Source: a virus. From it: a stretch of DNA of 64,000 nucleotides. The notes under the pieces were generated by a model. The model made no database searches, was not told the DNA's origin, and worked only from the letters and a program-made list of their open reading frames with translations. The translations under genes were made by a program, and so were the position numbers. The stretch lies in IMG/VR virus record IMGVR_UViG_3300045988_175246; one strand, 5' to 3'. This document shows, in pieces, positions 1-64,000 of this stretch; within the stretch, counting starts at the first letter, position 1; every line of letters begins with the position of its first letter.

Positions 1-298
1 TTTCTTTTTTCTTTTTTTCTTTTCTTGGTTTTCTTAGTTCTTTCTTTTGATGTGATGGTGTTTTGTTTTTCTTTTTTCTGATTTTTGGTGGGGAGTGTTT
101 TCTATCTTTTTGTCTTTTTGGTTTTGGTTCTCTTTTCTTTTTTGAATCCGCTATTCATGTTGACCTACCGGCGCGGGGAATTGTTTTTCCCGTTTTCCCC
201 GTTTAGGGATGCTGTCGGGCGTTACACTCGTGAATTGAAAATACAGAACACCTCGTTCCGACTGTTAACAGCCTGTACGACCGGAGTGTTCGCTGGAT

Positions 299-1021
299 AT
301 GACGAAAGAAGGTATGATGCCAGACTTCACCAATTGGGGATTCAACAACAACCAGCAGTCGGAGCAGGACAATGGTTACGGTTCCGACAATTATGCTGAA
401 CCGGAGCAGTCTTCTGTCGAGGAGTCGCAGACGGAATCCGATTCTCTTAATCAGGAGAGTTCGGAGTCTGTCTCTGACGTGTCCGCACCGGCTGATGGTG
501 AGGATGTGAACGTGGACGCTGAGTCCACTGAAACCGAAGACAAGCCGAGGGGGAAGGGTAAGGGCCGTTCCAATCGCAAACCGCGTGAGAAGACCATGCC
601 GCACATCGAGGAACAGTTCGGCAAGAAGCTGATTCCTCTTGTCAAATCGTTGGATGACGAGCGTGTGGTTTCTCTCGCCAAGGCGTTGACCGATACGAAG
701 AAGAGCACTCCGGAAGCAGTGCTGGACGCATTGACCGAGCCGAAGAACCAACGTCGAATCTCTGAGTTCGCGTCCGCGTTGGAAGGGTTGGCTACAGCCG
801 AGCCGGGCATGATTGCCGCAGAGGTTACTCTGGTGTTCGCGCAGGGCAAGGATATGACCAACCTGCTGTTCTCCGTGCTGAACGCGGTCGCGCCGGAGAA
901 GAATTTCGGCCGTCCGGTTGACGACCAGTCTCCTGCCGGAATGCGTAAGAACCTGAGCAAGATTGTCGATAATTGGGGTGACGGTGTTGACCTTTCCGTT
1001 ATCGATGAGCTGAAAATCTGA
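299..1021 (+). CDS. hypothetical highly acidic protein
   Basis: 240-aa ORF; N-terminal half D/E/S-rich (SEQDNGYGSDNYAEPEQSSVEESQTESDS...), helical C-terminal half; hairpin at ~1040-1075 between convergent genes; antisense ORF 451..1080 rejected. Confidence 0.5.
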   Translation: MTKEGMMPDFTNWGFNNNQQSEQDNGYGSDNYAEPEQSSVEESQTESDSLNQESSESVSDVSAPADGEDVNVDAESTETEDKPRGKGKGRSNRKPREKTMPHIEEQFGKKLIPLVKSLDDERVVSLAKALTDTKKSTPEAVLDALTEPKNQRRISEFASALEGLATAEPGMIAAEVTLVFAQGKDMTNLLFSVLNAVAPEKNFGRPVDDQSPAGMRKNLSKIVDNWGDGVDLSVIDELKI

Positions 1022-1087
1022 GTTCCCATTCCGACATCATTGAGGGGAGTCGTCCTTACGGTCGGCTCCCCTCTGTTCATACTCGAA

Positions 1088-1852
1088 CTATTGTCTGCGA
1101 CGTAATCTCAAAGCGTCTTCGGACGAGTACACTCCGAACGGGCTGATGGTCACACTGTATTTCGTTATACGATACGTCCACTCGTTCTGACTGTCGTTTA
1201 ACTCCTTGAATCTATTTAGAAGATTCTGCTTGGAGAGGCTTTGCCTGCTTGCTGGAAGCAGTGATGGAAGGTCTGCCCGTTCGATGATGAGCCTATGGTC
1301 GTTCGGACAATACAATGCCGCCAATGCGAGCAGGTCTATCGCTATGGCGCTACCCGCGTTGGGGTACAGACACTTCAACGGCATCTGCCGGACGTTCCTT
1401 GTCATCATTTTTACGAACGGTTCCGTGAACGTGATTTTCCGATGCTCGATAGTGAGACTGTCGGCGGTGATTTCGGTGTGTTCGACCGGCGTGACTTTGA
1501 CTCCGTCCGCTCCGGTGAACTGGATTGACGAGAGCATGAGAAGCTGGTTCCGGACGGTAGTGCGTCCGTCTCCTCCACTGTTCAAACCGCATTTGTTGGC
1601 GAGGAAGAAGAAGTCGTCGCCGATGGTGAGCGTGCGGGTTTCCGCATCCCATTCGCGGCTTGGCGTGTTGATGAGAGTGGTGATGATTATGCTTAACAGT
1701 CTCGGTACTCTACCGGAGAAACTGTTCTTGGTTTTCGCACGATAGGGTGCGAACAGCGGATAGGATTCCGCGGTGAGATAGCCGATATCGTAGCCGAGTA
1801 TCGTATGATAGTCGGCTTTCAGGGTCTCCAGCCCATAGGTTCCTTCGTTCAT
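1088..1852 (-). CDS. hypothetical protein (possibly replication/DNA-associated; no diagnostic motif recognised)
   Basis: 254-aa ORF with ordinary amino-acid composition; overlapping plus-strand ORF 1206..1745 is S/R/C-rich junk. Confidence 0.45.
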   Translation of the reverse strand: MNEGTYGLETLKADYHTILGYDIGYLTAESYPLFAPYRAKTKNSFSGRVPRLLSIIITTLINTPSREWDAETRTLTIGDDFFFLANKCGLNSGGDGRTTVRNQLLMLSSIQFTGADGVKVTPVEHTEITADSLTIEHRKITFTEPFVKMMTRNVRQMPLKCLYPNAGSAIAIDLLALAALYCPNDHRLIIERADLPSLLPASRQSLSKQNLLNRFKELNDSQNEWTYRITKYSVTISPFGVYSSEDALRLRRRQ

Positions 1853-1976
1853 TGTGTCTCCTTATAAAAATGACGGGCGTGTGGTTCCGTCGATAACACA
1901 ATGATACCCCCAGTATTGTGAGGTCGGATACCAAAAGGTGCCGGTTGACAGCACCGTCCACCGGCACCCTGATGGG

Positions 1977-2285
1977 TTACAAGTCTTTCCTATCCGGCTT
2001 TGAACCGTTCCCATCCGTATCGGGTTTTTTATCCCTACCCACAGGTCTACGAAGTCCAGAGCCGGATTGTCCGGCCACACGACGTTCCAATCGAAGCTGG
2101 TACCGAATCTTCTCCAAGGTCTTCGACGTGTCAGTGATGTTCCCTTTACGGGCTTCACGAATCCACAGTTGACAACCCCGGTCGAGCATGACGACGTCGG
2201 ATAGTTTCGGTTGCCTTCCGGAACGTTTCAGTGACTTCGCCGGTGTCTGGTTTTGGTGTTGCTCATCGTCGCACATTCCGCCCAC
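1977..2285 (-). CDS. hypothetical small basic protein (gene model uncertain)
   Basis: One of three mutually overlapping minus-strand ORFs between the AAA ATPase gene and 1088..1852 (alternatives 1862..2158 and 2228..2443); charged K/R-rich composition favours this frame. Confidence 0.25.
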   Translation of the reverse strand: MGGMCDDEQHQNQTPAKSLKRSGRQPKLSDVVMLDRGCQLWIREARKGNITDTSKTLEKIRYQLRLERRVAGQSGSGLRRPVGRDKKPDTDGNGSKPDRKDL

Positions 2286-2490
2286 CTTTCCTTTTCACTG
2301 GGGTGGGCGAGCTGGTGTTGCGCCCACTTTCTCGCTTGTTTCATAGCGGCTTTCTTGCCGCCGTTGAGAGTGTGGGCAGTACCGTTCGCAATGGGAGTGA
2401 AGAATCCTTCATCTTCCACTTCGGCGCTCCACAGATATGACATGAAACCGTTTCTGCGGACATTGATATCGAACTTGTATCCGTCACGGT

Positions 2491-3447
2491 TCACTGGTTG
2501 GAAACCTCCATCTTCAGAGAGTTGAAAGCATTGACGAACAGGTCGGTCGGAATGGTTTCCGAACCGGAAATCAAAGTCTTGCGGGCCAGATTGTCCACTG
2601 TTTGGACGATAAGGGCTGGACTTATGTTCTCCACATTGATGTCGCATGGTCGAACGTCGGCTTGGATATTCAACTCCTTAAGCCGGTGCATGATAATAAG
2701 CCTTGTCGTAGTCTTGTCGGGAAGTGTCATGCGAACTCGAACGTCGAACCGACGCCATGCGGCACGGTCGATGAGACCGTCCATGTTGGTCGCGCAGATG
2801 AGAATGCAATCCTCCGGAAGCAGGTCTATTTTCTGTAACATGAGATTGGTTGCCCGACGCATTTCGGCAACGTCATGGGAGTTGTCGCGCCGTGCCAGAA
2901 GCATGTCGCATTCGTCTATGAACAGGAGCTTTCGTTCCATGTGGAGCCGGTCGAACACCAAGGCGATATTGGTTAACGTCTTACCGAGCTGACTGCTGAT
3001 AACACGGTCTGCACGAAGGATGACCCCATCCAGCCCAAGCCTCTCCGACAGGATGGAAGCGAAGGTGGTCTTACCCGTGCCGGGCGCTCCAGTGAGCATG
3101 ATTCGATTACGGGGAGCGAGATTATGCGCGGTCAGGACATCCAGTTTCCCATATTCGGCAACCAGCCCATCCAACAATCCCCGCACGGTCTTATCCCATA
3201 CGGGCTTATGAGTCCCGTCCGGTGGGAGCAACGGTTCGGTCAACCCGTCAACCGGTGCCAGACTCGCATTGACAGCCAGTCCCTTCTCTCGTTCCGACTC
3301 CGCCAGCCGACGTAGATTCGTAGTGTAGGCGGTCGGCTTGGCTTTCTCCACCGAGTCGGCCAGCAAGTCGATTTGCTGGGACAGTTTCAAATGGTCTCCG
3401 TTGCATGCGGCTCTGACCAGTCGAAGCATTTCCGTGCTGTTTAACAT
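2491..3447 (-). CDS. AAA+ family ATPase
   Basis: Walker A LTGAPGTGKTT, Walker B LLFIDECD, sensor region and C-terminal helical lid; 318 aa. Confidence 0.8.
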   Translation of the reverse strand: MLNSTEMLRLVRAACNGDHLKLSQQIDLLADSVEKAKPTAYTTNLRRLAESEREKGLAVNASLAPVDGLTEPLLPPDGTHKPVWDKTVRGLLDGLVAEYGKLDVLTAHNLAPRNRIMLTGAPGTGKTTFASILSERLGLDGVILRADRVISSQLGKTLTNIALVFDRLHMERKLLFIDECDMLLARRDNSHDVAEMRRATNLMLQKIDLLPEDCILICATNMDGLIDRAAWRRFDVRVRMTLPDKTTTRLIIMHRLKELNIQADVRPCDINVENISPALIVQTVDNLARKTLISGSETIPTDLFVNAFNSLKMEVSNQ

Positions 3448-3549
3448 ACTGACCTTCCTGCTTTCTGAAAATGATTTTTGTCAATAAACGTTATGGTCAA
3501 TGTTTGAGAAGTAGAAGGAAGTATAAATACGGCAGTCTTCCAATCTAAT

Positions 3550-3780
3550 CTATTTGAGAGAGGAACCGTAGACGATGATGGAACCCACCGAAACCGACAA
3601 CACCAGCAGTGACACGACGGTCATCAGCCGATAGTTGAACAGGTCTGAACGGGATTTCTCGTCAGGCATCCGACTCATTCTTCCTATCGACAGTCGAGCG
3701 TAATGCACCAGCGCGGTCAAGCTCAACGCCGACAATATTATGAGAGAAACCATGCAACATATCTGCTCTTTGGAATACAT
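3550..3780 (-). CDS. small membrane protein
   Basis: 76 aa with two hydrophobic segments (MVSLIILSALSLTALV..., LMTVVSLLVLSVSVGSIIVY). Confidence 0.4.
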   Translation of the reverse strand: MYSKEQICCMVSLIILSALSLTALVHYARLSIGRMSRMPDEKSRSDLFNYRLMTVVSLLVLSVSVGSIIVYGSSLK

Positions 3781-4121
3781 CAGACGCCTTTACGAAGCCA
3801 CAAATCTGGATGGTCGAGATACGGGTACAGTTCGGGAATCTTTCGCACAGCTTCCTGAATCCAACCGTTCTCGCAGATACGTTCTAAATAATCTAATGGC
3901 TTGCGTTGCAGGGACTTCGACTTGGTGTTCCGTGCCTTGTGGATTGCTTCCACAGCCTTCTTGTTCGCCTGTTGGAATGTGATTTTTCCTTTGGCCTTAT
4001 CGTCCGAAATGGTTTGCAACCTTGCTATCAGACGGTTGATGGTAGCCATATCCTTGGCGTATGGGCGTGCCGGAATGGCTGTTCTGCTTATGTTTTCCTT
4101 GCCGAATCCGTTGCCGCTCAA
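3780..4121 (-). CDS. hypothetical protein, paralog of 4118..4573
   Basis: Shares ...ISDDKAKGKITFQQANKKAVEAIHKA... and ENGWIQEAVRKIPELYPYLDHPDLW with its neighbour (TISYEEANHLAVDAVATA / TNGWIREAANEMGLVYPDLDYPERW); probable true start at internal Met (MATINRL...). Confidence 0.5.
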   Translation of the reverse strand: MSGNGFGKENISRTAIPARPYAKDMATINRLIARLQTISDDKAKGKITFQQANKKAVEAIHKARNTKSKSLQRKPLDYLERICENGWIQEAVRKIPELYPYLDHPDLWLRKGV

Positions 4122-4573
4122 ACCGTTGCCTTCCTTTCCTTTTTACGGCTATGGTCTCGATGTTTGCCCCACCGTTCCGGATAGTCCAAGTCCGGGTAAA
4201 CCAAGCCCATCTCGTTTGCCGCTTCACGAATCCAACCGTTGGTGCAAAGCTTGCAGAGTCGTACCATGGGGCCGCTCGTGGCGCGTGGCATTCCTCCGTT
4301 GGCGGTCGCCACCGCGTCCACGGCGAGATGGTTCGCCTCCTCATATGAGATTGTTCCGTCGCTTTTACCGTCGGCTATCTCCCACAATCTTTTACGCAGG
4401 TTGAAGAGCTTCTTGGCCTTCTCGAACGTTGGATGGTATGTCTGTATGGTTTCCGGCATTGTCCTGTCCGAATACTCCTTTCGTGTTGTCCACTGTGCTC
4501 GGATTGCGTTTTTCAGGTCAGAGTCCGGCCTGTTGGAAACGGCCAATCCAATATTTGTAGTCGGCGTCCGCAT
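4118..4573 (-). CDS. hypothetical protein, paralog of 3780..4121
   Basis: Tandem duplicate; stop/start overlap with downstream paralog; probable true start at internal Met (MPETIQTY...). Confidence 0.5.
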   Translation of the reverse strand: MRTPTTNIGLAVSNRPDSDLKNAIRAQWTTRKEYSDRTMPETIQTYHPTFEKAKKLFNLRKRLWEIADGKSDGTISYEEANHLAVDAVATANGGMPRATSGPMVRLCKLCTNGWIREAANEMGLVYPDLDYPERWGKHRDHSRKKERKATV

Positions 4574-4898
4574 ACGCTTTGTTGCATGTGGTGAGGATTT
4601 CCTGATATCGGACTTGAAGGTCGGGTTGGTATCGTTCAGTGGACTTCGGGAGCACTGTGGTCATGGCCCCATGGTTGAACAGCAACACCTCACGGTCGGC
4701 GGCTTCGTGTTCGAGTTTGCGGTCGATTCCCTCAAACCATTGGTGTACCTCGTCGTCGTTTGGCAGTCGGCCTTCGCCAATCATTCTGCTCATGGTGTCC
4801 TTGAGGTCGAGCAGCGCGTCCTGCATGCGTTCGTTCTTGAACAGGAGTCGTTCCACTTCGGTTCTCGGCTCTCGTTCGGTGTTGTTTTTATCGTCCAT
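4518..4898 (-). CDS. hypothetical protein
   Basis: 126-aa charged helical ORF (ERLLFKNERMQDALLDLKDTMSRM...). Confidence 0.45.
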   Translation of the reverse strand: MDDKNNTEREPRTEVERLLFKNERMQDALLDLKDTMSRMIGEGRLPNDDEVHQWFEGIDRKLEHEAADREVLLFNHGAMTTVLPKSTERYQPDLQVRYQEILTTCNKAYADADYKYWIGRFQQAGL

Positions 4899-4974
4899 TG
4901 GTTTCCTTCGTTCCTGCGAACATGCCTATGCCCCAGTCCGTTCGGGCTGGGGCATTCCTGTTTGTTTTAGGCGT

Positions 4975-5140
4975 CGAGTTTCTTGATGAAGTGAGCGAAC
5001 AGTGCGGTGGAGCTGAGTAGGAATGTGATGCTGGTGATTGCCATTACCACGTGGCCGTAATCCTGTCTCCACATGAGGAGTGCGCTGACGATTGTGATGA
5101 GTGTCAGTGTCAGGTTGATGTTGTTTTCCGTCTGTTTGCT
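4975..5140 (-). CDS. small membrane protein (55 aa), driven by a minus-strand copy of the conserved array promoter
   Basis: Own translation of minus strand: MSKQTENNINLTLTLITIVSALLMWRQDYGHVVMAITSITFLLSSTALFAHFIKKLDA; hairpin+T-rich 3' of stop (4931-4954); promoter motif copy at 5190-5212. Confidence 0.4.
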
Positions 5141-5189
5141 CATGGTTTCTTCTTTTTGTTCTGGCGTGTTGGGGAGTGTGTGGCTCCCT

Positions 5190-5212
5190 TTTTTGTGGAC
5201 GTTTCCAGTATA
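5190..5212 (-). promoter_or_regulatory. conserved promoter/leader motif, minus-strand copy (TATACTGGAAACGTCCACAAAAA)
   Basis: Reverse complement of 5190-5212 matches the motif repeated about 25 times at 25.9-52.5 kb; lies ~50 nt upstream of the ATG at 5140. Confidence 0.45.
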
Positions 5213-5342
5213 ACAAAGGGTGTGGTCGAACGCAAATCATCCGACCGCGAATCTCCGAACGCTTGCATACCCCCACCTAGTGTGTTAAGCTGACCTCGCC
5301 CACACAAAACATTCCACAGGAACGGAAAAGACCACAGAAACA

Positions 5343-5567
5343 ATGAGCGCAACCGAATACGACAACGGCAACACATCCGCACTCCAAGTCATCGGCAACG
5401 AGGGAACCAACAAACTCACCATCCTCCAATCCCCCAGCTTCGGGAAGGAACTCATGTTCACCATCACCGACAGCGACACCGCGACCAGCGTCGTCGTCAA
5501 CGATATAGAAACCCTCCGCAAAATCAGAGACTTCCTCAACGAAAGCATCCGCTGGATGGAAGCGTGA
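5343..5567 (+). CDS. hypothetical small protein
   Basis: 74-aa ORF; opposite-strand ORFs 5277..5879 and 5285..5638 are G/D/V-rich antisense artefacts. Confidence 0.4.
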   Translation: MSATEYDNGNTSALQVIGNEGTNKLTILQSPSFGKELMFTITDSDTATSVVVNDIETLRKIRDFLNESIRWMEA

Positions 5568-5570
5568 ACC

Positions 5571-6122
5571 ATGGTCGAAGACACTGTCTGCACCATCGGC
5601 GTATATGGTGGCCGACAACCGTCCATACTCGTCAACAACCATCTCGTCTACGGTCGGATGCCCGACTCCGAAACCCAGCCGGACATCATCGCGGACGTTC
5701 CGAAGAACAGGCTCGTCGCCAACCTCAACCCAGCCTCCGACGGCATGACGGACAGTCCCAGACTTCCGTTGGAACTGTTCGCCGCATGGCTCGCCAACGG
5801 TGACGTGGGCATCAGCTCGCTCGCCATCGTCCAACGGCTCACCGGAATCACAATGACCGTGAACGGCACGCGCAAACATGGTTGCGAGGACACTCCGAAA
5901 GACCCCGGAGACCTACGTCGGATACTCGGAATGTTCGACATGGTGCCATCCGCACGTGCCTATCTGAGTCTCATGCGCGACGTGTCGGACGATTGGAAAA
6001 CCATCATCGACCATTGGGACGAACTCGAAAAACAGTATCGGAAAGAGGAACACAATCCATCCGGTTGCGCCCCCAAAACCTACCGGATACTGAAACGATT
6101 GAAGGAAGGAAACCATGCCTAA
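5571..6122 (+). CDS. hypothetical protein
   Basis: 183-aa ORF; 8-nt overlap with the following ParB-like gene. Confidence 0.45.
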   Translation: MVEDTVCTIGVYGGRQPSILVNNHLVYGRMPDSETQPDIIADVPKNRLVANLNPASDGMTDSPRLPLELFAAWLANGDVGISSLAIVQRLTGITMTVNGTRKHGCEDTPKDPGDLRRILGMFDMVPSARAYLSLMRDVSDDWKTIIDHWDELEKQYRKEEHNPSGCAPKTYRILKRLKEGNHA

Positions 6123-7878
6123 CAAAGACATCAAAACCGAACCACGGTTCATGACCATGATTCAGAAAGACCTCCTCCCGACATGCAAGGCGTTGAATCT
6201 CGACGTTGACCCGTTCGCCAACGCGCGAACCGTGTTCATCGACCGTGACAGCGTGGGACGGATTCTCTCCTACATGAGCGACCATGAAATCAACCCCGAA
6301 TGGTACGGCCTCCTGCCTGATAATCTGTTCGTCGGAACCGGACTGCCGGTACTCACCGGCGTCGAAGGAGAATACTTCGCCCGTATGACCGGACGGAACC
6401 TCACCAAGAAAGTCGCGGCGAAAACATTCATCGCGGACATGGAAGCCTACTGGCTGAGCAAGGACAATCTGAAACGGACTGACGGTACGAAAGGCAACGG
6501 AACCACGCTCGGTTTCGGACGTTGCCCCGGACTACGCGAAGCCAGCCGATACAACGAACGCATCTTCAAAAGCAACGAATACGAGTACACGAATCCCGTG
6601 GACGAGTATGGCATCGACACTGTTTCACGTTACCGTCAGGTTGGTGAAATCTACAATGAGGTCGGACAATGCTTCAAGGGAATGGCACAGGCGAGTACTC
6701 CCCTCGCACCATTCGTCTTCCTCACCCATAAGGAATACGAGGGCGGACTGGACACGGTTGTGAACCACTGCCCATACATCACCCATTCGGACGCCACCCG
6801 CATCATCGACGGGATGAGACAGTTCCCTCCGAAACGAAGCGTGGACAGGTTCATGCTCGCGTTCACCATGACCGCGTTCGCGTTCGCCATGAATCAGGTC
6901 GAGGAATCCGAACAGTACGAGACGGTCGAAGTGAAACCACCGAAAACCGAAATCAGACGGCATTCCGGCGCTCCGAAAACCACGTTGCTCATCCATTTGA
7001 AACCGGAAGAGCCAGCACCCAAGGCCACGCCATCCTACGCCGGTGAAACCGACGAATACGATTGGGACAGCATCACCGGACGGGTCGAAACCATCACCCC
7101 GGACGTTGCCAAGGAAATGCTCGGCGTGAACACCAACAACCGCAACGTGAGCCGCACACAGGTCGAACTGTTCGCCCGAACCATGGCGCAGAAGGCTTGG
7201 AAAATGAACGGCGAAGCCATCAAATTCAGCAACGCGGGACGCTTGTTGGACGGACAGCACAGGCTCCTCGCATGCGTCGAATCCGGTGTTCCGTTCCGCA
7301 CTCTGGTCATTCGCGGACTGCCCGAAGACACGCAGGAGACCATGGATGCAGGCAAGAGCCGCACCATGGCTAACGTGCTCGAACTGAAAGGCCGCAACAA
7401 CGCCAAACAGCTTTCCACCGTGGCCCGTTCCATCTATCTGAGCGAACAGTTGGGTGTGGAAGCCGCATGCGTCAACAACATGTCACCGACCCGAAATGAA
7501 CTGCTGACGTTCATCGAAAGCACTCCGCAATTGGAGGATACGCTACGACAGGCCAGCACGTTCTACACGAAAAGCAACCATCTCATGTCCACCAGCATGG
7601 CCGCGCTCCTCTACTGGACGTTCAACGAAATCGACAGTGAGGCGTGCGAACGGTTCTTCGACATGCTCGCCACCGGCGCGAATCTTAACGAGGGAAGCCC
7701 CATCCTCGTACTCCGCAACACGCTGTTCGACATCAACAAGCGTGGAGCGCACAGCGACAGGACAAGCCGCCGACGCATCGTCGGAATCACCATCAAAGCG
7801 TGGAACAAATGGCGTGAGGGAGCGACTGTGAAACTCCTCAAATTCTCTCCGAACGAACAGTTCCCGGACGCAATCTGA
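6115..7878 (+). CDS. ParB/Srx-like nuclease-domain protein
   Basis: ParB N-terminal domain signature KFSNAGRLLDGQHRLLACVESG in the C-terminal third; 587 aa. Confidence 0.7.
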   Translation: MPNKDIKTEPRFMTMIQKDLLPTCKALNLDVDPFANARTVFIDRDSVGRILSYMSDHEINPEWYGLLPDNLFVGTGLPVLTGVEGEYFARMTGRNLTKKVAAKTFIADMEAYWLSKDNLKRTDGTKGNGTTLGFGRCPGLREASRYNERIFKSNEYEYTNPVDEYGIDTVSRYRQVGEIYNEVGQCFKGMAQASTPLAPFVFLTHKEYEGGLDTVVNHCPYITHSDATRIIDGMRQFPPKRSVDRFMLAFTMTAFAFAMNQVEESEQYETVEVKPPKTEIRRHSGAPKTTLLIHLKPEEPAPKATPSYAGETDEYDWDSITGRVETITPDVAKEMLGVNTNNRNVSRTQVELFARTMAQKAWKMNGEAIKFSNAGRLLDGQHRLLACVESGVPFRTLVIRGLPEDTQETMDAGKSRTMANVLELKGRNNAKQLSTVARSIYLSEQLGVEAACVNNMSPTRNELLTFIESTPQLEDTLRQASTFYTKSNHLMSTSMAALLYWTFNEIDSEACERFFDMLATGANLNEGSPILVLRNTLFDINKRGAHSDRTSRRRIVGITIKAWNKWREGATVKLLKFSPNEQFPDAI

Positions 7879-7900
7879 CCTTGGAAAGGACAAACAAAGC

Positions 7901-8269
7901 ATGGTCGAAAAACCGAACACATCCCCGGCGAAGCTTCTGACCGCAGACGAGGCTTTGGCCTTGGGAAGACGACCGGAAGTCGTCAACGTCTTGAAAAACA
8001 AGCACGGATGGTGGATAATCTTCACCACCCAATTCCAAGACGAAGTGACCCTCCGCTACCTGCAAGGGGAACGCCCCTCGGAGATATTCCGCAGTCACAA
8101 TCTCGGGCCGGAAATCCTCGGATACAAGCGCATAGAACGTTGCATATACCGGTGGGTCAACCATCCCAGCAACACCCGTATCAGACGTTGGCAAGCGGAA
8201 CACCGCCTATATGAGACGTTGAACAACAAGCAAACCAATCCTGACAAGAAGGAGAACGGCGACAAGTGA
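7901..8269 (+). CDS. small HTH-like DNA-binding protein
   Basis: 122 aa; segment RYLQGERPSEIFRSHNLGPEILGYKRIERCIYRW resembles transposase-type/sigma-like HTH; sits between ParB-like and DnaB genes. Confidence 0.35.
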   Translation: MVEKPNTSPAKLLTADEALALGRRPEVVNVLKNKHGWWIIFTTQFQDEVTLRYLQGERPSEIFRSHNLGPEILGYKRIERCIYRWVNHPSNTRIRRWQAEHRLYETLNNKQTNPDKKENGDK

Positions 8270-9606
8270 GCGTCCCCACACCAATCCACAAGGACATGGC
8301 CGAACAAGTATTGTTGGGGGCCATGCTTCAAGACTCGGAAACGTTGGACAAGGTCATCAGCCAGCTTTCCGAAGAGGACTTCTACCAGCCGACCAACCAG
8401 ACCATCTTCCATAATATAAAGGAACTGGCCGCAGACAATAACCGTGTGGACGCGCAAATGCTGTCCTCGCACATGATGGACAACGGACAGTTGGAACAGG
8501 TCGGCGGCATCGACTACATCGCCCAGCTTGTCGGCTCCGCGCCCACGTCGAACAACAGTGACTATTTCATCAAGCAGATTCGTGACGCGGCCATCCTCCG
8601 CCACATCAACGTGGTCGGACAGCAGTTGCAACAGATGAGCAACGTATCCGACGCGTCAGCCGAAGACGTGCTCAGCAAATCGTTGGAGGCCGCGTTCTCG
8701 TTGGAGGATTCAAGCCGTTCCGAAGACGACGAGTTGAAGACCGCATACCGCCTGTCCGACGAAATGCTCCAACAGTTGGATGAAATGTCACAGAATCCGA
8801 ACGAGTTCGGAACACCCACCGGCTTCCGTGACATCGACGCGTTGACGCACGGATTGCAAGCCGGACAAATGGTCATAGTCGCGGGCCGTCCGGGCATGGG
8901 CAAGAGTACTCTCGGCATGGATTTCGCGCGTAACGCCGCACTGCACAAGGGTCTGCCGACTGTGATTTTCAGTCTGGAAATGGGCGGTCACGAACTCATG
9001 CAACGCATGTTCGCAGCCGAAACAGGCATCCGTCTCGCATCGTTCCAACATCCCGAGAATCTGAACTCGAATGATTGGAACAAACTCAACGCGCTTTGCC
9101 ATCAGGTCGAGAAGGCACCATTGTGGGTTGATGATTCCGCCATCATCAACATGAGCACCATCCGTGCGAAATGCCGTGCTCTCAGCCGCAAGGTCAACGG
9201 GTTGAAGCTTATCGTCATCGACTACCTGCAACTCATGTCCTCCGGTAAAACCGTCGAGAACCGTCAGCAGGAAGTGTCGAACTTCTCCCGCCAATGCAAA
9301 ATGCTCGCCAAGGAACTGCAATGCCCCGTGGTCGTGCTCTCCCAGTTGAACCGTAATGCGGAACAGCGTGCCGACAAGAAGCCGGAACTGTCCGACCTGC
9401 GAGAGTCCGGTTCCATCGAACAGGACGCCGACATGGTGTTTCTCGTGCATCGTCCCGAATACTACGACCGTGAGGAACGTCCGGGCGAAGCCGACGTGAT
9501 TCTCGCCAAACATCGTAACGGGCCTACCGAAACGTTCAATCTCGCGTTCATGGGCGAATGCTCCAAATTCGCGGACATGGCCGCAGGTTTCGAAAACGAG
9601 TTCTGA
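8266..9606 (+). CDS. dnaB: replicative DNA helicase DnaB
   Basis: DnaB N-terminal domain (VLLGAMLQDSETLDKV), Walker A AGRPGMGKST, Walker B LIVIDYLQLM, arginine-finger region SQLNR...LSDLRESGSIEQDADMV; GTG start overlapping the upstream stop. Confidence 0.9.
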   Translation: MSVPTPIHKDMAEQVLLGAMLQDSETLDKVISQLSEEDFYQPTNQTIFHNIKELAADNNRVDAQMLSSHMMDNGQLEQVGGIDYIAQLVGSAPTSNNSDYFIKQIRDAAILRHINVVGQQLQQMSNVSDASAEDVLSKSLEAAFSLEDSSRSEDDELKTAYRLSDEMLQQLDEMSQNPNEFGTPTGFRDIDALTHGLQAGQMVIVAGRPGMGKSTLGMDFARNAALHKGLPTVIFSLEMGGHELMQRMFAAETGIRLASFQHPENLNSNDWNKLNALCHQVEKAPLWVDDSAIINMSTIRAKCRALSRKVNGLKLIVIDYLQLMSSGKTVENRQQEVSNFSRQCKMLAKELQCPVVVLSQLNRNAEQRADKKPELSDLRESGSIEQDADMVFLVHRPEYYDREERPGEADVILAKHRNGPTETFNLAFMGECSKFADMAAGFENEF

Positions 9607-9656
9607 AACAAGTTCTGTCATAGTGGGTACGCCCACAAAAAGAAAGGAAAAAGTCA

Positions 9657-11054
9657 ATGCCAACAACATTGATAATCGTCGCGGCAGTGGCGATACTCAT
9701 CATCCTGCTCGCAACCGCAAGCTACAAGGTCTGCCCCGCCGACCGAGTCATGGTCATCACCGGGCCGGGTGGACGACGCTTCGTCTCCGGCGGAAGCGCG
9801 TTCATCATACCCTTCATCATGCGCGTGGACTGACTCTCCCTCGGAGCGGTGCAGTCGCTCCTGAGAACCGACACGCCGATTCCGACGAAGGACGCAATCC
9901 TCATCGACGTGAACGCCGTCGCCAACTTCCAAATCGCATCCGAGACCATGACCGTGGATGAGAACGGTAAACAGGTGAAGGCATTAGAAAACGCCGCCAA
10001 GAACTATCTGAACCAGTCAAAGGAGCGCATGGAGAAGGACGTGACCCAAGTGCTCCTAGGCAAGCTGCGCGAGGTCATCGGCAGGACCGAGTTGAAGGCA
10101 CTCATGGAGAACAGGGACACGTTCGCCGCGACCGTGGCCGAATCCGCCCGCGTGGACATGGAACGGCTTGGCCTTCAATTGACCACGTTCAACATTCAAG
10201 ACTTCACCGACCGTCAGAACGTCATCGCCAACATGGGCGCTGAAATGGCCGCCGAAATCAGCCGGAATGCGAAGCTCGCGTCCATCAACGCGGAACAGGA
10301 CGTGGCCGTCCGTCAGAACCAGCTCGACCTGAAACGAGCCGAACTCCAATCCATCTCCGACAAGGCGCAGGCCGAGGCCGACGCGGTGAAGGGCATCACC
10401 GCCGCCGAACAGTCCAAGACTCTCAAGGTCAAGGAGCAGGAGGCGGAAATCGCCGCCGCCGAAAAGAAGGCAGTCCTCGAACAGAAGAACGCCGAAATCG
10501 AAGAGCAGAAACTGAACGCGACCATCCGCAAGAAGGCCGACGCCGACAGATACGCCGCCGAACAGCAGGCCGACGCGCAAGTGTACACGACCCGCAAGCA
10601 TGCGGATGCGGAACTGTATCTACGCCAGCAGGAGGCTCAGGCCACCCAATCCACCGCCGACGCGGACGCGCACGCGACCGAAGTCAAAGGCAAGGCCGAG
10701 GGTTCCGCCGCACAGGCCAAGGGTGTAGGCGAAGCCGAGGCAATCCGCGCCCAAGGCCGAGCCTACAATGCGATGAACAACACGTACATCCTCGCCCAAC
10801 AGTACATTCAGATTCTCCCCGACATGGTTCGAGCCGCCGCCGAACCGCTCACCAAGGTTGACCACATCACCATGTATGGCGACGGAAACAGCACGAAGCT
10901 CGTGGGCGACACGGTGAACAGTGTGAGCCAGTTGAGCGAAGGCTTGTCGCAATCCTTGGGCATCGATTTGAAAGCGTTGCTGAACAGTATGGTGTCCGGT
11001 CATGCCGCCGGTTCCGCACTAAGTGGGAAAGGTTCCGAACAGTCCGGAAACTAA
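9657..11054 (+). pseudogene. flotillin/band-7 (SPFH) family gene interrupted by a single in-frame TGA at 9831-9833
   Basis: 9657..9830 encodes the TM helix + YKVCPADRVMVITGPGGRRFVSGGSAFIIPFIMRVD; after TGA the same frame continues LSLGAVQSLLRTDTPIPTKDAILIDVNAVANFQI... through the coiled-coil flotillin body (ORF 9849..11054 in the same frame). Confidence 0.7.
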
Positions 11055-11072
11055 CCTGTTCAGGGACATGTT

Positions 11073-11108
11073 GGAGGGTAGGGGAAGCCATGCCCTCCTT
11101 ATTTTTAA
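11073..11108 (+). terminator. rho-independent terminator after flotillin gene
   Basis: GGAGGG-tagggga agccatg-CCCTCC followed by TTATTTTT. Confidence 0.5.
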
Positions 11109-11233
11109 GGGCTGAAAGCGTTCTTTCAAGGTTTTTAATGAGGGTGCGTGCGGTATATTAGGAATGTAATCCGATATTGACCCCGTTCGATGAATGAACG
11201 CGCGCCGGGTCTAGTAAGGAAAGGAAAACAAAG

Positions 11234-12937
11234 GTGAAAACCAAAAACCTGTTGAAGGCAACGGTCGCCACGCTTGTGGCCGGTGCCATGGGTTTGGCTG
11301 GAGTCGGCTCCGCCATGGCGGCTGATACTCGTGTTGACGAGTCCAAGCTTGGTGATGGTGCGGCTGCTCGTCAGACGTTGACCGTCGCTGCTAATGGTGA
11401 TATTAGCAATCGCACGTTGAAGGCTGTGCCGCTCGCCTACTATTCGTATGCGCAGACTGATGGCACTAATATTACCGGCTTTGACCTGATTGACGCGGGC
11501 AAGGCTTCTGCTATTGCTGACGCACTGACGAAAGCCCATATTGACACCCAGTCCAAGAAAGACCAGACTGCCGGATACCGATATAATGCGTCCAATCCGA
11601 TGGTGTGGGTCGTGCAGAATCTCCTTGATTCCGAGAACAGTCCGTGGGCTGGCAAGCTTCGTGACTTCATCGACCAGTTGAAGAACGAGGACGCCGTCAC
11701 CGGCGACAAGGGCACCGCGTTCGCCAAGGGCGCCGACGCCAAGCATATGACCGCATCCGTCCGTCCGGGCGTGTATGCGGTCGTGGACGCCACCAAGACC
11801 GGTCAGGCGTCCATCGTCATGTTCAACGGCACCGGCATCGACGGCAAGACCACGTTGAAGAACGGTGAAAAGACCTACACGCTGGGCACCGTGGACTATA
11901 AGGTGCATGACGCTGAAGTGACCAAGGGTATTACCGGTGTTGAGGATGGTGCTACGGATGAGAAAATCAGTAGGGAGAAGGAATACGCGGTAGCCAAGAC
12001 CTCCATCGGCAAGAAGGTCTCTTTCAAGATGACCAGCAAGGTGCCTGTTTGGACTGGCTACGACCACTACTATTATGCGCTCAACGATACGTATACTAAT
12101 GGCCTGACTTTCAACCCGGATAGTGTGAAGGTCACTGTCGGCGGTAAGGCTTTGACTGCTGGCAAGGATTACAAGGTGACGACCGAGACGGGCAAGTTCC
12201 ATATCCTGTTCGCCCCGACCGCTGACAATTCTTCCGACATCATCGCCGCCAAGACCACGTTCCCGGTCGGTACGCCCGTGCTTGTCACTTATGACATGAC
12301 CGTGAACAAGAACGCCCACGTGGACGGTGTTGACACCAACACGAGCGAAGTCGAATACTCCCACAATCCGAACAACGTCACCGACCATCAGAAGACTCCG
12401 GGCGACACCACTTACGTGTACGTCGGCAAGTTCACTCTGACCAAGACCGATACGAACAACGCTCCGCTCGCGGGTGCCATGTTCCACATCAAGGACGCCA
12501 AGAACAATATCGTCAAGTTCGTCAAGGTGAATGATAACGAGTATCGTGTCGCCGACTCGACTGAGGCCGCTACCGCAAGCGCCGACATCACCACCACCGA
12601 TAAGAACCATGGCGTCATCACCTTGAAGGGCCTGTACGGTGACTACACGGTGACCGAAACCAAGAGTCCGTTCGGTGGCAGCATTCTGCCGGAGTTCACT
12701 CTGACCGTTGGCGTGGCCCAGTCCCAAGACCATAACACCAGCACTTCGTCCCTCACCGCATTCGGACAAGATTCGAACAAGCTGGCCTCCAAGAGCAGTG
12801 ACGATGGAGTGACCGTCATCAACGCCCGCAACATCGCTGACATGCCGAAGACCGGTGCGGTCTGGCTGTCCATCTTCGGCGTGATGACCGTCCTGTTGGC
12901 TGGCGCTTCCGCCCTGCTGCTTCGTCGCAAGGCGTGA
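11234..12937 (+). CDS. sortase-dependent pilin / LPXTG-type surface protein (sorting motif MPKTG)
   Basis: Signal peptide MKTKNLLKATVATLVAGAMGLAGVGSAMAAD; E-box-like YTVTETKSPFGG; C-terminal MPKTG + hydrophobic helix + RRKA tail; GTG start. Confidence 0.8.
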   Translation: MKTKNLLKATVATLVAGAMGLAGVGSAMAADTRVDESKLGDGAAARQTLTVAANGDISNRTLKAVPLAYYSYAQTDGTNITGFDLIDAGKASAIADALTKAHIDTQSKKDQTAGYRYNASNPMVWVVQNLLDSENSPWAGKLRDFIDQLKNEDAVTGDKGTAFAKGADAKHMTASVRPGVYAVVDATKTGQASIVMFNGTGIDGKTTLKNGEKTYTLGTVDYKVHDAEVTKGITGVEDGATDEKISREKEYAVAKTSIGKKVSFKMTSKVPVWTGYDHYYYALNDTYTNGLTFNPDSVKVTVGGKALTAGKDYKVTTETGKFHILFAPTADNSSDIIAAKTTFPVGTPVLVTYDMTVNKNAHVDGVDTNTSEVEYSHNPNNVTDHQKTPGDTTYVYVGKFTLTKTDTNNAPLAGAMFHIKDAKNNIVKFVKVNDNEYRVADSTEAATASADITTTDKNHGVITLKGLYGDYTVTETKSPFGGSILPEFTLTVGVAQSQDHNTSTSSLTAFGQDSNKLASKSSDDGVTVINARNIADMPKTGAVWLSIFGVMTVLLAGASALLLRRKA

Positions 12938-13071
12938 GATTGGAGATTGGAATACTGCCGTATGAGAAAACTTTTCTGACCGTTTGACGGTTGGAAAAGC
13001 ATGAAATGTTCCGCTTGGCGTGTCGGGAACCCAAATATCGACACGCCACCTTTTAGATTCTTTATAACCGC

Positions 13072-13977
13072 ATGGGAGGGGTTTTGGGAAAACATACGGC
13101 GAAACCGAAAGGCTTGGGAAATCGAGCCATAGCGGGACTTCTCTGCCTAATCCTATCCGCCCTGTCCGGAACCATCCCATTCATTCTCATGATTTCGAAC
13201 AGCAGCCAATCCAACCGGTTGACCGACTCTCACGCGCAAGCCGTGGGAAACACTGACGTGAAACGAATCGCCCAAGAGTATGCGGACGCGCAAGCCTACA
13301 ATCAACGCCTATACGAGGAAGGCCAGCCTATTCTTGGTGAGGCGGAAGACCCTTGGACGGGCGTCAACAAGTCCGAATCGGACAACACGTATCGGAAGCA
13401 ACTATCCACCCCCAAGGATGGGGTCATGGCTACCATCAAATATCCACGCTTGGGCATCAACCTGCCCATCCGGCATGGCACGTCGCAAAACGTGTTGGCC
13501 GCTGGAGCCGGACACTTATATGGTTCCAGTCTCCCCGTCGGTGGCAAGAACACGCATACTGTCATATCCGCGCACACGGGTTTGGCCGACCAGCTCATGT
13601 TCGACAAGCTGCGAGGCTTCGGCAGTGAAGCCAAAAAGGGAGACGTCTTCTATCTGATAACCGCCGGACATATGCTCGCCTACAAGGTCACGGATATTAG
13701 CGTGGTAGACCCATCCGATTTCACCAAACTGAAAATCGTCGCCGGAAAAGACCTCGCCACACTTCTAACCTGCACGCCATACGGCATCAACAACAAGCGG
13801 CTCCTAGTGACCGGCACGCGCACCAGCATGCCGCACCCTGCACCCAGACCCGAAAACGCGCCGAAAGACCACACGAACCAATGGCTCATGCTGTACGTCG
13901 GCGGATTCTGGCTTGCGGTAATCATCATCACCATTCTCATCATCCGTAGAAAAAACCACGCAAAGAAGGAACACTAA
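13072..13977 (+). CDS. srtC: class C (pilus-associated) sortase
   Basis: N-terminal TM, VISAHTG histidine motif, TLLTCTPYG cysteine motif, C-terminal TM lid; stop overlaps start of next gene (TAATGA). Confidence 0.85.
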   Translation: MGGVLGKHTAKPKGLGNRAIAGLLCLILSALSGTIPFILMISNSSQSNRLTDSHAQAVGNTDVKRIAQEYADAQAYNQRLYEEGQPILGEAEDPWTGVNKSESDNTYRKQLSTPKDGVMATIKYPRLGINLPIRHGTSQNVLAAGAGHLYGSSLPVGGKNTHTVISAHTGLADQLMFDKLRGFGSEAKKGDVFYLITAGHMLAYKVTDISVVDPSDFTKLKIVAGKDLATLLTCTPYGINNKRLLVTGTRTSMPHPAPRPENAPKDHTNQWLMLYVGGFWLAVIIITILIIRRKNHAKKEH

Positions 13978-16900
13978 TGAGTATTCTCAAAAAGCATGTG
14001 GCACATCCGGTAGCATTATTGGCCGCAATCGCCACACTGGCATCCGGCCTGACATGCATGACCAATTCGGTAGCCTCTCCGAAAGCGCATGCGGACGAGT
14101 TGAAGCCCGCATATGCTACTGCGAAAATCGTTAAGAAAGCCGACGGTACGGGGCATGGCACGAGTTCGCAAACGTTCGTGAATTCGAAGAACGGGTTCGC
14201 CACGGGCGATGATTCCCCTACCGATGGCGTGGTCGCATCCGGTGATACGGTCGAATATTCTCTCACGTTGAACTTCAACGCGGCGGGCAAGCGTACCATC
14301 AACGTGAAGTTCGACTTGGATGACGCGCCGTATTTGCAGACTGCTGACGGTGGTGGCTTCTGCCAGCCGGGACAACTCGTCACCGCGAAGAAAAACAGTG
14401 ACGGCTCCTGCTCCTACACGGTTCCAGCCGGTGGCGTGGAAACCATGACCCAAACCTTCTATCTGAAAGCAAAAGACACGGGAGGCTTGGTCAAGCCGGG
14501 TCAGATTCCGAAAATCGTCGTCGCCCGCGAAGGTGGAACGTCAACCACGTATCGTACGGATGAGCTGACTGTAGTATCCGCTCCGGCGGCTGACTTGGTC
14601 ATTGACAATGGTGGCAATCCGGTGAAAGGTCAATACTCGTATGAGCATCGTACTTATTGGAGTCAGAACACCGATGCGACCGGCGATTTCACTATTCGTG
14701 CCGACGCGTTGACCTATCCGGGTTATTCGTCCACGAAGGGCGCGTCCACCAGCATCGATTGGACTACCAAAGTGGATATTTCCGACTTCCCGCAGGGCAC
14801 CGTGTGGACTGTAGGCGGTCAGCGGATTACCCGTAACAGTGATAAAGAACAGTATCTGACCGTATCCAGTGGCAAGAACGGTGCGGCGGTGACAATCAGC
14901 TACAGGATTCCCGCCGGAACCGACGCGCTCAAAAACATGAAAGAAGGAGACGTCAAATATTACGATGTCCACCTTGTTCCCGACGAAACCGTGTTCAGCG
15001 TCAAAGACGATAACGGCGACGCACTGTTGAACATGGGCAAAGGTGGAGAACCCGGCTGGAACATTGGACGGGACAAGAGCACCTACAACAAGGATACGGG
15101 TGCCCGCGTCGGCTACCCGTATGCGAACAATGACTGGTCACGAGCCATCATCCAACGGCTCAAGCCGACTCCAGCTGGCAAGATTCCACTGTTCGGCAAA
15201 GGACTGCAACGGCCTAACACTGCGTCCAAGACCATGTTCGACAAGGAGAATCTGACGTTCGACGCCGCCGAAGGCAAAGCCGACATCTACCATTACTATT
15301 CCGACGGTTCCGGCGACACCGTGTCCCGTGGAACGCAAGTCAAAACCATTTTGGAAATGTATGCGGCGAACGTTACGGCGGACAAGCTTAAAAACACTAC
15401 GCCGACCATGCAGGACGAGTGGGATAATACGCGCATGCGGTGGGATGGAAGCTTGGAAGTCACCCAGAACGGCGCTCCGGTTTCCGACTACAAAGTTCAA
15501 TGGGCTGATAGCAAAGACAATTGGCATGACGGGGAACCATCCGACACGGACGCTCCGAACGTCAAGAAGATTCGGGTGACGTTCAACCCCGACACTTTGA
15601 CTTTGGGAAAGGATGCGCCGAACGTTCAGGTCACGTTCAACACGCTCGCCATAGCCGACGTGTCCAAAGGCAATGTGGAAGCTTTGGATACGCTGACCGC
15701 ATGGCTTACCGAAGACGATAAGGCAAGCGTCACCAATTGGGTGTGGATTGCCAAGCCGGTAGACCCGACCACCAGTATCGACATCAGTCTGAAAGCCTAC
15801 GATGGTGAAGGCAATCAAGTGTATGCGAACAACAGTTCCAATCACCCGTCCGGAAGCGCAGTCGATTTGACTCCCGGCATGCGAGTGGATTATACGGTCA
15901 CGGAACAGTTGCGCACCATTCTCCTGTCCAATACAAGCATGACGCCGACCATCACGGTGCCGAAACCGAAAGGCTTGTACAATCCGACCTGTGATGATTC
16001 GTTCTGGCAGATGAAAGTGGACGGGAATAATCTCGTGTTCACGCCACGTTCCGGCAAAGTCACGCCGGAAGTAGACCGTATAGGGTCGGCCACTTTGCCT
16101 GACCTGCATTTCAGTGGCATCGTATCCAATCTCGCCACCGGGACTGTGACCGCCAGTGCGAATATGAGCGTGGACGTTGACGAGAACGGCGCATTGCAAG
16201 CCCAAACCATCAAAAGCAATACGCCCAGCGTCCCATTCCCTGTCTCCAATGCGGAAACCAACAGTGGCATCATGCGTGTGAAGACCACGAAGGCTGAAAT
16301 CAGTGACCCGCTTACTTGGGAGTTCAACGTGTACGGCAAGGGCGACGGCCATACCGGCACCATGGATAGCATGCTACTGCTTCCTGCGAATGGTGATGAG
16401 AAGTACGTGCAGGACAAGCTGGTCGAATATGAGCGTGGATACAGCAACTATCATGGCTCCTACGAACTGACCCAGCCCGTCACGGTCAATATGGACAATT
16501 CGACCAGTACGACCGTCTACTATTCAACCACCACCGGAAAGAAGTCGGATAATCCGGCTGACTACGAGTGGAAGACATGGGATGAATTGTCCGCCACCGA
16601 GAAGAAGAACATCACCGCCATCCGACTGACCAGCACTGTCGTCGCGTCCGACGATAAACTGTCCTATTCGGCGGTGAACGGCACCATCACGCTCACCCCA
16701 TCCGACAATGTGAAAGACGACAAGTACACGCTGTGGCTTGGTCGCAACTATTATTCCGACGCTTCCGACAAACCGGCGGGCAACCAGCCGTGGCCTGACG
16801 TGGCGAAGGTAGTGGCCGGTAGTATCAGCGGTACCGTCTGGTGGGATAAGGATGAGAACACGCTCATCGGAGACGGTGAGGAGCACATCGAAGGAGTGGA

Positions 16901-19367
16901 AGTCACCCTCGGCAAGCAGGATTCAAGCGGAGGCTGGCAGACCGTCAAAACGGTGAAGACTGACAAGGACGGCCATTACGAGTTCGACCTGCTCCACTCC
17001 GGCACCTACCGCACTTCGGTGAAACGCAACACTGGCACCAGTACGGGTGATGGCGTGCAGACGCAGGTCAAAACCTACTACAACAAGCTGGAAGACGTGG
17101 TGAACACGCGCAGCTGGTCGGACAAAATCAAGTCCAACGCGAAAGACACGTCCGACGACATCCACCTAGGCATCGGCGCAGACCAGAAGAACGTGGATTA
17201 CGGTTACGCGAAACCAGACCCGAAAGCCACCGTGGACAAAACCGTCACCGGCACCAGTTGCACTGATACGAAATGCGTTATCAACTGGGATGTCAAAGTA
17301 CAGAATTCTGGCACTAGTCGTTTTGACACGTCCAGTGTCGTTTCTGACCGTATGAGCGCTGATGTGCATGATGTTTCCGCTACCGCCGGTACGGTTTCCA
17401 TCGAGTCTGGTGGCGCGAAGCAGGTTGCGACGAGTGGCGACCATAAGTTTGTGTTGACGAGTGAGGGCTTGTTGTATGCGTGGGGTAACAACCAGTATGG
17501 TCAATTGGGTTTCAAGCCTGACTCCACGAACACGAGTACTCCGGTGAACGTGAACAAGCCGACCATCATCAACGGTAGTTGGCTGAAAGTCGCCGCCGGA
17601 GGCAAGCATTCCGCCGCCATCAGCACGGACGGACACTTGTATACGACTGGTTGGAATGGTAGCGGCCAATTGGGTACGGGTGATACGGATAATCGTGACC
17701 AGTGGACTCTAGTCGCAGAAGATAAGACGTTTGTTGACGTGGCGTGCGGCAACCAGTTCACTGTGGCGATAGCAAGTGACGGCACCTTGTGGGTGGTCGG
17801 AAAAGTCAGTTCCACCTCGTATTCAACGTGGACGCAAATCCAGTCGGGTAAGACGTTCACGCAGGTCAGCGCCAGCACGTACAGGTGGGTCGCGTTGACG
17901 TCCTACGGCGGTTGTGTGGTGGACGGCGACGAGTTTTTCTCTATTGGTTTCACGCAAGTTGTCGCCTCATTCGGCAACGCCTACGGGTTGACTGACGCGG
18001 GTACAGTGATAGTGCTCGTCGGCGGAGGTGATAGCGGTATCGACCAGTCCAATGTGTCTAATCTGAGGTACATCACCCGTATCGGTGGCGGATACAACAC
18101 TTTCTACGCCATCGACAAGAACCAACACTTGTGGGCGGCTGGCTGGAATGGTGACGGCCAATTAGCGAACGGTAAGACCGGTACAGGCAGGTATTGGACC
18201 AACGGCAGTACGAGCGGCAACGCGGATATTGTTTCCACGCCAATCGATACGGGCATTACCGCATCCGACGTTGCGGGCGGCGACCGTGACGTGCTCATTG
18301 TCGGCAAGCAGGTCATGATTGCGGGCTTCGACCCGTATGGTGACGGCAAGACGGGTGGCGCACGTTCCACCGGTTTGAAGGGAATGGTCGTATCGTCCGA
18401 CCCGACCGCCGTACCGGTCGAACCGTTGAGCGAGTCCACGGAGAAGGGGTTGACGACCCGCACGTACAATCTGCCGTATGCGATTGAGTCGGGCGGCTAT
18501 GTCATCTACCATTTCACTGGCACCGTTGACCGTGAAACTGCGGATACTACCAAGTGGTCTCCAACTGAGAAAGACGAGTGGGTCAAGAAGAATACGAAGA
18601 CCATTCTCAACCAAGCATGGTTCACCTCCGAACACACGCCATACTCAGGCACGCCACATGCAAGCGGCAAAACCAAGCCGGACCCTCCGAACGCATCCAA
18701 ACTGGATACGAACACGAATGACGTGACCGGCAATCCGACATGCCGCACCGACACCGACTATACGGAGGAAGGACACCAACACTGGTTCAGCACCAGCGAC
18801 GAAGACTCCTGCGACCAAGTCGGCACCATCATCACACCAACCACCAGCGCGAAGAAACTCGGCACCATCAGCGGCCTGTATTGGGAGGACACGGACAAGG
18901 ACGGTATTCGAAGCGACAACGAGTCGAACCGGTTCGCCAACCAGACCGTAATCCTGTACGACAAGAACGGCAAGCAGGTGGCATCCACCAAGACCGACAA
19001 GGACGGCAAGTACAAGTTCGAACACTTGGACGCGGACGGCGACCAGTACACCATCCAATTCAGCCGCGTCGCCCACCAAGAGTTCACCAAGCCGGATGCG
19101 AACGACATGGACATTCCGAATGACGCGAGTTCCACCGACTCCGACGCGAACACGAGCGACGACAAGTACGGTGAATCCACGTTCACCATCATCCTCACAC
19201 AGGATAAGCCGGACAAGGAGAATGTGGACGCGGGCGTCCTACCAGAAACATGGATGATGAGCATGCCCCACACCGGCATGGGCTTACTGTTGCCAATCCT
19301 CATACTCGTCAGCATTCTGGGACTCGTCACCGCAATCATCCTGTTGAGAAAGGAAGACCGTAAGTGA
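13977..19367 (+). CDS. large cell-wall-anchored adhesin (1796 aa) with RCC1-like beta-propeller repeats and Cna-B/SdrD-like domains; sorting motif MPHTG
   Basis: Signal peptide; RCC1-type repeats (LYAWGNNQYGQLG, HLYTTGWNGSGQLGTG, HLWAAGWNGDGQLANG) at ~17.4-18.2 kb; Cna-B-like GTVWWDKDENTLIGDGEEHIEGVEVTL and GLYWEDTDKDGIRSDNESNRFANQTVILYDKNGK; C-terminal MPHTG + TM + RKEDRK. Confidence 0.8.
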   Translation: MSILKKHVAHPVALLAAIATLASGLTCMTNSVASPKAHADELKPAYATAKIVKKADGTGHGTSSQTFVNSKNGFATGDDSPTDGVVASGDTVEYSLTLNFNAAGKRTINVKFDLDDAPYLQTADGGGFCQPGQLVTAKKNSDGSCSYTVPAGGVETMTQTFYLKAKDTGGLVKPGQIPKIVVAREGGTSTTYRTDELTVVSAPAADLVIDNGGNPVKGQYSYEHRTYWSQNTDATGDFTIRADALTYPGYSSTKGASTSIDWTTKVDISDFPQGTVWTVGGQRITRNSDKEQYLTVSSGKNGAAVTISYRIPAGTDALKNMKEGDVKYYDVHLVPDETVFSVKDDNGDALLNMGKGGEPGWNIGRDKSTYNKDTGARVGYPYANNDWSRAIIQRLKPTPAGKIPLFGKGLQRPNTASKTMFDKENLTFDAAEGKADIYHYYSDGSGDTVSRGTQVKTILEMYAANVTADKLKNTTPTMQDEWDNTRMRWDGSLEVTQNGAPVSDYKVQWADSKDNWHDGEPSDTDAPNVKKIRVTFNPDTLTLGKDAPNVQVTFNTLAIADVSKGNVEALDTLTAWLTEDDKASVTNWVWIAKPVDPTTSIDISLKAYDGEGNQVYANNSSNHPSGSAVDLTPGMRVDYTVTEQLRTILLSNTSMTPTITVPKPKGLYNPTCDDSFWQMKVDGNNLVFTPRSGKVTPEVDRIGSATLPDLHFSGIVSNLATGTVTASANMSVDVDENGALQAQTIKSNTPSVPFPVSNAETNSGIMRVKTTKAEISDPLTWEFNVYGKGDGHTGTMDSMLLLPANGDEKYVQDKLVEYERGYSNYHGSYELTQPVTVNMDNSTSTTVYYSTTTGKKSDNPADYEWKTWDELSATEKKNITAIRLTSTVVASDDKLSYSAVNGTITLTPSDNVKDDKYTLWLGRNYYSDASDKPAGNQPWPDVAKVVAGSISGTVWWDKDENTLIGDGEEHIEGVEVTLGKQDSSGGWQTVKTVKTDKDGHYEFDLLHSGTYRTSVKRNTGTSTGDGVQTQVKTYYNKLEDVVNTRSWSDKIKSNAKDTSDDIHLGIGADQKNVDYGYAKPDPKATVDKTVTGTSCTDTKCVINWDVKVQNSGTSRFDTSSVVSDRMSADVHDVSATAGTVSIESGGAKQVATSGDHKFVLTSEGLLYAWGNNQYGQLGFKPDSTNTSTPVNVNKPTIINGSWLKVAAGGKHSAAISTDGHLYTTGWNGSGQLGTGDTDNRDQWTLVAEDKTFVDVACGNQFTVAIASDGTLWVVGKVSSTSYSTWTQIQSGKTFTQVSASTYRWVALTSYGGCVVDGDEFFSIGFTQVVASFGNAYGLTDAGTVIVLVGGGDSGIDQSNVSNLRYITRIGGGYNTFYAIDKNQHLWAAGWNGDGQLANGKTGTGRYWTNGSTSGNADIVSTPIDTGITASDVAGGDRDVLIVGKQVMIAGFDPYGDGKTGGARSTGLKGMVVSSDPTAVPVEPLSESTEKGLTTRTYNLPYAIESGGYVIYHFTGTVDRETADTTKWSPTEKDEWVKKNTKTILNQAWFTSEHTPYSGTPHASGKTKPDPPNASKLDTNTNDVTGNPTCRTDTDYTEEGHQHWFSTSDEDSCDQVGTIITPTTSAKKLGTISGLYWEDTDKDGIRSDNESNRFANQTVILYDKNGKQVASTKTDKDGKYKFEHLDADGDQYTIQFSRVAHQEFTKPDANDMDIPNDASSTDSDANTSDDKYGESTFTIILTQDKPDKENVDAGVLPETWMMSMPHTGMGLLLPILILVSILGLVTAIILLRKEDRK

Positions 19368-19378
19368 AAGGAACAAAA

Positions 19379-20344
19379 ATGGGCATGCACGCCAGTAACC
19401 GTGTGAACCGCCACTTGGGACAACGAATCCTCGCCACCCTCGCCATCGTGGCGGCGGTCTGCGGCGGACTCATCACCGGTAGCGCCATCGCTTCGGAACC
19501 GGCCAAATGTTCGACCGGCGTGGACAAGGTCTGCTATGCGGGCTACAACGCCGCAGGATTGAAGCAGATTGCCGACGATTTGAGCGACAAGGGCAAGGGA
19601 AGCGCTTACTATGCGGAAATGGAGGATAATCTGACTAAGGGCACGCAAGGCTCGCTCACACTGTCGGACGGTTCCAATCTTCCATTCCGGCTCATCGGCA
19701 TCCTCCACGACGACAAGGCTGATGGTAGCGGCAAAAAGGCTGGCTTGACGTTCATGGCATGGAACGCGTTACCGAAAGCGTACTGCATAAACGGCGTCAT
19801 GCCAACCGACAACACGACCACCTGCACGAACGGCTACACCAACAAGGGCGGATGGCGCGACAGTAATCTCCGTCAATGGATGAACAATGGGGAAATCTGG
19901 AACCAATTCCCCACCGACTTCCAAAACAACGTGACCACCGTATTGAAACAAACCAACAACATGGACTACGGAAACACTTCCGGCTCCGCCGCATCCGCCA
20001 CAGCAGACAAGGTATGGCTCGTATCCTACAGGGAACTCGTACCAACCATATACGACGGGTGGAAAAGCTCTAATGGATTCCAAGCGTTAAGTCAGGAGGG
20101 AAGCCAATACGAGTATTTCCAAGGCAAGGTGATGCACAACTATTCAAACAATAATATTCTGTCTGGAATCTACGGAACCGTTTCCGGTTCAGCACTCTCC
20201 GGTGCCAACAGCCTCAGTTGGTGGGAGCGTTCGCCCGACCCGAGCTACAACTACGATTTCCTCCTAGTGTACTCGGGCGGCGACCCCAGCTGCGACTACT
20301 TTGCTGGCTATCGCTACTCCGTTGTCCCCGCTTTCTCCTTCTAA
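19379..20344 (+). CDS. DGR target (variable) protein, secreted; variable region at C-terminus
   Basis: Signal peptide (ILATLAIVAAVCGGLITGSAIAS); last ~50 codons are the VR homologous to the TR at 20965-21117; ORF track start 19364 (GTG), probable ATG 19379. Confidence 0.75.
   Translation: MGMHASNRVNRHLGQRILATLAIVAAVCGGLITGSAIASEPAKCSTGVDKVCYAGYNAAGLKQIADDLSDKGKGSAYYAEMEDNLTKGTQGSLTLSDGSNLPFRLIGILHDDKADGSGKKAGLTFMAWNALPKAYCINGVMPTDNTTTCTNGYTNKGGWRDSNLRQWMNNGEIWNQFPTDFQNNVTTVLKQTNNMDYGNTSGSAASATADKVWLVSYRELVPTIYDGWKSSNGFQALSQEGSQYEYFQGKVMHNYSNNNILSGIYGTVSGSALSGANSLSWWERSPDPSYNYDFLLVYSGGDPSCDYFAGYRYSVVPAFSF
20178..20330 (+). repeat. DGR variable region (VR)
   Basis: ~150 nt near-identical to 20965-21117; almost all mismatches fall where the TR has A (aac->agc/ctc/tac/gac/ggc etc.). 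Confidence 0.8.
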
Positions 20345-20357
20345 TCCCCCATCTTTA

Positions 20358-20379
20358 GGGGTGGGGTTCATCCCACCCC
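20358..20379 (+). promoter_or_regulatory. GC-rich hairpin immediately 3' of VR/stop codon (DGR homing-associated hairpin candidate)
   Basis: GGGGTGGG-gttcat-CCCACCCC, 8-bp perfect stem, 14 nt after the stop codon. Confidence 0.5.
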
Positions 20380-20450
20380 GCTAAAACATCACACGAAAGA
20401 AGCCCCTATGACAGTACCCACCAGCAAGCGGACAAAAGCAAAAAGCGAAT

Positions 20451-20930
20451 ATGCGAACCAAGCGAGAATCGTACTCTACGCCACCAGAAACCTCTTCCGG
20501 AAAATGGCCCAAAAGCCGAGACAACATCGAAACCATACACGTCATGCACATCGCCTACGACATGTACACAGCCGCCTACAGCGCCGACACCATCTACGCG
20601 AGCACCCTCGAAGAGCATAAGATGAAACTGCAACTCTTATGCAAGGCCCAAGGAATGCTGAACGCACTCTCCGGCCTCGTAGACGACTGGATAGACTATC
20701 CACCACGAGAACGCGACATGAAAGCCTACCAGAACAGTCAGGAAGGCGACCCCACCTACAATCCCGTAATCAAGGAGAAGAAATTTGTCAACTATGCGGG
20801 CACACTCTACAAAGCCATGGGGGTGTTCACGGGGGCAGTCCGATACGAGCGAGACCAGTTGAAGAAAGCCAAAACCGTCGAGTCAAAGACCACCACTAGA
20901 ATGGACACTTGGGTTCAACCCCAAATATAA
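20451..20930 (+). CDS. avd: Avd-like accessory variability determinant (helical bundle protein); possible frameshift near 5' end
   Basis: Located between VR and TR as in canonical DGRs; helical basic protein; an upstream overlapping frame (20408..) encodes a more Avd-like N-terminal helix (SEYANQARIVLYATRNLFRKMAQKPRQH). Confidence 0.55.
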   Translation: MRTKRESYSTPPETSSGKWPKSRDNIETIHVMHIAYDMYTAAYSADTIYASTLEEHKMKLQLLCKAQGMLNALSGLVDDWIDYPPRERDMKAYQNSQEGDPTYNPVIKEKKFVNYAGTLYKAMGVFTGAVRYERDQLKKAKTVESKTTTRMDTWVQPQI

Positions 20931-20964
20931 CTAAACAAAACCGGCCATATCCAAAATGGTGTTT

Positions 20965-21117
20965 CCGTTTCCGGTTCAGCACCCTCCGGTGCCAACAACA
21001 ACAATTGGTGGGAGCGTTCGCCCAACCCGAACAACAACAACAATTTCCTCCAAGTGAACTCGAACGGCGACCCCAGCTACAACAACAATGCTAACAATCG
21101 CTACTCCGTTGTCCCCG
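20965..21117 (+). repeat. DGR template region (TR)
   Basis: AAC/AAT-rich copy of the VR (ggtgccaacaacaacaattggtgggagcgttcgcccaacccgaacaacaacaacaat...); ORFs 20909..21094 and 21054..21239 over it are non-coding. Confidence 0.8.
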
Positions 21118-21311
21118 ATTCCTCTTACCAAAAACTAACATCAGATAGGCCAGTAGCCCAATGGGTGAAAGCCTCCCGAAGGGGAAGGGGATATGGTCGA
21201 ATGCGCTGCCCCTCGAAAAATGGGTTGCGCGTGAAATAGGTTGAGGGAGATATTAAGACTGTCGGAAACGACGGATACTCGCCCCTTAAGCTGGGCGTCC
21301 AACATCATTGC

Positions 21312-22541
21312 ATGTCTTGGGTTGTTGCCGACGACCTGCCCTCAACCATTCTTTTCTCTTTCCCTAGTGAAGGAAGCATTAAAATCGTGAATGCGAGTCA
21401 AAGACGTAGAAGACGCCAACGCAGACTGCAACAACGCTCGGATGATAAGTACAGGAAGCTCCACCGTTACATCGACTTCCAACAAACATTCGGATTCGAC
21501 GCGCTCTACCAAGCCGCAAGAAAATGCAAACGCGGCGTCACGTGGAAAAACACAGTGTTGAACTTCGACAATAGGCGTGCCGTCAACTGTTGGAAACTCG
21601 CCCAAGAATTAGAGGACGGCACATACAAGAAGAGAGCGCCAATCCGATTCGACATTTCCGAACGAGGCAAACTCCGCCACATCAGCGCGGTATCCTTCCG
21701 AGACCGGGTGGTGCAACGCGCCTTATGCGACAACAGTCTCGTCCCCATCGTGGAAAGCCAACTGATATACGATAATGCGGCAAGCCTACCGAAACGTGGA
21801 ACATCGTTCGCCCGAAAACGGTTCGAACTACACTATAAGCGGGCTTTGGGCAAATGGGAGCATCCGTATGCTGTCATCTTCGACTGTTCCAACTATTTCG
21901 GAAGTATCAGCTCCCAACGAGCGTTCGATATGATTTCCACCCTGTACCGGAGCATCGCCCGCACCGGACGGGAGAAGCAGGATGTGGAACGGATTCTAAC
22001 CGTATTGAGAATCTTCGTATTGGACGAACCACACTTAGGGTTAGGTAATCAGACGAGCCAAACCATGGCTATCTGGTATTTGAACAAGGTTGACCACTGG
22101 TGCATGTCGCAAGGATTCTACGGACGGTATATGGATGATGCCTACTGTTTCTGCGAGAATCGTGAACAGGCCGAACGTGTGTTGGCCGGTTATGAGCGGC
22201 GTGTCAACCAATTGGGATTGCGGTTGAACAAGCATAAGACCCGCATAGTGGACTGTCATACCGGTCAACTCACATTCCTGAAACGCGTATACAGTGTACA
22301 GGATGACGGCAGTATTCTTATCCGCATGCACCATAAGGCGTTGCGTGCAAGCCGACGGCATGCGTGTAACCTTATCTGCTCATATGATGGCGTGCATGTG
22401 GGATTGAGGACAGTTCAGGATTCTTGGACGAGCCATGAGAGCACACTGTCGGGTCTAACTCACCGTCGTGGACTGTGCGCTCGGGAGAAAGCGTGGTATC
22501 GGAGGCATTGTGAAATGCGGAAGCTGGCTTTTCACCCGTGA
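21312..22541 (+). CDS. DGR reverse transcriptase
   Basis: RT motifs: HISAVSFRDRVVQRAL, AVIFDCSNYFGSI, YGRYMDDAYCF (YMDD catalytic box), LNKHKTRIV. Confidence 0.85.
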   Translation: MSWVVADDLPSTILFSFPSEGSIKIVNASQRRRRRQRRLQQRSDDKYRKLHRYIDFQQTFGFDALYQAARKCKRGVTWKNTVLNFDNRRAVNCWKLAQELEDGTYKKRAPIRFDISERGKLRHISAVSFRDRVVQRALCDNSLVPIVESQLIYDNAASLPKRGTSFARKRFELHYKRALGKWEHPYAVIFDCSNYFGSISSQRAFDMISTLYRSIARTGREKQDVERILTVLRIFVLDEPHLGLGNQTSQTMAIWYLNKVDHWCMSQGFYGRYMDDAYCFCENREQAERVLAGYERRVNQLGLRLNKHKTRIVDCHTGQLTFLKRVYSVQDDGSILIRMHHKALRASRRHACNLICSYDGVHVGLRTVQDSWTSHESTLSGLTHRRGLCAREKAWYRRHCEMRKLAFHP

Positions 22542-22865
22542 TATTCCGGACTTTCCAGATTGTGTGGTGGAGGGGCGCAATCTGCTGGAAGCTTTGGATG
22601 GGACGAGAAAAAGATTGGCCGTCCGATTAGCAGAAATGGTGGCGCAGAATCTTCCGCTTCCTCAAGAGAGTCTTTTGGATGAGATTTCGTGAGGCTTGGA
22701 TTGTATCGTATTTCACTCGGCATGCTTGTCGGCTAGTTTTTCTTCCCGGCTTGGTGTTACACTGGGTTTACTTGCATTTCCTTCCTCGGGACTTCGCCCA
22801 TGTGGGGCTTTAGAGGTTATCAGCGCATTGGTCAGAGTATGCCGTTTGAGTGAAAGGAAACTGTC

Positions 22866-23495
22866 ATGGCAGGTTTTGATGATATTACGGTCACTCGCAG
22901 TGATGGCCGTTTGAAGGTTAAGGCTCCGTATAATCCGTTGTTCGCCCGTCGCTCCCGCGCGTTGGGCGGAACGTTTGATGACAAGTTGAAGACTTGGACG
23001 TTCAATGTTCGTGTGGAAAGGCTGGTGTTCGAAGCTTTAGACAAATACTTCTGGTGGCATAAGGGCGTGGACGCTGAAAAGCGCGTCACTCTAACCATTG
23101 ACCCCTACGACTACTTGTACGCGTACTCCAAGCAGGATAGCGACATTATCTGGTTCGCTGGTCGAATCCTAGTCGAAAAATATCAGCCCGACCGTCCACC
23201 GCGCATGATGCCGAATGTGGCTCTCGTGGATGGCATGTGGCCTAAAACCGGCTTGTATACGGGGTTGAATCTCAGTCCCGACAAACTCCGATTATTGGTA
23301 TGGGATGTTCCCACCAGTTTTCTGGAACGATTGTCGTCCGGCAAGTATGAGTTGTCTGAGCCGGATGGTGACACGTTGACTGCGGTTGACGTTCGTATTC
23401 AGGCTGTGGAGGAACGGTTAGGCCGGTTGAGGGAACTCCGAACCCGACTCGCCTCTAATAGTGAGGATGTGAATGATGCTCTCCGTGCCGATTGA
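22866..23495 (+). CDS. hypothetical protein
   Basis: 209-aa ORF downstream of the RT. Confidence 0.45.
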   Translation: MAGFDDITVTRSDGRLKVKAPYNPLFARRSRALGGTFDDKLKTWTFNVRVERLVFEALDKYFWWHKGVDAEKRVTLTIDPYDYLYAYSKQDSDIIWFAGRILVEKYQPDRPPRMMPNVALVDGMWPKTGLYTGLNLSPDKLRLLVWDVPTSFLERLSSGKYELSEPDGDTLTAVDVRIQAVEERLGRLRELRTRLASNSEDVNDALRAD

Positions 23496-24480
23496 TGGTC
23501 AAGTCCAGTCGCGTCTCATTCCGCCCACGTTCGTGGAAGACAACATCAGCGACATGTTCAAGGCTGTGGACGCCGGACACAATATCGTCGTGACGGCAGT
23601 GGACGAGTACGGTAATCGAACCAGTATTACCACGCCGGATAATGTGAATCATGACATGCTGGGGCGTTCTCTCGAATTCGCGTCCCATCCCGTACTGATG
23701 CGGAATGTGCGCCGTTGGATGGTTTGGCTGTTGCAAGCGCAATACTGCAAGGATTACAAGTGGGATACGAACAGGCTTGGAGGTTGGATGGAAGTGTTGG
23801 GTTTACCAGCCGACCTTGATGTTCCCGTAACGGAGGAACATTTACGCGTGTTGAAGCCTGTGTTTAACAAGGATGATGCCGACCCGTATCGGCTTGTCGC
23901 ACGATACGACAAGCAACATTATGCTTCATGCACCCTCGGCACTCTCATACGGTTAGCTGAACAAACCACGCCGAACTATGCCTTGAACAATCCCACCCGC
24001 TGGTGTCAAACCGACCGATACCGCAAACTCAGCATCCAACCCAATCCGAAAGAAAACTGGGACGGAATGGACAGGGTACGTGACTGTTGGAGCGGATGCG
24101 AATGGGCATACCCCGCATTGGAACGCTACTATAATCCGATTCGACTATTACGCGACGAATACCGGCGGGGAGGACTACCTGAAACCTTCCACTATCCAAT
24201 ACACACGACAAGAGGCGAATACCGGTTGGCGAAAGGACAAATCAGCCCCCACGCAACAATCCTCCTCAACGGCAAGCCGGTAGGACTCATGTTCAGCGAC
24301 GATTGCGAGGAACCATTCACCGACCGGATACCACCCGAATGGTGTGCCACACCCTTACCGGAAAACTATAAGACCACGCCACTCAACCGAAACATTCCCG
24401 TAAACGGCGAATTCAAACCATCATTCCAGCAAGCCATGCTGGGATTCGTGGAATGGTATGAGAAAACGCACAAGGGATAG
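23473..24480 (+). CDS. hypothetical protein
   Basis: 335-aa ORF, start overlaps previous gene. Confidence 0.45.
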   Translation: MMLSVPIDGQVQSRLIPPTFVEDNISDMFKAVDAGHNIVVTAVDEYGNRTSITTPDNVNHDMLGRSLEFASHPVLMRNVRRWMVWLLQAQYCKDYKWDTNRLGGWMEVLGLPADLDVPVTEEHLRVLKPVFNKDDADPYRLVARYDKQHYASCTLGTLIRLAEQTTPNYALNNPTRWCQTDRYRKLSIQPNPKENWDGMDRVRDCWSGCEWAYPALERYYNPIRLLRDEYRRGGLPETFHYPIHTTRGEYRLAKGQISPHATILLNGKPVGLMFSDDCEEPFTDRIPPEWCATPLPENYKTTPLNRNIPVNGEFKPSFQQAMLGFVEWYEKTHKG

Positions 24481-24587
24481 CAAAAGAGGAAAGCCCCTTA
24501 GTTGAGGGGCTTTCTGGTAAATGTCAAATGGTGGCAAGCTTGAATTCTTCCAGCTTGTCCATGCTAAACCGCCCAGAACAACAAAAC

Positions 24588-25745
24588 CTAGTTCTCCGAG
24601 CGTTCGCTGATATTCTCCCGCATCTGCAAATAAGCCCCATGCTCACGCAAGTAATCCCGCAAATACGGCATTTTGAAAGCGACTTCACCGTAACCGACCG
24701 GCTCAATCAAATCGTTCTCAATCAGCTTGGTTCTATACACGTTGGCGAACTGTGGCGAACGGTTCAACCGACGGGCGATTTCACCTGTATTCGACACCGT
24801 ATCATCCACCGACATGGCAAGCAGATAGTTCACCGCATGGGATGGCAAGCCATGCAATGCTGGGGCGTGAACCATATCCCCTAGTTTGGCTTGGGCTTTT
24901 TCGATACCCTTGACCGCGTCCTCCTCGGTCACTTGATTCACATGGCCGTTGGTTTCGGAAACCCTCCAAGCCCAATAACCCACCAGCTGAATCATGAACG
25001 GATAACCATGAGTGGCATTGGTCAACCGTATCAACGTTTCCATCCCGGCTTTCTTCTCCCCGCTGAAAGACTCCTCGAATGCTTTCAGAACCTTCTCCGT
25101 TGGCACGGAACCCAAATGATACCGTTCTGCCCGTTGAAGGAAGGTGATGGCATTATCCGACAGCACGTCGTTCACGGCGGACGGTAACCCAGCGAAAATG
25201 AACGCGATGTTCCGTCCTTCGCGGATAAGATGTTGCACGGCAGTGGACAAAGCTCTGATTTCGTCCATGGAACCGGATTGCACTTCGTCCAATGTGATGA
25301 GAATGCCCTGCTTGCTTTCATTCATCTTGTCCAAACGTTTGCCGACCGCTTGACGTAGCGTCAAGGAACGTTCCTCATTGTGTTCGAGTTCGATTCTCCC
25401 CAAACTCAGTTCCAGATTCCCTACATCACCTTTCAACCCGACGCTAGGCATGTCGTAGGCGGATATGCGAGTCGTGTCCTTGCCGGTAAGTGCGTCCACC
25501 AGTCTTTGGGTGAAACCTCTATCGGCGCTTTCGTTATAGACTTTCCAGCCTTGCTTCTGCGCGTGTGTTCCTAACGTGTCCAGCATGACTGTTTTCCCTA
25601 CACCTCTGGCTCCGGTGAGGAACATCAGCCGTCCGGGGCTTCCTACACCGTCTTTCAGCGCATAGTCGAAGTCTTCGATGATTTCTTCTCGTCCGACGAG
25701 TATCGGCGGGATACGTCCGGCGGTTGGTTTGAACGGATTGGTCAT
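24588..25745 (-). CDS. ATP-binding protein (AAA-type ATPase domain + C-terminal winged-helix-like region)
   Basis: Walker A FLTGARGVGKTVML, Walker B ILITLDEVQ; probable start MTNPF (internal Met of ORF 24588..25808). Confidence 0.7.
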   Translation of the reverse strand: MTNPFKPTAGRIPPILVGREEIIEDFDYALKDGVGSPGRLMFLTGARGVGKTVMLDTLGTHAQKQGWKVYNESADRGFTQRLVDALTGKDTTRISAYDMPSVGLKGDVGNLELSLGRIELEHNEERSLTLRQAVGKRLDKMNESKQGILITLDEVQSGSMDEIRALSTAVQHLIREGRNIAFIFAGLPSAVNDVLSDNAITFLQRAERYHLGSVPTEKVLKAFEESFSGEKKAGMETLIRLTNATHGYPFMIQLVGYWAWRVSETNGHVNQVTEEDAVKGIEKAQAKLGDMVHAPALHGLPSHAVNYLLAMSVDDTVSNTGEIARRLNRSPQFANVYRTKLIENDLIEPVGYGEVAFKMPYLRDYLREHGAYLQMRENISERSEN

Positions 25746-25981
25746 GTCTGTTTCCTTGATTTTATAATAATTATAATAAGTATAATACTTTAAAAAAGCA
25801 TGTACCAAGGGGTTAAGTTCGATAATAGGCAGCTTTGTCGAGAGTAGAGGTTGACGACCTAAACGGAAGTGGTTTAAAATAGATTCTTGTTTGAGATAAG
25901 GTCACTTTTCTAAAAGGCATTGAGGGACGGTTTCCGTTTTGGTCTCCGTCCCTCTTTTTTGTATTGTTTCCACGCTTGAAG

Positions 25982-26004
25982 TATACTGGAATCGTTCACA
26001 TAAA
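25982..26004 (+). promoter_or_regulatory. conserved promoter/leader motif copy 1
   Basis: TATACTGGAATCGTTCACATAAA; RBS+ATG 26 nt downstream. Confidence 0.5.
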
Positions 26005-26029
26005 AAAGTTGAAAAACCAAGGAGAAAAA

Positions 26030-26344
26030 ATGAATAAGCCCGCATACTTCAAGCAGTTCGGCGCAGATGACTACAACATTTTCGCAGTCAAGGACAAGTC
26101 GTATGTCATGAGTCGTTTCACAGACGACCCCGAGGGCGTCTACTACATGCTTTTCGAGCATGTCGAGGGTCAGACCGGCGTCAGCTATTACATGTTGGAC
26201 AATATTCCCGAGACTGTTTTGGACGGTGTTTCCGACGGTGGATATACCGATAGGGAGTTTGCTTCGAGGCTTGCCGGTCAGGATAGGTTTGTCCACAATA
26301 TCAATGTTCGTAGGCTTCTGCATCATTCCCACTTGGACGCCTGA
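26030..26344 (+). CDS. hypothetical protein, family F1 (paralog of 36056..36364)
   Basis: MNKPAYFKQFGADDYNIF...MLFEHVEGQTGV...VHNINVRRLL aligns with MNEYFARFGAEDYNIF...ALFEHIEGHAGV...VHSINIRRIL. Confidence 0.55.
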   Translation: MNKPAYFKQFGADDYNIFAVKDKSYVMSRFTDDPEGVYYMLFEHVEGQTGVSYYMLDNIPETVLDGVSDGGYTDREFASRLAGQDRFVHNINVRRLLHHSHLDA

Positions 26345-26446
26345 ACGATTCCGTAACAGTACTCTTCCTTCCCTTATAGGTTGGAGGGGTTTGTTTTTTC
26401 AGAGGTTGTTTATAGTTTTTTGGGTGTGTCGTTTTTTCGCACGCTG

Positions 26447-26469
26447 TATACTGGGATTGTTCACACAAA
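26447..26469 (+). promoter_or_regulatory. conserved promoter/leader motif copy 2
   Basis: TATACTGGGATTGTTCACACAAA; ATG at 26497. Confidence 0.5.
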
Positions 26470-26496
26470 AGATAAAAGAAAACCAAGGAGCAAAAA

Positions 26497-27321
26497 ATGA
26501 ACAACATCGACAGCATCATCGAACGCATCAACAACCTCATGGCAATAGCCGAAAACGAAGCATCCAGCGACAATGAGGCGCAAATGGCGTTCGAGCGGGC
26601 ACAGAAACTCATCAACGAATATCGTATCGAAGACTGGAAACGCGACCGCACCCGCACGAACAAGCCAATCATCGAACGTGGCGTGAACGTAAGCAAAACC
26701 ACCATCTACCATCAGCAAGGCTACCTTGCGACCATCATCGCCCAAGCTAACGAATGCCGCGCCTACATTCACGAAAGCCGGTGTGGCGGAAGGATTGAGG
26801 AACGTGCCGTCATGTTCGTAGGCGAGGAGGACGATGTGAACGCCGCAGTCCTTCTCTTCCAAAGCATCGACCTATACTGCTCAGTCCACGCCCGCACTAG
26901 CTACGCGGACATGATTGACCAGCACGCCAAAGCGTACTATGAGGACAACAAGGAATACGTCGAAACGCATTACGGACGTGAATCCTATCCGACGCTGACG
27001 GAATGCAAACAGTACATGCGTCGTGATTATCCACGCGCCAAGTTCTACTATGGTTATCGCGGTGGATTCAACGAACGTTTGAGCGAACGTTTCGAGGAGC
27101 TTCGCAAGCAGAGTCTCGCCATTCCTTCCGGTCGTGAGCTGGTGTCATGCAAGAGTCAGCGTCTGAACGAGTATTTTGACAAGCTTGAGCTGGTGCCGGG
27201 TCGTGCGGCCACTGCTCGTGGTAGCAAGGATGGTTTTGCTCGTGGTGTGAGTGACGCGAACAATGTGGGTTTGGGTTTGTCTGAAATGGGTGTTTCGTCC
27301 CATGCTTTGCTGAATGCCTGA
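26497..27321 (+). CDS. DUF2786-like protein
   Basis: N-terminus IIERINNLMAIAENEASSDNEAQMAFERAQKLINEYRI typical of DUF2786 plasmid/phage proteins (recalled, not searched); 274 aa. Confidence 0.45.
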   Translation: MNNIDSIIERINNLMAIAENEASSDNEAQMAFERAQKLINEYRIEDWKRDRTRTNKPIIERGVNVSKTTIYHQQGYLATIIAQANECRAYIHESRCGGRIEERAVMFVGEEDDVNAAVLLFQSIDLYCSVHARTSYADMIDQHAKAYYEDNKEYVETHYGRESYPTLTECKQYMRRDYPRAKFYYGYRGGFNERLSERFEELRKQSLAIPSGRELVSCKSQRLNEYFDKLELVPGRAATARGSKDGFARGVSDANNVGLGLSEMGVSSHALLNA

Positions 27322-27383
27322 CTTTTCAGCCCGCTTCCTTGCTTTGGGGAGTGGGCTGTTTTTGTTTTTTCCTACAAACATGG

Positions 27384-27406
27384 TATACTGGGATTGTTCA
27401 CACAAA
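27384..27406 (+). promoter_or_regulatory. conserved promoter/leader motif copy 3
   Basis: TATACTGGGATTGTTCACACAAA; preceded by hairpin CAGCCCGC...GGGCTG+T-tract; ATG at 27435. Confidence 0.5.
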
Positions 27407-27434
27407 AGATAGATTCCAACAAGGAGGAACAAAA

Positions 27435-27929
27435 ATGATTAAGACAATCACCAACCTCAAAATCACCAAACTACGCGAACTCTCCACACTGTCAGTGGAT
27501 AGTGAATATCTCACAATAGACTACTTGGACGAGGATGGCGAAGAACAGCGAATCGAAAAACTCACCCACGAGGAAGACCTTGGCGAATACAACGTCAAGA
27601 CCGACCTTTGGGAGGACATTCTCGAAGATTGGCGGCTCACCAAGCCGATTCCAGTACCCTCTGCCGAAAAAGAAGACTGGAAACTGCTGGAAGACTATGT
27701 TTGGAACCTCACCGACTCGAAGTATCAAGAACTGTCGGACAATCGCAATAAACTATACGAAGCCGACGACGTGGCGAATATCCTCCGCAGCATCAGTCGT
27801 CTCAGCGACGTAGGACGAGCCACGTTGAACAAACTGCTGGACAATGGTTCCAAGGATGTGGAGAATGAATACACGGAACAGTGGAACCGTATCGTTCCGC
27901 TCCGTCAGGCGGACGGCGAGGAAGAATAG
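27435..27929 (+). CDS. hypothetical acidic protein (164 aa)
   Basis: D/E-rich (LDEDGEEQRIEKLTHEEDLGEY...WEDILEDW...); size and charge compatible with a DNA-mimic (Ard-like) protein, unproven. Confidence 0.45.
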   Translation: MIKTITNLKITKLRELSTLSVDSEYLTIDYLDEDGEEQRIEKLTHEEDLGEYNVKTDLWEDILEDWRLTKPIPVPSAEKEDWKLLEDYVWNLTDSKYQELSDNRNKLYEADDVANILRSISRLSDVGRATLNKLLDNGSKDVENEYTEQWNRIVPLRQADGEEE

Positions 27930-27943
27930 GAGGAACGGGGAAA

Positions 27944-28321
27944 ATGAAGGCACGAGACGTTAGCTTCTTCAAGAAGAACGCTTGGAAGGGCACGTATTCC
28001 AGCATCCTCACCATTCCGGTTGAATCGTTGGCCGACAAGTGTTTCGGCGCTTGGTTGGATATAGAGGACACGAATTTTGCGGAAGCGACACTGCCGGACG
28101 AGAAGCTTGCCGGACGGTTCCGTGAGCTGGTCGATTCCGACGCCGAACAGGCGGAATGGGATGAATTCTATGCTTCCGTTGGCAAGGCTTTTTCCGCCAT
28201 GTCGGTGGATGAACTGGCGTCCAAGTTCGTTGAGCTGAACGACCCTGCGACCATCCGTCGTGTTCTTTGGGGTTACGGGAACAAATGGTATCTCGATTCC
28301 GATTGCGAGTATGAGTTCTGA
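27944..28321 (+). CDS. hypothetical protein, family F2 (paralog of frameshifted 29155..29543)
   Basis: MKARDVSFFKKNAWKGT...LADKCFGAWLDIEDTNF...DSDCEYEF; ATG 27944 inside ORF 27881..28321. Confidence 0.5.
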   Translation: MKARDVSFFKKNAWKGTYSSILTIPVESLADKCFGAWLDIEDTNFAEATLPDEKLAGRFRELVDSDAEQAEWDEFYASVGKAFSAMSVDELASKFVELNDPATIRRVLWGYGNKWYLDSDCEYEF

Positions 28322-28394
28322 CCGTCGGATTTTAGCGCCTCTCCCTTGGATGGGTGGGGCGCTTTTTGTTTGGCGTGTCGTACCCAACATGATG

Positions 28395-28417
28395 TATACT
28401 GGAATTGTTCACACAAA
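28395..28417 (+). promoter_or_regulatory. conserved promoter/leader motif copy 4
   Basis: TATACTGGAATTGTTCACACAAA; preceded by hairpin AGCGCC...GGCGCT+TTTTTG; ATG 28455. Confidence 0.5.
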
Positions 28418-28454
28418 CAAGGGTTCGTAAAACCCATCACCAAAAGGAGAAAAA

Positions 28455-28655
28455 ATGCATATCAAGGATGTTCTGCTTATGACGCTTGTCACCATCGCTT
28501 TCGGTGGGGTGGCAACCGCAGTCGCGTTCGGCATCTACTCGTTCGGCACTTGGCTGTTCACGTTTGGCCGCACGTTCGGTATCGTATCCGTGTGCGCCAT
28601 TACGGTGGTGTTGCTGACCGTCGCGGTTGAGGTTCGTTTGAGCATGAATCGTTAG
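28455..28655 (+). CDS. small membrane protein (2 TM)
   Basis: 66 aa, LLMTLVTIAFGGVATAVAFGIY and FGIVSVCAITVVLLTVAV. Confidence 0.45.
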   Translation: MHIKDVLLMTLVTIAFGGVATAVAFGIYSFGTWLFTFGRTFGIVSVCAITVVLLTVAVEVRLSMNR

Positions 28656-28735
28656 TTTTCAGGATTGTGGCCTCGTCGTTTTGGCGGGGCTTTTGTTTTT
28701 TGGCGTGTCCGTGTTGCCTGTTTTACAAAGTGCGC

Positions 28736-28758
28736 TATACTGGAATTGTTCACACAAA
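28736..28758 (+). promoter_or_regulatory. conserved promoter/leader motif copy 5
   Basis: TATACTGGAATTGTTCACACAAA; ATG 28824. Confidence 0.5.
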
Positions 28759-28823
28759 ACATTGGAACCGTATTACGTCGCATCGTTCAGACAACGGGGA
28801 AGACTGAGAAAAAAGGAGGAAGC

Positions 28824-29039
28824 ATGAATGTCAAGTTCACCGGATTCGACTACATCAGCGACAACGACGGCATGGGCATTCACGTCGTCGCGGGAGCCGA
28901 CGACATCTGGTTGCCGGTCGATGACCGTGAGCGTGTGAGGTTCGCACTCGCCGTGCTGGACGGGTTGGAACCCAAGGAACTGGATGAAGTCGCCTATCAG
29001 TTCGCCTTGGAGAGGACACGCGGACATGGTTCGCTTTGA
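28824..29039 (+). CDS. hypothetical small protein
   Basis: MNVKFTGFDYISDNDGMGIHVV...; 71 aa. Confidence 0.4.
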   Translation: MNVKFTGFDYISDNDGMGIHVVAGADDIWLPVDDRERVRFALAVLDGLEPKELDEVAYQFALERTRGHGSL

Positions 29040-29101
29040 CGCCTTAATGCATTGAAAACGCGCTTGGCTGGAAGCTGGTTTGACGTTCTTGTGCATTCAT
29101 G

Positions 29102-29124
29102 TATACTGGAATCGTTCACACAAA
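29102..29124 (+). promoter_or_regulatory. conserved promoter/leader motif copy 6
   Basis: TATACTGGAATCGTTCACACAAA; ATG 29155. Confidence 0.5.
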
Positions 29125-29154
29125 AACAGAAAGCCATTGAATAGGAGTTAGACC

Positions 29155-29543
29155 ATGGAACACAAGACCAAGGCCGTAGAAGTCAGTTTTCTAAAAACCA
29201 AAAGTGGACGGGCACCGCCACGAGAATGCTGACCTTCCCGGTCGGAGAACTGGCCGACAGGTGCTTGAATGCATGGCTCGATATCACGGATGAAGGCTTC
29301 TCCCATGCCATACTCCCATCCACGCAACTGGCGGAACGGTTCTCCACGCTCATGGAATCGGACGCCGACCAAGCCGCTTGGGACGAATTCTATAAAGCCG
29401 TGGGCGAGGAGTTCTCCCGCTTGTCGGCGGACGAGCTTGCCGCGTTTTTCATCGACCTGAACGACCCTTCGACCATAGAGGCCGTGCTGTGGAGCGACGG
29501 CGAACACGAGTTTTTGGATTCCGGTTGCGAATGCCGGTATTAA
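29155..29543 (+). pseudogene. frameshifted family-F2 paralog
   Basis: ATG 29155 frame gives MEHKTKAVEVSFLKTKSGRAPPREC-stop; frame of ORF 29226..29543 continues ...FSKNQKWTGTATRMLTFPVGELADRCLNAWLDITDEGF matching 27944..28321; shift maps to the ttttctaaaaacc run. Confidence 0.5.
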
Positions 29544-29560
29544 CGAAAGAGGACTTGACA

Positions 29561-29740
29561 ATGAGAACCAAAGCCAAGGAACTGCCAGCCATCCTCACTA
29601 TAGCTGACACGATGGCCTACCTCTCCTGCTCACGCCAGCACGTGTACGACCTGCTGAAGGCCGGTCGCATACGCACCTACAAAATCGGACGACGCCGGTA
29701 CATCGACGCCGATTCGCTCGCCCACCTGTTCTGGAGGTAA
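29561..29740 (+). CDS. excisionase/Xis-family HTH DNA-binding protein
   Basis: LPAILTIADTMAYLSCSRQHVYDLLKAGRIRTYKIGRRRYIDADSLAHL; RBS aaagagga upstream of ATG 29561. Confidence 0.55.
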   Translation: MRTKAKELPAILTIADTMAYLSCSRQHVYDLLKAGRIRTYKIGRRRYIDADSLAHLFWR

Positions 29741-29744
29741 CGCG

Positions 29745-29903
29745 ATGCCGAACGTGAACCGTGTGGTCATGTTGCCCGCCGACCTGTACCGGCTGACCAT
29801 GCAGTACGCCGACGATAACGAACTCACGTGGAACGCGGCGGTGAGAGCACTGGTCGAACGGGGGCTGAGGCAAACCGTCGAACCATGTGGGGAGCTGTCA
29901 TGA
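29745..29903 (+). CDS. small protein (52 aa), possible ribbon-helix-helix
   Basis: Own translation MPNVNRVVMLPADLYRLTMQYADDNELTWNAAVRALVERGLRQTVEPCGELS; stop overlaps next ATG (ATGA). Confidence 0.3.
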   Translation: MPNVNRVVMLPADLYRLTMQYADDNELTWNAAVRALVERGLRQTVEPCGELS

Positions 29904-30223
29904 CCGGGGACAGGCTACCCGCGTTCTTTCTCAAGGGCGTGTGGCAGGGGTTGAAAATAGCCCTCATACCGCACGCCCGTCTGCGTGACCCGTTGGGTCC
30001 CATGCCGACCGTGCGCGATTGGCTCGACATGTACGGAGGCACCCGCATGGACGCGGACATGTTCGACCGTTGCGAGAGCGAATGGTACGCACTGCTGGAG
30101 CAACGGAAACGTCGGATGAGCGCGTTCCTCGCGGGCGGATACGCGGGCACGTGGATGTATGCGATTGGGGTGCTCGTACTGTTGGGGTTGGTCGGCTGGC
30201 GGATTTGGCAGCTGATTCCCTGA
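29900..30223 (+). CDS. membrane protein (C-terminal TM)
   Basis: MTGDRLPAFFLKGVWQGL...WMYAIGVLVLLGLVGWRIWQLIP. Confidence 0.4.
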   Translation: MTGDRLPAFFLKGVWQGLKIALIPHARLRDPLGPMPTVRDWLDMYGGTRMDADMFDRCESEWYALLEQRKRRMSAFLAGGYAGTWMYAIGVLVLLGLVGWRIWQLIP

Positions 30224-30302
30224 GATTCTAAACCCGTCGGATTCGACGGGTTTAGCTTTTTGCGGCTGTGCAGTGAGGGATTTTTGCATTATCCCTCTGT
30301 GG

Positions 30303-30325
30303 TATACTGGAATCGTCCACACAAA
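30303..30325 (+). promoter_or_regulatory. conserved promoter/leader motif copy 7
   Basis: TATACTGGAATCGTCCACACAAA; ATG 30350. Confidence 0.5.
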
Positions 30326-30349
30326 AACCATTTTAAAAAGGAGAACAAC

Positions 30350-30541
30350 ATGTATATAGAACACGCCTACCAGCAGACACAGCAGGTGTGGCCGGTCGAA
30401 TACGAAGACCAGCTCACACTCTTAACTTCGCTTGAGAGCGCCGAACAGTACACCCACGAACACGGGGGAACTATCCTCGACCCCCCCCCGAAGGCTCTGA
30501 GGTCTTTCGTCAGGGCGCAGGGCTTGGTCTTCCGCTTCTAG
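30350..30541 (+). CDS. hypothetical small protein (63 aa)
   Basis: MYIEHAYQQTQQVWPVEYEDQ...; note C8 homopolymer at ~30481. Confidence 0.4.
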   Translation: MYIEHAYQQTQQVWPVEYEDQLTLLTSLESAEQYTHEHGGTILDPPPKALRSFVRAQGLVFRF

Positions 30542-30592
30542 GCGCTGGTCGGCATTTTTGTTTTTCGTATTGTGATATTTCAGACCATGTGT

Positions 30593-30615
30593 TATAGTGG
30601 TCATGTCCACACAAA
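30593..30615 (+). promoter_or_regulatory. conserved promoter/leader motif copy 8 (variant TATAGTGGTCATGTCCACACAAA)
   Basis: ATG 30651. Confidence 0.45.
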
Positions 30616-30650
30616 AAGGGTTCGGCCTCACAACAACAAAAGGAGAAAAC

Positions 30651-30947
30651 ATGAACACCATCCAGCCAATCGCATTCGACAACGGCACCATCAGCATCGT
30701 CGCAAGCGACAACACCTACGACCACACCTACGCAGACAAGCCCATGAACGAAGCCATCGTGGAAACCTCCCACAGCAAGCCCAACCCAACCAACTGGAAG
30801 CACGTCGTATCCAACTGCGACGAACGCTGGAACCTCATCAAAGGCGACGCATGCTTGGCAGTCCTGAGCGGCAACTGGGACGTTTTCGAGAACCGCCACG
30901 AAAACAGAATCATGCTCGTCACCCGCAAGGGAACCCGAATCCTCTGA
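30651..30947 (+). CDS. hypothetical protein (98 aa)
   Basis: MNTIQPIAFDNGTISIVASDNTYDH... Confidence 0.45.
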   Translation: MNTIQPIAFDNGTISIVASDNTYDHTYADKPMNEAIVETSHSKPNPTNWKHVVSNCDERWNLIKGDACLAVLSGNWDVFENRHENRIMLVTRKGTRIL

Positions 30948-31032
30948 CCCATGCTAAAAGCCTCGGGGAGAAGCGTCATCCAGACCGCTTCTCCCCTCTC
31001 TCATATCCGACAAAAAAGAAAGGAAGCCTTGC

Positions 31033-31755
31033 ATGAAAGAACGGGATATCTCGCTGGAAAACGACCTCATGATGTTAGGTCAGGAACCGATGGACGAACC
31101 CGACTCGTCCACCACCATCGAACTGCAAAGAGTAGTCAAAGAGACGGAACGGAAAATGTTGAAACCACCGGCACCGCCCATGGAAGCCGAAAAGAAGAAC
31201 GTTCCTAAGCCCGTCGAACCGAAGAACGACCCTACAGTCAAGACGAAACCTAAAGCAAAGACCGAAACCGTGTCCACGAAAGAACCGAAGACCTACAGGC
31301 CGACCATCTCACGCAAACAGTCAAAACCCGTCAAAATCGCTCCGACCCTCACCAATCCCTATGCTCCCGTCGAATACGATTGCAACGGCAATTGGCGCCA
31401 GCTCGTGGCCGGAATCGCCATCATCGGCGTTCTCGTGGCGGTAATCGCCCTACTGGTAGGGGCCAAAACATATTGGCGGTTCATCACCGTAGGAGTATTA
31501 GCCGCTTTCGCCATGCTCCCACTTTACGGTTGGTTTGATGAACTCGAACGGGATATGGCCGTCAAAGCCGTGGAAAAGGATTACAGGATTCGTATTCTGC
31601 AAGCGAACGGTGGCGGTGGACTGGTGGAAGTTTATTACACGTTCCAGCAGAATCCGACCGTCAAAGCTGGTGTTGTTTCCTATGGTCACGGCTTGGCATG
31701 GTTGCGGAACGCGGACGGTAAGAAGATTGTCGGACGCGGCAAACCGTTGGACTGA
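31033..31755 (+). CDS. membrane protein with K/P/E-rich N-terminal region and two TM helices
   Basis: 240 aa; QLVAGIAIIGVLVAVIALLVGA and FITVGVLAAFAMLPLYGWF. Confidence 0.5.
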   Translation: MKERDISLENDLMMLGQEPMDEPDSSTTIELQRVVKETERKMLKPPAPPMEAEKKNVPKPVEPKNDPTVKTKPKAKTETVSTKEPKTYRPTISRKQSKPVKIAPTLTNPYAPVEYDCNGNWRQLVAGIAIIGVLVAVIALLVGAKTYWRFITVGVLAAFAMLPLYGWFDELERDMAVKAVEKDYRIRILQANGGGGLVEVYYTFQQNPTVKAGVVSYGHGLAWLRNADGKKIVGRGKPLD

Positions 31756-31799
31756 TTGAGTTAATCTGGAAGCAATCACACCCACTACGGTAAGGAGCA

Positions 31800-33480
31800 T
31801 TTGACGTGCTGAACAACGGAATCTGCGCAATCTGCAAAAAGAACAAGTGGACTATCCTCTGCCCCGAATGCTCCCGACCGTTATGTTCCGACTGTTTGAC
31901 GTCCTCCCGGTGTTGAAACACCGGGATTCCAACACTTATCGTGTTGAGGTTTTGCACGTCATGGTGGAAGCGTTCTTCCCGCGATAAGCGGGTTGGACGG
32001 CTGATTCCGTTTCGGCGTGCTCGGCTTCGTCCAAGCCGATAAGATGGTCCAATCCCCGTTTGAGGATGTTGTTGGCCGCGTTCAAGTCGGCGTTCATGCT
32101 CATGTGGCATTGCTTGCATTCGAAGTCCGCTTGGCTTTCACGGTTTCGACTGTCGCAATAACCGCATTCACTGCATGTCTGGCTTGTGTACGCGGGGTTG
32201 ACGAGTATGAGACGGTTTCGTCCGGTCAACTGTGTTTTGTATTCGAGTTTGCCGACGATTCCGCCAAGGCTTGCCGCACGTAGACCACGGTTGAGTCCAC
32301 GTTTTGCCGACTGGCTGTTATGCAGGTACGCGCCCGGCCTTTCCGGGTCTGGTTTGGCTTTCGCCTTGCGGCTCATGTCTTGCAGGTTGAGGTTTTCCAA
32401 TACGATGAGGTCGTATTGTTTGACGAGACTGGTGGTGGTCTTGTGTTGCCAATCGTCTATGATTCGGTGGGCTTTCGCGTACAGTCGGCCGATTTCCCTG
32501 CCGGTGCGCTCATAGGTGCGGCTTGCATGCTGACGGTATTGTTTTAATGTTTTGCCGGACATGCTCACGCGTCTCGCCTGTGCTTTCTGACGGCGGCGTA
32601 TCTCCCTGTCGATACGGTTCAACCGTTCCTTGGGAAGGTCGATGAAAGTGTTGTCGGACGTGGCGAGCGTGTGGACGCAACCCCTGTCCAAGCCGACCAT
32701 GGCTCCCGTGCGCTCACGGCCTATCGGCAGCGGGTCGTTGACGAACACGAGCGTGCGTCGTGTCCAGTTCACCCCGATGCTCGTATAGTCGCGTATGGAC
32801 TGGCTGACCCGGACACGGATATGGATGCTGTAACGGCATGATTGCCCGTCCAGACGATATGCGCCCGGATTCTGTCCGGTGATGACGACCTCGCCGTGAT
32901 TCCGGTTCAACTGCCGGTAGTTCGCGTTCGCGCCCTTATTGTGCCAGCAGACGAAATACAGGTCGTCATGACGTGATTTGAACCGTGGCATCATGCCCGG
33001 ATTCCTATGCTTTTTCTTCAACGTCCTACGACGCTTGTTCGCACTCCACCAGTCCGTGTTCTCTATCCTGTTCGGGGATTGCAACACCATGGAGGGGATG
33101 GCCGCAAGCCAAGAGCATTCCAATCTAACCTGACGGTCGGAACGCATGTCCGGCCTCCCGTTCAACGGGACGGCCGTCTGGGATTCCCTGTCCCACTTGG
33201 TGCGACGGGAGCGCAGCTGATTGTACCTGCAACGCCATCCGTCGCACAGCCAGCGCATCACGATGTCCGGGTTGGTCGAATACAAGGGGGCCTGCTGCCC
33301 GTCTGGGGTCGCACTCATGCCGAGATATGGTGCGGCACCCCGCACCTGCACTCGTTCTATCACGACCTTCTGGGACATGATTCCGATTATATCACTACGC
33401 GCGTATAATGAAAGAAAACTTAGACCGAAAGGAGGGGGCGGTTCCTCCCGGCATTGAAATACCGGGCATCCCCGCCCGGA
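31800..33480 (-). mobile_element. IS200/IS605-family tnpB-only (IS1341-like) insertion within the gene array
   Basis: TnpB ORF with no tnpA; hairpin-rich sequence at 33420-33480 (CCCGG-cattgaaata-CCGGG and flanking GC dyads) resembling IS605 end structures; interrupts the otherwise regular cassette array. Confidence 0.5.
31936..33378 (-). CDS. tnpB: TnpB (IS605 OrfB family RNA-guided endonuclease-like transposase accessory protein)
   Basis: RuvC-like motifs and zinc finger: LVNPAYTSQTCSECGYC...FECKQCHMSMNADLNAANNILKRG; 480 aa. Confidence 0.85.
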   Translation of the reverse strand: MSQKVVIERVQVRGAAPYLGMSATPDGQQAPLYSTNPDIVMRWLCDGWRCRYNQLRSRRTKWDRESQTAVPLNGRPDMRSDRQVRLECSWLAAIPSMVLQSPNRIENTDWWSANKRRRTLKKKHRNPGMMPRFKSRHDDLYFVCWHNKGANANYRQLNRNHGEVVITGQNPGAYRLDGQSCRYSIHIRVRVSQSIRDYTSIGVNWTRRTLVFVNDPLPIGRERTGAMVGLDRGCVHTLATSDNTFIDLPKERLNRIDREIRRRQKAQARRVSMSGKTLKQYRQHASRTYERTGREIGRLYAKAHRIIDDWQHKTTTSLVKQYDLIVLENLNLQDMSRKAKAKPDPERPGAYLHNSQSAKRGLNRGLRAASLGGIVGKLEYKTQLTGRNRLILVNPAYTSQTCSECGYCDSRNRESQADFECKQCHMSMNADLNAANNILKRGLDHLIGLDEAEHAETESAVQPAYRGKNASTMTCKTSTR

Positions 33481-33712
33481 AACTGGTGAGGATAGGTGAG
33501 CCGTTAACCTTTTAGATAGGAGTGAGAAATGGAAGAGGTCGGTAGGGAAAATGATTTTCGCGTATCGGCTTGGGGATGGGGTTTGCTGGTCGGATTGTCC
33601 CTTATGGTTCTGGCATATCTGTCTATTATTGCATTGATGAGCTTGCTGGTTTTTTGTGTGATTGGGTAGTTTGTTTTGACGTGCCGACTTGCGTAATTGC
33701 TATTCTTGAATA

Positions 33713-33735
33713 TATACTGGGATTGTTCACACAAA
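33713..33735 (+). promoter_or_regulatory. conserved promoter/leader motif copy 9
   Basis: TATACTGGGATTGTTCACACAAA; ATG 33762. Confidence 0.5.
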
Positions 33736-33761
33736 AACTTGGTCTACAAAAGGAGCAACCC

Positions 33762-34139
33762 ATGAACACCTACTACGCCGCCATCGTCAACCACCCCAAC
33801 CAGAAGCTTGACCCCGACAACAACATTCCACTAATCCAAATTTTCCACAGCGCCACCGAACGCAATAACTGGGTGAAAGCCTACGCTGATAATCCCCACG
33901 TGAAGACCATCGACTCGAAACAGGCGATTCGTTGGCTCCGCTTCACCTACCGCCAGTATCGAAACCAGAAGATTCCCTCCCGCATGAGCAGAGACGGCGT
34001 GGTCACGAAGTTCCTCCGCACCTGCTCGTTCCAACCCCTGCTCCACACGAAGAGAATCAGTCTCACGCCGGAAGAGGTCATCAAGCGTCTCTCCAGCCCC
34101 GAAGACCATGTGCTGAGGAAAATCGGATACACTCGCTGA
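33762..34139 (+). CDS. hypothetical protein (125 aa)
   Basis: MNTYYAAIVNHPNQKLDPDNNIPLIQIFHSATERNNW... Confidence 0.45.
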   Translation: MNTYYAAIVNHPNQKLDPDNNIPLIQIFHSATERNNWVKAYADNPHVKTIDSKQAIRWLRFTYRQYRNQKIPSRMSRDGVVTKFLRTCSFQPLLHTKRISLTPEEVIKRLSSPEDHVLRKIGYTR

Positions 34140-34150
34140 AAGGACAAAAA

Positions 34151-34564
34151 ATGAGTGACATTATCGAAAACGCCAAGACCGAACCCCGTCCGACTTGGAC
34201 GAAGCTAAAGGACGGTTGGAAAGTCCGAATCCCGAAAGAATGGTGGGATAACTGGAGTGAGGCTGGTGAAACCGACGAGTTCCCGGTATTCAAAGCCAAC
34301 GGCGAGGTGTCCCATGTAAACATCGTCAAGGTCAGCAAGCCGTTCGTGTTGGACGGTGTGGAATACGTCATAGGCACGCCAAGGAAGGAAACCTACCGTC
34401 GTGGGTCTGCCCCCTCCCGCACTTCCACTACCGCTCGTAAGCGCAGTGGCATTCGTTGTGAGGAGTGCGGCTCCACCAAGGGCGTGCATCTGACAAGGGA
34501 TATTAACGGCATCGGTTGCCTGTTATGCTCTCTTTGCGATGATGGTTCCGCGAGCGTCTGCTGA
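34151..34564 (+). CDS. hypothetical protein with C-terminal Cys cluster (zinc-ribbon-like)
   Basis: RCEECGSTKGVHLTRDINGIGCLLCSLCDDG; RBS aaaggacaaaaa + ATG 34151. Confidence 0.45.
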   Translation: MSDIIENAKTEPRPTWTKLKDGWKVRIPKEWWDNWSEAGETDEFPVFKANGEVSHVNIVKVSKPFVLDGVEYVIGTPRKETYRRGSAPSRTSTTARKRSGIRCEECGSTKGVHLTRDINGIGCLLCSLCDDGSASVC

Positions 34565-34644
34565 TTGGGTTTGCGGGGATTATTGGTCTTGTTGCTGTAG
34601 TTCCCGCTTTTTTGTTTTGTGGCGTGTTTTGTCCAAGCAAATTG

Positions 34645-34667
34645 TATACTGGAATTGTTCACACAAA
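34645..34667 (+). promoter_or_regulatory. conserved promoter/leader motif copy 10
   Basis: TATACTGGAATTGTTCACACAAA; preceded by hairpin GCGGGGA...TCCCGC+TTTTTTG; ATG 34691. Confidence 0.5.
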
Positions 34668-34690
34668 AATATGGAAGCCAAGGAACAAAA

Positions 34691-35611
34691 ATGAGCAACA
34701 TCAACTGGAACGAAACCGCAGTCTACGAATTCATGCGATTCGAGCGCGAACCCGAACGCCGAGTATTCCCCGACCGCGACATCACCAAACTCGCCAAAGC
34801 TGGACTCATTCAGGAAAACGAGACGGGCGACTGGACTCTCACCCAAACAGGCGAAGACGAACTCGCCAACATCAGACAGCATTTCAACTCCGGCAAACTC
34901 TCCGAACTACCCCTGAAAGTCCGTAACTACTACTTCGACTGGCGCGTATACGACGAAAAGAAACTACCCGTCAAGGAACTATCCAAAGTGGCCCTACATG
35001 ACAGGAGCGCCGAGATTCGCAAGAAAGCGGCCACAATGCTCAACAAGTTCAGCAAGCTCGACAAGGAAACGTCGAACGGTTTGGCCCACGACGAGGATTA
35101 TCAGATTCGACTCATGGCGGCAAAGAACGCAGACCCTCACCTCTTCTTCGAGGAGTCGGACGAGCGTGTGGTCAAAACCCTTATCTATAACCATAACTTC
35201 GATAAGGAATGCGTCGAACATTGGCTGGACAATCCCAACAGTCAGATTCGCGTTCAGGCGGCTCTCCTGACCGAAGACGGCAAGGTGGATGAAGTGTTGG
35301 CCCGTCTTAACCCGCAGGATGTGGCGCATGTGCTGGCCGACGAGCCGCAGTGGGCCACTTGTGAGCGTGTCATGAACGCTTGGGAGAACGCGGACGAGGT
35401 GGGACGTTACAGACTGGTCAAGGTCATGCGCGACATGCCGGACTCGTTCATCAATCAGGCGTTCAAGAGCGACGCGTACATGGCCTTGCATGACCGTTTG
35501 GAGGAATACCGAGAAGCCGTCCGTCAAGTGTTGGAGCTTGGCTTCATGTTTTCCGAGGACAGTGAGATTCGCCGGAAGATTTGGGAGCGTGCCGAGCACG
35601 AGATTGGCTGA
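34691..35611 (+). CDS. alpha-helical repeat (HEAT/LRV-like) protein, family F3 (paralog of 36519..37484)
   Basis: Repeats HDRSAEIRKKAATML / DEDYQIRLMAAKNA / NPNSQIRVQAALLT; alignable end-to-end with 36519..37484. Confidence 0.5.
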   Translation: MSNINWNETAVYEFMRFEREPERRVFPDRDITKLAKAGLIQENETGDWTLTQTGEDELANIRQHFNSGKLSELPLKVRNYYFDWRVYDEKKLPVKELSKVALHDRSAEIRKKAATMLNKFSKLDKETSNGLAHDEDYQIRLMAAKNADPHLFFEESDERVVKTLIYNHNFDKECVEHWLDNPNSQIRVQAALLTEDGKVDEVLARLNPQDVAHVLADEPQWATCERVMNAWENADEVGRYRLVKVMRDMPDSFINQAFKSDAYMALHDRLEEYREAVRQVLELGFMFSEDSEIRRKIWERAEHEIG

Positions 35612-35622
35612 AAGGGGCAGCA

Positions 35623-35919
35623 ATGCGAAAAGCGACATTCATTAGGAAATACTACGGGCACGGATATGACGCACATATGGTCTATCTTGTCTACAGCTAT
35701 CGTGGGCACGAATACACGGTGTATGAGAACCTAGCCCAAGGCAACCGGCCTCTCGCGTGGCAACACCGCAATGAGCAAAGTCGAATAGACCAGTTAATAG
35801 AACAGGAAGAGAAAGAAAAGAACGCACAGCCGAAGCCATGCCGTTATGAAGACACCGCGCAGTATGCCCTCGACCAGCTTTATAACTTTCTCGATGGTAA
35901 ACCGTCGGACTTCGACTAA
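35623..35919 (+). CDS. hypothetical protein (98 aa)
   Basis: MRKATFIRKYYGHGYDAHMVYLVYSYRGHEYTVYENL...; no own promoter, co-transcribed with 34691. Confidence 0.4.
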   Translation: MRKATFIRKYYGHGYDAHMVYLVYSYRGHEYTVYENLAQGNRPLAWQHRNEQSRIDQLIEQEEKEKNAQPKPCRYEDTAQYALDQLYNFLDGKPSDFD

Positions 35920-36013
35920 CTAATAGTGGTAAAAATTTCCGAGTCGTGTGAATGCTTTTTGTATTTGCACGGCTTTTTGTTTTTTGCGCTTTTGCGCTTT
36001 CTCTTAAATATGA

Positions 36014-36036
36014 TATACTGGAATTGTTCACACAAA
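36014..36036 (+). promoter_or_regulatory. conserved promoter/leader motif copy 11
   Basis: TATACTGGAATTGTTCACACAAA; ATG 36056. Confidence 0.5.
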
Positions 36037-36055
36037 TATGAGAGAAAGAGCCACA

Positions 36056-36364
36056 ATGAACGAGTATTTCGCACGATTCGGAGCAGAGGACTACAACATC
36101 TTCCACAACGGCAATGCCTCCTATGTCATGTTGCGCGTTGCGGACGAGAACATGACCTACTTCGCCTTGTTTGAGCACATCGAGGGTCATGCTGGCGTCG
36201 GCTGTAGGATGTTCGACTCTCCGACTGAGGTGTTTTTGGATGCCGCCGTTGACGAGACGTGCTCCGACGAGCAGCTTGCCGACTTCGTTGGACAGCCTGA
36301 CACCGCTTTCGTCCACAGTATCAATATCCGCAGGATTCTGTATCGCTCCGGACTTCTGAACTAA
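36056..36364 (+). CDS. hypothetical protein, family F1 paralog
   Basis: See 26030..26344. Confidence 0.55.
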   Translation: MNEYFARFGAEDYNIFHNGNASYVMLRVADENMTYFALFEHIEGHAGVGCRMFDSPTEVFLDAAVDETCSDEQLADFVGQPDTAFVHSINIRRILYRSGLLN

Positions 36365-36474
36365 CACGGGGATGCGCCCGCAGGGCAACCGGTGGGCACA
36401 TCCCTTTTTCGTGTGCGCGGGGATTGCCCTTCGTTTTGGCTTGGTTGCGTGTTGTGTTTTTACCTCACTTACGC

Positions 36475-36497
36475 TATACTGGAATTGTTCACACAAG
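36475..36497 (+). promoter_or_regulatory. conserved promoter/leader motif copy 12
   Basis: TATACTGGAATTGTTCACACAAG; preceded by imperfect hairpin GGGATGCGCCC...GGGCACATCCC+TTTTTCG; ATG 36519. Confidence 0.5.
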
Positions 36498-36518
36498 ATA
36501 TGCTGAGAAGGAGAAACC

Positions 36519-37484
36519 ATGGACAACGACGCAATCAACACTCTCACCAAAAAGTGGAACGCCAACCTCGTCTACTACTTCGAGGACTTCGACAACGAAA
36601 CCCACTCGCAACGACTGAGCGCATACATCGACCAGAAGCCCTTAGACAAAATCAAGGAAGCCAACCTAATCGAACTGACCAAGGAACGCGACCGTTGGAA
36701 GCTTACCAACAAGGGAATCGACCTGCTGGAAAGCATCAAGAACATCTACCGGAGTGGAAGAATATTTCTGCTCCCCCTACCATTCCGTCACTACTACATC
36801 AACTGCAAGTTGAAGTACAACATGAAAATCGAGGACGGAAAAATATACGACGGACTGCGTGAAACCGTGTTGAAAGACCGGAGTCGTGACGTTCGCCGCA
36901 AAGTGGCCGACTATCTGGAATACAAGGGAAAACTCAACTACAAGACCGCGACCAGCCTCGCCAAGGACAAAGACCCCGAACTACGCAAGCTCGCCGCAAA
37001 GCATACCGTTGCAAGCATATACTGGGAGGAAACGGATTACGACGTTATCCGCTACATGGTGGAAAACAAGCTGGCCGATAGGCTCTGCTTCGAGCATTGG
37101 GTGAAAAGCGAAGACGAAACCATCCGCGCCCTATCGGCACCGTTGGCGGAAGAAAAGGACATAGACCCATTGCTGGACTCCCTCTCCGACGAATCCGCCA
37201 TCCAAGTCTTGTTTAATAATCCGGAATGGGTCAAAGGTGAGCGTGCCGTGCGCTTGTGGCGTCGCATGGGCGGGGAAAACCGCCGTTGGATTATGTCCTT
37301 TATGTGGAATGTTCCCGATTCTCTGATTGAGGAGTCGTTGGCTGAACCTCGTAATTGGCAAATCTCTTCTCGATTGGAGGAGTATAAGAAGGCGTTGCAG
37401 ACCGTGTCCCGTATGGAGCGCTTGTTTGCCAAGGGTAGTGAGATTAAACGCAAGATGCGTGCCCGTGCCGGTTTGTCCGATTGA
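36519..37484 (+). CDS. alpha-helical repeat protein, family F3 paralog
   Basis: 321 aa; RSRDVRRKVADYL / DPELRKLAAKH repeats; paralog of 34691..35611. Confidence 0.5.
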   Translation: MDNDAINTLTKKWNANLVYYFEDFDNETHSQRLSAYIDQKPLDKIKEANLIELTKERDRWKLTNKGIDLLESIKNIYRSGRIFLLPLPFRHYYINCKLKYNMKIEDGKIYDGLRETVLKDRSRDVRRKVADYLEYKGKLNYKTATSLAKDKDPELRKLAAKHTVASIYWEETDYDVIRYMVENKLADRLCFEHWVKSEDETIRALSAPLAEEKDIDPLLDSLSDESAIQVLFNNPEWVKGERAVRLWRRMGGENRRWIMSFMWNVPDSLIEESLAEPRNWQISSRLEEYKKALQTVSRMERLFAKGSEIKRKMRARAGLSD

Positions 37485-37566
37485 GGTTTGACGGAGGAGA
37501 AGCGGGACGCTGTTTTTGGTGTCCTGCTTCTTGTTTTTGGGGTTTTGCGGTTTCTCTCAAGTGTGC

Positions 37567-37589
37567 TATAGTGGAATTGTTCACACAAA
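37567..37589 (+). promoter_or_regulatory. conserved promoter/leader motif copy 13 (TATAGTGGAATTGTTCACACAAA)
   Basis: ATG 37618. Confidence 0.5.
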
Positions 37590-37617
37590 GAGCGATAGGC
37601 AAAAAGGAGCACATAAC

Positions 37618-37875
37618 ATGTACGCAATCCACTACATCGGCGGCGCAATCAACGTCAGGAAAATGCCCAAAGCCCAAGCCATCGAATACGCCAAACAAAT
37701 CAACGACAACCCCACAGGCACATTCCCCGAAAGCGTGAAACTCGCACAAAGCGCCGAAGCCCGAGACATCATGCAAAACAGACTCTTCGCAAAAGATATC
37801 TACCCCCGCCACAGCGACGTATACAGCATGAGCATGGCTGAACTCGTCAACGCAGTCAACGAATACTGTTGCTGA
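37618..37875 (+). CDS. hypothetical small protein (85 aa)
   Basis: MYAIHYIGGAINVRKMPKAQAIEYAKQINDNPTG... Confidence 0.4.
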   Translation: MYAIHYIGGAINVRKMPKAQAIEYAKQINDNPTGTFPESVKLAQSAEARDIMQNRLFAKDIYPRHSDVYSMSMAELVNAVNEYCC

Positions 37876-37922
37876 AAAAACAATCGCCACAAAAACCAAC
37901 CACACGAAAAAGGACAATCAGA

Positions 37923-38285
37923 ATGTACTCGAAAATCAGCGAAGACACCTATCGGAAACTCATCGACAAACTCGTCAGAATCCCCTACGTGACCGGCGCA
38001 CACGCAACCCGAGCCATCTTCGGAGACGGAATCGAAGTCGCATTCCAACACCGTTACATGGGCAAGCAGGTCGAATACTATCTGGTAGCCGACTCACAAC
38101 GAGACGGCAGACGCTCCTACCGTTGGCGTGGCGGAGTATACACGGTTCCGTCCGCACACTGGATTTTCGATGACGGGGAATGCACTCCCGTGGATTTGCC
38201 GTCGCATAAGCTGGAATCGTTGGATGTTGACGGACTGTATGACGCGATTGTGTCCGATTTAGACAAGGCCATGAGGGAATTGTAG
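37923..38285 (+). CDS. hypothetical protein (120 aa)
   Basis: MYSKISEDTYRKLIDKLVRIPYVTGAHATRAIF...; ATG 37923 inside ORF 37869..38285. Confidence 0.4.
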   Translation: MYSKISEDTYRKLIDKLVRIPYVTGAHATRAIFGDGIEVAFQHRYMGKQVEYYLVADSQRDGRRSYRWRGGVYTVPSAHWIFDDGECTPVDLPSHKLESLDVDGLYDAIVSDLDKAMREL

Positions 38286-38295
38286 GAAAACGAAA

Positions 38296-38670
38296 ATGCG
38301 ATTCACGGACGGCAAGGAAAAGCTGGAAATTAAAATCCACGAAGGTCAGCATTCGTGGGATACGACGGTAGAATTCTTCGACCATTTGACGGCTCCCATT
38401 GTGAATGGGACTCGTCAGGTGGGAAACGTTCGCACTCTACTGACGAACGTGTACAACAGGATTCTAGGCATGTCCGGCTATCCCGCACCGGAAGCCGACA
38501 CTCGGGCAATCTACACCATCACCGACTTGGCTGGAAACATTGTCAAGGAAGGTTCTTTCACTTCGTCCGACAATCCAGCCAACATGTATTGCAGCGGTTG
38601 CGGTTGCCTTCTCAGCGAGGAGAACGAGAACCTTTGCGGTGATACCAGCTGGTGCGATAACTGCTATTGA
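38296..38670 (+). CDS. hypothetical protein with C-terminal Cys cluster
   Basis: MYCSGCGCLLSEENENLCGDTSWCDNCY. Confidence 0.45.
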   Translation: MRFTDGKEKLEIKIHEGQHSWDTTVEFFDHLTAPIVNGTRQVGNVRTLLTNVYNRILGMSGYPAPEADTRAIYTITDLAGNIVKEGSFTSSDNPANMYCSGCGCLLSEENENLCGDTSWCDNCY

Positions 38671-38740
38671 GAAATTGGAAGACTACCGTTTCTACGCTTC
38701 CTTATTGTTCTATCGGATTGTGTTTTGCGCTAATATCATA

Positions 38741-38763
38741 TATACTGGAATTGTTCACACAGC
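38741..38763 (+). promoter_or_regulatory. conserved promoter/leader motif copy 14
   Basis: TATACTGGAATTGTTCACACAGC; ATG 38792. Confidence 0.5.
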
Positions 38764-38791
38764 AAGAAGTTGCATCCTACTAAGGAGAAAA

Positions 38792-39046
38792 ATGAGCAAC
38801 ACCACCACAGAAATCAACTGGCACAACACTCTCCCCCAAAACTTGGAAGGCCACAAGTGCATCGCAGTCACCAAAACCGGTGAAACCATCGAAGGCATAC
38901 TGGAATATCGCACGGCACAACCCGACATGTACGTGAGAATCGATAGCCTCCACCTCCCCGGCGTCAAACCATGGGTTATTGTCAACCAATGCGAATCCGG
39001 CAACGAAATGGGCGAAGAATTCCAGTCCGTGAAAGTGTTCGCCTGA
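38792..39046 (+). CDS. hypothetical small protein (84 aa)
   Basis: MSNTTTEINWHNTLPQNLEGHKCIAVTKTGETIEG... Confidence 0.4.
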   Translation: MSNTTTEINWHNTLPQNLEGHKCIAVTKTGETIEGILEYRTAQPDMYVRIDSLHLPGVKPWVIVNQCESGNEMGEEFQSVKVFA

Positions 39047-39057
39047 AAGGTTCACGA

Positions 39058-39222
39058 ATGAGTAACCACGACTGGGTAGCAACCGACAGTCCCAATAAAA
39101 ACAACACTCACAAGAACAACCGTTCCACTCATAACGGATGGGACGCCGGTAGCGCTTGGAACCCGCAATCCACGAAACGAAACGAATTCGGCATACGCAA
39201 TACCGACTGGAGCAATGACTAG
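39058..39222 (+). CDS. hypothetical N/T/W-rich small protein (54 aa)
   Basis: ATG 39058 in ORF 38971..39222. Confidence 0.25.
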   Translation: MSNHDWVATDSPNKNNTHKNNRSTHNGWDAGSAWNPQSTKRNEFGIRNTDWSND

Positions 39223-39259
39223 CTCCCACGTCAAAAAACGTTAGACCAAAAGGAGAAAA

Positions 39260-39582
39260 ATGAACAGCGACTACATGAGTATCTGACCACCTCAGCCAAA
39301 AACGACCCTGAACTGAACGAGCATGACAAGGAAACCGTATTGGCTTTCCTGAAACGACTCGACACCAACCCCGACAAGTATGCGGTAGCCCCAAGAACAA
39401 TCGCCTATTTGGACGAGGAGTCTTTGGCGGATGCTGACATCACAGCCGAAACCCTCAAGAAGTTCGACATGAGCGTGCCACAATTCTTGGACGAGTGGTG
39501 GGAAAACGTCTGGGGTAGCACTACTATTGAGGACGATTGCCTTGAGGGACTACGAAGTTCTAGAACTTCACGAAGTCAGTAG
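39260..39582 (+). pseudogene. small gene with apparent frameshift near its 5' end
   Basis: RBS aaaaggagaaaa + ATG 39260 gives MNSDYMSI-stop; the protein-like frame (HEYLTTSAKNDPELNEHDKETVLAFLKRLDTNPDK..., ORF 39340..39582) has no ATG start and overlaps by one nt. Confidence 0.3.
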
Positions 39583-39652
39583 ATGATACCAGAATGCCCG
39601 TGGAAAACGACTTCCACGGGCATTCTCGTCTCAATTTTTGGAAGGAGCGCGA

Positions 39653-39868
39653 ATGCCCCACTACTTGTTGGACGCGGCTAATGACGCGACTGAACTCCCA
39701 TCCGCAGACTTGGATAACATCCAGTCGATTCTGCGTACCACGCCTACTCTTGATTCGGAAGCGCCCGTGTTGGCTTGCGAGATTCTGGATGCTTGGGACG
39801 AGGATTGTAGGATTCTTCGCCGCCGCCCTAGACTGGTGTTGCTGAATGTTGAGGAGCCGGAATTCTAA
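39653..39868 (+). CDS. hypothetical small acidic protein (71 aa)
   Basis: RBS ggaagga + ATG 39653; MPHYLLDAANDATELPSADLDNIQSIL... Confidence 0.4.
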   Translation: MPHYLLDAANDATELPSADLDNIQSILRTTPTLDSEAPVLACEILDAWDEDCRILRRRPRLVLLNVEEPEF

Positions 39869-39910
39869 GTGTGGGAAGGTGGTTTTTCGTTCTTTGCACT
39901 ACCCTGTTGT

Positions 39911-39940
39911 GTTAGAGTGAGATAGCCCACACCAAAAAAG
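39911..39940 (+). promoter_or_regulatory. degenerate copy of the conserved promoter/leader motif (copy 15)
   Basis: GTTAGAGTGAGATAGCCCACACCAAAAAA; ATG 39949. Confidence 0.3.
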
Positions 39941-39948
39941 GAAAACCA

Positions 39949-40194
39949 ATGGCCTTAAAAGAACTTCCCTATCAAGACGGAATCAACTGGAAAGAATTCG
40001 AAGGCAAGTCCGCGATATTCAAATGGAACGGCAAACCCATGGCCGGAACCCTCTACTTGGACGGTTTCAGCAATCTCGCAGTTCGTGAACTGTCCGGTTA
40101 CATGCCGGTCTTATATATTTGGCCGGATGATACGAGTCATGTCAACGTCGAGCGTGTGACGGATTTTCATGTGTTCGAGTTCGTTGAGGATTAG
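39949..40194 (+). CDS. hypothetical small protein (81 aa)
   Basis: MALKELPYQDGINWKEFEGKSAIFKWNGKPMAG... Confidence 0.4.
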   Translation: MALKELPYQDGINWKEFEGKSAIFKWNGKPMAGTLYLDGFSNLAVRELSGYMPVLYIWPDDTSHVNVERVTDFHVFEFVED

Positions 40195-40624
40195 TGTAGT
40201 TCGGGACGCTGGCACTGCGGCTTCTATTCCCATTCCGGGGACAATCCGAACGTATTATCCCGGCTTCGATATTTGGTTCAACCGCACGGTTCTCCCCTCA
40301 TTAGGGAAAGGCCGTGCGATTCTTTTAGCCCGCATAAACGGTGAGTTGGCGGGGTTTTGCGTTCTCAAGAGAAATCCGTCTGAACGGAAGATTTGCACCT
40401 TGTATGTTTTCAAGGCTTTCCGAAATCGAGGGGTCGGTTCCTCGCTGGTCGAATATGCATTGAAATTGCTGGACGAACGGTTCCCTCTGGTGACAGTGCC
40501 GGAAGAGTTGTTGCCGCTGTATGAGGGTTTCTTCCGTCGTTTTGGTTTTCGTCTGTCCGGCTCGCGTGTGGGTTTGTATCGGGTTGGGAAGAGGGAGTTC
40601 TTTTTTAATCGAACGCTGGCTTAG
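40169..40624 (+). CDS. GNAT-family N-acetyltransferase
   Basis: Motif A region CTLYVFKAFRNRGVGSSLVEYAL; 151 aa. Confidence 0.6.
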   Translation: MCSSSLRISVVRDAGTAASIPIPGTIRTYYPGFDIWFNRTVLPSLGKGRAILLARINGELAGFCVLKRNPSERKICTLYVFKAFRNRGVGSSLVEYALKLLDERFPLVTVPEELLPLYEGFFRRFGFRLSGSRVGLYRVGKREFFFNRTLA

Positions 40625-40657
40625 GTTTGCGTGTTGCGTTTTTCTACCCCCTTGTGT

Positions 40658-40680
40658 TATAGTGGGATTGTTCACAACAA
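40658..40680 (+). promoter_or_regulatory. conserved promoter/leader motif copy 16 (TATAGTGGGATTGTTCACAACAA)
   Basis: gene start 40714 (TTG). Confidence 0.45.
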
Positions 40681-40713
40681 AAAACAAAGACAAAACCCAA
40701 AAAGAAGGACGCA

Positions 40714-41085
40714 TTGAATCAAGCAACTGGCATCGGCAAACGAATCCTCTTCGATGACCACCCAACTCGCGCGGTATACGACACTGAGGAACTGCCAGCA
40801 TATGACTCCTATGCGCTTTACCGCGTATACCTGCGTTCTTGGCAACGACATTCCTGCCGACCGGGAACCGAGGATACTCCCATGTTCGACGTAATATGCC
40901 CGGCAAGATGGTGCCGTTGGATTGCTCACGTCAGCATTCTGAACTATTTGGACGGCATAAGCTGGTTGGCTTGGCCGGTGGAAGGTGGCGTCAGTTGGCG
41001 GCATAGGACAATCGACCCTTATTCCGTCCACTATTCCACCGATACACATATTCCGGTAATCGACTTGCGCGAAAGCGAAGAATAG
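40714..41085 (+). CDS. hypothetical protein (123 aa)
   Basis: W/C-containing; ...VICPARWCRWIAHVSILNYLDGISWLAWPVEGGVSW... Confidence 0.4.
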   Translation: MNQATGIGKRILFDDHPTRAVYDTEELPAYDSYALYRVYLRSWQRHSCRPGTEDTPMFDVICPARWCRWIAHVSILNYLDGISWLAWPVEGGVSWRHRTIDPYSVHYSTDTHIPVIDLRESEE

Positions 41086-41093
41086 GAGAGAAC

Positions 41094-41489
41094 ATGTCCG
41101 ACACTCAGAACACGTCCCGATTCTCAAACGAAGGCGTCACCTACACGAAGCATCAGAACAATGCGGCGCTTAGCATGAGTCCCGCCGAAGATTCGACCAT
41201 GCGCCGACTGGGATTCACCGACCACCGTGAGGAGTATTGGTACCTCTGCCGTTCAGTCTCCCCCGACCATGACATGACATTGAATGTCGAGATTGCCAAG
41301 GACGGTAGCGACTGGCAGATAGACGTGTTGGACGAGAACTTCTGCCAACCCTACGACTACCAGTATTTACTCAACGTGAACCCGACGTTGGATTATCCCA
41401 ACAAGGTGGCTGACGAATGCGAGAAATGGTTCCGGAAACTATCCGAATGGGGTTTGCTACACGGCTGGCATGAGGGAATGTACGTCTGA
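41094..41489 (+). CDS. hypothetical protein (131 aa)
   Basis: MSDTQNTSRFSNEGVTYTKHQNNAALSMSPAED... Confidence 0.45.
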   Translation: MSDTQNTSRFSNEGVTYTKHQNNAALSMSPAEDSTMRRLGFTDHREEYWYLCRSVSPDHDMTLNVEIAKDGSDWQIDVLDENFCQPYDYQYLLNVNPTLDYPNKVADECEKWFRKLSEWGLLHGWHEGMYV

Positions 41490-41512
41490 AAAAACAGAAA
41501 GGAAAACAAAAA

Positions 41513-41782
41513 ATGAGCATTCTCAACGAAGAACTGGAAGAACGGTATCCCATCGAGGAAGGCGACTGCATCACGCTCACACGGGAACAGTTGGCGTTAC
41601 AGTTGCGTCGCGCATACAAGGCGGGTGCGACCCGCGACTATAAGCGCACTCCGCACGGGCATACGGAACTGGTGGAGATTATCGGAAACCTCCAAGACTC
41701 CCACTTATTGCCTGATGGCACGGACTTCGAGGATGTCGTAAGAACAGTTCTGGACGGGCGTGTCAAGGCCATCACCAAATAG
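41513..41782 (+). CDS. hypothetical small protein (89 aa)
   Basis: MSILNEELEERYPIEEGDCITLTREQLALQLRRAYKAG... Confidence 0.45.
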   Translation: MSILNEELEERYPIEEGDCITLTREQLALQLRRAYKAGATRDYKRTPHGHTELVEIIGNLQDSHLLPDGTDFEDVVRTVLDGRVKAITK

Positions 41783-41786
41783 GCGT

Positions 41787-41809
41787 TATACTAGAAACGT
41801 CCACACATT
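41787..41809 (+). promoter_or_regulatory. conserved promoter/leader motif copy 17 (TATACTAGAAACGTCCACACATT)
   Basis: ATG 41833. Confidence 0.45.
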
Positions 41810-41832
41810 CACTTATCCAAGGAGACCACACC

Positions 41833-42417
41833 ATGAGCTGGGACAAATACCAAAGTCGAGACCCCAGAAGAATCGACCCAATGAAAACACCACTCTACGA
41901 TTACGTGGTCTTGGATACCGAAACCACCGGCTTCAAACCCGAAAACGGGGCTAAACTCATCGAAATCGGAGCCGTGAAAATCCATGACGGAAAACTCGTA
42001 GACCGATACGAGCAACTGATTGACCCACACCAGCCAATCCCCGAATACATCACCTCGCTCACCGGAATCAACGACAGCATGGTCATCGGACAACCCGACG
42101 TAAGCCAAGCCATCATCCGATTCGACAAGTGGCTTGGCCCGCGAACCATCATCATGGCGCATAACGCGTCATTCGATTTAAGTTTCTTGGACGCGGCCAT
42201 GAAAACCGTGAACGGTGGAATGTTCTTCTTTCCACACCGGTTCGTGGACACGTTGGAAATGAGCCGGAAAATCCATCCCGAAAAGCCAAGCCATAAGGTT
42301 GCCGTGCTTATCCGCGACTATGGTATCGGTGACGTGGAAGAGCATCGCGCCTTGTCCGACGCGACTCAGGAAAACATGCTGTATGAAGCCATGCGCAGAG
42401 AGGAATTTGGCCGCTAA
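41833..42417 (+). CDS. DnaQ-like (DNA polymerase III epsilon family) DEDDh 3'-5' exonuclease
   Basis: Exo I VVLDTETTG, Exo II AHNASFDLSFL, Exo III HRALSDA. Confidence 0.8.
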   Translation: MSWDKYQSRDPRRIDPMKTPLYDYVVLDTETTGFKPENGAKLIEIGAVKIHDGKLVDRYEQLIDPHQPIPEYITSLTGINDSMVIGQPDVSQAIIRFDKWLGPRTIIMAHNASFDLSFLDAAMKTVNGGMFFFPHRFVDTLEMSRKIHPEKPSHKVAVLIRDYGIGDVEEHRALSDATQENMLYEAMRREEFGR

Positions 42418-42675
42418 ATGGGATACGAGGACATGTTCAGTCCCGAATGCAGGGACTATCTGAAATCACGCAAGCCGTCGCAACGGGAGCGGGAGATAGC
42501 GAAGCTTGAGAAACAGGCCGACAAGAAGCATGACATGTATGGCAACAAAACCCTCTACGAAGTCTCAGGAGAGGTTGCGGCCATCTACGAAAGCCAGAAG
42601 GCGTTGCGCTTGAGGTTGGAAAGCATCGAGGAAAAACTGGACGAACTCTTAAGGACTCAGAAAGGACTGGGGTGA
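42418..42675 (+). CDS. hypothetical small coiled-coil protein (85 aa)
   Basis: ...EREIAKLEKQADKKHDMYGNK...LRLRLESIEEKLDELLRTQ. Confidence 0.4.
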   Translation: MGYEDMFSPECRDYLKSRKPSQREREIAKLEKQADKKHDMYGNKTLYEVSGEVAAIYESQKALRLRLESIEEKLDELLRTQKGLG

Positions 42676-43241
42676 GAAACCTTCTTACATGCCCATGCTG
42701 TAACAGCATTCCCGAATTTAAGTATCGGGCTAAATCTGAACTCCACTGCACTTGGGACGACGAGCAATATTTTCTGCCGAAAGGTTGGGGATACTCCCAC
42801 TTTTGTCCAGTGGATAATGGTTTGCAAACATCTGGCGGAGTCGGCTTCCAAACCTTGCACGACGCACAGCGCGACTGGAACTGTAAGGTTGGAAGTTTTC
42901 TCCGTAACCCGCTGAACAGTTTCCACTCGTCCATCGAGACCGGTGCGGAACTGCTGACCGAATTAGATGATTGTTTCGTTGGGCAGCGAATTCAGCTTGG
43001 CGACCGGATATTATTGAGTCGGCGTTCTCTAACCGTTCGAGGTATCGTGCAGTTCATCCAACGGGACAGTGTTGGCGAAATCAGCGTCATCCTGCGGGAT
43101 ACGGACACCATCAAGTATGTGATTTATTCGCCGGTCTGGGAGCGTCGGAAGTACATGTTCTCGTATTATATCGAAAGGCGAATGCATTGGATAAAAAAGC
43201 CGAAAGGCTCCTCTGCGACGCATACCATCGTGGACGCTTAG
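42672..43241 (+). CDS. hypothetical Cys-containing protein (gene model uncertain)
   Basis: MRNLLTCPCCNSIPEFKYRAKSELHCTWDDEQYF...; an overlapping frame 42971..43390 ends with a protein-like segment (MSLIDNGYADYWRTLLGHEAIRLTDHGLGAARKLESDY), so a frameshift or second short gene is possible. Confidence 0.3.
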   Translation: MRNLLTCPCCNSIPEFKYRAKSELHCTWDDEQYFLPKGWGYSHFCPVDNGLQTSGGVGFQTLHDAQRDWNCKVGSFLRNPLNSFHSSIETGAELLTELDDCFVGQRIQLGDRILLSRRSLTVRGIVQFIQRDSVGEISVILRDTDTIKYVIYSPVWERRKYMFSYYIERRMHWIKKPKGSSATHTIVDA

Positions 43242-43419
43242 CGGAGGTTAACGAACATAATCAGGACGCGGCTATGTCCCTTATCGATAACGGGTATGCC
43301 GACTATTGGCGTACTCTGTTGGGACACGAGGCCATCAGGCTGACCGACCACGGGCTTGGTGCCGCACGGAAACTGGAGTCGGATTACTGATTTTCCAGCG
43401 TTTTTAAAGACTGGATTGT

Positions 43420-43442
43420 TATACTGGAACAGTGGGCACAAT
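43420..43442 (+). promoter_or_regulatory. conserved promoter motif copy 18 (TATACTGGAAC...) followed by a perfect hairpin in the leader
   Basis: TATACTGG then CAGTGGGCAC-aatact-GTGCCCACTG + TTTTCTT at 43429-43465, before RBS aggagga and ATG 43482. Confidence 0.45.
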
Positions 43443-43481
43443 ACTGTGCCCACTGTTTTCTTATTCTCAGGAGGAACCGGG

Positions 43482-43742
43482 ATGACCCAGCATAGCGACA
43501 AAAGCCACAAGAACAAGAAGGTCGTGGTCATTGAGAAGGTGCGGGACAAGTATGGTTCCGTCATCGCTTTGAAGGTTGTATTGTATCGTCGGCATGATAG
43601 TGAGAATGGGAAGGTTTGGGACATGAAGCGTTCTCATACGTTCAGTGCGGCTTTCAGTCGTCGTGCTTGTAGGGAACAGGCGAAGACGTTGGCTCGTCAG
43701 TGGGCCGATAAGTATGGTGCGAAGGTTGTGAAGAGGGGGTAG
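43482..43742 (+). CDS. hypothetical small basic protein (86 aa)
   Basis: MTQHSDKSHKNKKVVVIEKVRDKYGSVIALKVVLYRRHD... Confidence 0.45.
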   Translation: MTQHSDKSHKNKKVVVIEKVRDKYGSVIALKVVLYRRHDSENGKVWDMKRSHTFSAAFSRRACREQAKTLARQWADKYGAKVVKRG

Positions 43743-43765
43743 TTGTCCTCTCTGATGGTTTATGT

Positions 43766-43788
43766 TATACTGGGGGTGTTCACATAAA
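43766..43788 (+). promoter_or_regulatory. conserved promoter/leader motif copy 19 (TATACTGGGGGTGTTCACATAAA)
   Basis: followed by 27-aa ORF 43814..43897 (MKNIDPYELMHDWDWNTAVLLLPFAEQ), then gene 43913. Confidence 0.45.
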
Positions 43789-43912
43789 AACCATTCCAAA
43801 AAAGGAGAACACCATGAAAAACATCGACCCATACGAACTCATGCACGATTGGGATTGGAATACTGCCGTATTACTACTTCCTTTTGCTGAACAGTAAGAG
43901 GAGACGGACATC

Positions 43913-44539
43913 ATGCACAGCTTATACAAGACCGCAGGTAAATGCACTCTGAACCGAAGCAAAGTCCGCTACCCCAACAAAAGGGAAGCCCAACTCGCAT
44001 TGGCTGTCATCAAAGGACGAGGAAATCCGAAACACACTGAGAAACGCGCATACCATTGCCCCATATGCCACGGATGGCATCTGACCAGCGCCGAAACCGT
44101 TAATGATACAGTCCTGTCCGGGAGCGTGCTCCAACACACCAATCCAGACGCGTTCGACACAGGAATGAAAGCGTTCCTCTCTGGTTCCAAACGCGGCAAA
44201 TATTCCGCAAGCAAAGCCAGCCTGACCCGACGTGTCCGACATTTGCTCCACTTGTTCGCGGCTAACGATATTCCGAATGACTCTTGGGACAATCCATGGT
44301 TGTGGGCAACTCTTAGATTCCAAATCATGTGGAGGGGTGGAGACCAGAAGGCCGAACAGCTTCTATCCACTTCGAAGAAAACGGTCAAAATGGCGGGCGA
44401 CATGCTCGCCGAAGACAAGGAGCCGTTCCTTCGCGTGGCTGAAACCCGGAAGGAAGCACAGAAATTACAGAATACACCGCTACCGGCATGGTTGGCCGTC
44501 GCACTGATGGCCGACAAGGGAAAGGAGCAGAAAGTTTGA
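43913..44539 (+). CDS. hypothetical protein (208 aa) with CPICHGWH motif
   Basis: EKRAYHCPICHGWHLTSAETVNDTVL...; RBS gaggagacgg. Confidence 0.45.
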   Translation: MHSLYKTAGKCTLNRSKVRYPNKREAQLALAVIKGRGNPKHTEKRAYHCPICHGWHLTSAETVNDTVLSGSVLQHTNPDAFDTGMKAFLSGSKRGKYSASKASLTRRVRHLLHLFAANDIPNDSWDNPWLWATLRFQIMWRGGDQKAEQLLSTSKKTVKMAGDMLAEDKEPFLRVAETRKEAQKLQNTPLPAWLAVALMADKGKEQKV

Positions 44540-44715
44540 ACGAAAACGAACTGAAAGAAAGGGCCGTACACTCATTGCTCCAATCGAAGCTTGGTAAAGT
44601 CGCTCCGGCGGAAGCGTTTGTCATCGGATGGCGGAAAGGCTGGGACGAGGCTATCGACATGGCTTTGGAAATCCTTCGCAATGAACTCGATAAAGATGGC
44701 GAGAACGAATCGTGA
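44536..44715 (+). CDS. hypothetical small protein (59 aa, TTG start)
   Basis: (M)NENELKERAVHSLLQSKLGKVAPAEAFVIGWRKGWDEAIDMALEIL... Confidence 0.3.
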   Translation: MNENELKERAVHSLLQSKLGKVAPAEAFVIGWRKGWDEAIDMALEILRNELDKDGENES

Positions 44716-44984
44716 TTTGTTCCAAATACACATGCATGTTGTGCGGAAGAGTCACCGACTTGGACACCGGCTACAAGTACATCATCTCCGTCGTCCAAAC
44801 AGGCGGTCACGGTCGATGCTCATACGCTCGAACATTGGTCATCTGCCAGCATTGCATGCGCACGCATAAAACCGTCATGACCTTGCAACGCAAATCCTTG
44901 AATGAGGAAAACGTTCTTGAATTCCACAGGCCACCGAAAACCCGAAAAACGTCCACCAAGAAAACCAGCGAGAAGAAAGGCTGA
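44712..44984 (+). CDS. hypothetical Cys-rich small protein (zinc-ribbon-like)
   Basis: CSKYTCMLCGRVTDLD...GGHGRCSYARTLVICQHCMRTH. Confidence 0.4.
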   Translation: MICSKYTCMLCGRVTDLDTGYKYIISVVQTGGHGRCSYARTLVICQHCMRTHKTVMTLQRKSLNEENVLEFHRPPKTRKTSTKKTSEKKG

Positions 44985-44992
44985 ACCGTTTT

Positions 44993-45877
44993 ATGGACAC
45001 TAGTGAAAAGCAGATTATCGGAGAGAACGCCAAATACGTTTCCGACACCATCCCGCAGGAAACCAAGGATGGGCTTCGCGCCCATTTGAAGCCCGGATAC
45101 GCCATGCCGGACGGCACCCATTATGCGACAGGCATGGATTACACGGAACTTATGCGCAATCTGCGCAACATCCAATACTGTGGCTGTCCGCTCTGCCACG
45201 ACACGCAGTCCGGATTGGAAACCATTCTCGCGACCAGCGGCATGACCGTCCGTGAGCTTGCCGAGGAAATCGCATGCGACGAATACGATTCGTATTCTGT
45301 CTCTGAAATCCGCGACCTTGACCCGGAACAGTTGAAGCCAGTGGACGAGATTATCGAGGATATCAACCGTTGGAGCCACGACCAGCATGCGCTCGAACAC
45401 GCTTCCTTCGGCACTGTCAGGCTTCTGTCCGTCTACTTGAACGTCAGCCTCGACCAGATGTACGACGAATTGGATTATCAGACGCTCATCTACACGCCAT
45501 GGGAGGAGGACTCCCACATTCACGGCTATGTGACGGTCATCCGTTACAAGGACGGAAAGTATGAGGTGGATGTTCCGGAATGCCGATACCAGTGCGACGA
45601 AATGTATTGGAACGCGCGTCGCAAGATGGAAGAATCCAACACTCCCATCACGTTGGATGTTCTGCGTAGCGAACCGTGGAGCAAGGAGCATCGCACTCCC
45701 GTGGCATTGCCGGAACAGTATCGTGGCAAACAGTATCATCTGGGAGACCCTTACAGCCTGTCATTGCTGGACAAGCTGGCCTCACATGATGTTCCGGTGG
45801 ACGAGAGAGTTCTTATCGCCCTCGAACTGGAGGAACAGTTCCCGTTGCGGTTGACTCCACTGTCCGAAAAGGACTGA
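44993..45877 (+). CDS. hypothetical protein (294 aa)
   Basis: Contains CGCPLCHD and CRYQCDEMYW Cys pairs; 310-aa antisense ORF 44807..45739 rejected. Confidence 0.5.
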   Translation: MDTSEKQIIGENAKYVSDTIPQETKDGLRAHLKPGYAMPDGTHYATGMDYTELMRNLRNIQYCGCPLCHDTQSGLETILATSGMTVRELAEEIACDEYDSYSVSEIRDLDPEQLKPVDEIIEDINRWSHDQHALEHASFGTVRLLSVYLNVSLDQMYDELDYQTLIYTPWEEDSHIHGYVTVIRYKDGKYEVDVPECRYQCDEMYWNARRKMEESNTPITLDVLRSEPWSKEHRTPVALPEQYRGKQYHLGDPYSLSLLDKLASHDVPVDERVLIALELEEQFPLRLTPLSEKD

Positions 45878-45937
45878 CATTTTCTAGGGAGAAGCCGATA
45901 GCAGCCTCTCCCTCTCTTAGTCAAGAAAGGAAACCCG

Positions 45938-46993
45938 ATGGTTAGAAAAATGGTGAGCGTTCAAAAGATTGAGAGAGTGTATCCCATTGAGAACGCAGAC
46001 CGTATCGAGAAGATTCGCATTGGCGGTTGGATTGTCGTAGTAGGCAAGGACATGGGATTAAAGCCCGGCGACCATGTGGCCTATTACGAAATCGACTCCA
46101 TGCTGCCCGCCGACGACCCACGCTATACGGACTTGCAGAAGCGTGGTCAGCGTACCGTTCCCGTGTCCAACACGATTACCGGCGAAGAGAAGGAAATCAC
46201 CGGACACGTGCTACGTACCGCGCGACTGCGCGGAGTGTACAGTCAAGGACTAGTCATGCCGCTTTCAACGATTGGCGTACCGGAGGACACTCCCATCGGC
46301 ACTGATATCACCTTACAGGCGGACGTATGGAAGTATGAGGAACTGCCACCATTGAAAGGCGGTGACATGGTTGGTGCTTTCAACGCGCCATGCTCCAAGT
46401 CCGACGCCACGCGAGTGCAGAATCTCACCGCGTATTGGGATGAAATCAAACGGATTGCGTGGACGCCAACCGTGAAAGTGGATGGTACCAGCACCACAAT
46501 CTACCGTGATATGGATGATATGGTTCACGTCTACTCTCGCAATTGGGAGTTGAAGCCGGAATGCGCGAACATGCAGGTGGCGGTGAAAACCGGATTGGTT
46601 GACGCGTTGGAGAAGGGCATGGTCTGCCAGTTCGAGCTGTGCGGCCCAAGTGTCAACGGCAACAGGTTGAAGCTGGCGTCCTATCGTCCATTCGTGTTCG
46701 CCGTATGGCGTGACAATATGAAACTCGACCGTAGGGATTGGCCGAAAGCCATGCTTGACAACGCCGTCCCACTCTTGGATGAAACCGAGTGGAAGCCGAC
46801 CGGCGATGTGATGGACATGATTGCCAAAGTGGACGGTCTGCGCGGCAACGTGACCCGCGACTTGTTGGACGAAGGAATCGTCTGGCATGCGAAAGCGGGC
46901 GAACGGTTGAGCGACGGCCTGTACAACGAGCTTGGCAGCAACCGTTGCTTTAAAATCATCAACAACAAGTATCTGACCAAGCATGGTCTTTGA
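45938..46993 (+). CDS. ATP-dependent RNA ligase-like nucleotidyltransferase
   Basis: N-terminal VSVQKIERVYPIENADRIEKIRIGGWIVVVGK segment; nucleotidyltransferase motif I WTPTVKVDGTS (KxDG, presumptive adenylated lysine); 351 aa. Confidence 0.55.
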   Translation: MVRKMVSVQKIERVYPIENADRIEKIRIGGWIVVVGKDMGLKPGDHVAYYEIDSMLPADDPRYTDLQKRGQRTVPVSNTITGEEKEITGHVLRTARLRGVYSQGLVMPLSTIGVPEDTPIGTDITLQADVWKYEELPPLKGGDMVGAFNAPCSKSDATRVQNLTAYWDEIKRIAWTPTVKVDGTSTTIYRDMDDMVHVYSRNWELKPECANMQVAVKTGLVDALEKGMVCQFELCGPSVNGNRLKLASYRPFVFAVWRDNMKLDRRDWPKAMLDNAVPLLDETEWKPTGDVMDMIAKVDGLRGNVTRDLLDEGIVWHAKAGERLSDGLYNELGSNRCFKIINNKYLTKHGL

Positions 46994-47065
46994 TGTCGAA
47001 TAGGGGTCTGGGCTTACTTTTGTGTTCAGACCCCTGTTTCGTCTTTCATATCATTCCTGTCTTGT

Positions 47066-47088
47066 TATACTGGGGATGTTTGCAAATG
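47066..47088 (+). promoter_or_regulatory. conserved promoter/leader motif copy 20 (TATACTGGGGATGTTTGCAAATG)
   Basis: preceded by hairpin GGGTCTG...CAGACCC; first gene 47093. Confidence 0.4.
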
Positions 47089-47092
47089 CCGG

Positions 47093-47290
47093 ATGAAACA
47101 AAGAAGTGGCGAATTGAATATCTCCAACATGTCGGAAGAGACGATAGAAGAAAACCTACCCGACCTGTCCCCGCATTTAGAGGATGGGTTCAGTCTGAAA
47201 CAGCTTGAAACACTCCACGATTATGCCATGGAAGCTTTCAAGGCCGGAATCGAATACGCCAACAACAATCAAAAAGGAGCCACAAATTGA
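47093..47290 (+). CDS. hypothetical small acidic protein (65 aa)
   Basis: MKQRSGELNISNMSEETIEENLPDLSPHLEDGFSLKQLETLHDYAMEAF... Confidence 0.35.
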   Translation: MKQRSGELNISNMSEETIEENLPDLSPHLEDGFSLKQLETLHDYAMEAFKAGIEYANNNQKGATN

Positions 47291-48285
47291 CCAAGAGGAA
47301 ACCGTGGGTCATTTCCGTTTCACCAGTCAAATGCCCCGACGATATGACCGGAATCCCCGACGTTTACATCCAAGCATGGAAGAAATACGTCGGCAAGGTA
47401 GAACCGCAGGGTGGAGACCGTGAGGATTGGATTGAAACCTGTTCCCGACTCTACTGGGGTGTCCGTAATCTAGGTGAGGACGCCATAGTCCGAGTGCATG
47501 GGAAAACCGACATCGACTCGAAACAGCTAATCGGATTACCGCACTTCGGACAAGTGTTGGACATGCCGCCAATCGACCAGTATGCGGACCCGTCTCATGC
47601 CGACCGTTACGCCATCAATTCCAACGTGCGTATGCTCATGCATCGGAAGACGAAACTCAGTTCCATCTACGAGGATGACATCAAACATGCGTTCGCTTCT
47701 CTTATTAGGGACGGTGTCTCGTCGTTCTTCATCAAATTCATGAACCAAGCCAAATGGCTACCGAATTTGAAAATCTCCGGAACTAATCTTGACGAGCTTG
47801 AACAGCAGGTGCAGGAGTGGGGAGATTGGGCGTTTGTTCATGCGGATGATGACCCGAATGCTCTGCTTATTCAGGAGAATGTCGATATCCAATACGAGTA
47901 TCGCATGTTCATGGTTGGCAACCAGCCTGTCTGCGGCGCGGGCAATATCGGATTGAAAACACCAATCGACAACATGCATACGAGATTCGACCCTCAAATG
48001 CAGAAGATTCGTGACGACACCACCGTTAAGAATGTTGAACTCAGACCGGAATTGGCAGAACAATACCGTGAGTTCGCCACGCGAGCCGGACGAATGTTCT
48101 CACACTGCGGTTACGGCGCGTACACGCTCGACCTGTGTCTTATCAACGGTGAAGTGTCAATCGTGGAATTGAACGGTTTGATGAATTCCGGACTGTTCGC
48201 ATTGAACATGAACGATTTGACGAGCGCGTTGCGAGTCAATTGGAAAGAGTGCCTTCCCCCGGTTCTGCTCGAACCGGCTATCTAA
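47287..48285 (+). CDS. ATP-grasp-like enzyme (tentative)
   Basis: C-terminal YEYRMFMVGNQPVCGAGN...YGAYTLDLCLINGEVSIVELNGLMNSG resembles ATP-grasp C-terminal fold; start codon uncertain (TTG 47287 / ATG 47345). Confidence 0.35.
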   Translation: MTKRKPWVISVSPVKCPDDMTGIPDVYIQAWKKYVGKVEPQGGDREDWIETCSRLYWGVRNLGEDAIVRVHGKTDIDSKQLIGLPHFGQVLDMPPIDQYADPSHADRYAINSNVRMLMHRKTKLSSIYEDDIKHAFASLIRDGVSSFFIKFMNQAKWLPNLKISGTNLDELEQQVQEWGDWAFVHADDDPNALLIQENVDIQYEYRMFMVGNQPVCGAGNIGLKTPIDNMHTRFDPQMQKIRDDTTVKNVELRPELAEQYREFATRAGRMFSHCGYGAYTLDLCLINGEVSIVELNGLMNSGLFALNMNDLTSALRVNWKECLPPVLLEPAI

Positions 48286-48298
48286 GAAAGGGACGATA

Positions 48299-48796
48299 TT
48301 GGAAAACGAAGAAAAATGTCTCACATGCACCAAACGCGAGGTGACACTTTCGGATTATCCGAACTGGTGTCGATGCAACTTGGGCGTACTCCGCGATTGC
48401 GTGAACAGGCTCAACAATTCCGATGCCGGAATAGACTTCGGAATGCATTTCGGAAACCCGGACTTCGTACTGGAAGGCGACCCTAATCCAGCAAAAGAGA
48501 ACATTCTTTTCTGCAAAGAGGACAAAAAGTACGTCTATCTGGAAGTCCTCACCATGGGAGACGAGAACACTCCGAAAGAGCATATTCCAATAGTCCGAAT
48601 GTGCAAACCTTGCATGGCTCTTATGGGGGAATATTTTTGGAGCGAATATCTTCCGAAAGAGTTTTGGGAAGGATACGAGCAAAATGTGTTGCACACTCTG
48701 AAAAGACTGGTGGACGACCCCAGTGTCGAATCAGACGCCGACCTGATTAAGTATGCGAGAGAAATCGTCCACGGCGACATGCTCATCGACTGGTAG
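48299..48796 (+). CDS. hypothetical Cys-rich protein (165 aa)
   Basis: CLTCTKREVTLSDYPNWCRCNLG...MCKPCMALMGEY. Confidence 0.45.
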   Translation: MENEEKCLTCTKREVTLSDYPNWCRCNLGVLRDCVNRLNNSDAGIDFGMHFGNPDFVLEGDPNPAKENILFCKEDKKYVYLEVLTMGDENTPKEHIPIVRMCKPCMALMGEYFWSEYLPKEFWEGYEQNVLHTLKRLVDDPSVESDADLIKYAREIVHGDMLIDW

Positions 48797-48907
48797 TGTC
48801 TGTTGGCTTGTTTTTAAGGAGCGCGTTTTTGGACACGCTCCTTTCTGTTATCGACTTTGACTATCCGTTTTGTGATGCGCGAGAAAAAACTATGTACTAT
48901 CACGTAC

Positions 48908-48930
48908 TATACTGGGATTATCTACATAGA
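48908..48930 (+). promoter_or_regulatory. conserved promoter/leader motif copy 21 (TATACTGGGATTATCTACATAGA)
   Basis: preceded by hairpin AGGAGCG...CGCTCCT; gene start TTG 48943. Confidence 0.4.
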
Positions 48931-48942
48931 GAGGGAGTATTT

Positions 48943-49347
48943 TTGAGACCACAATCAGAAGACACCGGGGAACTCACCACCGTCATCGACCCCGCGTCCA
49001 TCACACGCATGGCGTCCAGCCATCCAGACAACAGGGAGACCACCATGTATGGCAGACATGGCAAGCATGACGGTAAGCCGCCAAAAATCAAAAGGTCGCG
49101 GACTAAAACAGATAAACCCAAACATCCCATAGAACAGGTCATGCTATTCGTCATGCTCGCCGTAAGTATTGTTTTCTTGGCTGGAACGGTGCCGCTTCTC
49201 TGGTTCATGCCGGTTTCGGAACCAGAGGATATGATTGTCCGACCTATTCTGACTGGCTTGATTGGTGTGGCGGCGGTTTCCGCCGACATTCCGGCTTGGA
49301 TATATTTCGCCCGTTGGCGTCGGAATTTATGTAAAAGCCAAATTTGA
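48943..49347 (+). CDS. membrane protein (2 TM)
   Basis: VMLFVMLAVSIVFLAGTVPLLWFM and ILTGLIGVAAVSADIPAWIYF; start inferred downstream of promoter copy 21 (ORF track 48796..49347). Confidence 0.4.
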   Translation: MRPQSEDTGELTTVIDPASITRMASSHPDNRETTMYGRHGKHDGKPPKIKRSRTKTDKPKHPIEQVMLFVMLAVSIVFLAGTVPLLWFMPVSEPEDMIVRPILTGLIGVAAVSADIPAWIYFARWRRNLCKSQI

Positions 49348-49360
49348 AACATTTCCTTGT

Positions 49361-49383
49361 TATACTGGAATCAACCACATTCA
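49361..49383 (+). promoter_or_regulatory. conserved promoter/leader motif copy 22 (TATACTGGAATCAACCACATTCA)
   Basis: ATG 49404. Confidence 0.45.
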
Positions 49384-49403
49384 AGCAAAAGCAAGGAAAA
49401 CAC

Positions 49404-49673
49404 ATGCCTAGAACCACACTGGCCGATGTCGCATCCGACTACGTGCGCAAACACCAGCACGAGCGACAATGCCGACAACTCGACTCCAACAGCCGGGTCA
49501 CGCTCACCGTCATCCAAAACCAGTGGGCGAAACTTGCAGGACAGGAACCCATGACCATTTTCGACGCGCCGGAAGTCGTAATCAGAAGCATCGAAACCAC
49601 ACAACGCGGCCACGAACTGTTCGACCGCACAAAAGAAACAAACGGGGTCGTCTACTACGGCCTGAAAAACTGA
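49404..49673 (+). CDS. hypothetical small protein (89 aa)
   Basis: MPRTTLADVASDYVRKHQHERQCRQLDSNSRVTLTVIQNQW... Confidence 0.45.
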   Translation: MPRTTLADVASDYVRKHQHERQCRQLDSNSRVTLTVIQNQWAKLAGQEPMTIFDAPEVVIRSIETTQRGHELFDRTKETNGVVYYGLKN

Positions 49674-49690
49674 AAGGAAACAAAAACATA

Positions 49691-50080
49691 ATGTCGGAAC
49701 TCGCAGAGGACACCAGAAGGGTAACGCTTCTACTGGGAGACAATCCGGAAGGAAAAACTCAATGGCATACATGCTTGGACTTGTCCCACAACGAGTATGC
49801 CATCCAAAAACTGCGTGAGACCGGAAGACTGGAAGCGGGGAAGGCCACTTCGCTGACCGTCGGACAGTTGCAGAACCTTCTCACCAAGGCACAGAAGGAC
49901 GCCCACGGGTTCCAAGACACTCCCGCCAGCAAATGCTTGCGGGGCAGTGAGCCTGAACGGAGACTACAGGCATACAAGTTCGCTGAAAACCTCAACCGTG
50001 CCCTCTGTGAAGGCTCTCCCGTGTATTGTTCGGAGTTTGAGCCGAGGCTGGACTTATCTTTCCCGAGTTTCAAGGACTGA
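49691..50080 (+). CDS. hypothetical protein (129 aa)
   Basis: RBS aggaaacaaaaa + ATG 49691 inside ORF 49469..50080; MSELAEDTRRVTLLLGDNPEGKTQWHTC... Confidence 0.45.
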   Translation: MSELAEDTRRVTLLLGDNPEGKTQWHTCLDLSHNEYAIQKLRETGRLEAGKATSLTVGQLQNLLTKAQKDAHGFQDTPASKCLRGSEPERRLQAYKFAENLNRALCEGSPVYCSEFEPRLDLSFPSFKD

Positions 50081-50086
50081 CCATAA

Positions 50087-50593
50087 TTGGGAAGGCATTC
50101 AAACAGACAAGCCCGACCGACGACGATAGGCGAGACGCCTTCTTTTGATAGTCTTATCGCCGCCGGGGTGAGGGATGGTGAGGAATGGGTGAGACAGCGT
50201 GTGCAGAAAAGGATAGCCGCCGTACTGTCCGTTCTTGTCGCCCTGTCCTTGTGTTGTGGCGGCGGATACTATTGGTGGGATACCCAAGGCAAGGCGAAGC
50301 GTGCCCATGCCGAAGCTGAGGACGCCTGTTTCCAACAAGTCAGCAGGATGACGGAATCGTATAATAAGTCGCTCCGACTGTATGCTCAGGTGTCTTCCAA
50401 GTTCAACGAATTGGACGAATCATATGATTTGGACACGTTGGCCGCTTTGCAGGATAAGAAACCGAAGGAATATGAGAATCTGCATTGCTCCACGGATTTG
50501 GATGGCGACAATCGGAGGGCTAGGTCTTTGAAACGTTCGTATGATGAGCTTTCGAAGGAGTATCGCAAGGCTCTTACCCCCATTAGAAAATAG
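50087..50593 (+). CDS. membrane-anchored protein (1 TM)
   Basis: RIAAVLSVLVALSLCCGGGYYWW followed by charged helical region. Confidence 0.4.
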   Translation: MGRHSNRQARPTTIGETPSFDSLIAAGVRDGEEWVRQRVQKRIAAVLSVLVALSLCCGGGYYWWDTQGKAKRAHAEAEDACFQQVSRMTESYNKSLRLYAQVSSKFNELDESYDLDTLAALQDKKPKEYENLHCSTDLDGDNRRARSLKRSYDELSKEYRKALTPIRK

Positions 50594-50598
50594 TATGC

Positions 50599-50621
50599 TA
50601 TACTGGAAACGTTCACATACA
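50599..50621 (+). promoter_or_regulatory. conserved promoter/leader motif copy 23 (TATACTGGAAACGTTCACATACA)
   Basis: gene start TTG 50644. Confidence 0.45.
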
Positions 50622-50643
50622 GCCTATCGTTTAGGAGAAAAAC

Positions 50644-51216
50644 TTGCACAACGATAACGTCAACCACCCCAACCACTACACGTCAGGCCCCTTCGAATGC
50701 ATCGAACTGACATCACGATACCCGTTCCTAGGAGGCAACGCAATCAAATACGTGTACCGCTGGCAGGGCAAGAACGGTCTGGAAGACTTAAGGAAAGCCC
50801 TCTGGTATCTGAACCGAGCGAAAGAGGAAAGCCCCTACGAGCCTCTTGGACTCTATCCGCTCGACTCGTTTGTTCCACCCTACTGTTACTTCCACATGGA
50901 CGACGAATCAGTGCATATGCTGAGGAAACTCGCCCGACTCAACTGGCAGAACATGCGAGGATTCTGGAAGGGCATGGCCGAACTCGCTTGCGACCACAAG
51001 TCCGGCTACACCCGCGCCAAGAAGACGTTGGAGCGTCGAATCCGACTGCTGGAATCCATGCTGACCGACGAGGAGCAGACCGTCCTGTCCGCCATCTGGC
51101 AGGACAAGGAGCTGACCGAATCGCAGAATCGAATCGCCTACCGTCTGCAAGCCCGTGGTCTTGCGAAACTGGACAAGTCCGATGGCGTGTGGAACCCGAC
51201 CGGAAAGGAGCGCTGA
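50644..51216 (+). CDS. DUF3310-like protein (NHPxHY motif)
   Basis: N-terminus NDNVNHPNHYTSGPFECIELTSRYPFLGGNAIKYVYRWQGKNGLEDLRKA recalled as typical of phage DUF3310 family. Confidence 0.4.
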   Translation: MHNDNVNHPNHYTSGPFECIELTSRYPFLGGNAIKYVYRWQGKNGLEDLRKALWYLNRAKEESPYEPLGLYPLDSFVPPYCYFHMDDESVHMLRKLARLNWQNMRGFWKGMAELACDHKSGYTRAKKTLERRIRLLESMLTDEEQTVLSAIWQDKELTESQNRIAYRLQARGLAKLDKSDGVWNPTGKER

Positions 51217-51217
51217 C

Positions 51218-51487
51218 ATGAAGGAGGAGAACGAAACGTTCCTTGAGCGAGTGTCCTATGCTATGTTCCGGTATGGTCTGGGTTTGTACTTGCTGTCCGG
51301 AATGGTGTCCCTGTTGGGGCTTGTCGGCTCTTTTTTGCTGAAACGATTTTCTTGGTATTGGGGTTTGCCTTTCGTCGTATGCGGCATACTGTTTCTAGTC
51401 GTGTTTCCACTGGCGTTGTTTCTCCTGTCGGTGGATGATTGGAGACAGAAAAAACATGTCGGAGAAAACGAGATTAAGGTTTCGTAG
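51218..51487 (+). CDS. small membrane protein
   Basis: MKEENETFLERVSYAMFRYGLGLYLLSGMVSLLGLVGSFLL...FVVCGILFLVVFPLALFLL. Confidence 0.4.
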   Translation: MKEENETFLERVSYAMFRYGLGLYLLSGMVSLLGLVGSFLLKRFSWYWGLPFVVCGILFLVVFPLALFLLSVDDWRQKKHVGENEIKVS

Positions 51488-51845
51488 AATCGAAGCCGGA
51501 TTGTTGAAAGCCTTCCATCGGGGTTTCAGTCTGTTGCTGGCGGTGTTTATTTTTACCTTGCTGGCGATTGTGGTGCTTCATGTCCTGTACAGCACGTATG
51601 CCGTGGGTCTTCTGGTAATCCCATCCGTCGTGGTGATTATAGAAGCCCTGTTGGCTGGGTTTGATTTTCTGTTTGAGTTCCTTGCAGGGGATACCACTTA
51701 TGAACAGGCTGGTGTAGAACCCCCCGAAGGAACTTTTTCCAAAAAATCCGAAAATTCTTCCGTGATGGATGACGCTCGTATGTTTGCCGCCGTTTTGAAG
51801 GCTTCTCGCAAGGCTGGCAAGTCGAAGAAGGGTGACGCGCACTGA
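51456..51845 (+). CDS. membrane protein (2 TM)
   Basis: MSEKTRLRFRRIEAGLLKAFHRGFSLLLAVFIFTLLAIVVLHVLY...LLVIPSVVVIIEALLAGF. Confidence 0.4.
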   Translation: MSEKTRLRFRRIEAGLLKAFHRGFSLLLAVFIFTLLAIVVLHVLYSTYAVGLLVIPSVVVIIEALLAGFDFLFEFLAGDTTYEQAGVEPPEGTFSKKSENSSVMDDARMFAAVLKASRKAGKSKKGDAH

Positions 51846-51876
51846 GTTTAGGTTGTCCCCCTAAGATGGTACAAGT

Positions 51877-51899
51877 TATATTGGAATTGTCCACATATG
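51877..51899 (+). promoter_or_regulatory. conserved promoter/leader motif copy 24 (TATATTGGAATTGTCCACATATG)
   Basis: ATG 51913. Confidence 0.45.
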
Positions 51900-51912
51900 G
51901 TAATATGGGGGC

Positions 51913-52446
51913 ATGACTGGTACAACACACTCAAAAGAAATCCTGATGATACGAATCGGATACGCACCCCGACAAGGCCGCGTATACTTCCAACCACACA
52001 CCGTGATGCAGGAATACCTCCGATTCAGCAAAGAACACGACAACCACGTCCTATGGAAATGCGGAATCATCGGCGTCATGAAAAACGTGGAGCAGGTAAT
52101 CCTGTACGCGCACGACGAAGACCTCATGCTCATAGGCGAAGTGACTGGCTTCGGAAGCCCATACAATCCAAGGACATGGGACGAAGGAAGCTTCTACCAA
52201 TGTCCCAAACCATGGTCTAAAGAACCAGCCAAATACTGGATAGCGTTGGACGACCTGAGACCATTGGAAGGTTTCAACCCAGACCTGTATGAACTCGCCG
52301 CAGGTAAAGACAAGGGCAAACCATTGTCCTTGGTGTTCGAACGCAAGGTACCCATGCTGACCATGGCCGACGCCGATGGCAAACGCAAGTCCGCTACCAC
52401 TTCCCGACGTTCGGGGCTTACCCGTATTCGACTACGTGAGGTGTGA
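51913..52446 (+). CDS. hypothetical protein (177 aa)
   Basis: MTGTTHSKEILMIRIGYAPRQGRVYFQPHTVMQEYLRF... Confidence 0.45.
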   Translation: MTGTTHSKEILMIRIGYAPRQGRVYFQPHTVMQEYLRFSKEHDNHVLWKCGIIGVMKNVEQVILYAHDEDLMLIGEVTGFGSPYNPRTWDEGSFYQCPKPWSKEPAKYWIALDDLRPLEGFNPDLYELAAGKDKGKPLSLVFERKVPMLTMADADGKRKSATTSRRSGLTRIRLREV

Positions 52447-52482
52447 ATGGTTCCAGTATTGGACACATTCGCAAAAACACCC

Positions 52483-52505
52483 TATACTGGAAGTAGTCAC
52501 ATAAG
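52483..52505 (+). promoter_or_regulatory. conserved promoter/leader motif copy 25 (TATACTGGAAGTAGTCACATAAG)
   Basis: ATG 52521. Confidence 0.45.
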
Positions 52506-52520
52506 AGTAAGGATAACACC

Positions 52521-53060
52521 ATGACCGAAACACTCATGGACAGACGCGCAGTATTCATGCGCATCAGTTCGGAATCAGACCTCATTGGAAAAGCCAGCGT
52601 CAAACCCGACGAAGACACCATCATCCGCTACAACTGGCGACAGGCGGAAAGCATGATGGATGAAATCATCAACCATGCGGAACAGAACGATGGCAAAGCC
52701 ATCATCCCGTTCGACAGCATCGTTTCAGTCCGCTCGCTCGACACCTGCTCCCAGTTCATCCTCTGGCGCACCGACGGCAGATATCTCATCGGCAAACTGT
52801 ACGAGTCCGGAGAGGACTACAAGTACGGTATGGACGACCGTGACGGCTACACCGCACCGACCGCACTGCGGGCGAAAACCGCGTCCCGCTGGGTGAAGGT
52901 CAAGAACATCAAAAGCGGAGACGACTTCCCGTTCGAGAAATGGTATATCGAAGCATACCGTCATCGCGCTCGTAGCAAAACACCATTGGATGCGGCCTTG
53001 AAGAACAGCCACATGAACGTCATGTTCGTATATAAGGAGGAAGGTAAGGAAGATGCCTAA
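52521..53060 (+). CDS. hypothetical protein (179 aa)
   Basis: MTETLMDRRAVFMRISSESDLIGKASVKPDEDTIIRYNW... Confidence 0.45.
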   Translation: MTETLMDRRAVFMRISSESDLIGKASVKPDEDTIIRYNWRQAESMMDEIINHAEQNDGKAIIPFDSIVSVRSLDTCSQFILWRTDGRYLIGKLYESGEDYKYGMDDRDGYTAPTALRAKTASRWVKVKNIKSGDDFPFEKWYIEAYRHRARSKTPLDAALKNSHMNVMFVYKEEGKEDA

Positions 53061-53370
53061 AATCATCGTGCCGGGCAAACGTCTCACGGCGGATGTCACC
53101 CATAAGATTCAGCCCATGATTACAGTCAAGGATACGACCGGCAAGGAATGGTTCGCCCGAGCCATGTTCCTTAATCTGAACCGTGGGACAGGCGACAATT
53201 GGAAGGTCGAGGATTTCAGCCTGTCCATCGCCGCCAAGGAAAACTATGCGTTCTACAAGAACACCAAGCTTGGAGTGGAAGTCCGTCTCGACCAGAATCC
53301 TGAACTCAAGAAACTGGTAAACGAATACGTGTCCATAGTCAAAAAAGACACCACTCAAGCCGGAGTCTGA
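53053..53370 (+). CDS. hypothetical protein (105 aa)
   Basis: MPKIIVPGKRLTADVTHKIQPMITVKDTTGKEWFARAMFLNL... Confidence 0.45.
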   Translation: MPKIIVPGKRLTADVTHKIQPMITVKDTTGKEWFARAMFLNLNRGTGDNWKVEDFSLSIAAKENYAFYKNTKLGVEVRLDQNPELKKLVNEYVSIVKKDTTQAGV

Positions 53371-53444
53371 TTTTTCCCAAAACAGCAAGAATAGAACCTC
53401 CCTTTCGCGTAAGGTTGTTTACAGCGAAAAGGAGGTTTTCTTCT

Positions 53445-54239
53445 ATGGCATATAATCCGTCAGAACCGCGCGACCCGCTGGGCAAGTGGATGAAAGCGCA
53501 TGGCGGCAATCCGAAGGCGAGTCTTGCCGATAATGTCAAAAGTCTCAACTATGCGGAAGAGCATGGGGCGGCTGTCGATACCAAAAACACGCCGACAGCG
53601 GTAATTGACCAGATAGCCAAGACCGGCAAAGACGAGGACAACCGGCTGGAGGCGCTGATGAACCCGAACATCGGCGACGAGACACTTGACTCGTTCAAGT
53701 ACAGCGACGATGTGAGGGAGCGCACGGCAGTCGCGTCCAATCCGAAACTGGATGGCAAGACGCTCGACATGATGGCGGACGATGACAACTTCTATGTGAA
53801 ACGTGCCGTGGACCTCAACCGCAACACCCCGACCAACACTCTGGAACGGCTCGAAGGCGATGCCGACAAGGACATTGCCGACTACGCTCTCATGGCATGG
53901 TGTCGGAACCGTTCGCTGGAATACTGCAAGGAAGGCGATTACGGTAATCCCAGCGTCCTGCTCGGGCAGAACAGATACCATCAAACACTGAGGCTCGAAG
54001 AGCTTATGGACTACGACGATGTGAGAGACCCCATGCCGCTACCGGGGCAGGACGGTTACAACGACTATATCGAGACCAACGAGAAACTGCATGTCTGCGA
54101 CATATACACGTCGGAGATAGCCACGGAGGCGGCTAGGAACGGCGACTACGACGCAGCCTTGCAAATCTTCGAGGCCGGTCACAGCGAATGGACGGACGAC
54201 AGGGCGGGAACCACCTTCCCCTTAGCAAAGGCAGGATGA
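53445..54239 (+). CDS. LRV/HEAT-like repeat protein, family F4
   Basis: N-terminus MAYNPSEPRDPLGKWMKAHGGNPKAS shared with 54685..55866; repeats of type D..VR..VA.NP.L....L..L (e.g. SDDVRERTAVASNPKLDGKTLDMMADDDNFYVKRAVDLNRNTPTNTLERL). Confidence 0.55.
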   Translation: MAYNPSEPRDPLGKWMKAHGGNPKASLADNVKSLNYAEEHGAAVDTKNTPTAVIDQIAKTGKDEDNRLEALMNPNIGDETLDSFKYSDDVRERTAVASNPKLDGKTLDMMADDDNFYVKRAVDLNRNTPTNTLERLEGDADKDIADYALMAWCRNRSLEYCKEGDYGNPSVLLGQNRYHQTLRLEELMDYDDVRDPMPLPGQDGYNDYIETNEKLHVCDIYTSEIATEAARNGDYDAALQIFEAGHSEWTDDRAGTTFPLAKAG

Positions 54240-54667
54240 AATGCCCCGCCATGGCTATCGACGCGGAGACGAAATTGGCTGACCAGTTCCTCTACCACGC
54301 CTCGTCCGAGCAGTGCGAAAAACTCCATGAGCTAGGCTACGATTCGTCGGCGCAGGGCATACTGAACCGTTTCGACATGACCAACACCATCAGCACCCGC
54401 CCCATGGCGGAACACTGCACGGTGCCGGACAGGCTCGACAGGCTCTCCCAGTCGAAGGACTCAGAGACGAGACTTCATGTGGCGGGCAATCCGAACACCA
54501 GCCTTCACACGTTGGAGACGCTAAGCGAAGACAAGGACGAGAAAGTCAGCCGTAGGGCCGTCATGAATCTTGAACATCGCCGTGAGAATCAAAGACTCTC
54601 GGACGAATACGCGGGAGTCGATTTCAACGACGATAGCGGATACGACGATATCCAATTCGAATACTAA
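54236..54667 (+). CDS. LRV/HEAT-like repeat protein, family F4
   Basis: SETRLHVAGNPNTSLHTLETLSEDKDEKVSRRAVMNLE repeat units; ATG 54236 overlaps upstream stop. Confidence 0.45.
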   Translation: MKCPAMAIDAETKLADQFLYHASSEQCEKLHELGYDSSAQGILNRFDMTNTISTRPMAEHCTVPDRLDRLSQSKDSETRLHVAGNPNTSLHTLETLSEDKDEKVSRRAVMNLEHRRENQRLSDEYAGVDFNDDSGYDDIQFEY

Positions 54668-54684
54668 AAGAAAGTGGAGGAGGA

Positions 54685-55866
54685 ATGTACAATCCTTTAC
54701 AAGCAAGAGACCCGCTAGGCAAATGGGTCAAGGAGCATGGCGGCGCTTCGATTGAGGACGTAGTCTCCAAGACCAGCATGGTCGATTTGGAGAACATGGC
54801 CTTGGATGATAGGACGCCTACCGCCGTGTTGAACAATCTCGCCACGACCGAATACGGGTTCAACCATCCGTTCGATGAGGACAAGACTTATCCGAATGCG
54901 AACGGCGAACCACCGAAGGACGCGAGGGAGAACCGGTACAATTACGAGCAACAGTTGGTCAGATATGACGCCAAGGTTCGTTGCACGGCAATCGAACGTG
55001 GCGCTGATGATACCGCGTTGAGCGTATGCCGGTTCGACTACAATCCCCAAATCCGTAATGCGGTAGCACGCAACACAGATGACGCCCGCACATTGGATGT
55101 GCTCTCGTCCGACGAGTCTTGGAAGGTTCGTGGTGCCGTGGCTGGCAATCCACATACTCCGAAGAACGCTACGGAACGACTGTTGAACGATGATGAGGCC
55201 ATCGTCCGTGCGGAAGCGTTGAAACGTTCGGATTTGAGTTCCGAACAGATTCGGAAAGCCGTGGATGATAGTTTGGAACCGGCCCTTCATGGTGATGGTG
55301 CCGTGACCGATGATATGACGAAAATAACCCGTGCCGCGTCCGACAATTGGCAGGCCGACGCCGATACTCTTCACGAATGCCTTCGTGTGGACGATTATGA
55401 GACTCAACGAAACGTCGCGGAGCATGAGCATACGTCTCAGGAGGATTTGCACCGGCTGGCTTCCAGCGAGGATAACGCTGTCCGCGAGCAGGTGGCGTTC
55501 AACCCCCATGCGTCATCGGCTACGTTGAGCTTTTTGGCCTACGACGATTGGGCTCAGACCCGCGTCAACGTGGCGGGCAATCCCAACACGACTCCCGATA
55601 CGTTGGAGTACATGTCGAACCAGTGGAGTCCGCATGTGAAGCGTGCTATCGCCGTGAACTCAAACGCCTCCGTGGATACGTTGAGAAAGCTGTCCCACGA
55701 TTCAGATAAGACCGTGAGACGATTGGCTTATTCCGGACTGAAGCAAAAAGGTGAGAAACCCATCGACAAGCCATTTAAACCAGCCAAGCCGGTCGAAGAC
55801 GACAATCCCGGAAAATACATGAGCGCCGACTTCAACCCCGTGGAGTTCTTCGGTTTGGATGACTGA
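54685..55866 (+). CDS. LRV/HEAT-like repeat protein, family F4 (393 aa)
   Basis: N-terminus MYNPLQARDPLGKWVKEHGG; many repeats (ESWKVRGAVAGNPHTPKNATERLLNDDEAIVRAEAL; DNAVREQVAFNPHASSATLSFLAYDDWAQTRVNVAGNPNTTPDTLEYM; SPHVKRAIAVNSNASVDTLRKLSHDSDKTVRRLAYS). Confidence 0.55.
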   Translation: MYNPLQARDPLGKWVKEHGGASIEDVVSKTSMVDLENMALDDRTPTAVLNNLATTEYGFNHPFDEDKTYPNANGEPPKDARENRYNYEQQLVRYDAKVRCTAIERGADDTALSVCRFDYNPQIRNAVARNTDDARTLDVLSSDESWKVRGAVAGNPHTPKNATERLLNDDEAIVRAEALKRSDLSSEQIRKAVDDSLEPALHGDGAVTDDMTKITRAASDNWQADADTLHECLRVDDYETQRNVAEHEHTSQEDLHRLASSEDNAVREQVAFNPHASSATLSFLAYDDWAQTRVNVAGNPNTTPDTLEYMSNQWSPHVKRAIAVNSNASVDTLRKLSHDSDKTVRRLAYSGLKQKGEKPIDKPFKPAKPVEDDNPGKYMSADFNPVEFFGLDD

Positions 55867-55877
55867 AATCACGTTCT

Positions 55878-55918
55878 AAAAATCCCTCCTCAAACATCCA
55901 TTCCAGAGGAGGGATTTT
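55878..55918 (+). terminator. strong rho-independent terminator closing the gene array
   Basis: AAATCCCTCCT-caaacatccattccag-AGGAGGGATTT + TTCCGTTTTT. Confidence 0.6.
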
Positions 55919-56011
55919 TCCGTTTTTAGAAGGTTTATAACATTTGGAGCCATTAGAGTCGAAACCAGCAATGTAGAAAAATTCCACAAAATCGAAAGCG
56001 ATTGACCCGAA

Positions 56012-58672
56012 ATGGCAAGAGACGGTTTCTATCGTCCGGAAAGCTTCATTAGTCCCGGCAGTGAATACGGTCTGCTTCGAGCGGCCACGCCGGACAGGAC
56101 TGTATGGCTGTATGCGAAGATTCCTTGGACGAGCGCACTATTGGATGGTGCCGGTGATTCCAAGAGAAAGGAAGCCGAGCAAAGCTTCATGGCTTTCTTC
56201 GACGGGCTGGCCGGTGAGGTCAGCGTGGCGGGCATGCGCTACAGGGATTTGCTGAAAAGCGAATACCGTGAATTCCATCTGCTTACGGGTTCCATGCCTA
56301 TCCCCTACCGTCCGCCGGTAATGCAACAGGATGATTTGAAAAGCTATCAGGCTTACTATTACCGCAATCTGAACGTGTGCAAGCAGTTCGCTGTCATCGG
56401 AGTCCCGTTGAAACTGGGTGGCGAAGCCGGTAGGAAAGGCCGTAAACAGTCGCTTCTTCGGAAAGTCACCACGAAGTTCAATCAGCTTAGCTTCTCCATG
56501 GCGAACGGTTACGCCATGTTCGAGGAGTATCTGCCGGACGCGCATCGTATCGAACGCATCATGTTGAACGCCGGTCTTATCCCGTTCACCATCATGGAGG
56601 AAAGCGAACGCGAGCAGATGGTTGCGATGATGGAGACTTGGTGGGTGAGCCGCGCGTCCGCGTCCGCCCTTCCCATCATTGCCGAGAACGACCACCTGCA
56701 TTTCTTCCCGAACAGTAAGGTCTGCCAGAACGCGAAACGACTATACGATGAGGGAATCGACTGCGACCAGTGGAACATCGACAGCGAGTATCCGGCGTCC
56801 ATCTGCTTCGCCCGAACAACCCAGTTCGCACAATCGGACATCACCGACCCGTCCAACCTGTGGATTGCGAAACTGATGGAAGTCGCTACGGCGGGTGGCG
56901 CGAACGCCGTCGGAACGTCCATTCGCGGCAAGGTCGAACCCGGCAAGGTGACGGCTGACACGATTCGCCGTAACGCCCGCACGATTGACGAGAACATCAA
57001 GGAACGTTATCAGCATGGCCGTGAGGCTTCCGCCGATATGACCGATTTGAAATATCGTCTGGACTATAAGAAGGCCATTTACAATTCTCCCGAAATGCCG
57101 CCGAGCATCATCGATTTGAGTGTCGCCACCTGTGTGGCAGGTAACGCTCAGATTGCCGTGGACTCGTTGCAGAACATCCAGAATTTCGAGTTCACGAATC
57201 TGACCACGGCCAACGAACAGTTGATGGCGTTCAAAAGCATGCAGGCGTGTTCTCCGGTGCGTATGACACCGTATGAGATTCACTGGTCTGCGACCTGCGT
57301 GGCTGGTGGCGGCGTGAGTAGTTTCGCCAAGGCCGGTGATGATACTGGAGCACTGGTCGGATTGACCGAAGCGAACCGGCAACCCGTTTACGTGGGCACT
57401 ACCACCGTGCAGGATAAGGATACCCGACCGGGCATTCTGGTCATCGGTGAAACCGGTTCCGGAAAGTCCATGCTGTTGGTGAGCCTGTTCCTCCAGTGGA
57501 TGCTGATTGACTCCCGTAGCGGCAAGGGCAAAACGCCTTGTATTCTCGTCAATCCGAAGGAAGGCAACGACTTCGAGGATGCCGTCCTGTCCCGTAACGG
57601 AACAGTGCTCCGAATGGATTCCGACATCGCTGACGGAACATTCGACCCGTACAATGTGCTCCGAAGCGAGGAAGAGGCCAAGGATATGGCCGCTATCATG
57701 ATTTCCGATATTCTGAAACCTGACGGCGACACCTCCTATGAGCTTACCGTCAAGGCCATGCTGGATTACGGTTACAAGAAGGGTGGCCGCTGTTGCGGGA
57801 CCATCCTATACAAGGCGGCTACCGACTTCCGTGCTCTCCAGCAAGCAGGGAAAGACCCTTCGCAATACAACTTGTATCCGGACACGTTGGACGTGTTCAA
57901 ACTGATTACGATGAGCGTCAACACGAACCAGTCGTTGCGTCTTATCTTCGGTACGAACGATAACGTGGCCCCTTTGCGTGTCAGTCAGAACCTTACCCTT
58001 ATCAACGCTGGCAACCGTTCCATGATTCCGGAACCGGGAGCCGAGAACACCGTTACAGGACGTATCCAACGTTGGGTGCTTCGTATGATTGTGTTCGGCG
58101 CGGGTGCCGCAGTAAGCGAACGAGACGGAATGGTCGGCATCGATGAGGCTTGGGCAATCCTAGGCGAGGACAAGGGTGCCGCCAAGGTGAACGAGTGGAT
58201 GCGTACCGCACGTTCCCGCCGGTTCACCCCGGTGTTCGCCTCCCAGAAGGTCAAGGAGTTCATCAACGCCGGTATGACCGGCGGTATCGGCCGAGCGTTC
58301 CTGCTGGCTTTGGACGACCCGATTCAAGATTCTCCTGCCCGTGACGCTTTGCGACTGTTGCAGATTGAGGATTCCGGCAATCGTATCCGCTCCCGTATGA
58401 GCATGGGTGATACGAAGGAGAACGATGAGCCGAACTGGGCTGGCATGAGGCGTCTGCGTATCAAGGACAAGGAGACCGGCAAGGACAAGACCATTCGTGG
58501 TGCCGTCGCCTACTTCAAGGATTCCAGCAAACAGCCGGTACCCGTCGAAGTCATCATTCCGCCAGACCTGTTGAAGGAAATCTCCACGACCGCAACCGAT
58601 AAGATTCGCCGTGAAGAGGAAAAGAAGAAAGCAATGCAAGCGTCAGAAACGCAGGAAGGACAAGAACAGTGA
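56012..58672 (+). CDS. VirB4/TrbE-like type IV secretion (conjugative transfer) ATPase
   Basis: Walker A VIGETGSGKSMLL in the C-terminal half, Walker B GMVGIDEAWAIL (DEAW), downstream FASQ motif; no N-terminal TM; 886 aa. Confidence 0.55.
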   Translation: MARDGFYRPESFISPGSEYGLLRAATPDRTVWLYAKIPWTSALLDGAGDSKRKEAEQSFMAFFDGLAGEVSVAGMRYRDLLKSEYREFHLLTGSMPIPYRPPVMQQDDLKSYQAYYYRNLNVCKQFAVIGVPLKLGGEAGRKGRKQSLLRKVTTKFNQLSFSMANGYAMFEEYLPDAHRIERIMLNAGLIPFTIMEESEREQMVAMMETWWVSRASASALPIIAENDHLHFFPNSKVCQNAKRLYDEGIDCDQWNIDSEYPASICFARTTQFAQSDITDPSNLWIAKLMEVATAGGANAVGTSIRGKVEPGKVTADTIRRNARTIDENIKERYQHGREASADMTDLKYRLDYKKAIYNSPEMPPSIIDLSVATCVAGNAQIAVDSLQNIQNFEFTNLTTANEQLMAFKSMQACSPVRMTPYEIHWSATCVAGGGVSSFAKAGDDTGALVGLTEANRQPVYVGTTTVQDKDTRPGILVIGETGSGKSMLLVSLFLQWMLIDSRSGKGKTPCILVNPKEGNDFEDAVLSRNGTVLRMDSDIADGTFDPYNVLRSEEEAKDMAAIMISDILKPDGDTSYELTVKAMLDYGYKKGGRCCGTILYKAATDFRALQQAGKDPSQYNLYPDTLDVFKLITMSVNTNQSLRLIFGTNDNVAPLRVSQNLTLINAGNRSMIPEPGAENTVTGRIQRWVLRMIVFGAGAAVSERDGMVGIDEAWAILGEDKGAAKVNEWMRTARSRRFTPVFASQKVKEFINAGMTGGIGRAFLLALDDPIQDSPARDALRLLQIEDSGNRIRSRMSMGDTKENDEPNWAGMRRLRIKDKETGKDKTIRGAVAYFKDSSKQPVPVEVIIPPDLLKEISTTATDKIRREEEKKKAMQASETQEGQEQ

Positions 58673-59511
58673 GCTACAAGGATTTCTTCGGAGAGAACCG
58701 TCCGACGCCCCATAAGACGGAGGATGAGCAGAACATCACACCATTGTCTCCGCCGACGTTCGACACCACGCCGGTCGTTGAAAAATATGATGTGATGTCT
58801 TTCCAAGGCTTCTCCAGTGGAAGACCGTTGCTGTTGGAACGGCCCACCAAGTATGTGAATCGTATCGTCAATTCGATGAAGCAGATTATCGCCATTCCGG
58901 AGAACGACCAATATGGTGGGGTCGAGGGAAGGGTCTACCTGTCGCCTATCTTCACACTCCCCGTGGCACTGCTCCATGAGGGAGACAAAATCGGCAATGA
59001 GACAGTGAACCGTTATCCGTATCTGCATTTCCCGACGAACCATGACTGGAATGCGGACGAAATCAGTCTGGACGAGTATCTCCTCGCCATCGAATACATG
59101 TTCGTCATCCATGACATTGCTCAGGAAAGCACCGAAGGAGACCTGCTCACCTATGGTGTGGACGGAGATTATACGATGGACGATGACGCGTGGAAAACCG
59201 CTTGCGAATGGTCTAAGGAAATCAGCAAACCATTGTCCGACCTTAATCGTGGCCGACTATTGGGTTTTGCCATCAACAGTAAAAGCGAGAAGGAAGTCGA
59301 TACGGTCGTGAACCTGTTCGACCTTTGGGGGAGGAACGGGAACCGCAACAGATTCTATCCGACGCGCAGACTGCGGCGGGTGACGTGGAAGACCTTTACG
59401 ATATGGTGTTCAGTATCCCGTTTGAACCATTCCACTGATTTCCCCTTACTATCTAAAAAAATTCTGTTAACTTGGAAGAGATGGCAAAAATCTCTTCCAA
59501 GTTTTTTGTAA
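58669..59511 (+). CDS. hypothetical protein (conjugation-module associated)
   Basis: 280-aa ORF, GTG start overlapping the upstream stop. Confidence 0.4.
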   Translation: MSYKDFFGENRPTPHKTEDEQNITPLSPPTFDTTPVVEKYDVMSFQGFSSGRPLLLERPTKYVNRIVNSMKQIIAIPENDQYGGVEGRVYLSPIFTLPVALLHEGDKIGNETVNRYPYLHFPTNHDWNADEISLDEYLLAIEYMFVIHDIAQESTEGDLLTYGVDGDYTMDDDAWKTACEWSKEISKPLSDLNRGRLLGFAINSKSEKEVDTVVNLFDLWGRNGNRNRFYPTRRLRRVTWKTFTIWCSVSRLNHSTDFPLLSKKILLTWKRWQKSLPSFL

Positions 59512-59521
59512 GGCGGGTACA

Positions 59522-61858
59522 GTGCAAAGTTTTGGAAAAATGGCGGCGATGGGGATGGCTGGCCTACTCCTCTTCGACCTGACGCTGGCGGTCGGCGTGA
59601 CCAGTATGAGTACCGTGTCCGATACGACCATGATGTCCATTCGCTCCAACGGGTGCAAGAAAACCTCTGCTCAAAGCAGTTCGGACATTGGTGGCAGTCT
59701 CATAGACAAGTACATAGCCAAGGCCGAGGAAATGGCTAAGGATGATAAAATCGGCTACAGTCAGTCGAAACGAAAGCTCAATCCCGATGTTGACTGTTCG
59801 AGTTTCGTCTACTATGCGTTGACGAAAGGCGGTGTCAAGAATCTGGGTGACTCACCGTTCAACACGTCCAGTATGGACGGCCCGATGAGCAAGGCCGGTT
59901 TCACAAAAACCGACTTCGACGGTTCGGCGGACAAGCTCCAGAAAGGTGACGTGGTCTGGCGGGACGGTCATACGGAAATCTATATCGGTGACAGTAAGAC
60001 CGTGGGCGCTCACGAGGACACCGACGGCAAGGATGGAGACAGCAAGGGGGACGAAGTGTCGGAAGTCCCATTGGATTACGGTGGGGGCAAATACACCGCC
60101 TACTATCGTCTTTCCGACTCCTCAGCTTCCGACTCCTCCGATTCTTCCTCTTCGGACTCCGGTAGCGCCAGTTCCTCTTCGGATTTCAAGACCAATGACG
60201 TGGCAATCAAAATCGCCAAGGCGTTCGCGTCAGCGGGATTCTCCAAAGCGGCCACGGCTGGAGTATTGGGCAACGTGTATGCCGAATCCGGTTTCGTAGC
60301 GGACAGAAGCAGCCCCGACAATGGATACGGTCTCGGACAATGGACTCCCCGAAGCAAAATCCGCACTTGGATGGACGCCAACGGACTGGAGGGCACGCCT
60401 GATTCGGACGAGGACGGGCAGATAAAAATGCTTGTGGCAACCGCGAAAAGCTCCTTCAACAATCATTACTTGTCGGAAGCCAAGGCCGAGATAACCGTCA
60501 AGAACGACAGTCTGTATGATACTTGGCATGAAGCCAGCGACCCGGAAGTGGCCGCAGTCGCATGGATGGCCGGATGGGAAAGGCCAAATTGGGCATCCCG
60601 TAATGAGGATAACCGAAAACAGGTAGCCAAGAACTATTACGACAAAGGATTGAACGACATCTCCTTCAACGGCAAGAGTGGAGACTCCGATGATGACAGT
60701 TCCCAATGTTGCACACAATCCGACGATACGGACGGAACCACCGATACCGCGTCGGCCAATGTGACAGTAACCAATTCCGTTCAAGCATATACGGATAAGT
60801 ATGGTCAGGCCGCTTTCGATATCGGCAAGAAGTACGGTATCCCATATGAGGCGATTCTTGGACAGTCCGCAGTGGAAAGCGCTTGGGGCGCTTCCAGTCT
60901 GACGACCAAATATCATAACTTCTTTGGCATCAAGGCGGTCAATGGTCAAAAGTCGGTCAAGCTTGCCACCAAGGAATGCAATCAAGGTGGATGCTATGAC
61001 ACGACCGGTGATTTCGCGGTCTACGATTCCGACGAGGATGGTTTCGCCGGTTATGGCAAGTTCATCACCGAGAATTCCCGTTATGCGACGGCTTTGCAGA
61101 AGCGCACCGACCCACACGCGTATATTCAGGAGTTAAAGAATGCCGGATATGCCACGGATAATAATTACGTCTCGACCGTTTGGGGTGTGACCCAACAGTT
61201 CATCGCATATATTAAGCAGACCAACAAGTTCCCACCATCCTCTGAAGTGCAGTTTGATTCTGCGCCACCGGCTGACACGGGTGGTTCCTCCAATGATTCC
61301 TCTTCCGATAACGTTGTATGTCCGACCAGTAGTGACGGTGATGGGGATTCCGCCCAAAACGGTGAAATCGGTGGTGCGCCAACCAACACCGACAATTATG
61401 GGTGGATGTGCAGCGGCAAGGCGAAAGTCTGCAAGGATGGCGACACCGGTCCAAGCTTCCTCTGGTCTAATGGCCCTGATTACCAATGCTACTGGTATTG
61501 GCTGATGCGCTCCTATATGGTGTTCGGCAGTATGGAGAATCCCCATACTGCTACGGGCGGTGACTTGTATGCCGACCTTCAGGGTAAACAAGGTTGGACT
61601 ACGTCGAAGACTCCTAAGCCCGGTGCTGGTGTCTCATTCAAGGACGGTAGTGGTGCTATAACTCACGTCGCTTTTGTGGAAAAGGTCGAAACAGACTCCT
61701 CCGGTAAATGGAAGATATTTATCAGTGAGGGAAATTCGAGGGATAGTAGTGCCTACGGTCATTGGAATGAATACAATACCCGATGGGTTACTCCCGGAGA
61801 TAAATGGTATGGGTACATCCAAGGATTCTTCTGGCGTACGGAATGGAAGATGTCCTAA
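59522..61858 (+). CDS. secreted multi-domain peptidoglycan hydrolase (NlpC/P60-like + GH73 glucosaminidase/lysozyme-like + CHAP-like)
   Basis: Signal/TM N-terminus; Cys-His pair DCSSFVYYA...DGHTEIYIG; GNVYAESGF...GLGQWTP; GH73-like QSAVESAWGASSLTTKYHNFFGIKA; C-terminal QCYWYW...GAITHVAFVEK; Ser/Asp-rich linkers. Confidence 0.7.
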   Translation: MQSFGKMAAMGMAGLLLFDLTLAVGVTSMSTVSDTTMMSIRSNGCKKTSAQSSSDIGGSLIDKYIAKAEEMAKDDKIGYSQSKRKLNPDVDCSSFVYYALTKGGVKNLGDSPFNTSSMDGPMSKAGFTKTDFDGSADKLQKGDVVWRDGHTEIYIGDSKTVGAHEDTDGKDGDSKGDEVSEVPLDYGGGKYTAYYRLSDSSASDSSDSSSSDSGSASSSSDFKTNDVAIKIAKAFASAGFSKAATAGVLGNVYAESGFVADRSSPDNGYGLGQWTPRSKIRTWMDANGLEGTPDSDEDGQIKMLVATAKSSFNNHYLSEAKAEITVKNDSLYDTWHEASDPEVAAVAWMAGWERPNWASRNEDNRKQVAKNYYDKGLNDISFNGKSGDSDDDSSQCCTQSDDTDGTTDTASANVTVTNSVQAYTDKYGQAAFDIGKKYGIPYEAILGQSAVESAWGASSLTTKYHNFFGIKAVNGQKSVKLATKECNQGGCYDTTGDFAVYDSDEDGFAGYGKFITENSRYATALQKRTDPHAYIQELKNAGYATDNNYVSTVWGVTQQFIAYIKQTNKFPPSSEVQFDSAPPADTGGSSNDSSSDNVVCPTSSDGDGDSAQNGEIGGAPTNTDNYGWMCSGKAKVCKDGDTGPSFLWSNGPDYQCYWYWLMRSYMVFGSMENPHTATGGDLYADLQGKQGWTTSKTPKPGAGVSFKDGSGAITHVAFVEKVETDSSGKWKIFISEGNSRDSSAYGHWNEYNTRWVTPGDKWYGYIQGFFWRTEWKMS

Positions 61859-61897
61859 AAATTGACTTCCTCCCCCGGCTAAAGCCGGAGGTTTTAC

Positions 61898-61947
61898 GGC
61901 GCAACACATAAGTAGGGGCGAACGGTTAGGTTCGCCCCTACTTATTT
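61898..61947. terminator. bidirectional terminator between convergent genes
   Basis: AAGTAGGGGCGAAC-ggttag-GTTCGCCCCTACTT followed by TTTTTT; additional CCGGC-taaa-GCCGG hairpin at 61877-61890. Confidence 0.6.
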
Positions 61948-61953
61948 TTTCCG

Positions 61954-62907
61954 TCAGCTTGCGGGACAGTTCTGACAGCCGGTATTGGAGGAGAAGGACA
62001 CGTCGTCCCACATGCTCCAATCAACCTTGCCATCCAAATCACCTTTGCTTTCAGGCGCATTCAACACTCGTGTAATGCCGGTGGGATTCATACCGTTCCA
62101 GTTCAAACCGCCAGAAACCGGAATGGCGATTCTAGTTCCATACCCCAGACTGTCGGCCACTTTATCCGGAGTCCACTGTGATAGGAATGGGTTAATCCAC
62201 CAATACTGGGCTCCTTCGTATTCAATATCGGAGACCTTGCCGTTTTCAATGGTGAGCAAGTCATCGATTTGATAATCCCTCCACGCTGGGGTAAGGGCAT
62301 TGTAGTCACCCTCAGAATAAGTGTCTCCACTAGTCACGAGGATGGTACGAACTTTACCCTTCACCCGGACTTTACCATCATCGTACACTTTGGCCGTCGG
62401 GTCTTTGACCCATCTGGTTCCAGTGCCCCACACTTCGTTCTTCCACCATGCTTGGGATGTGGGCATGGTGTCGCACAAAGACTGGTAGTCGGAGGTGTTG
62501 CACACGTAGGAGGGGGCGTTGCTTCCCCATGATTGGTTCATTTTCATGGATGAGGGCATGTCGGCGGGGGCTGTGATATTGTCTGGTGTTCTTAATGCGG
62601 CCAATACTTGGTCGGCTGGCTGTTTGGCCCACTGGTGTGGGTCTGCGAGCGAGTCCACTCCCCAATTGCGCATGTCTTTTTCCATTTGGAGGGCGATGGT
62701 CTTGTTCTGTTCCTTTTGTTTGTCGGACAAGACTGGGGTTTTCTTCTTTTTGGCCTTGTTGGTGGAGCTGGAGGAGCTGGTGTTGGCGCTGGCTTGGGTC
62801 TCTTTGGTGGACGTGACGTGCTTGCGCCATGCGCACCATCCGATGACGAGCGCCAACACTAGGACGACTGCTGTGATTATGGTGATGGTTTTTTTGTTGT
62901 GGGACAT
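61954..62907 (-). CDS. membrane-anchored secreted protein (N-terminal TM, S/K-rich linker)
   Basis: IITAVVLVLALVIGWCAW then SSSSSTNKAKKKKTP; 317 aa. Confidence 0.5.
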   Translation of the reverse strand: MSHNKKTITIITAVVLVLALVIGWCAWRKHVTSTKETQASANTSSSSSTNKAKKKKTPVLSDKQKEQNKTIALQMEKDMRNWGVDSLADPHQWAKQPADQVLAALRTPDNITAPADMPSSMKMNQSWGSNAPSYVCNTSDYQSLCDTMPTSQAWWKNEVWGTGTRWVKDPTAKVYDDGKVRVKGKVRTILVTSGDTYSEGDYNALTPAWRDYQIDDLLTIENGKVSDIEYEGAQYWWINPFLSQWTPDKVADSLGYGTRIAIPVSGGLNWNGMNPTGITRVLNAPESKGDLDGKVDWSMWDDVSFSSNTGCQNCPAS

Positions 62908-62962
62908 GAGTTCAGCCTTTTGCTAGGAAGTTCGGACGGGTGTTCAAACATCTAGAAGAATC

Positions 62963-63430
62963 TTAGCGAGCAGCCCTGCCGTCAGCCTTCTTGTACTGGG
63001 ATTCCCTTCCGTCCAACCCGTTCTTTCCGAGGCGAAGCAGGATGGTGTTCATCCACATGACACCCGTGGGGATGAGGTATCCGATAAGTGCGAGCATGAG
63101 GCAGAAATTATCTCCGGGGTTCCAGTGAACGTAGAGCATTGGAACGATTGCCATGAGCACGCAGTCGATGGGGATGTCACGCAGTTTGCCCTCATGGAAT
63201 TCGATTCGGAAGCACCAGATGATGGTTTGGAGGATGGCAACGAAGATGAGGAACGTGAAGATGTCGAATGCTCCGACGGCTATTGAGGGGATGACTGTTC
63301 CGAAGAAGTTGTTGAACATCGTTTCGAACGTTTGTCCTGCACTGGTCATGGACAGTCCTCCGATTGCGAGGACGATGACGCAAATCGAGTAGACGATGAA
63401 CGTGCCGATTGAGATAAGTAGCGTTGCCAT
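62963..63430 (-). CDS. integral membrane protein (about 4 TM)
   Basis: 155 aa, multiple hydrophobic helices. Confidence 0.5.
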   Translation of the reverse strand: MATLLISIGTFIVYSICVIVLAIGGLSMTSAGQTFETMFNNFFGTVIPSIAVGAFDIFTFLIFVAILQTIIWCFRIEFHEGKLRDIPIDCVLMAIVPMLYVHWNPGDNFCLMLALIGYLIPTGVMWMNTILLRLGKNGLDGRESQYKKADGRAAR

Positions 63431-63691
63431 TTTGTTTTTTCTCCTTTTTCTTTAGGTCATAATTTGTTTCCTTATGGCGACTCTTTTTTTGTGGACAATC
63501 TCAGTATAGCACGAACCTAAACTTTCTACAATAACTCGCCACCCAAGACGACGACACGCCAAGAAAACACCCCAACTAGCCCCAACCTCCCCAAACAATT
63601 TTCCTGTTTTCAAAAGGTTTACAACAAACAGTCCGTTAGTGTCGTTAATAGATTTCCGACATTCAAAAACAGATAATGAATGGAGTCCTCG

Positions 63692-64000
63692 ATGGCACAG
63701 AATCGCGGTGGACGAAGCCGCAGTAGGAGCAAAGAGCCGACCCATATCTGGAGCGGCTTCTGGTGTGGACTCATAATCATCATCGGCGTAATCCTCTGGG
63801 CTTTACTGAGACTTCCGCTCATGCCGTTCATCTGGCTGGGAATCCTCGTAGGAGGAACCACGGCCACCTATCCGACGCCCGCACGTAAGACAGACCCCAT
63901 AGACCCGAAGAAACTCAACGTCTACTACCGTTGGAAGGATATGTTCTCCGGGCTGAAACCTTACTCCCGTCCCGAAAAGGACGACGAGTTCGATGAGAAC
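63692..64000 (+). CDS. membrane protein, 5' partial (runs off window end)
   Basis: ATG 63692: MAQNRGGRSRSRSKEPTHIWSGFWCGLIIIIGVILWALLRLPLMPFIWLGILVGG...; no stop before 64000. Confidence 0.3.
   Translation, partial: MAQNRGGRSRSRSKEPTHIWSGFWCGLIIIIGVILWALLRLPLMPFIWLGILVGGTTATYPTPARKTDPIDPKKLNVYYRWKDMFSGLKPYSRPEKDDEFDEN

Follow-up and report, generated by a model that had tools for sequence, protein, structure and literature searches.

An Rnl5-family RNA ligase, a DnaQ-type exonuclease and a predicted carboxylate-amine ligase in the accessory-gene array of a Bifidobacterium megaplasmid

Known systems of RNA repair and nick sealing

Nucleases of the PrrC and RloC type leave 2',3'-cyclic phosphate and 5'-OH ends, and the T4 system of tRNA repair combines the ligase Rnl1 with Pnkp. 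Repair of the anticodon loop falls to Rnl1 and Rnl4, and the characterised enzymes of the Rnl5 family prefer nicks in duplexes and act only feebly on single-stranded RNA (PMC4408790). In vitro, Rnl5 enzymes also seal RNA-OH/pDNA nicks on a DNA template (PMC7261155, PMC4408790). For the family, a physiological role has been demonstrated only in DNA repair after irradiation, the sole known in vivo phenotype being a radiation sensitivity and a delayed genome reassembly that depend on ligase activity (PMC5397189). The sealing of ribonucleotide-patched DNA nicks was proposed for DraRnl of Deinococcus.

The locus described here lies in a window of 64,000 nucleotides, which is the whole stretch of DNA that was analysed. 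An earlier note on this DNA had proposed, by analogy to phage tRNA repair, that an RNA ligase and its neighbours form a counter-defence module. The analogy to the T4 system was not supported, since the ligase of the window is a duplex-nick sealer of the Rnl5 family and no end-healing enzyme accompanies it: neither a polynucleotide kinase nor a phosphatase, including HAD phosphatases, was detectable in the window by Pfam, NCBIfam and further searches.

The element and its accessory-gene array

The source of the window is a conjugative megaplasmid of the pMP7017 family from gut Bifidobacterium of the B. adolescentis/catenulatum group. Its conjugative nature, as suggested earlier, was confirmed by a VirB4-like ATPase, a CHAP/lysozyme hydrolase and sortase/pilin functions encoded in the window, with VirB4 being 66% identical to that of the conjugative megaplasmid pMP7017 by sequence comparison. 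DnaB is also encoded in the window. The segment under study belongs to a long array in which small accessory genes all run in one direction, upstream of type IV secretion system (T4SS) genes. Its exonuclease, RNA ligase and ATP-grasp genes are intact, lie on the plus strand, as do all features given below, and span at most 6.5 kb. All three have family matches far beyond chance and represent separate genes of already classifiable kinds, not one repair module, and the interpretation given in the earlier note is thus partly supported. We favor, with moderate confidence, a reading as three intact and independent enzymes on a pMP7017-family megaplasmid, i.e., a DNA exonuclease, a ligase resealing tRNA or other RNA and a carboxylate-amine ATP-grasp, which were juxtaposed by cargo insertion.

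The RNA ligase

The gene at 45938..46993 encodes a nick-sealing RNA ligase of 351 aa belonging to the Rnl5 family (DraRnl/NgrRnl). Pfam assigned an OB domain (PF21189) to residues 5-109 and an RNA_ligase domain (PF09414) to residues 175-320, and the NCBIfam model TIGR02306/DRB0094 matched over the full length. The RNA ligase of Naegleria (PDB 5cot, E 3e-35) and PHROG 968, annotated as RNA ligase (E 1e-46), were matched as well. The suspected identity as an ATP-dependent RNA ligase was therefore borne out, and the assignment to DNA ligases or capping enzymes that would have spoken against it did not occur, as none of these families matched even at E<=0.1. The covalent nucleotidyltransferase motif recognized before (TVKVDGTS) contains the nucleophile K180. 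Alignment to 5cot relates R3, D53, K132 and R159 to Arg4, Asp53, Lys121 and Arg149 of NgrRnl, and K180, D182, E233, F254 and E312 to Lys170 (the nucleophile), Asp172, Glu227, Phe248 and Glu312, the roles of these residues in NgrRnl being taken from the literature (PMC7261155). Thus, every catalytic residue mapped from NgrRnl is present, and K339 of motif V was invariant in an alignment of 26 sequences. Orthologues occur in the syntenic relative L001 (78% identical) and in pMP7017 (62% identical), the latter being sister to the window ligase in the tree.

By the mechanism shown for the family, ATP would adenylylate Lys180 with help from an OB domain at the N terminus, and the AMP would then be transferred to the 5'-phosphate of a nick, upon which a 3'-OH RNA strand would be sealed within a duplex.

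The exonuclease

The product of 41833..42417 is a 3'-5' exonuclease of the DnaQ/PolC type with 194 aa, which matched RNase_T (PF00929) at E 6e-33. The DEDDh assignment with three Exo motifs proved correct: Exo I comprises D28-T-E30 (DTETTG), Exo II D115 (HNASFD), and H171-x4-D176 (HRALSD) of Exo III completes the pattern. In NCBIfam, the exonuclease domains of PolC, DinG and epsilon ranked best, and the nearest PDB entries were the PolC exonuclease 2p1j (E 2e-22), DinG, DnaQ and Cas2-DEDDh. The protein is identical in sequence to WP_217730669.1 of B. adolescentis, and its orthologues are 82% (L001) and 56% (pMP7017) identical, the position upstream of VirB4 being kept in pMP7017. Of all genes in the array, it and the ligase are the best conserved when the window is compared with L001. 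As the closest relatives are DNA proofreading exonucleases and the gene belongs to the backbone of the plasmid family beside the T4SS genes, a function in RNA repair was not supported. Most likely, the enzyme would trim or proofread 3' ends of plasmid DNA in replication or conjugative processing. In pMP7017, a nucleotidyltransferase of the RlaP family is located 0.6 kb from the exonuclease orthologue; no RlaP was found in the window.

The ATP-grasp protein and its small neighbors

The ATP-grasp-like signature noticed in 47287..48285 (332 aa, TTG start) is real though weak at sequence level, with 26.4 bits against PF14243 being barely over the cut-off of 26.3; the conservation of the catalytic residues in the family alignment confirmed it. 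The protein belongs to the R2K clade and is predicted to be a RimK/LysX-like, ATP-dependent carboxylate-amine ligase acting on amino acids, peptides or proteins. It was accordingly rejected as a nucleic-acid enzyme, and the description of the array as one of nucleic-acid enzymes holds for the exonuclease and the RNA ligase only. The enzyme would convert a carboxylate to an acyl-phosphate, which would then be linked to the amine of a small molecule, a peptide or a protein; by family precedent, the target may be a component of translation.

As noted before, one small gene lies between the ligase and the ATP-grasp. This acidic ORF of 65 aa (47093..47290), which had no family match in Pfam, NCBIfam or PHROG, is translationally coupled to the ATP-grasp, its stop overlapping the TTG start by 4 nt. 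L001 features a 41%-identical counterpart at 7765-8004 with an equal overlap, the ATP-grasp starting at 8001. Of the neighbors of this ATP-grasp subfamily, the most constant one is encoded at 44712..44984, a Cys-rich protein of 90 aa (CxxC...CxxC) that bears a basic tail and lacks a Pfam match. In L005 and L006, homologues (65-70% identical) sit immediately upstream of the ATP-grasp, and split or partial forms are found there in L007 and L008. None of these four loci has an Rnl5 ligase nearby; L007 carries instead, about 7.7 kb upstream, a kinase-ligase fusion of the Rnl1 type. Between the Cys-rich gene and the ATP-grasp, both the window and L001 contain the ligase.

Predicted transcription units

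Three predicted transcription units, split by strong terminator-like hairpins, hold the exonuclease, the ligase and the ATP-grasp separately. The exonuclease block is closed by a hairpin at 43426..43459 with a stem of 14-15 bp followed by a T-run (-24.9 kcal/mol, z -5.7; 0 of 200 shuffles folded equally well), 3' of which an AGGAGG and the ATG of the next gene at 43482 follow. A promoter-like consensus site (43743-43771) precedes the first large gene of the ligase-containing unit, an orphan of 208 aa (43913..44539) without match in Pfam, NCBIfam and PDB, of which the N-terminus resembles PHROGs 3424 and 15216 of unknown function and which is 71% identical in L001. Directly upstream of the ligase, a further orphan, which is acidic and has 294 aa (44993..45877), is specific to the lineage of the window: it had no significant match in Pfam, NCBIfam, PADLOC, PDB and plasmids and no counterpart in L001, and reading the sequence by eye revealed neither a P-loop nor another recognizable catalytic motif. 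The second hairpin, with a T-rich tail, directly follows the ligase stop codon (46995..47050; -27 kcal/mol, z -7.0; equal stability in 0 of 200 shuffles) and is overlapped and followed by a promoter-like site at 47025-47054. Since terminators and promoters were called from consensus or energy predictions and L001 and pMP7017 lack a conserved counterpart of the hairpin behind the ligase, co-expression by read-through past the ligase is possible.

Gene order across relatives

In pMP7017, the exonuclease is located at 82.0 kb with VirB4 2.2 kb downstream, and the ligase (126.9 kb) and the ATP-grasp (136.3 kb) are found 45-55 kb away from it, separated from each other by 8.4 kb with unrelated genes. 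Comparison of both maps revealed a conserved backbone of the exonuclease, three small genes and VirB4, into which a ligase block and an ATP-grasp block are inserted in the window. In the favored reading, the closeness of the three enzymes results from the insertion of cargo blocks, the ligase being a movable cargo gene and the ATP-grasp another one.

This scattering and the separate units speak against the proposed module, in which the exonuclease would trim damaged RNA 3' ends and the ligase would reseal tRNA after its cleavage by anticodon nucleases, with assistance from the ATP-grasp. The three genes do share one strand within 6.5 kb, their order is preserved in L001 and L002, and 8 kb of a plasmid of Arthrobacter caoxuetaonis contain an Rnl5 ligase together with a DEDDh exonuclease resembling Orn and an adjacent R2K_2 ATP-grasp, although the latter two are no close homologues of the window proteins. 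L014 also has a DEDDh exonuclease, in a different order and at a distance of 3.4 kb from its ligase. Nevertheless, among 42 species-representative genomic Rnl5 loci, an R2K ATP-grasp occurred within 10 kb in none and a DEDDh exonuclease in only two, and no conserved neighbor gene common to these loci was found. Considering further the DNA-type exonuclease, the peptide-ligase type of the ATP-grasp and the missing kinase or phosphatase to heal PrrC- or RloC-type ends in the window, such a module is very unlikely.

Just as improbable is a two-enzyme system directed at translation, in which the ligase would mend tRNA and the ATP-grasp would modify a translation factor, a ribosomal protein or a small carrier protein, with the small partner ORFs being included and both enzymes having moved jointly into the T4SS-proximal array for early expression in a new host. 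The two genes neighbor each other in the window as well as in L001, and the ATP-grasp family was found on 9 of the 15 ligase-positive PLSDB plasmids, a co-occurrence on actinobacterial megaplasmids that is far above chance. Moreover, L003 and L009, which feature the ATP-grasp only, each possess seven tRNA genes, and the majority of these lie 2-3 kb downstream of it. Still, the pairing is interrupted by the strong hairpin and, in pMP7017, by the 8.4-kb gap, and adjacency is confined to the lineage of the window among those examined. ATP-grasp homologues (47-55% identical) exist at loci without an Rnl5 ligase within 8 kb, and ligase homologues (46-60% identical) without the ATP-grasp. The plasmid co-occurrence may only mirror shared megaplasmid-family ancestry; at the level of replicons, a looser functional relationship of some sort is possible.

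Ligase homologues in tRNA arrays

An RNA-directed role as proposed earlier is supported for the ligase alone, by homologues outside the window, and not for the three genes together. In pMP7017, a series of 18 tRNA genes ends 1.1 kb upstream of the ligase, and an HAD/NT5C phosphatase follows directly downstream. The Curtobacterium plasmids pS16 and pCPAA3 contain the ligase and an HAD_SAK_2 'RNA repair' phosphatase within arrays of 37 and 34 tRNAs, respectively, plus tmRNA, and the association also occurs in elements of Agromyces (19 tRNAs) and Leifsonia (17 tRNAs). As no tRNA, tmRNA or Rfam family was found in the window and most ligase loci of the Bifidobacterium clade are without tRNAs, the tRNA link of the window ligase is extrapolated from these relatives. 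They nevertheless point to the resealing of nicked tRNA or other structured RNA with 3'-OH/5'-phosphate ends as its most likely job, which would keep translation going when toxins or defences of the host cut RNA. The RlaP-family gene of pMP7017 and the kinase-Rnl1 fusion of L007 also count in favor of the RNA link, whereas the duplex preference of characterised Rnl5 enzymes and their known role in DNA repair weigh against it.

Alternatively, in line with the DNA end processing also considered in the earlier note and similar to the proposal for DraRnl, the ligase could seal plasmid DNA nicks bearing a short ribonucleotide 3' patch and the exonuclease could process DNA 3' ends during plasmid establishment or the repair of restriction damage. 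The DNA repair phenotype and the in vitro sealing described above favor this explanation, as do the DNA-type exonuclease residing with the T4SS genes, the presence of DnaB and the fact that 3'-OH/5'-P nicks need no end-healing enzymes; many chromosomal actinobacterial Rnl5 genes are likewise devoid of a tRNA context. It leaves unexplained, however, the recurrence of Rnl5 genes of mobile genetic elements in tRNA arrays and beside RNA-repair-type HAD phosphatases. Besides, ligase and exonuclease are unlinked in pMP7017, and the array revealed neither a repair polymerase nor genes like Ku or LigD. A DNA-directed role is therefore less likely, though conceivable. With regard to the preferred RNA-resealing function, the link between Rnl5 and tRNA arrays represents the most promising lead. 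The tRNA-linked ligases are spread over several ligase clades and include that of the jumbo actinophage Mimi of Arthrobacter, located between tRNA-Asp and tRNA-His.

The RNA ligase and its active site

The gene at 45938-46993 on the plus strand encodes a 351-aa RNA ligase of the Rnl5 family. According to Pfam, the protein starts with the PHA02142 OB domain (PF21189, residues 5-109, 72.5 bits), which is followed by the RNA_ligase nucleotidyltransferase domain (PF09414, residues 175-320). The whole TIGR02306 model (RNA_lig_DRB0094) was matched (4-341 of 341, E 2e-29), with 102.5 bits set against an NCBIfam equivalog cut-off of 151.15 bits, and by this cut-off criterion the ligase is to be classed as a divergent member of the subfamily. 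Moreover, the RNA ligase structure of Naegleria gruberi (NgrRnl, PDB 5cot) was matched full-length by HMMER (E 3e-35), and PHROG 968 'RNA ligase' was matched at E 1e-46. Together with the lysine K180 of the KVDG motif, these matches bear out the designation as an ATP-dependent RNA ligase in an earlier note on this DNA. The same note had considered that profile searches might assign 45938-46993 to DNA ligases or mRNA capping enzymes; no such profile was reported, as the DNA_ligase_A_M and mRNA_cap_enzyme families did not match, Pfam at E<=0.1 returned PF21189 and PF09414 only, and RNA ligase (ATP) was the sole match in NCBIfam.

Catalytic residues were mapped by HMMER alignment to NgrRnl, for which residue roles are available from crystallography and mutagenesis (PMC7261155). 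The residues holding the ATP gamma-phosphate and the second metal in NgrRnl (Arg4, Asp53, Lys121, and Arg149) are present as R3, D53, K132, and R159. K180 corresponds to the AMP acceptor Lys170, while D182, R201, E233, F254, and E312 correspond to Asp172, Arg190, Glu227, Phe248, and Glu312, respectively. K180, D182, E233 (motif III), E312 (motif IV), and K339 are invariant in 26 diverse ligase homologues, down to 39% identity. K339, which lies in FKIINNKY, is taken as the motif V lysine solely by its position and invariance, the alignment to NgrRnl stopping at residue 317. The protein ends 12 residues past motif V and thus has no C-terminal appendage, which is a signature of the Rnl5 family (PMC4408790). 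By every sequence criterion, an active Rnl5-type enzyme is therefore predicted. It shares with the Rnl5 enzymes DraRnl/DRB0094 of Deinococcus radiodurans and NgrRnl the layout of OB and nucleotidyltransferase domains, the missing appendage, and all mapped ATP-, metal-, and AMP-contacting residues including the KxDG lysine. In contrast to them, it is located on a conjugative megaplasmid instead of a chromosome, and its identity to the characterized enzymes is modest. The exact ligase sequence occurs on 74 contigs, and a cluster-mate of at least 90% identity is annotated in Bifidobacterium catenulatum.

tRNA arrays and phosphatases beside related ligases

The relatives of this ligase on mobile elements feature a recurrent genomic context, which is not described for DraRnl or NgrRnl. 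In pMP7017, a conjugative megaplasmid of 190 kb from Bifidobacterium breve, 18 tRNA genes end 1.1 kb upstream of the ligase according to ARAGORN, RNA genes being absent from the PLSDB table. The Curtobacterium plasmids pS16 and pCPAA3 carry the ligase inside arrays of 37 and 34 tRNAs plus tmRNA, between tRNA-Arg and tRNA-Ala, and a HAD_SAK_2 'Swiss Army Knife RNA repair' phosphatase is encoded 0.5 kb upstream (in pS16 at 7921-8454 of the plasmid stretch L013). Likewise, an Agromyces contig (L046) holds 19 tRNAs with the ligase between tRNA-Arg and tRNA-His, a Leifsonia contig (L056) holds 17 tRNAs, the last of them 0.7 kb before the ligase, and two more Rnl5 loci have a tRNA within 300 nt of it. 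The nearest homologue in a cultured phage, that of Arthrobacter phage Mimi (L062, 37.6% identity), is located between tRNA-Asp and tRNA-His in the tRNA cluster of the phage. Altogether, the Rnl5 genes of these actinobacterial plasmids and the jumbo phage lie inside or at most about 1 kb away from arrays of 9-37 tRNAs, with a tmRNA in both Curtobacterium plasmids.

In a neighbour-joining tree, the array-linked ligases are spread over at least four clades, with the pMP7017 ligase as sister to the pair formed by the window ligase and that of its syntenic relative L001. The chance of four independent placements so close to tRNA arrays was roughly estimated as 1e-6, for which the arrays of pMP7017, pS16, Leifsonia, and Mimi, with margins added, were set in relation to the length of the respective replicon or contig. 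No tRNAs were found at chromosomal-type Rnl5 loci. The window itself features no tRNA, tmRNA, or Rfam family, and neither HAD nor RlaP proteins. Searches of the literature on tRNA arrays (PMC8421152, PMC5966550) and of the pMP7017 papers revealed no mention of an Rnl5 ligase in such arrays. The association of Rnl5 with tRNA arrays on actinobacterial megaplasmids and jumbo phages is a lead which deserves a direct test.

Several further observations concern these arrays. The ligase region of pMP7017 with its tRNA array spans 3376-9933 of the plasmid stretch L011. Directly downstream of this ligase, a gene (L011 10030-10584; record 128029-128583) matches HAD/NT5C phosphatase families, with a weak match to HAD_PNKP; judging from these profiles, its record label '2-C-methyl-D-erythritol 4-phosphate cytidylyltransferase' is probably wrong. 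Beside the pS16 ligase, the corresponding gene is that of the HAD_SAK_2 phosphatase. A metagenomic relative of the array, L007, encodes at 1-304 a 565-aa protein with an AAA_33 kinase-like domain and a T4 Rnl1-type RNA ligase domain, which, as far as its domains indicate, is a different RNA-repair ligase in the same kind of array. The L007 array also holds a thymidylate synthase, a SocA_Panacea domain protein, an EEP nuclease/phosphatase, and an ATP-grasp homologue. Two ATP-grasp loci without the ligase, L003 (10895-11778) and L009 (10644-13237), contain seven tRNA genes each, mostly 2-3 kb downstream of the ATP-grasp gene and in the same orientation.

Possible role of the ligase

Rnl5 enzymes react with ATP to form lysyl-AMP, require their OB domain, and seal 3'-OH/5'-PO4 nicks in duplexes where the 3'-OH strand is RNA, while being feeble on single-stranded RNA, whereas the sealing of loop breaks is the task of Rnl1 and Rnl4 (PMC4408790, PMC7261155). 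In vivo, a role has been described for DraRnl only, namely in the recovery from ionising radiation, which was read as sealing of 'ribo-patch' nicks in DNA (PMC5397189). The physiological substrates of the family are described as unknown (PMC4408790, PMC5397189).

As predicted from its family, the plasmid ligase should perform the same chemistry. Since its relatives on mobile elements adjoin tRNA arrays and phosphatases, it would most likely reseal nicked tRNA or other structured RNA, and we regard such an RNA-directed role as quite conceivable, at somewhat less than an even chance. A serious rival is a DNA-directed function in DNA repair, of the kind described for DraRnl; the tRNA-linked context of the plasmid and phage ligases points to RNA instead, and we consider the DNA-directed role rather unlikely. 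If the ligase acts on RNA, its action would be restricted to damage leaving 3'-OH/5'-phosphate ends, because an end-healing partner is missing in this plasmid segment: searches of the window's array proteins in Pfam, NCBIfam, PHROGs, and PDB revealed no enzyme of the kinase, HAD, 2H, HD, or metallophosphatase type, and tblastn of the window with the HAD, RlaP, metallophosphatase, Lar, ASCH, and methyltransferase queries from pMP7017 and Curtobacterium yielded nothing. Such ends are the expected product of metal-dependent nucleases of the PIN/VapC, RNase H-fold/Argonaute, and RNase III types, whereas enzymes of the PrrC, RloC, MazF, and HEPN types do not leave them.

Known repair systems offer partial parallels. 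Phage T4 repairs tRNA with Pnkp and Rnl1 against the anticodon nuclease PrrC and, like the plasmid, is a large mobile element with an ATP-dependent RNA ligase. Jumbo-phage RNA-repair sets consist of Rnl1, Rnl2, or RtcB together with kinase, HAD, or 2H enzymes, RlaP, and tRNAs (PMC7824862). The elements related to the window likewise combine a ligase with tRNA arrays, tmRNA, HAD phosphatases, and an RlaP nucleotidyltransferase, and the kinase-Rnl1 fusion of L007 is a further resemblance to both kinds of sets, though found in this one related array only. Unlike in those systems, the window ligase belongs to Rnl5 instead of Rnl1, Rnl2, or RtcB and is thus not a T4-type Rnl1 with a tRNA-specific C-terminal domain; the window contains no tRNAs and no end-healing kinase or phosphatase beside the ligase, HAD phosphatases adjoining it in the relatives; and the element is a plasmid.

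A conjugative plasmid carrying an RNA ligase for counter-defence, as the earlier note had proposed, remains plausible, and this idea is strengthened for the ligase alone. Going further, large actinobacterial mobile elements (megaplasmids and jumbo phages) might carry a dispersed 'translation-protection kit' comprising a tRNA array acquired by horizontal transfer, tmRNA, an Rnl5 ligase for nicked tRNA or structured RNA, HAD and RlaP enzymes for end processing, and an R2K ATP-grasp protein modifying a translation component, with the window plasmid having moved ligase and ATP-grasp to the array proximal to the type IV secretion system (T4SS), so that they would act early in a new host. This scenario is speculative and, in our estimation, improbable. 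If true, it would provide the first natural RNA substrate for the Rnl5 family as well as an RNA-repair type of counter-defence for conjugative plasmids. Independently of it, Rnl5 is widespread, and its repeated placement in the tRNA arrays of plasmids and phages leads to the testable hypothesis that nicks in tRNA or structured RNA are sealed.

The DEDDh exonuclease

The 194-aa protein encoded at 41833-42417 (plus strand) matches the Pfam family RNase_T (PF00929, E 6e-33, 115 bits). The motifs DTETTG (D28, E30), HNASFD (D115), and HRALSD (H171, D176) were read from the translation; the DxE of Exo I, the aspartate of Exo II, and the H-x4-D of Exo III are all present and identify the DEDDh type, so that the three Exo motifs ascribed to this gene beforehand were found again. 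The nearest relatives in NCBIfam and PDB are DNA 3'-5' exonucleases, namely the PolC exonuclease domain (2p1j, E 2e-22), DinG, DnaQ, Cas2-DEDDh, and the epsilon subunit of Pol III. By sequence, these relatives represent the DNA proofreading type, as opposed to the RNA type of Orn and RNase T; the substrate, however, is not fixed by similarity alone. With the DnaQ-like enzymes (Pol III epsilon, PolC exonuclease domain, N-terminal exonuclease of DinG, and Cas2-DEDDh) it has in common Exo I, II, and III, including the DEDDh histidine, and its length is that of a single free-standing domain; unlike these, it is a stand-alone plasmid protein without fusion to a polymerase, helicase, or Cas2.

Its exact sequence corresponds to WP_217730669.1 of Bifidobacterium adolescentis and occurs on 720 contigs. 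The pMP7017 orthologue (56% identity) is located at 82 kb, 2.2 kb upstream of the VirB4 gene. The conserved place beside the T4SS genes and the similarity to proofreading domains make it probable that this enzyme processes DNA 3' ends when the plasmid is replicated or transferred. In pMP7017, an RlaP-family (RNA-ligase-associating Pol-beta) nucleotidyltransferase gene (10707-11465 of the plasmid stretch L019, record 80706-81464; 25 bits, threshold 23) precedes the exonuclease orthologue by 0.6 kb and has no counterpart in the window.

The ATP-grasp protein and its small neighbours

The product of 47287-48285 (plus strand) is assigned to the R2K clade of ATP-grasp proteins by marginal Pfam matches, conserved residues, and an AlphaFold model. 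With its C-terminal half only, it scores barely above the threshold for R2K_3 (PF14243, 26.4 bits vs. 26.3) and below that for R2K_2 (PF18299, 20.4 bits vs. 26.2), and the precomputed R2K matches of its homologues in Pfam are mixed. The family is small: a word-indexed search revealed 27 similar clusters in 5.8 billion proteins, a repetition with the family alignment gained four distant members, and a full HMMER profile found 518 members at E<=1e-3 among 1.84 billion representatives. In the family alignment, E204-x-R206, D282, and E294-x-N296 are invariant, and so is K150 across 19 sequences and K156 across the 14 more closely related ones; the lysines were placed in the RAGNYA strands by sequence position, using the motif template from PMC4431377. 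Two lysines, ExR, Asp, and ExN are the defining features of the R2K clade (PMC4431377). As the motif of the last strand is E294-L-N296-G, i.e., ExN in place of ExGD, the protein is no typical R2K.3 in the sense of PMC4431377. An AlphaFold model based on the family alignment is confident (pLDDT 81, pTM 0.80), and its ATP-grasp fold matches LysX/ArgX, RimK, and Cdc123.

From the R2K residues and the confident model, the protein is predicted to be a ligase of the amino-acid, peptide, or protein kind and not a nucleic-acid enzyme. The earlier note had counted it among the nucleic-acid enzymes of the array; its ATP-grasp-like signature stands, and that classification is withdrawn. Going by its family, with RimK, LysX/LysW, and Cdc123 as precedents (PMC4431377), it is likely to attach an amino acid or a peptide to some protein or carrier. 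It resembles the R2K clade (Cdc123, R2K.2, R2K.3; Burroughs et al., 2015, PMC4431377) and the RimK/LysX ligases in the two-lysine signature, ExR, Asp, the terminal ExN, and a pre-ATP-grasp N-terminal region, as well as in being located on a mobile element, which was predicted for conflict-related R2K families. It differs in being marginal to both Pfam models, in forming its own small family, in ExN instead of ExGD, and in its coupling to a small acidic ORF and, in relatives, to a Cys-rich protein. No match was found in PDB by sequence, in phages, or in PADLOC. The exact sequence occurs on 113 contigs.

The acidic ORF (65 aa, 47093-47290, plus strand) overlaps with its stop the ATP-grasp start by 4 nt, and this overlap is also present in the syntenic relative L001. 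In other lineages, the ORF that overlaps the ATP-grasp start is an unrelated one of 126-190 aa. The Cys-rich protein (90 aa, 44712-44984, plus strand) features CxxC...CxxC and a Lys/Arg-rich tail and is 65-70% identical in distant relatives, i.e., better conserved than the ATP-grasp protein. In the ATP-grasp loci L005-L008, its gene is located directly upstream of the ATP-grasp gene, which suggests that the ligase block was inserted between the members of this older pair in the window. The Cys-rich protein may serve the ATP-grasp protein as partner, substrate, or regulator, and a carrier relationship by analogy to LysW/LysX is only a lead.

Three genes instead of one module

All three ORFs proposed in the earlier note are present, and we place each as a new member of a known family, with homologues already auto-annotated in RefSeq; on related Bifidobacterium plasmids, the labels are '3'-5' exonuclease', 'RNA ligase family protein', and 'ATP-grasp domain-containing protein'. 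The further claim that they constitute an RNA-repair module finds no support in their predicted transcriptional arrangement or in their distribution. Within blocks, neighbouring genes of the window overlap by 1-4 nt or are 0-13 nt apart, while gaps of 91-170 nt and of 99 nt occur between blocks. The gap at 43390-43482 contains a terminator-like hairpin of 14-15 bp followed by a T-run (43426-43459, -24.9 kcal/mol, z -5.7), and the 99-nt gap directly past the ligase stop contains a hairpin (46995-47050, -27 kcal/mol, z -7.0) with a promoter-like site behind it; the latter hairpin is not conserved in L001 or pMP7017. Since hairpins and gaps separate the blocks, exonuclease, ligase, and ATP-grasp are predicted to belong to three transcription units.

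In the syntenic relative (L001/L002), the order exonuclease, ligase, small ORF, and ATP-grasp is kept, with exonuclease (82%) and ligase (78%) as the best-conserved array genes between window and L001 and the ATP-grasp at 60%. Elsewhere the genes part: ATP-grasp homologues of 47-55% identity occur in similar arrays where no Rnl5 ligase is encoded within 8 kb (in L007, the Rnl1-type kinase-ligase fusion is located 7.7 kb upstream), and ligase homologues of 46-60% identity occur in similar arrays without ATP-grasp. They are dispersed in pMP7017, the exonuclease lying at 82 kb, the ligase (62% identity) at 126.9 kb, and the ATP-grasp (32% identity) at 136.3 kb. When the two plasmids were mapped onto each other at the protein level, a common backbone became apparent, running from the exonuclease through three small genes to VirB4 and the genes beyond it. 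Its length is 2.8 kb in pMP7017 as opposed to 14 kb in the window, where the ligase and ATP-grasp blocks are part of the additional DNA.

A scan with one genome per species yielded 42 Rnl5 loci, nearly all from Actinomycetota. Within +/-10 kb, none of the 42 features an R2K ATP-grasp, two feature a DEDDh exonuclease, and three a HAD phosphatase. De novo clustering of neighbours revealed no conserved partner gene and no other cluster in more than about 4 of 50 loci, weak partners possibly being missed due to the longest-ORF calls, which are noisy in high-GC DNA. Based on the units within the window and the comparative dispersal, we conclude that the proximity of the three genes reflects an insertion of cargo into the backbone array and not a conserved module. 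Among the PLSDB plasmids, 9 of the 15 carrying the ligase also encode the ATP-grasp family, usually 60-360 kb apart, a co-occurrence which reflects at least a shared megaplasmid gene pool. In Arthrobacter caoxuetaonis, positions 15323-16864 of the stretch L012 from plasmid NZ_CP099467.1 encode an Orn-like DEDDh exonuclease with an R2K_2 ATP-grasp (68 bits) right behind it, 5-6 kb downstream of an Rnl5 ligase. The enzyme classes of this trio agree with those of the window, but it was rejected as evidence of a conserved module, its exonuclease and ATP-grasp not being close homologues of those in the window, and is a thematic parallel only.

The carrying megaplasmid and other genes

Besides DnaB, an SPFH protein, pilin and sortase, a 1796-aa surface protein, a reverse transcriptase, and TnpB, the window encodes an 886-aa VirB4-like ATPase and a lysozyme/glucosaminidase/CHAP hydrolase. 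Along its entire length, the VirB4 protein shares 66% identity with its pMP7017 counterpart, in agreement with the conjugative element assumed before. Contigs with the exact ligase or ATP-grasp sequences reach 226 kb. Given the VirB4 match and the Bifidobacterium records matching the exonuclease and ligase, the window is part of a common megaplasmid of the pMP7017 family from human-gut bifidobacteria. Shared with pMP7017 (B. breve JCM 7017; PMC10832533, PMC8313286) are, apart from VirB4 and the three genes, TnpB copies, an SPFH protein, sortase and pilin, and extended arrays in which small genes all point the same way. The two plasmids are arranged differently, though: the pMP7017 ligase comes after the 18-tRNA array beside repB, with the ATP-grasp 8.4 kb further, whereas in the window both are located between exonuclease and VirB4. 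Megablast of 41-49 kb of the window against plasmids and phages gave no match, homologues being reached at the protein level. Relaxase, coupling protein, and oriT, which would bear on the idea of a leading region, were absent from the window; likewise, the pMP7017 replication paper contained no mention of oriT or relaxase, and none was annotated in the examined parts of the record. The searched pMP7017 papers do not discuss the exonuclease, ligase, or ATP-grasp gene.

Such megaplasmids are very common in the bifidobacteria of the human gut, with the exact proteins on 74 to 720 contigs. For this reason, cargo genes which aid establishment matter for the gene flow in an important commensal and for the genetic tractability of bifidobacteria.

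The array of the window is unidirectional and tightly packed, and no recognized anti-defence family was found in the window; the corresponding arrays of pMP7017 carry Lar and a large orphan DNA methyltransferase. In its Cys pattern and WN motif, the N-terminus (CPCC...HC...FC...DAQRDWNCK) of the protein encoded at 42672-43241 (plus strand) is reminiscent of Lar from pMP7017, a resemblance not backed by any match in Pfam or BLAST. Most other array genes are orphans without a family match; recognizable ones encode a GNAT acetyltransferase (40169-40624, plus strand), TnpB (OrfB_IS605/Cas12f-like; 31936-33378, minus strand), a DUF3310 protein (50644-51216, plus strand), and LRV/HEAT-repeat proteins just upstream of VirB4 (53415-55866, plus strand). 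The 409-aa reverse transcriptase (21312-22541, plus strand) matches RVT_1 and, in PADLOC, generic RT and weakly DRT/UG20. It is followed by two orphan ORFs (22866-24480, plus strand) and faces an AAA_16/STAND-like ATPase (24588-25808, minus strand), and Rfam detected no group II intron RNA. This reverse transcriptase and its neighbours could represent a defence-type RT system carried by the plasmid.
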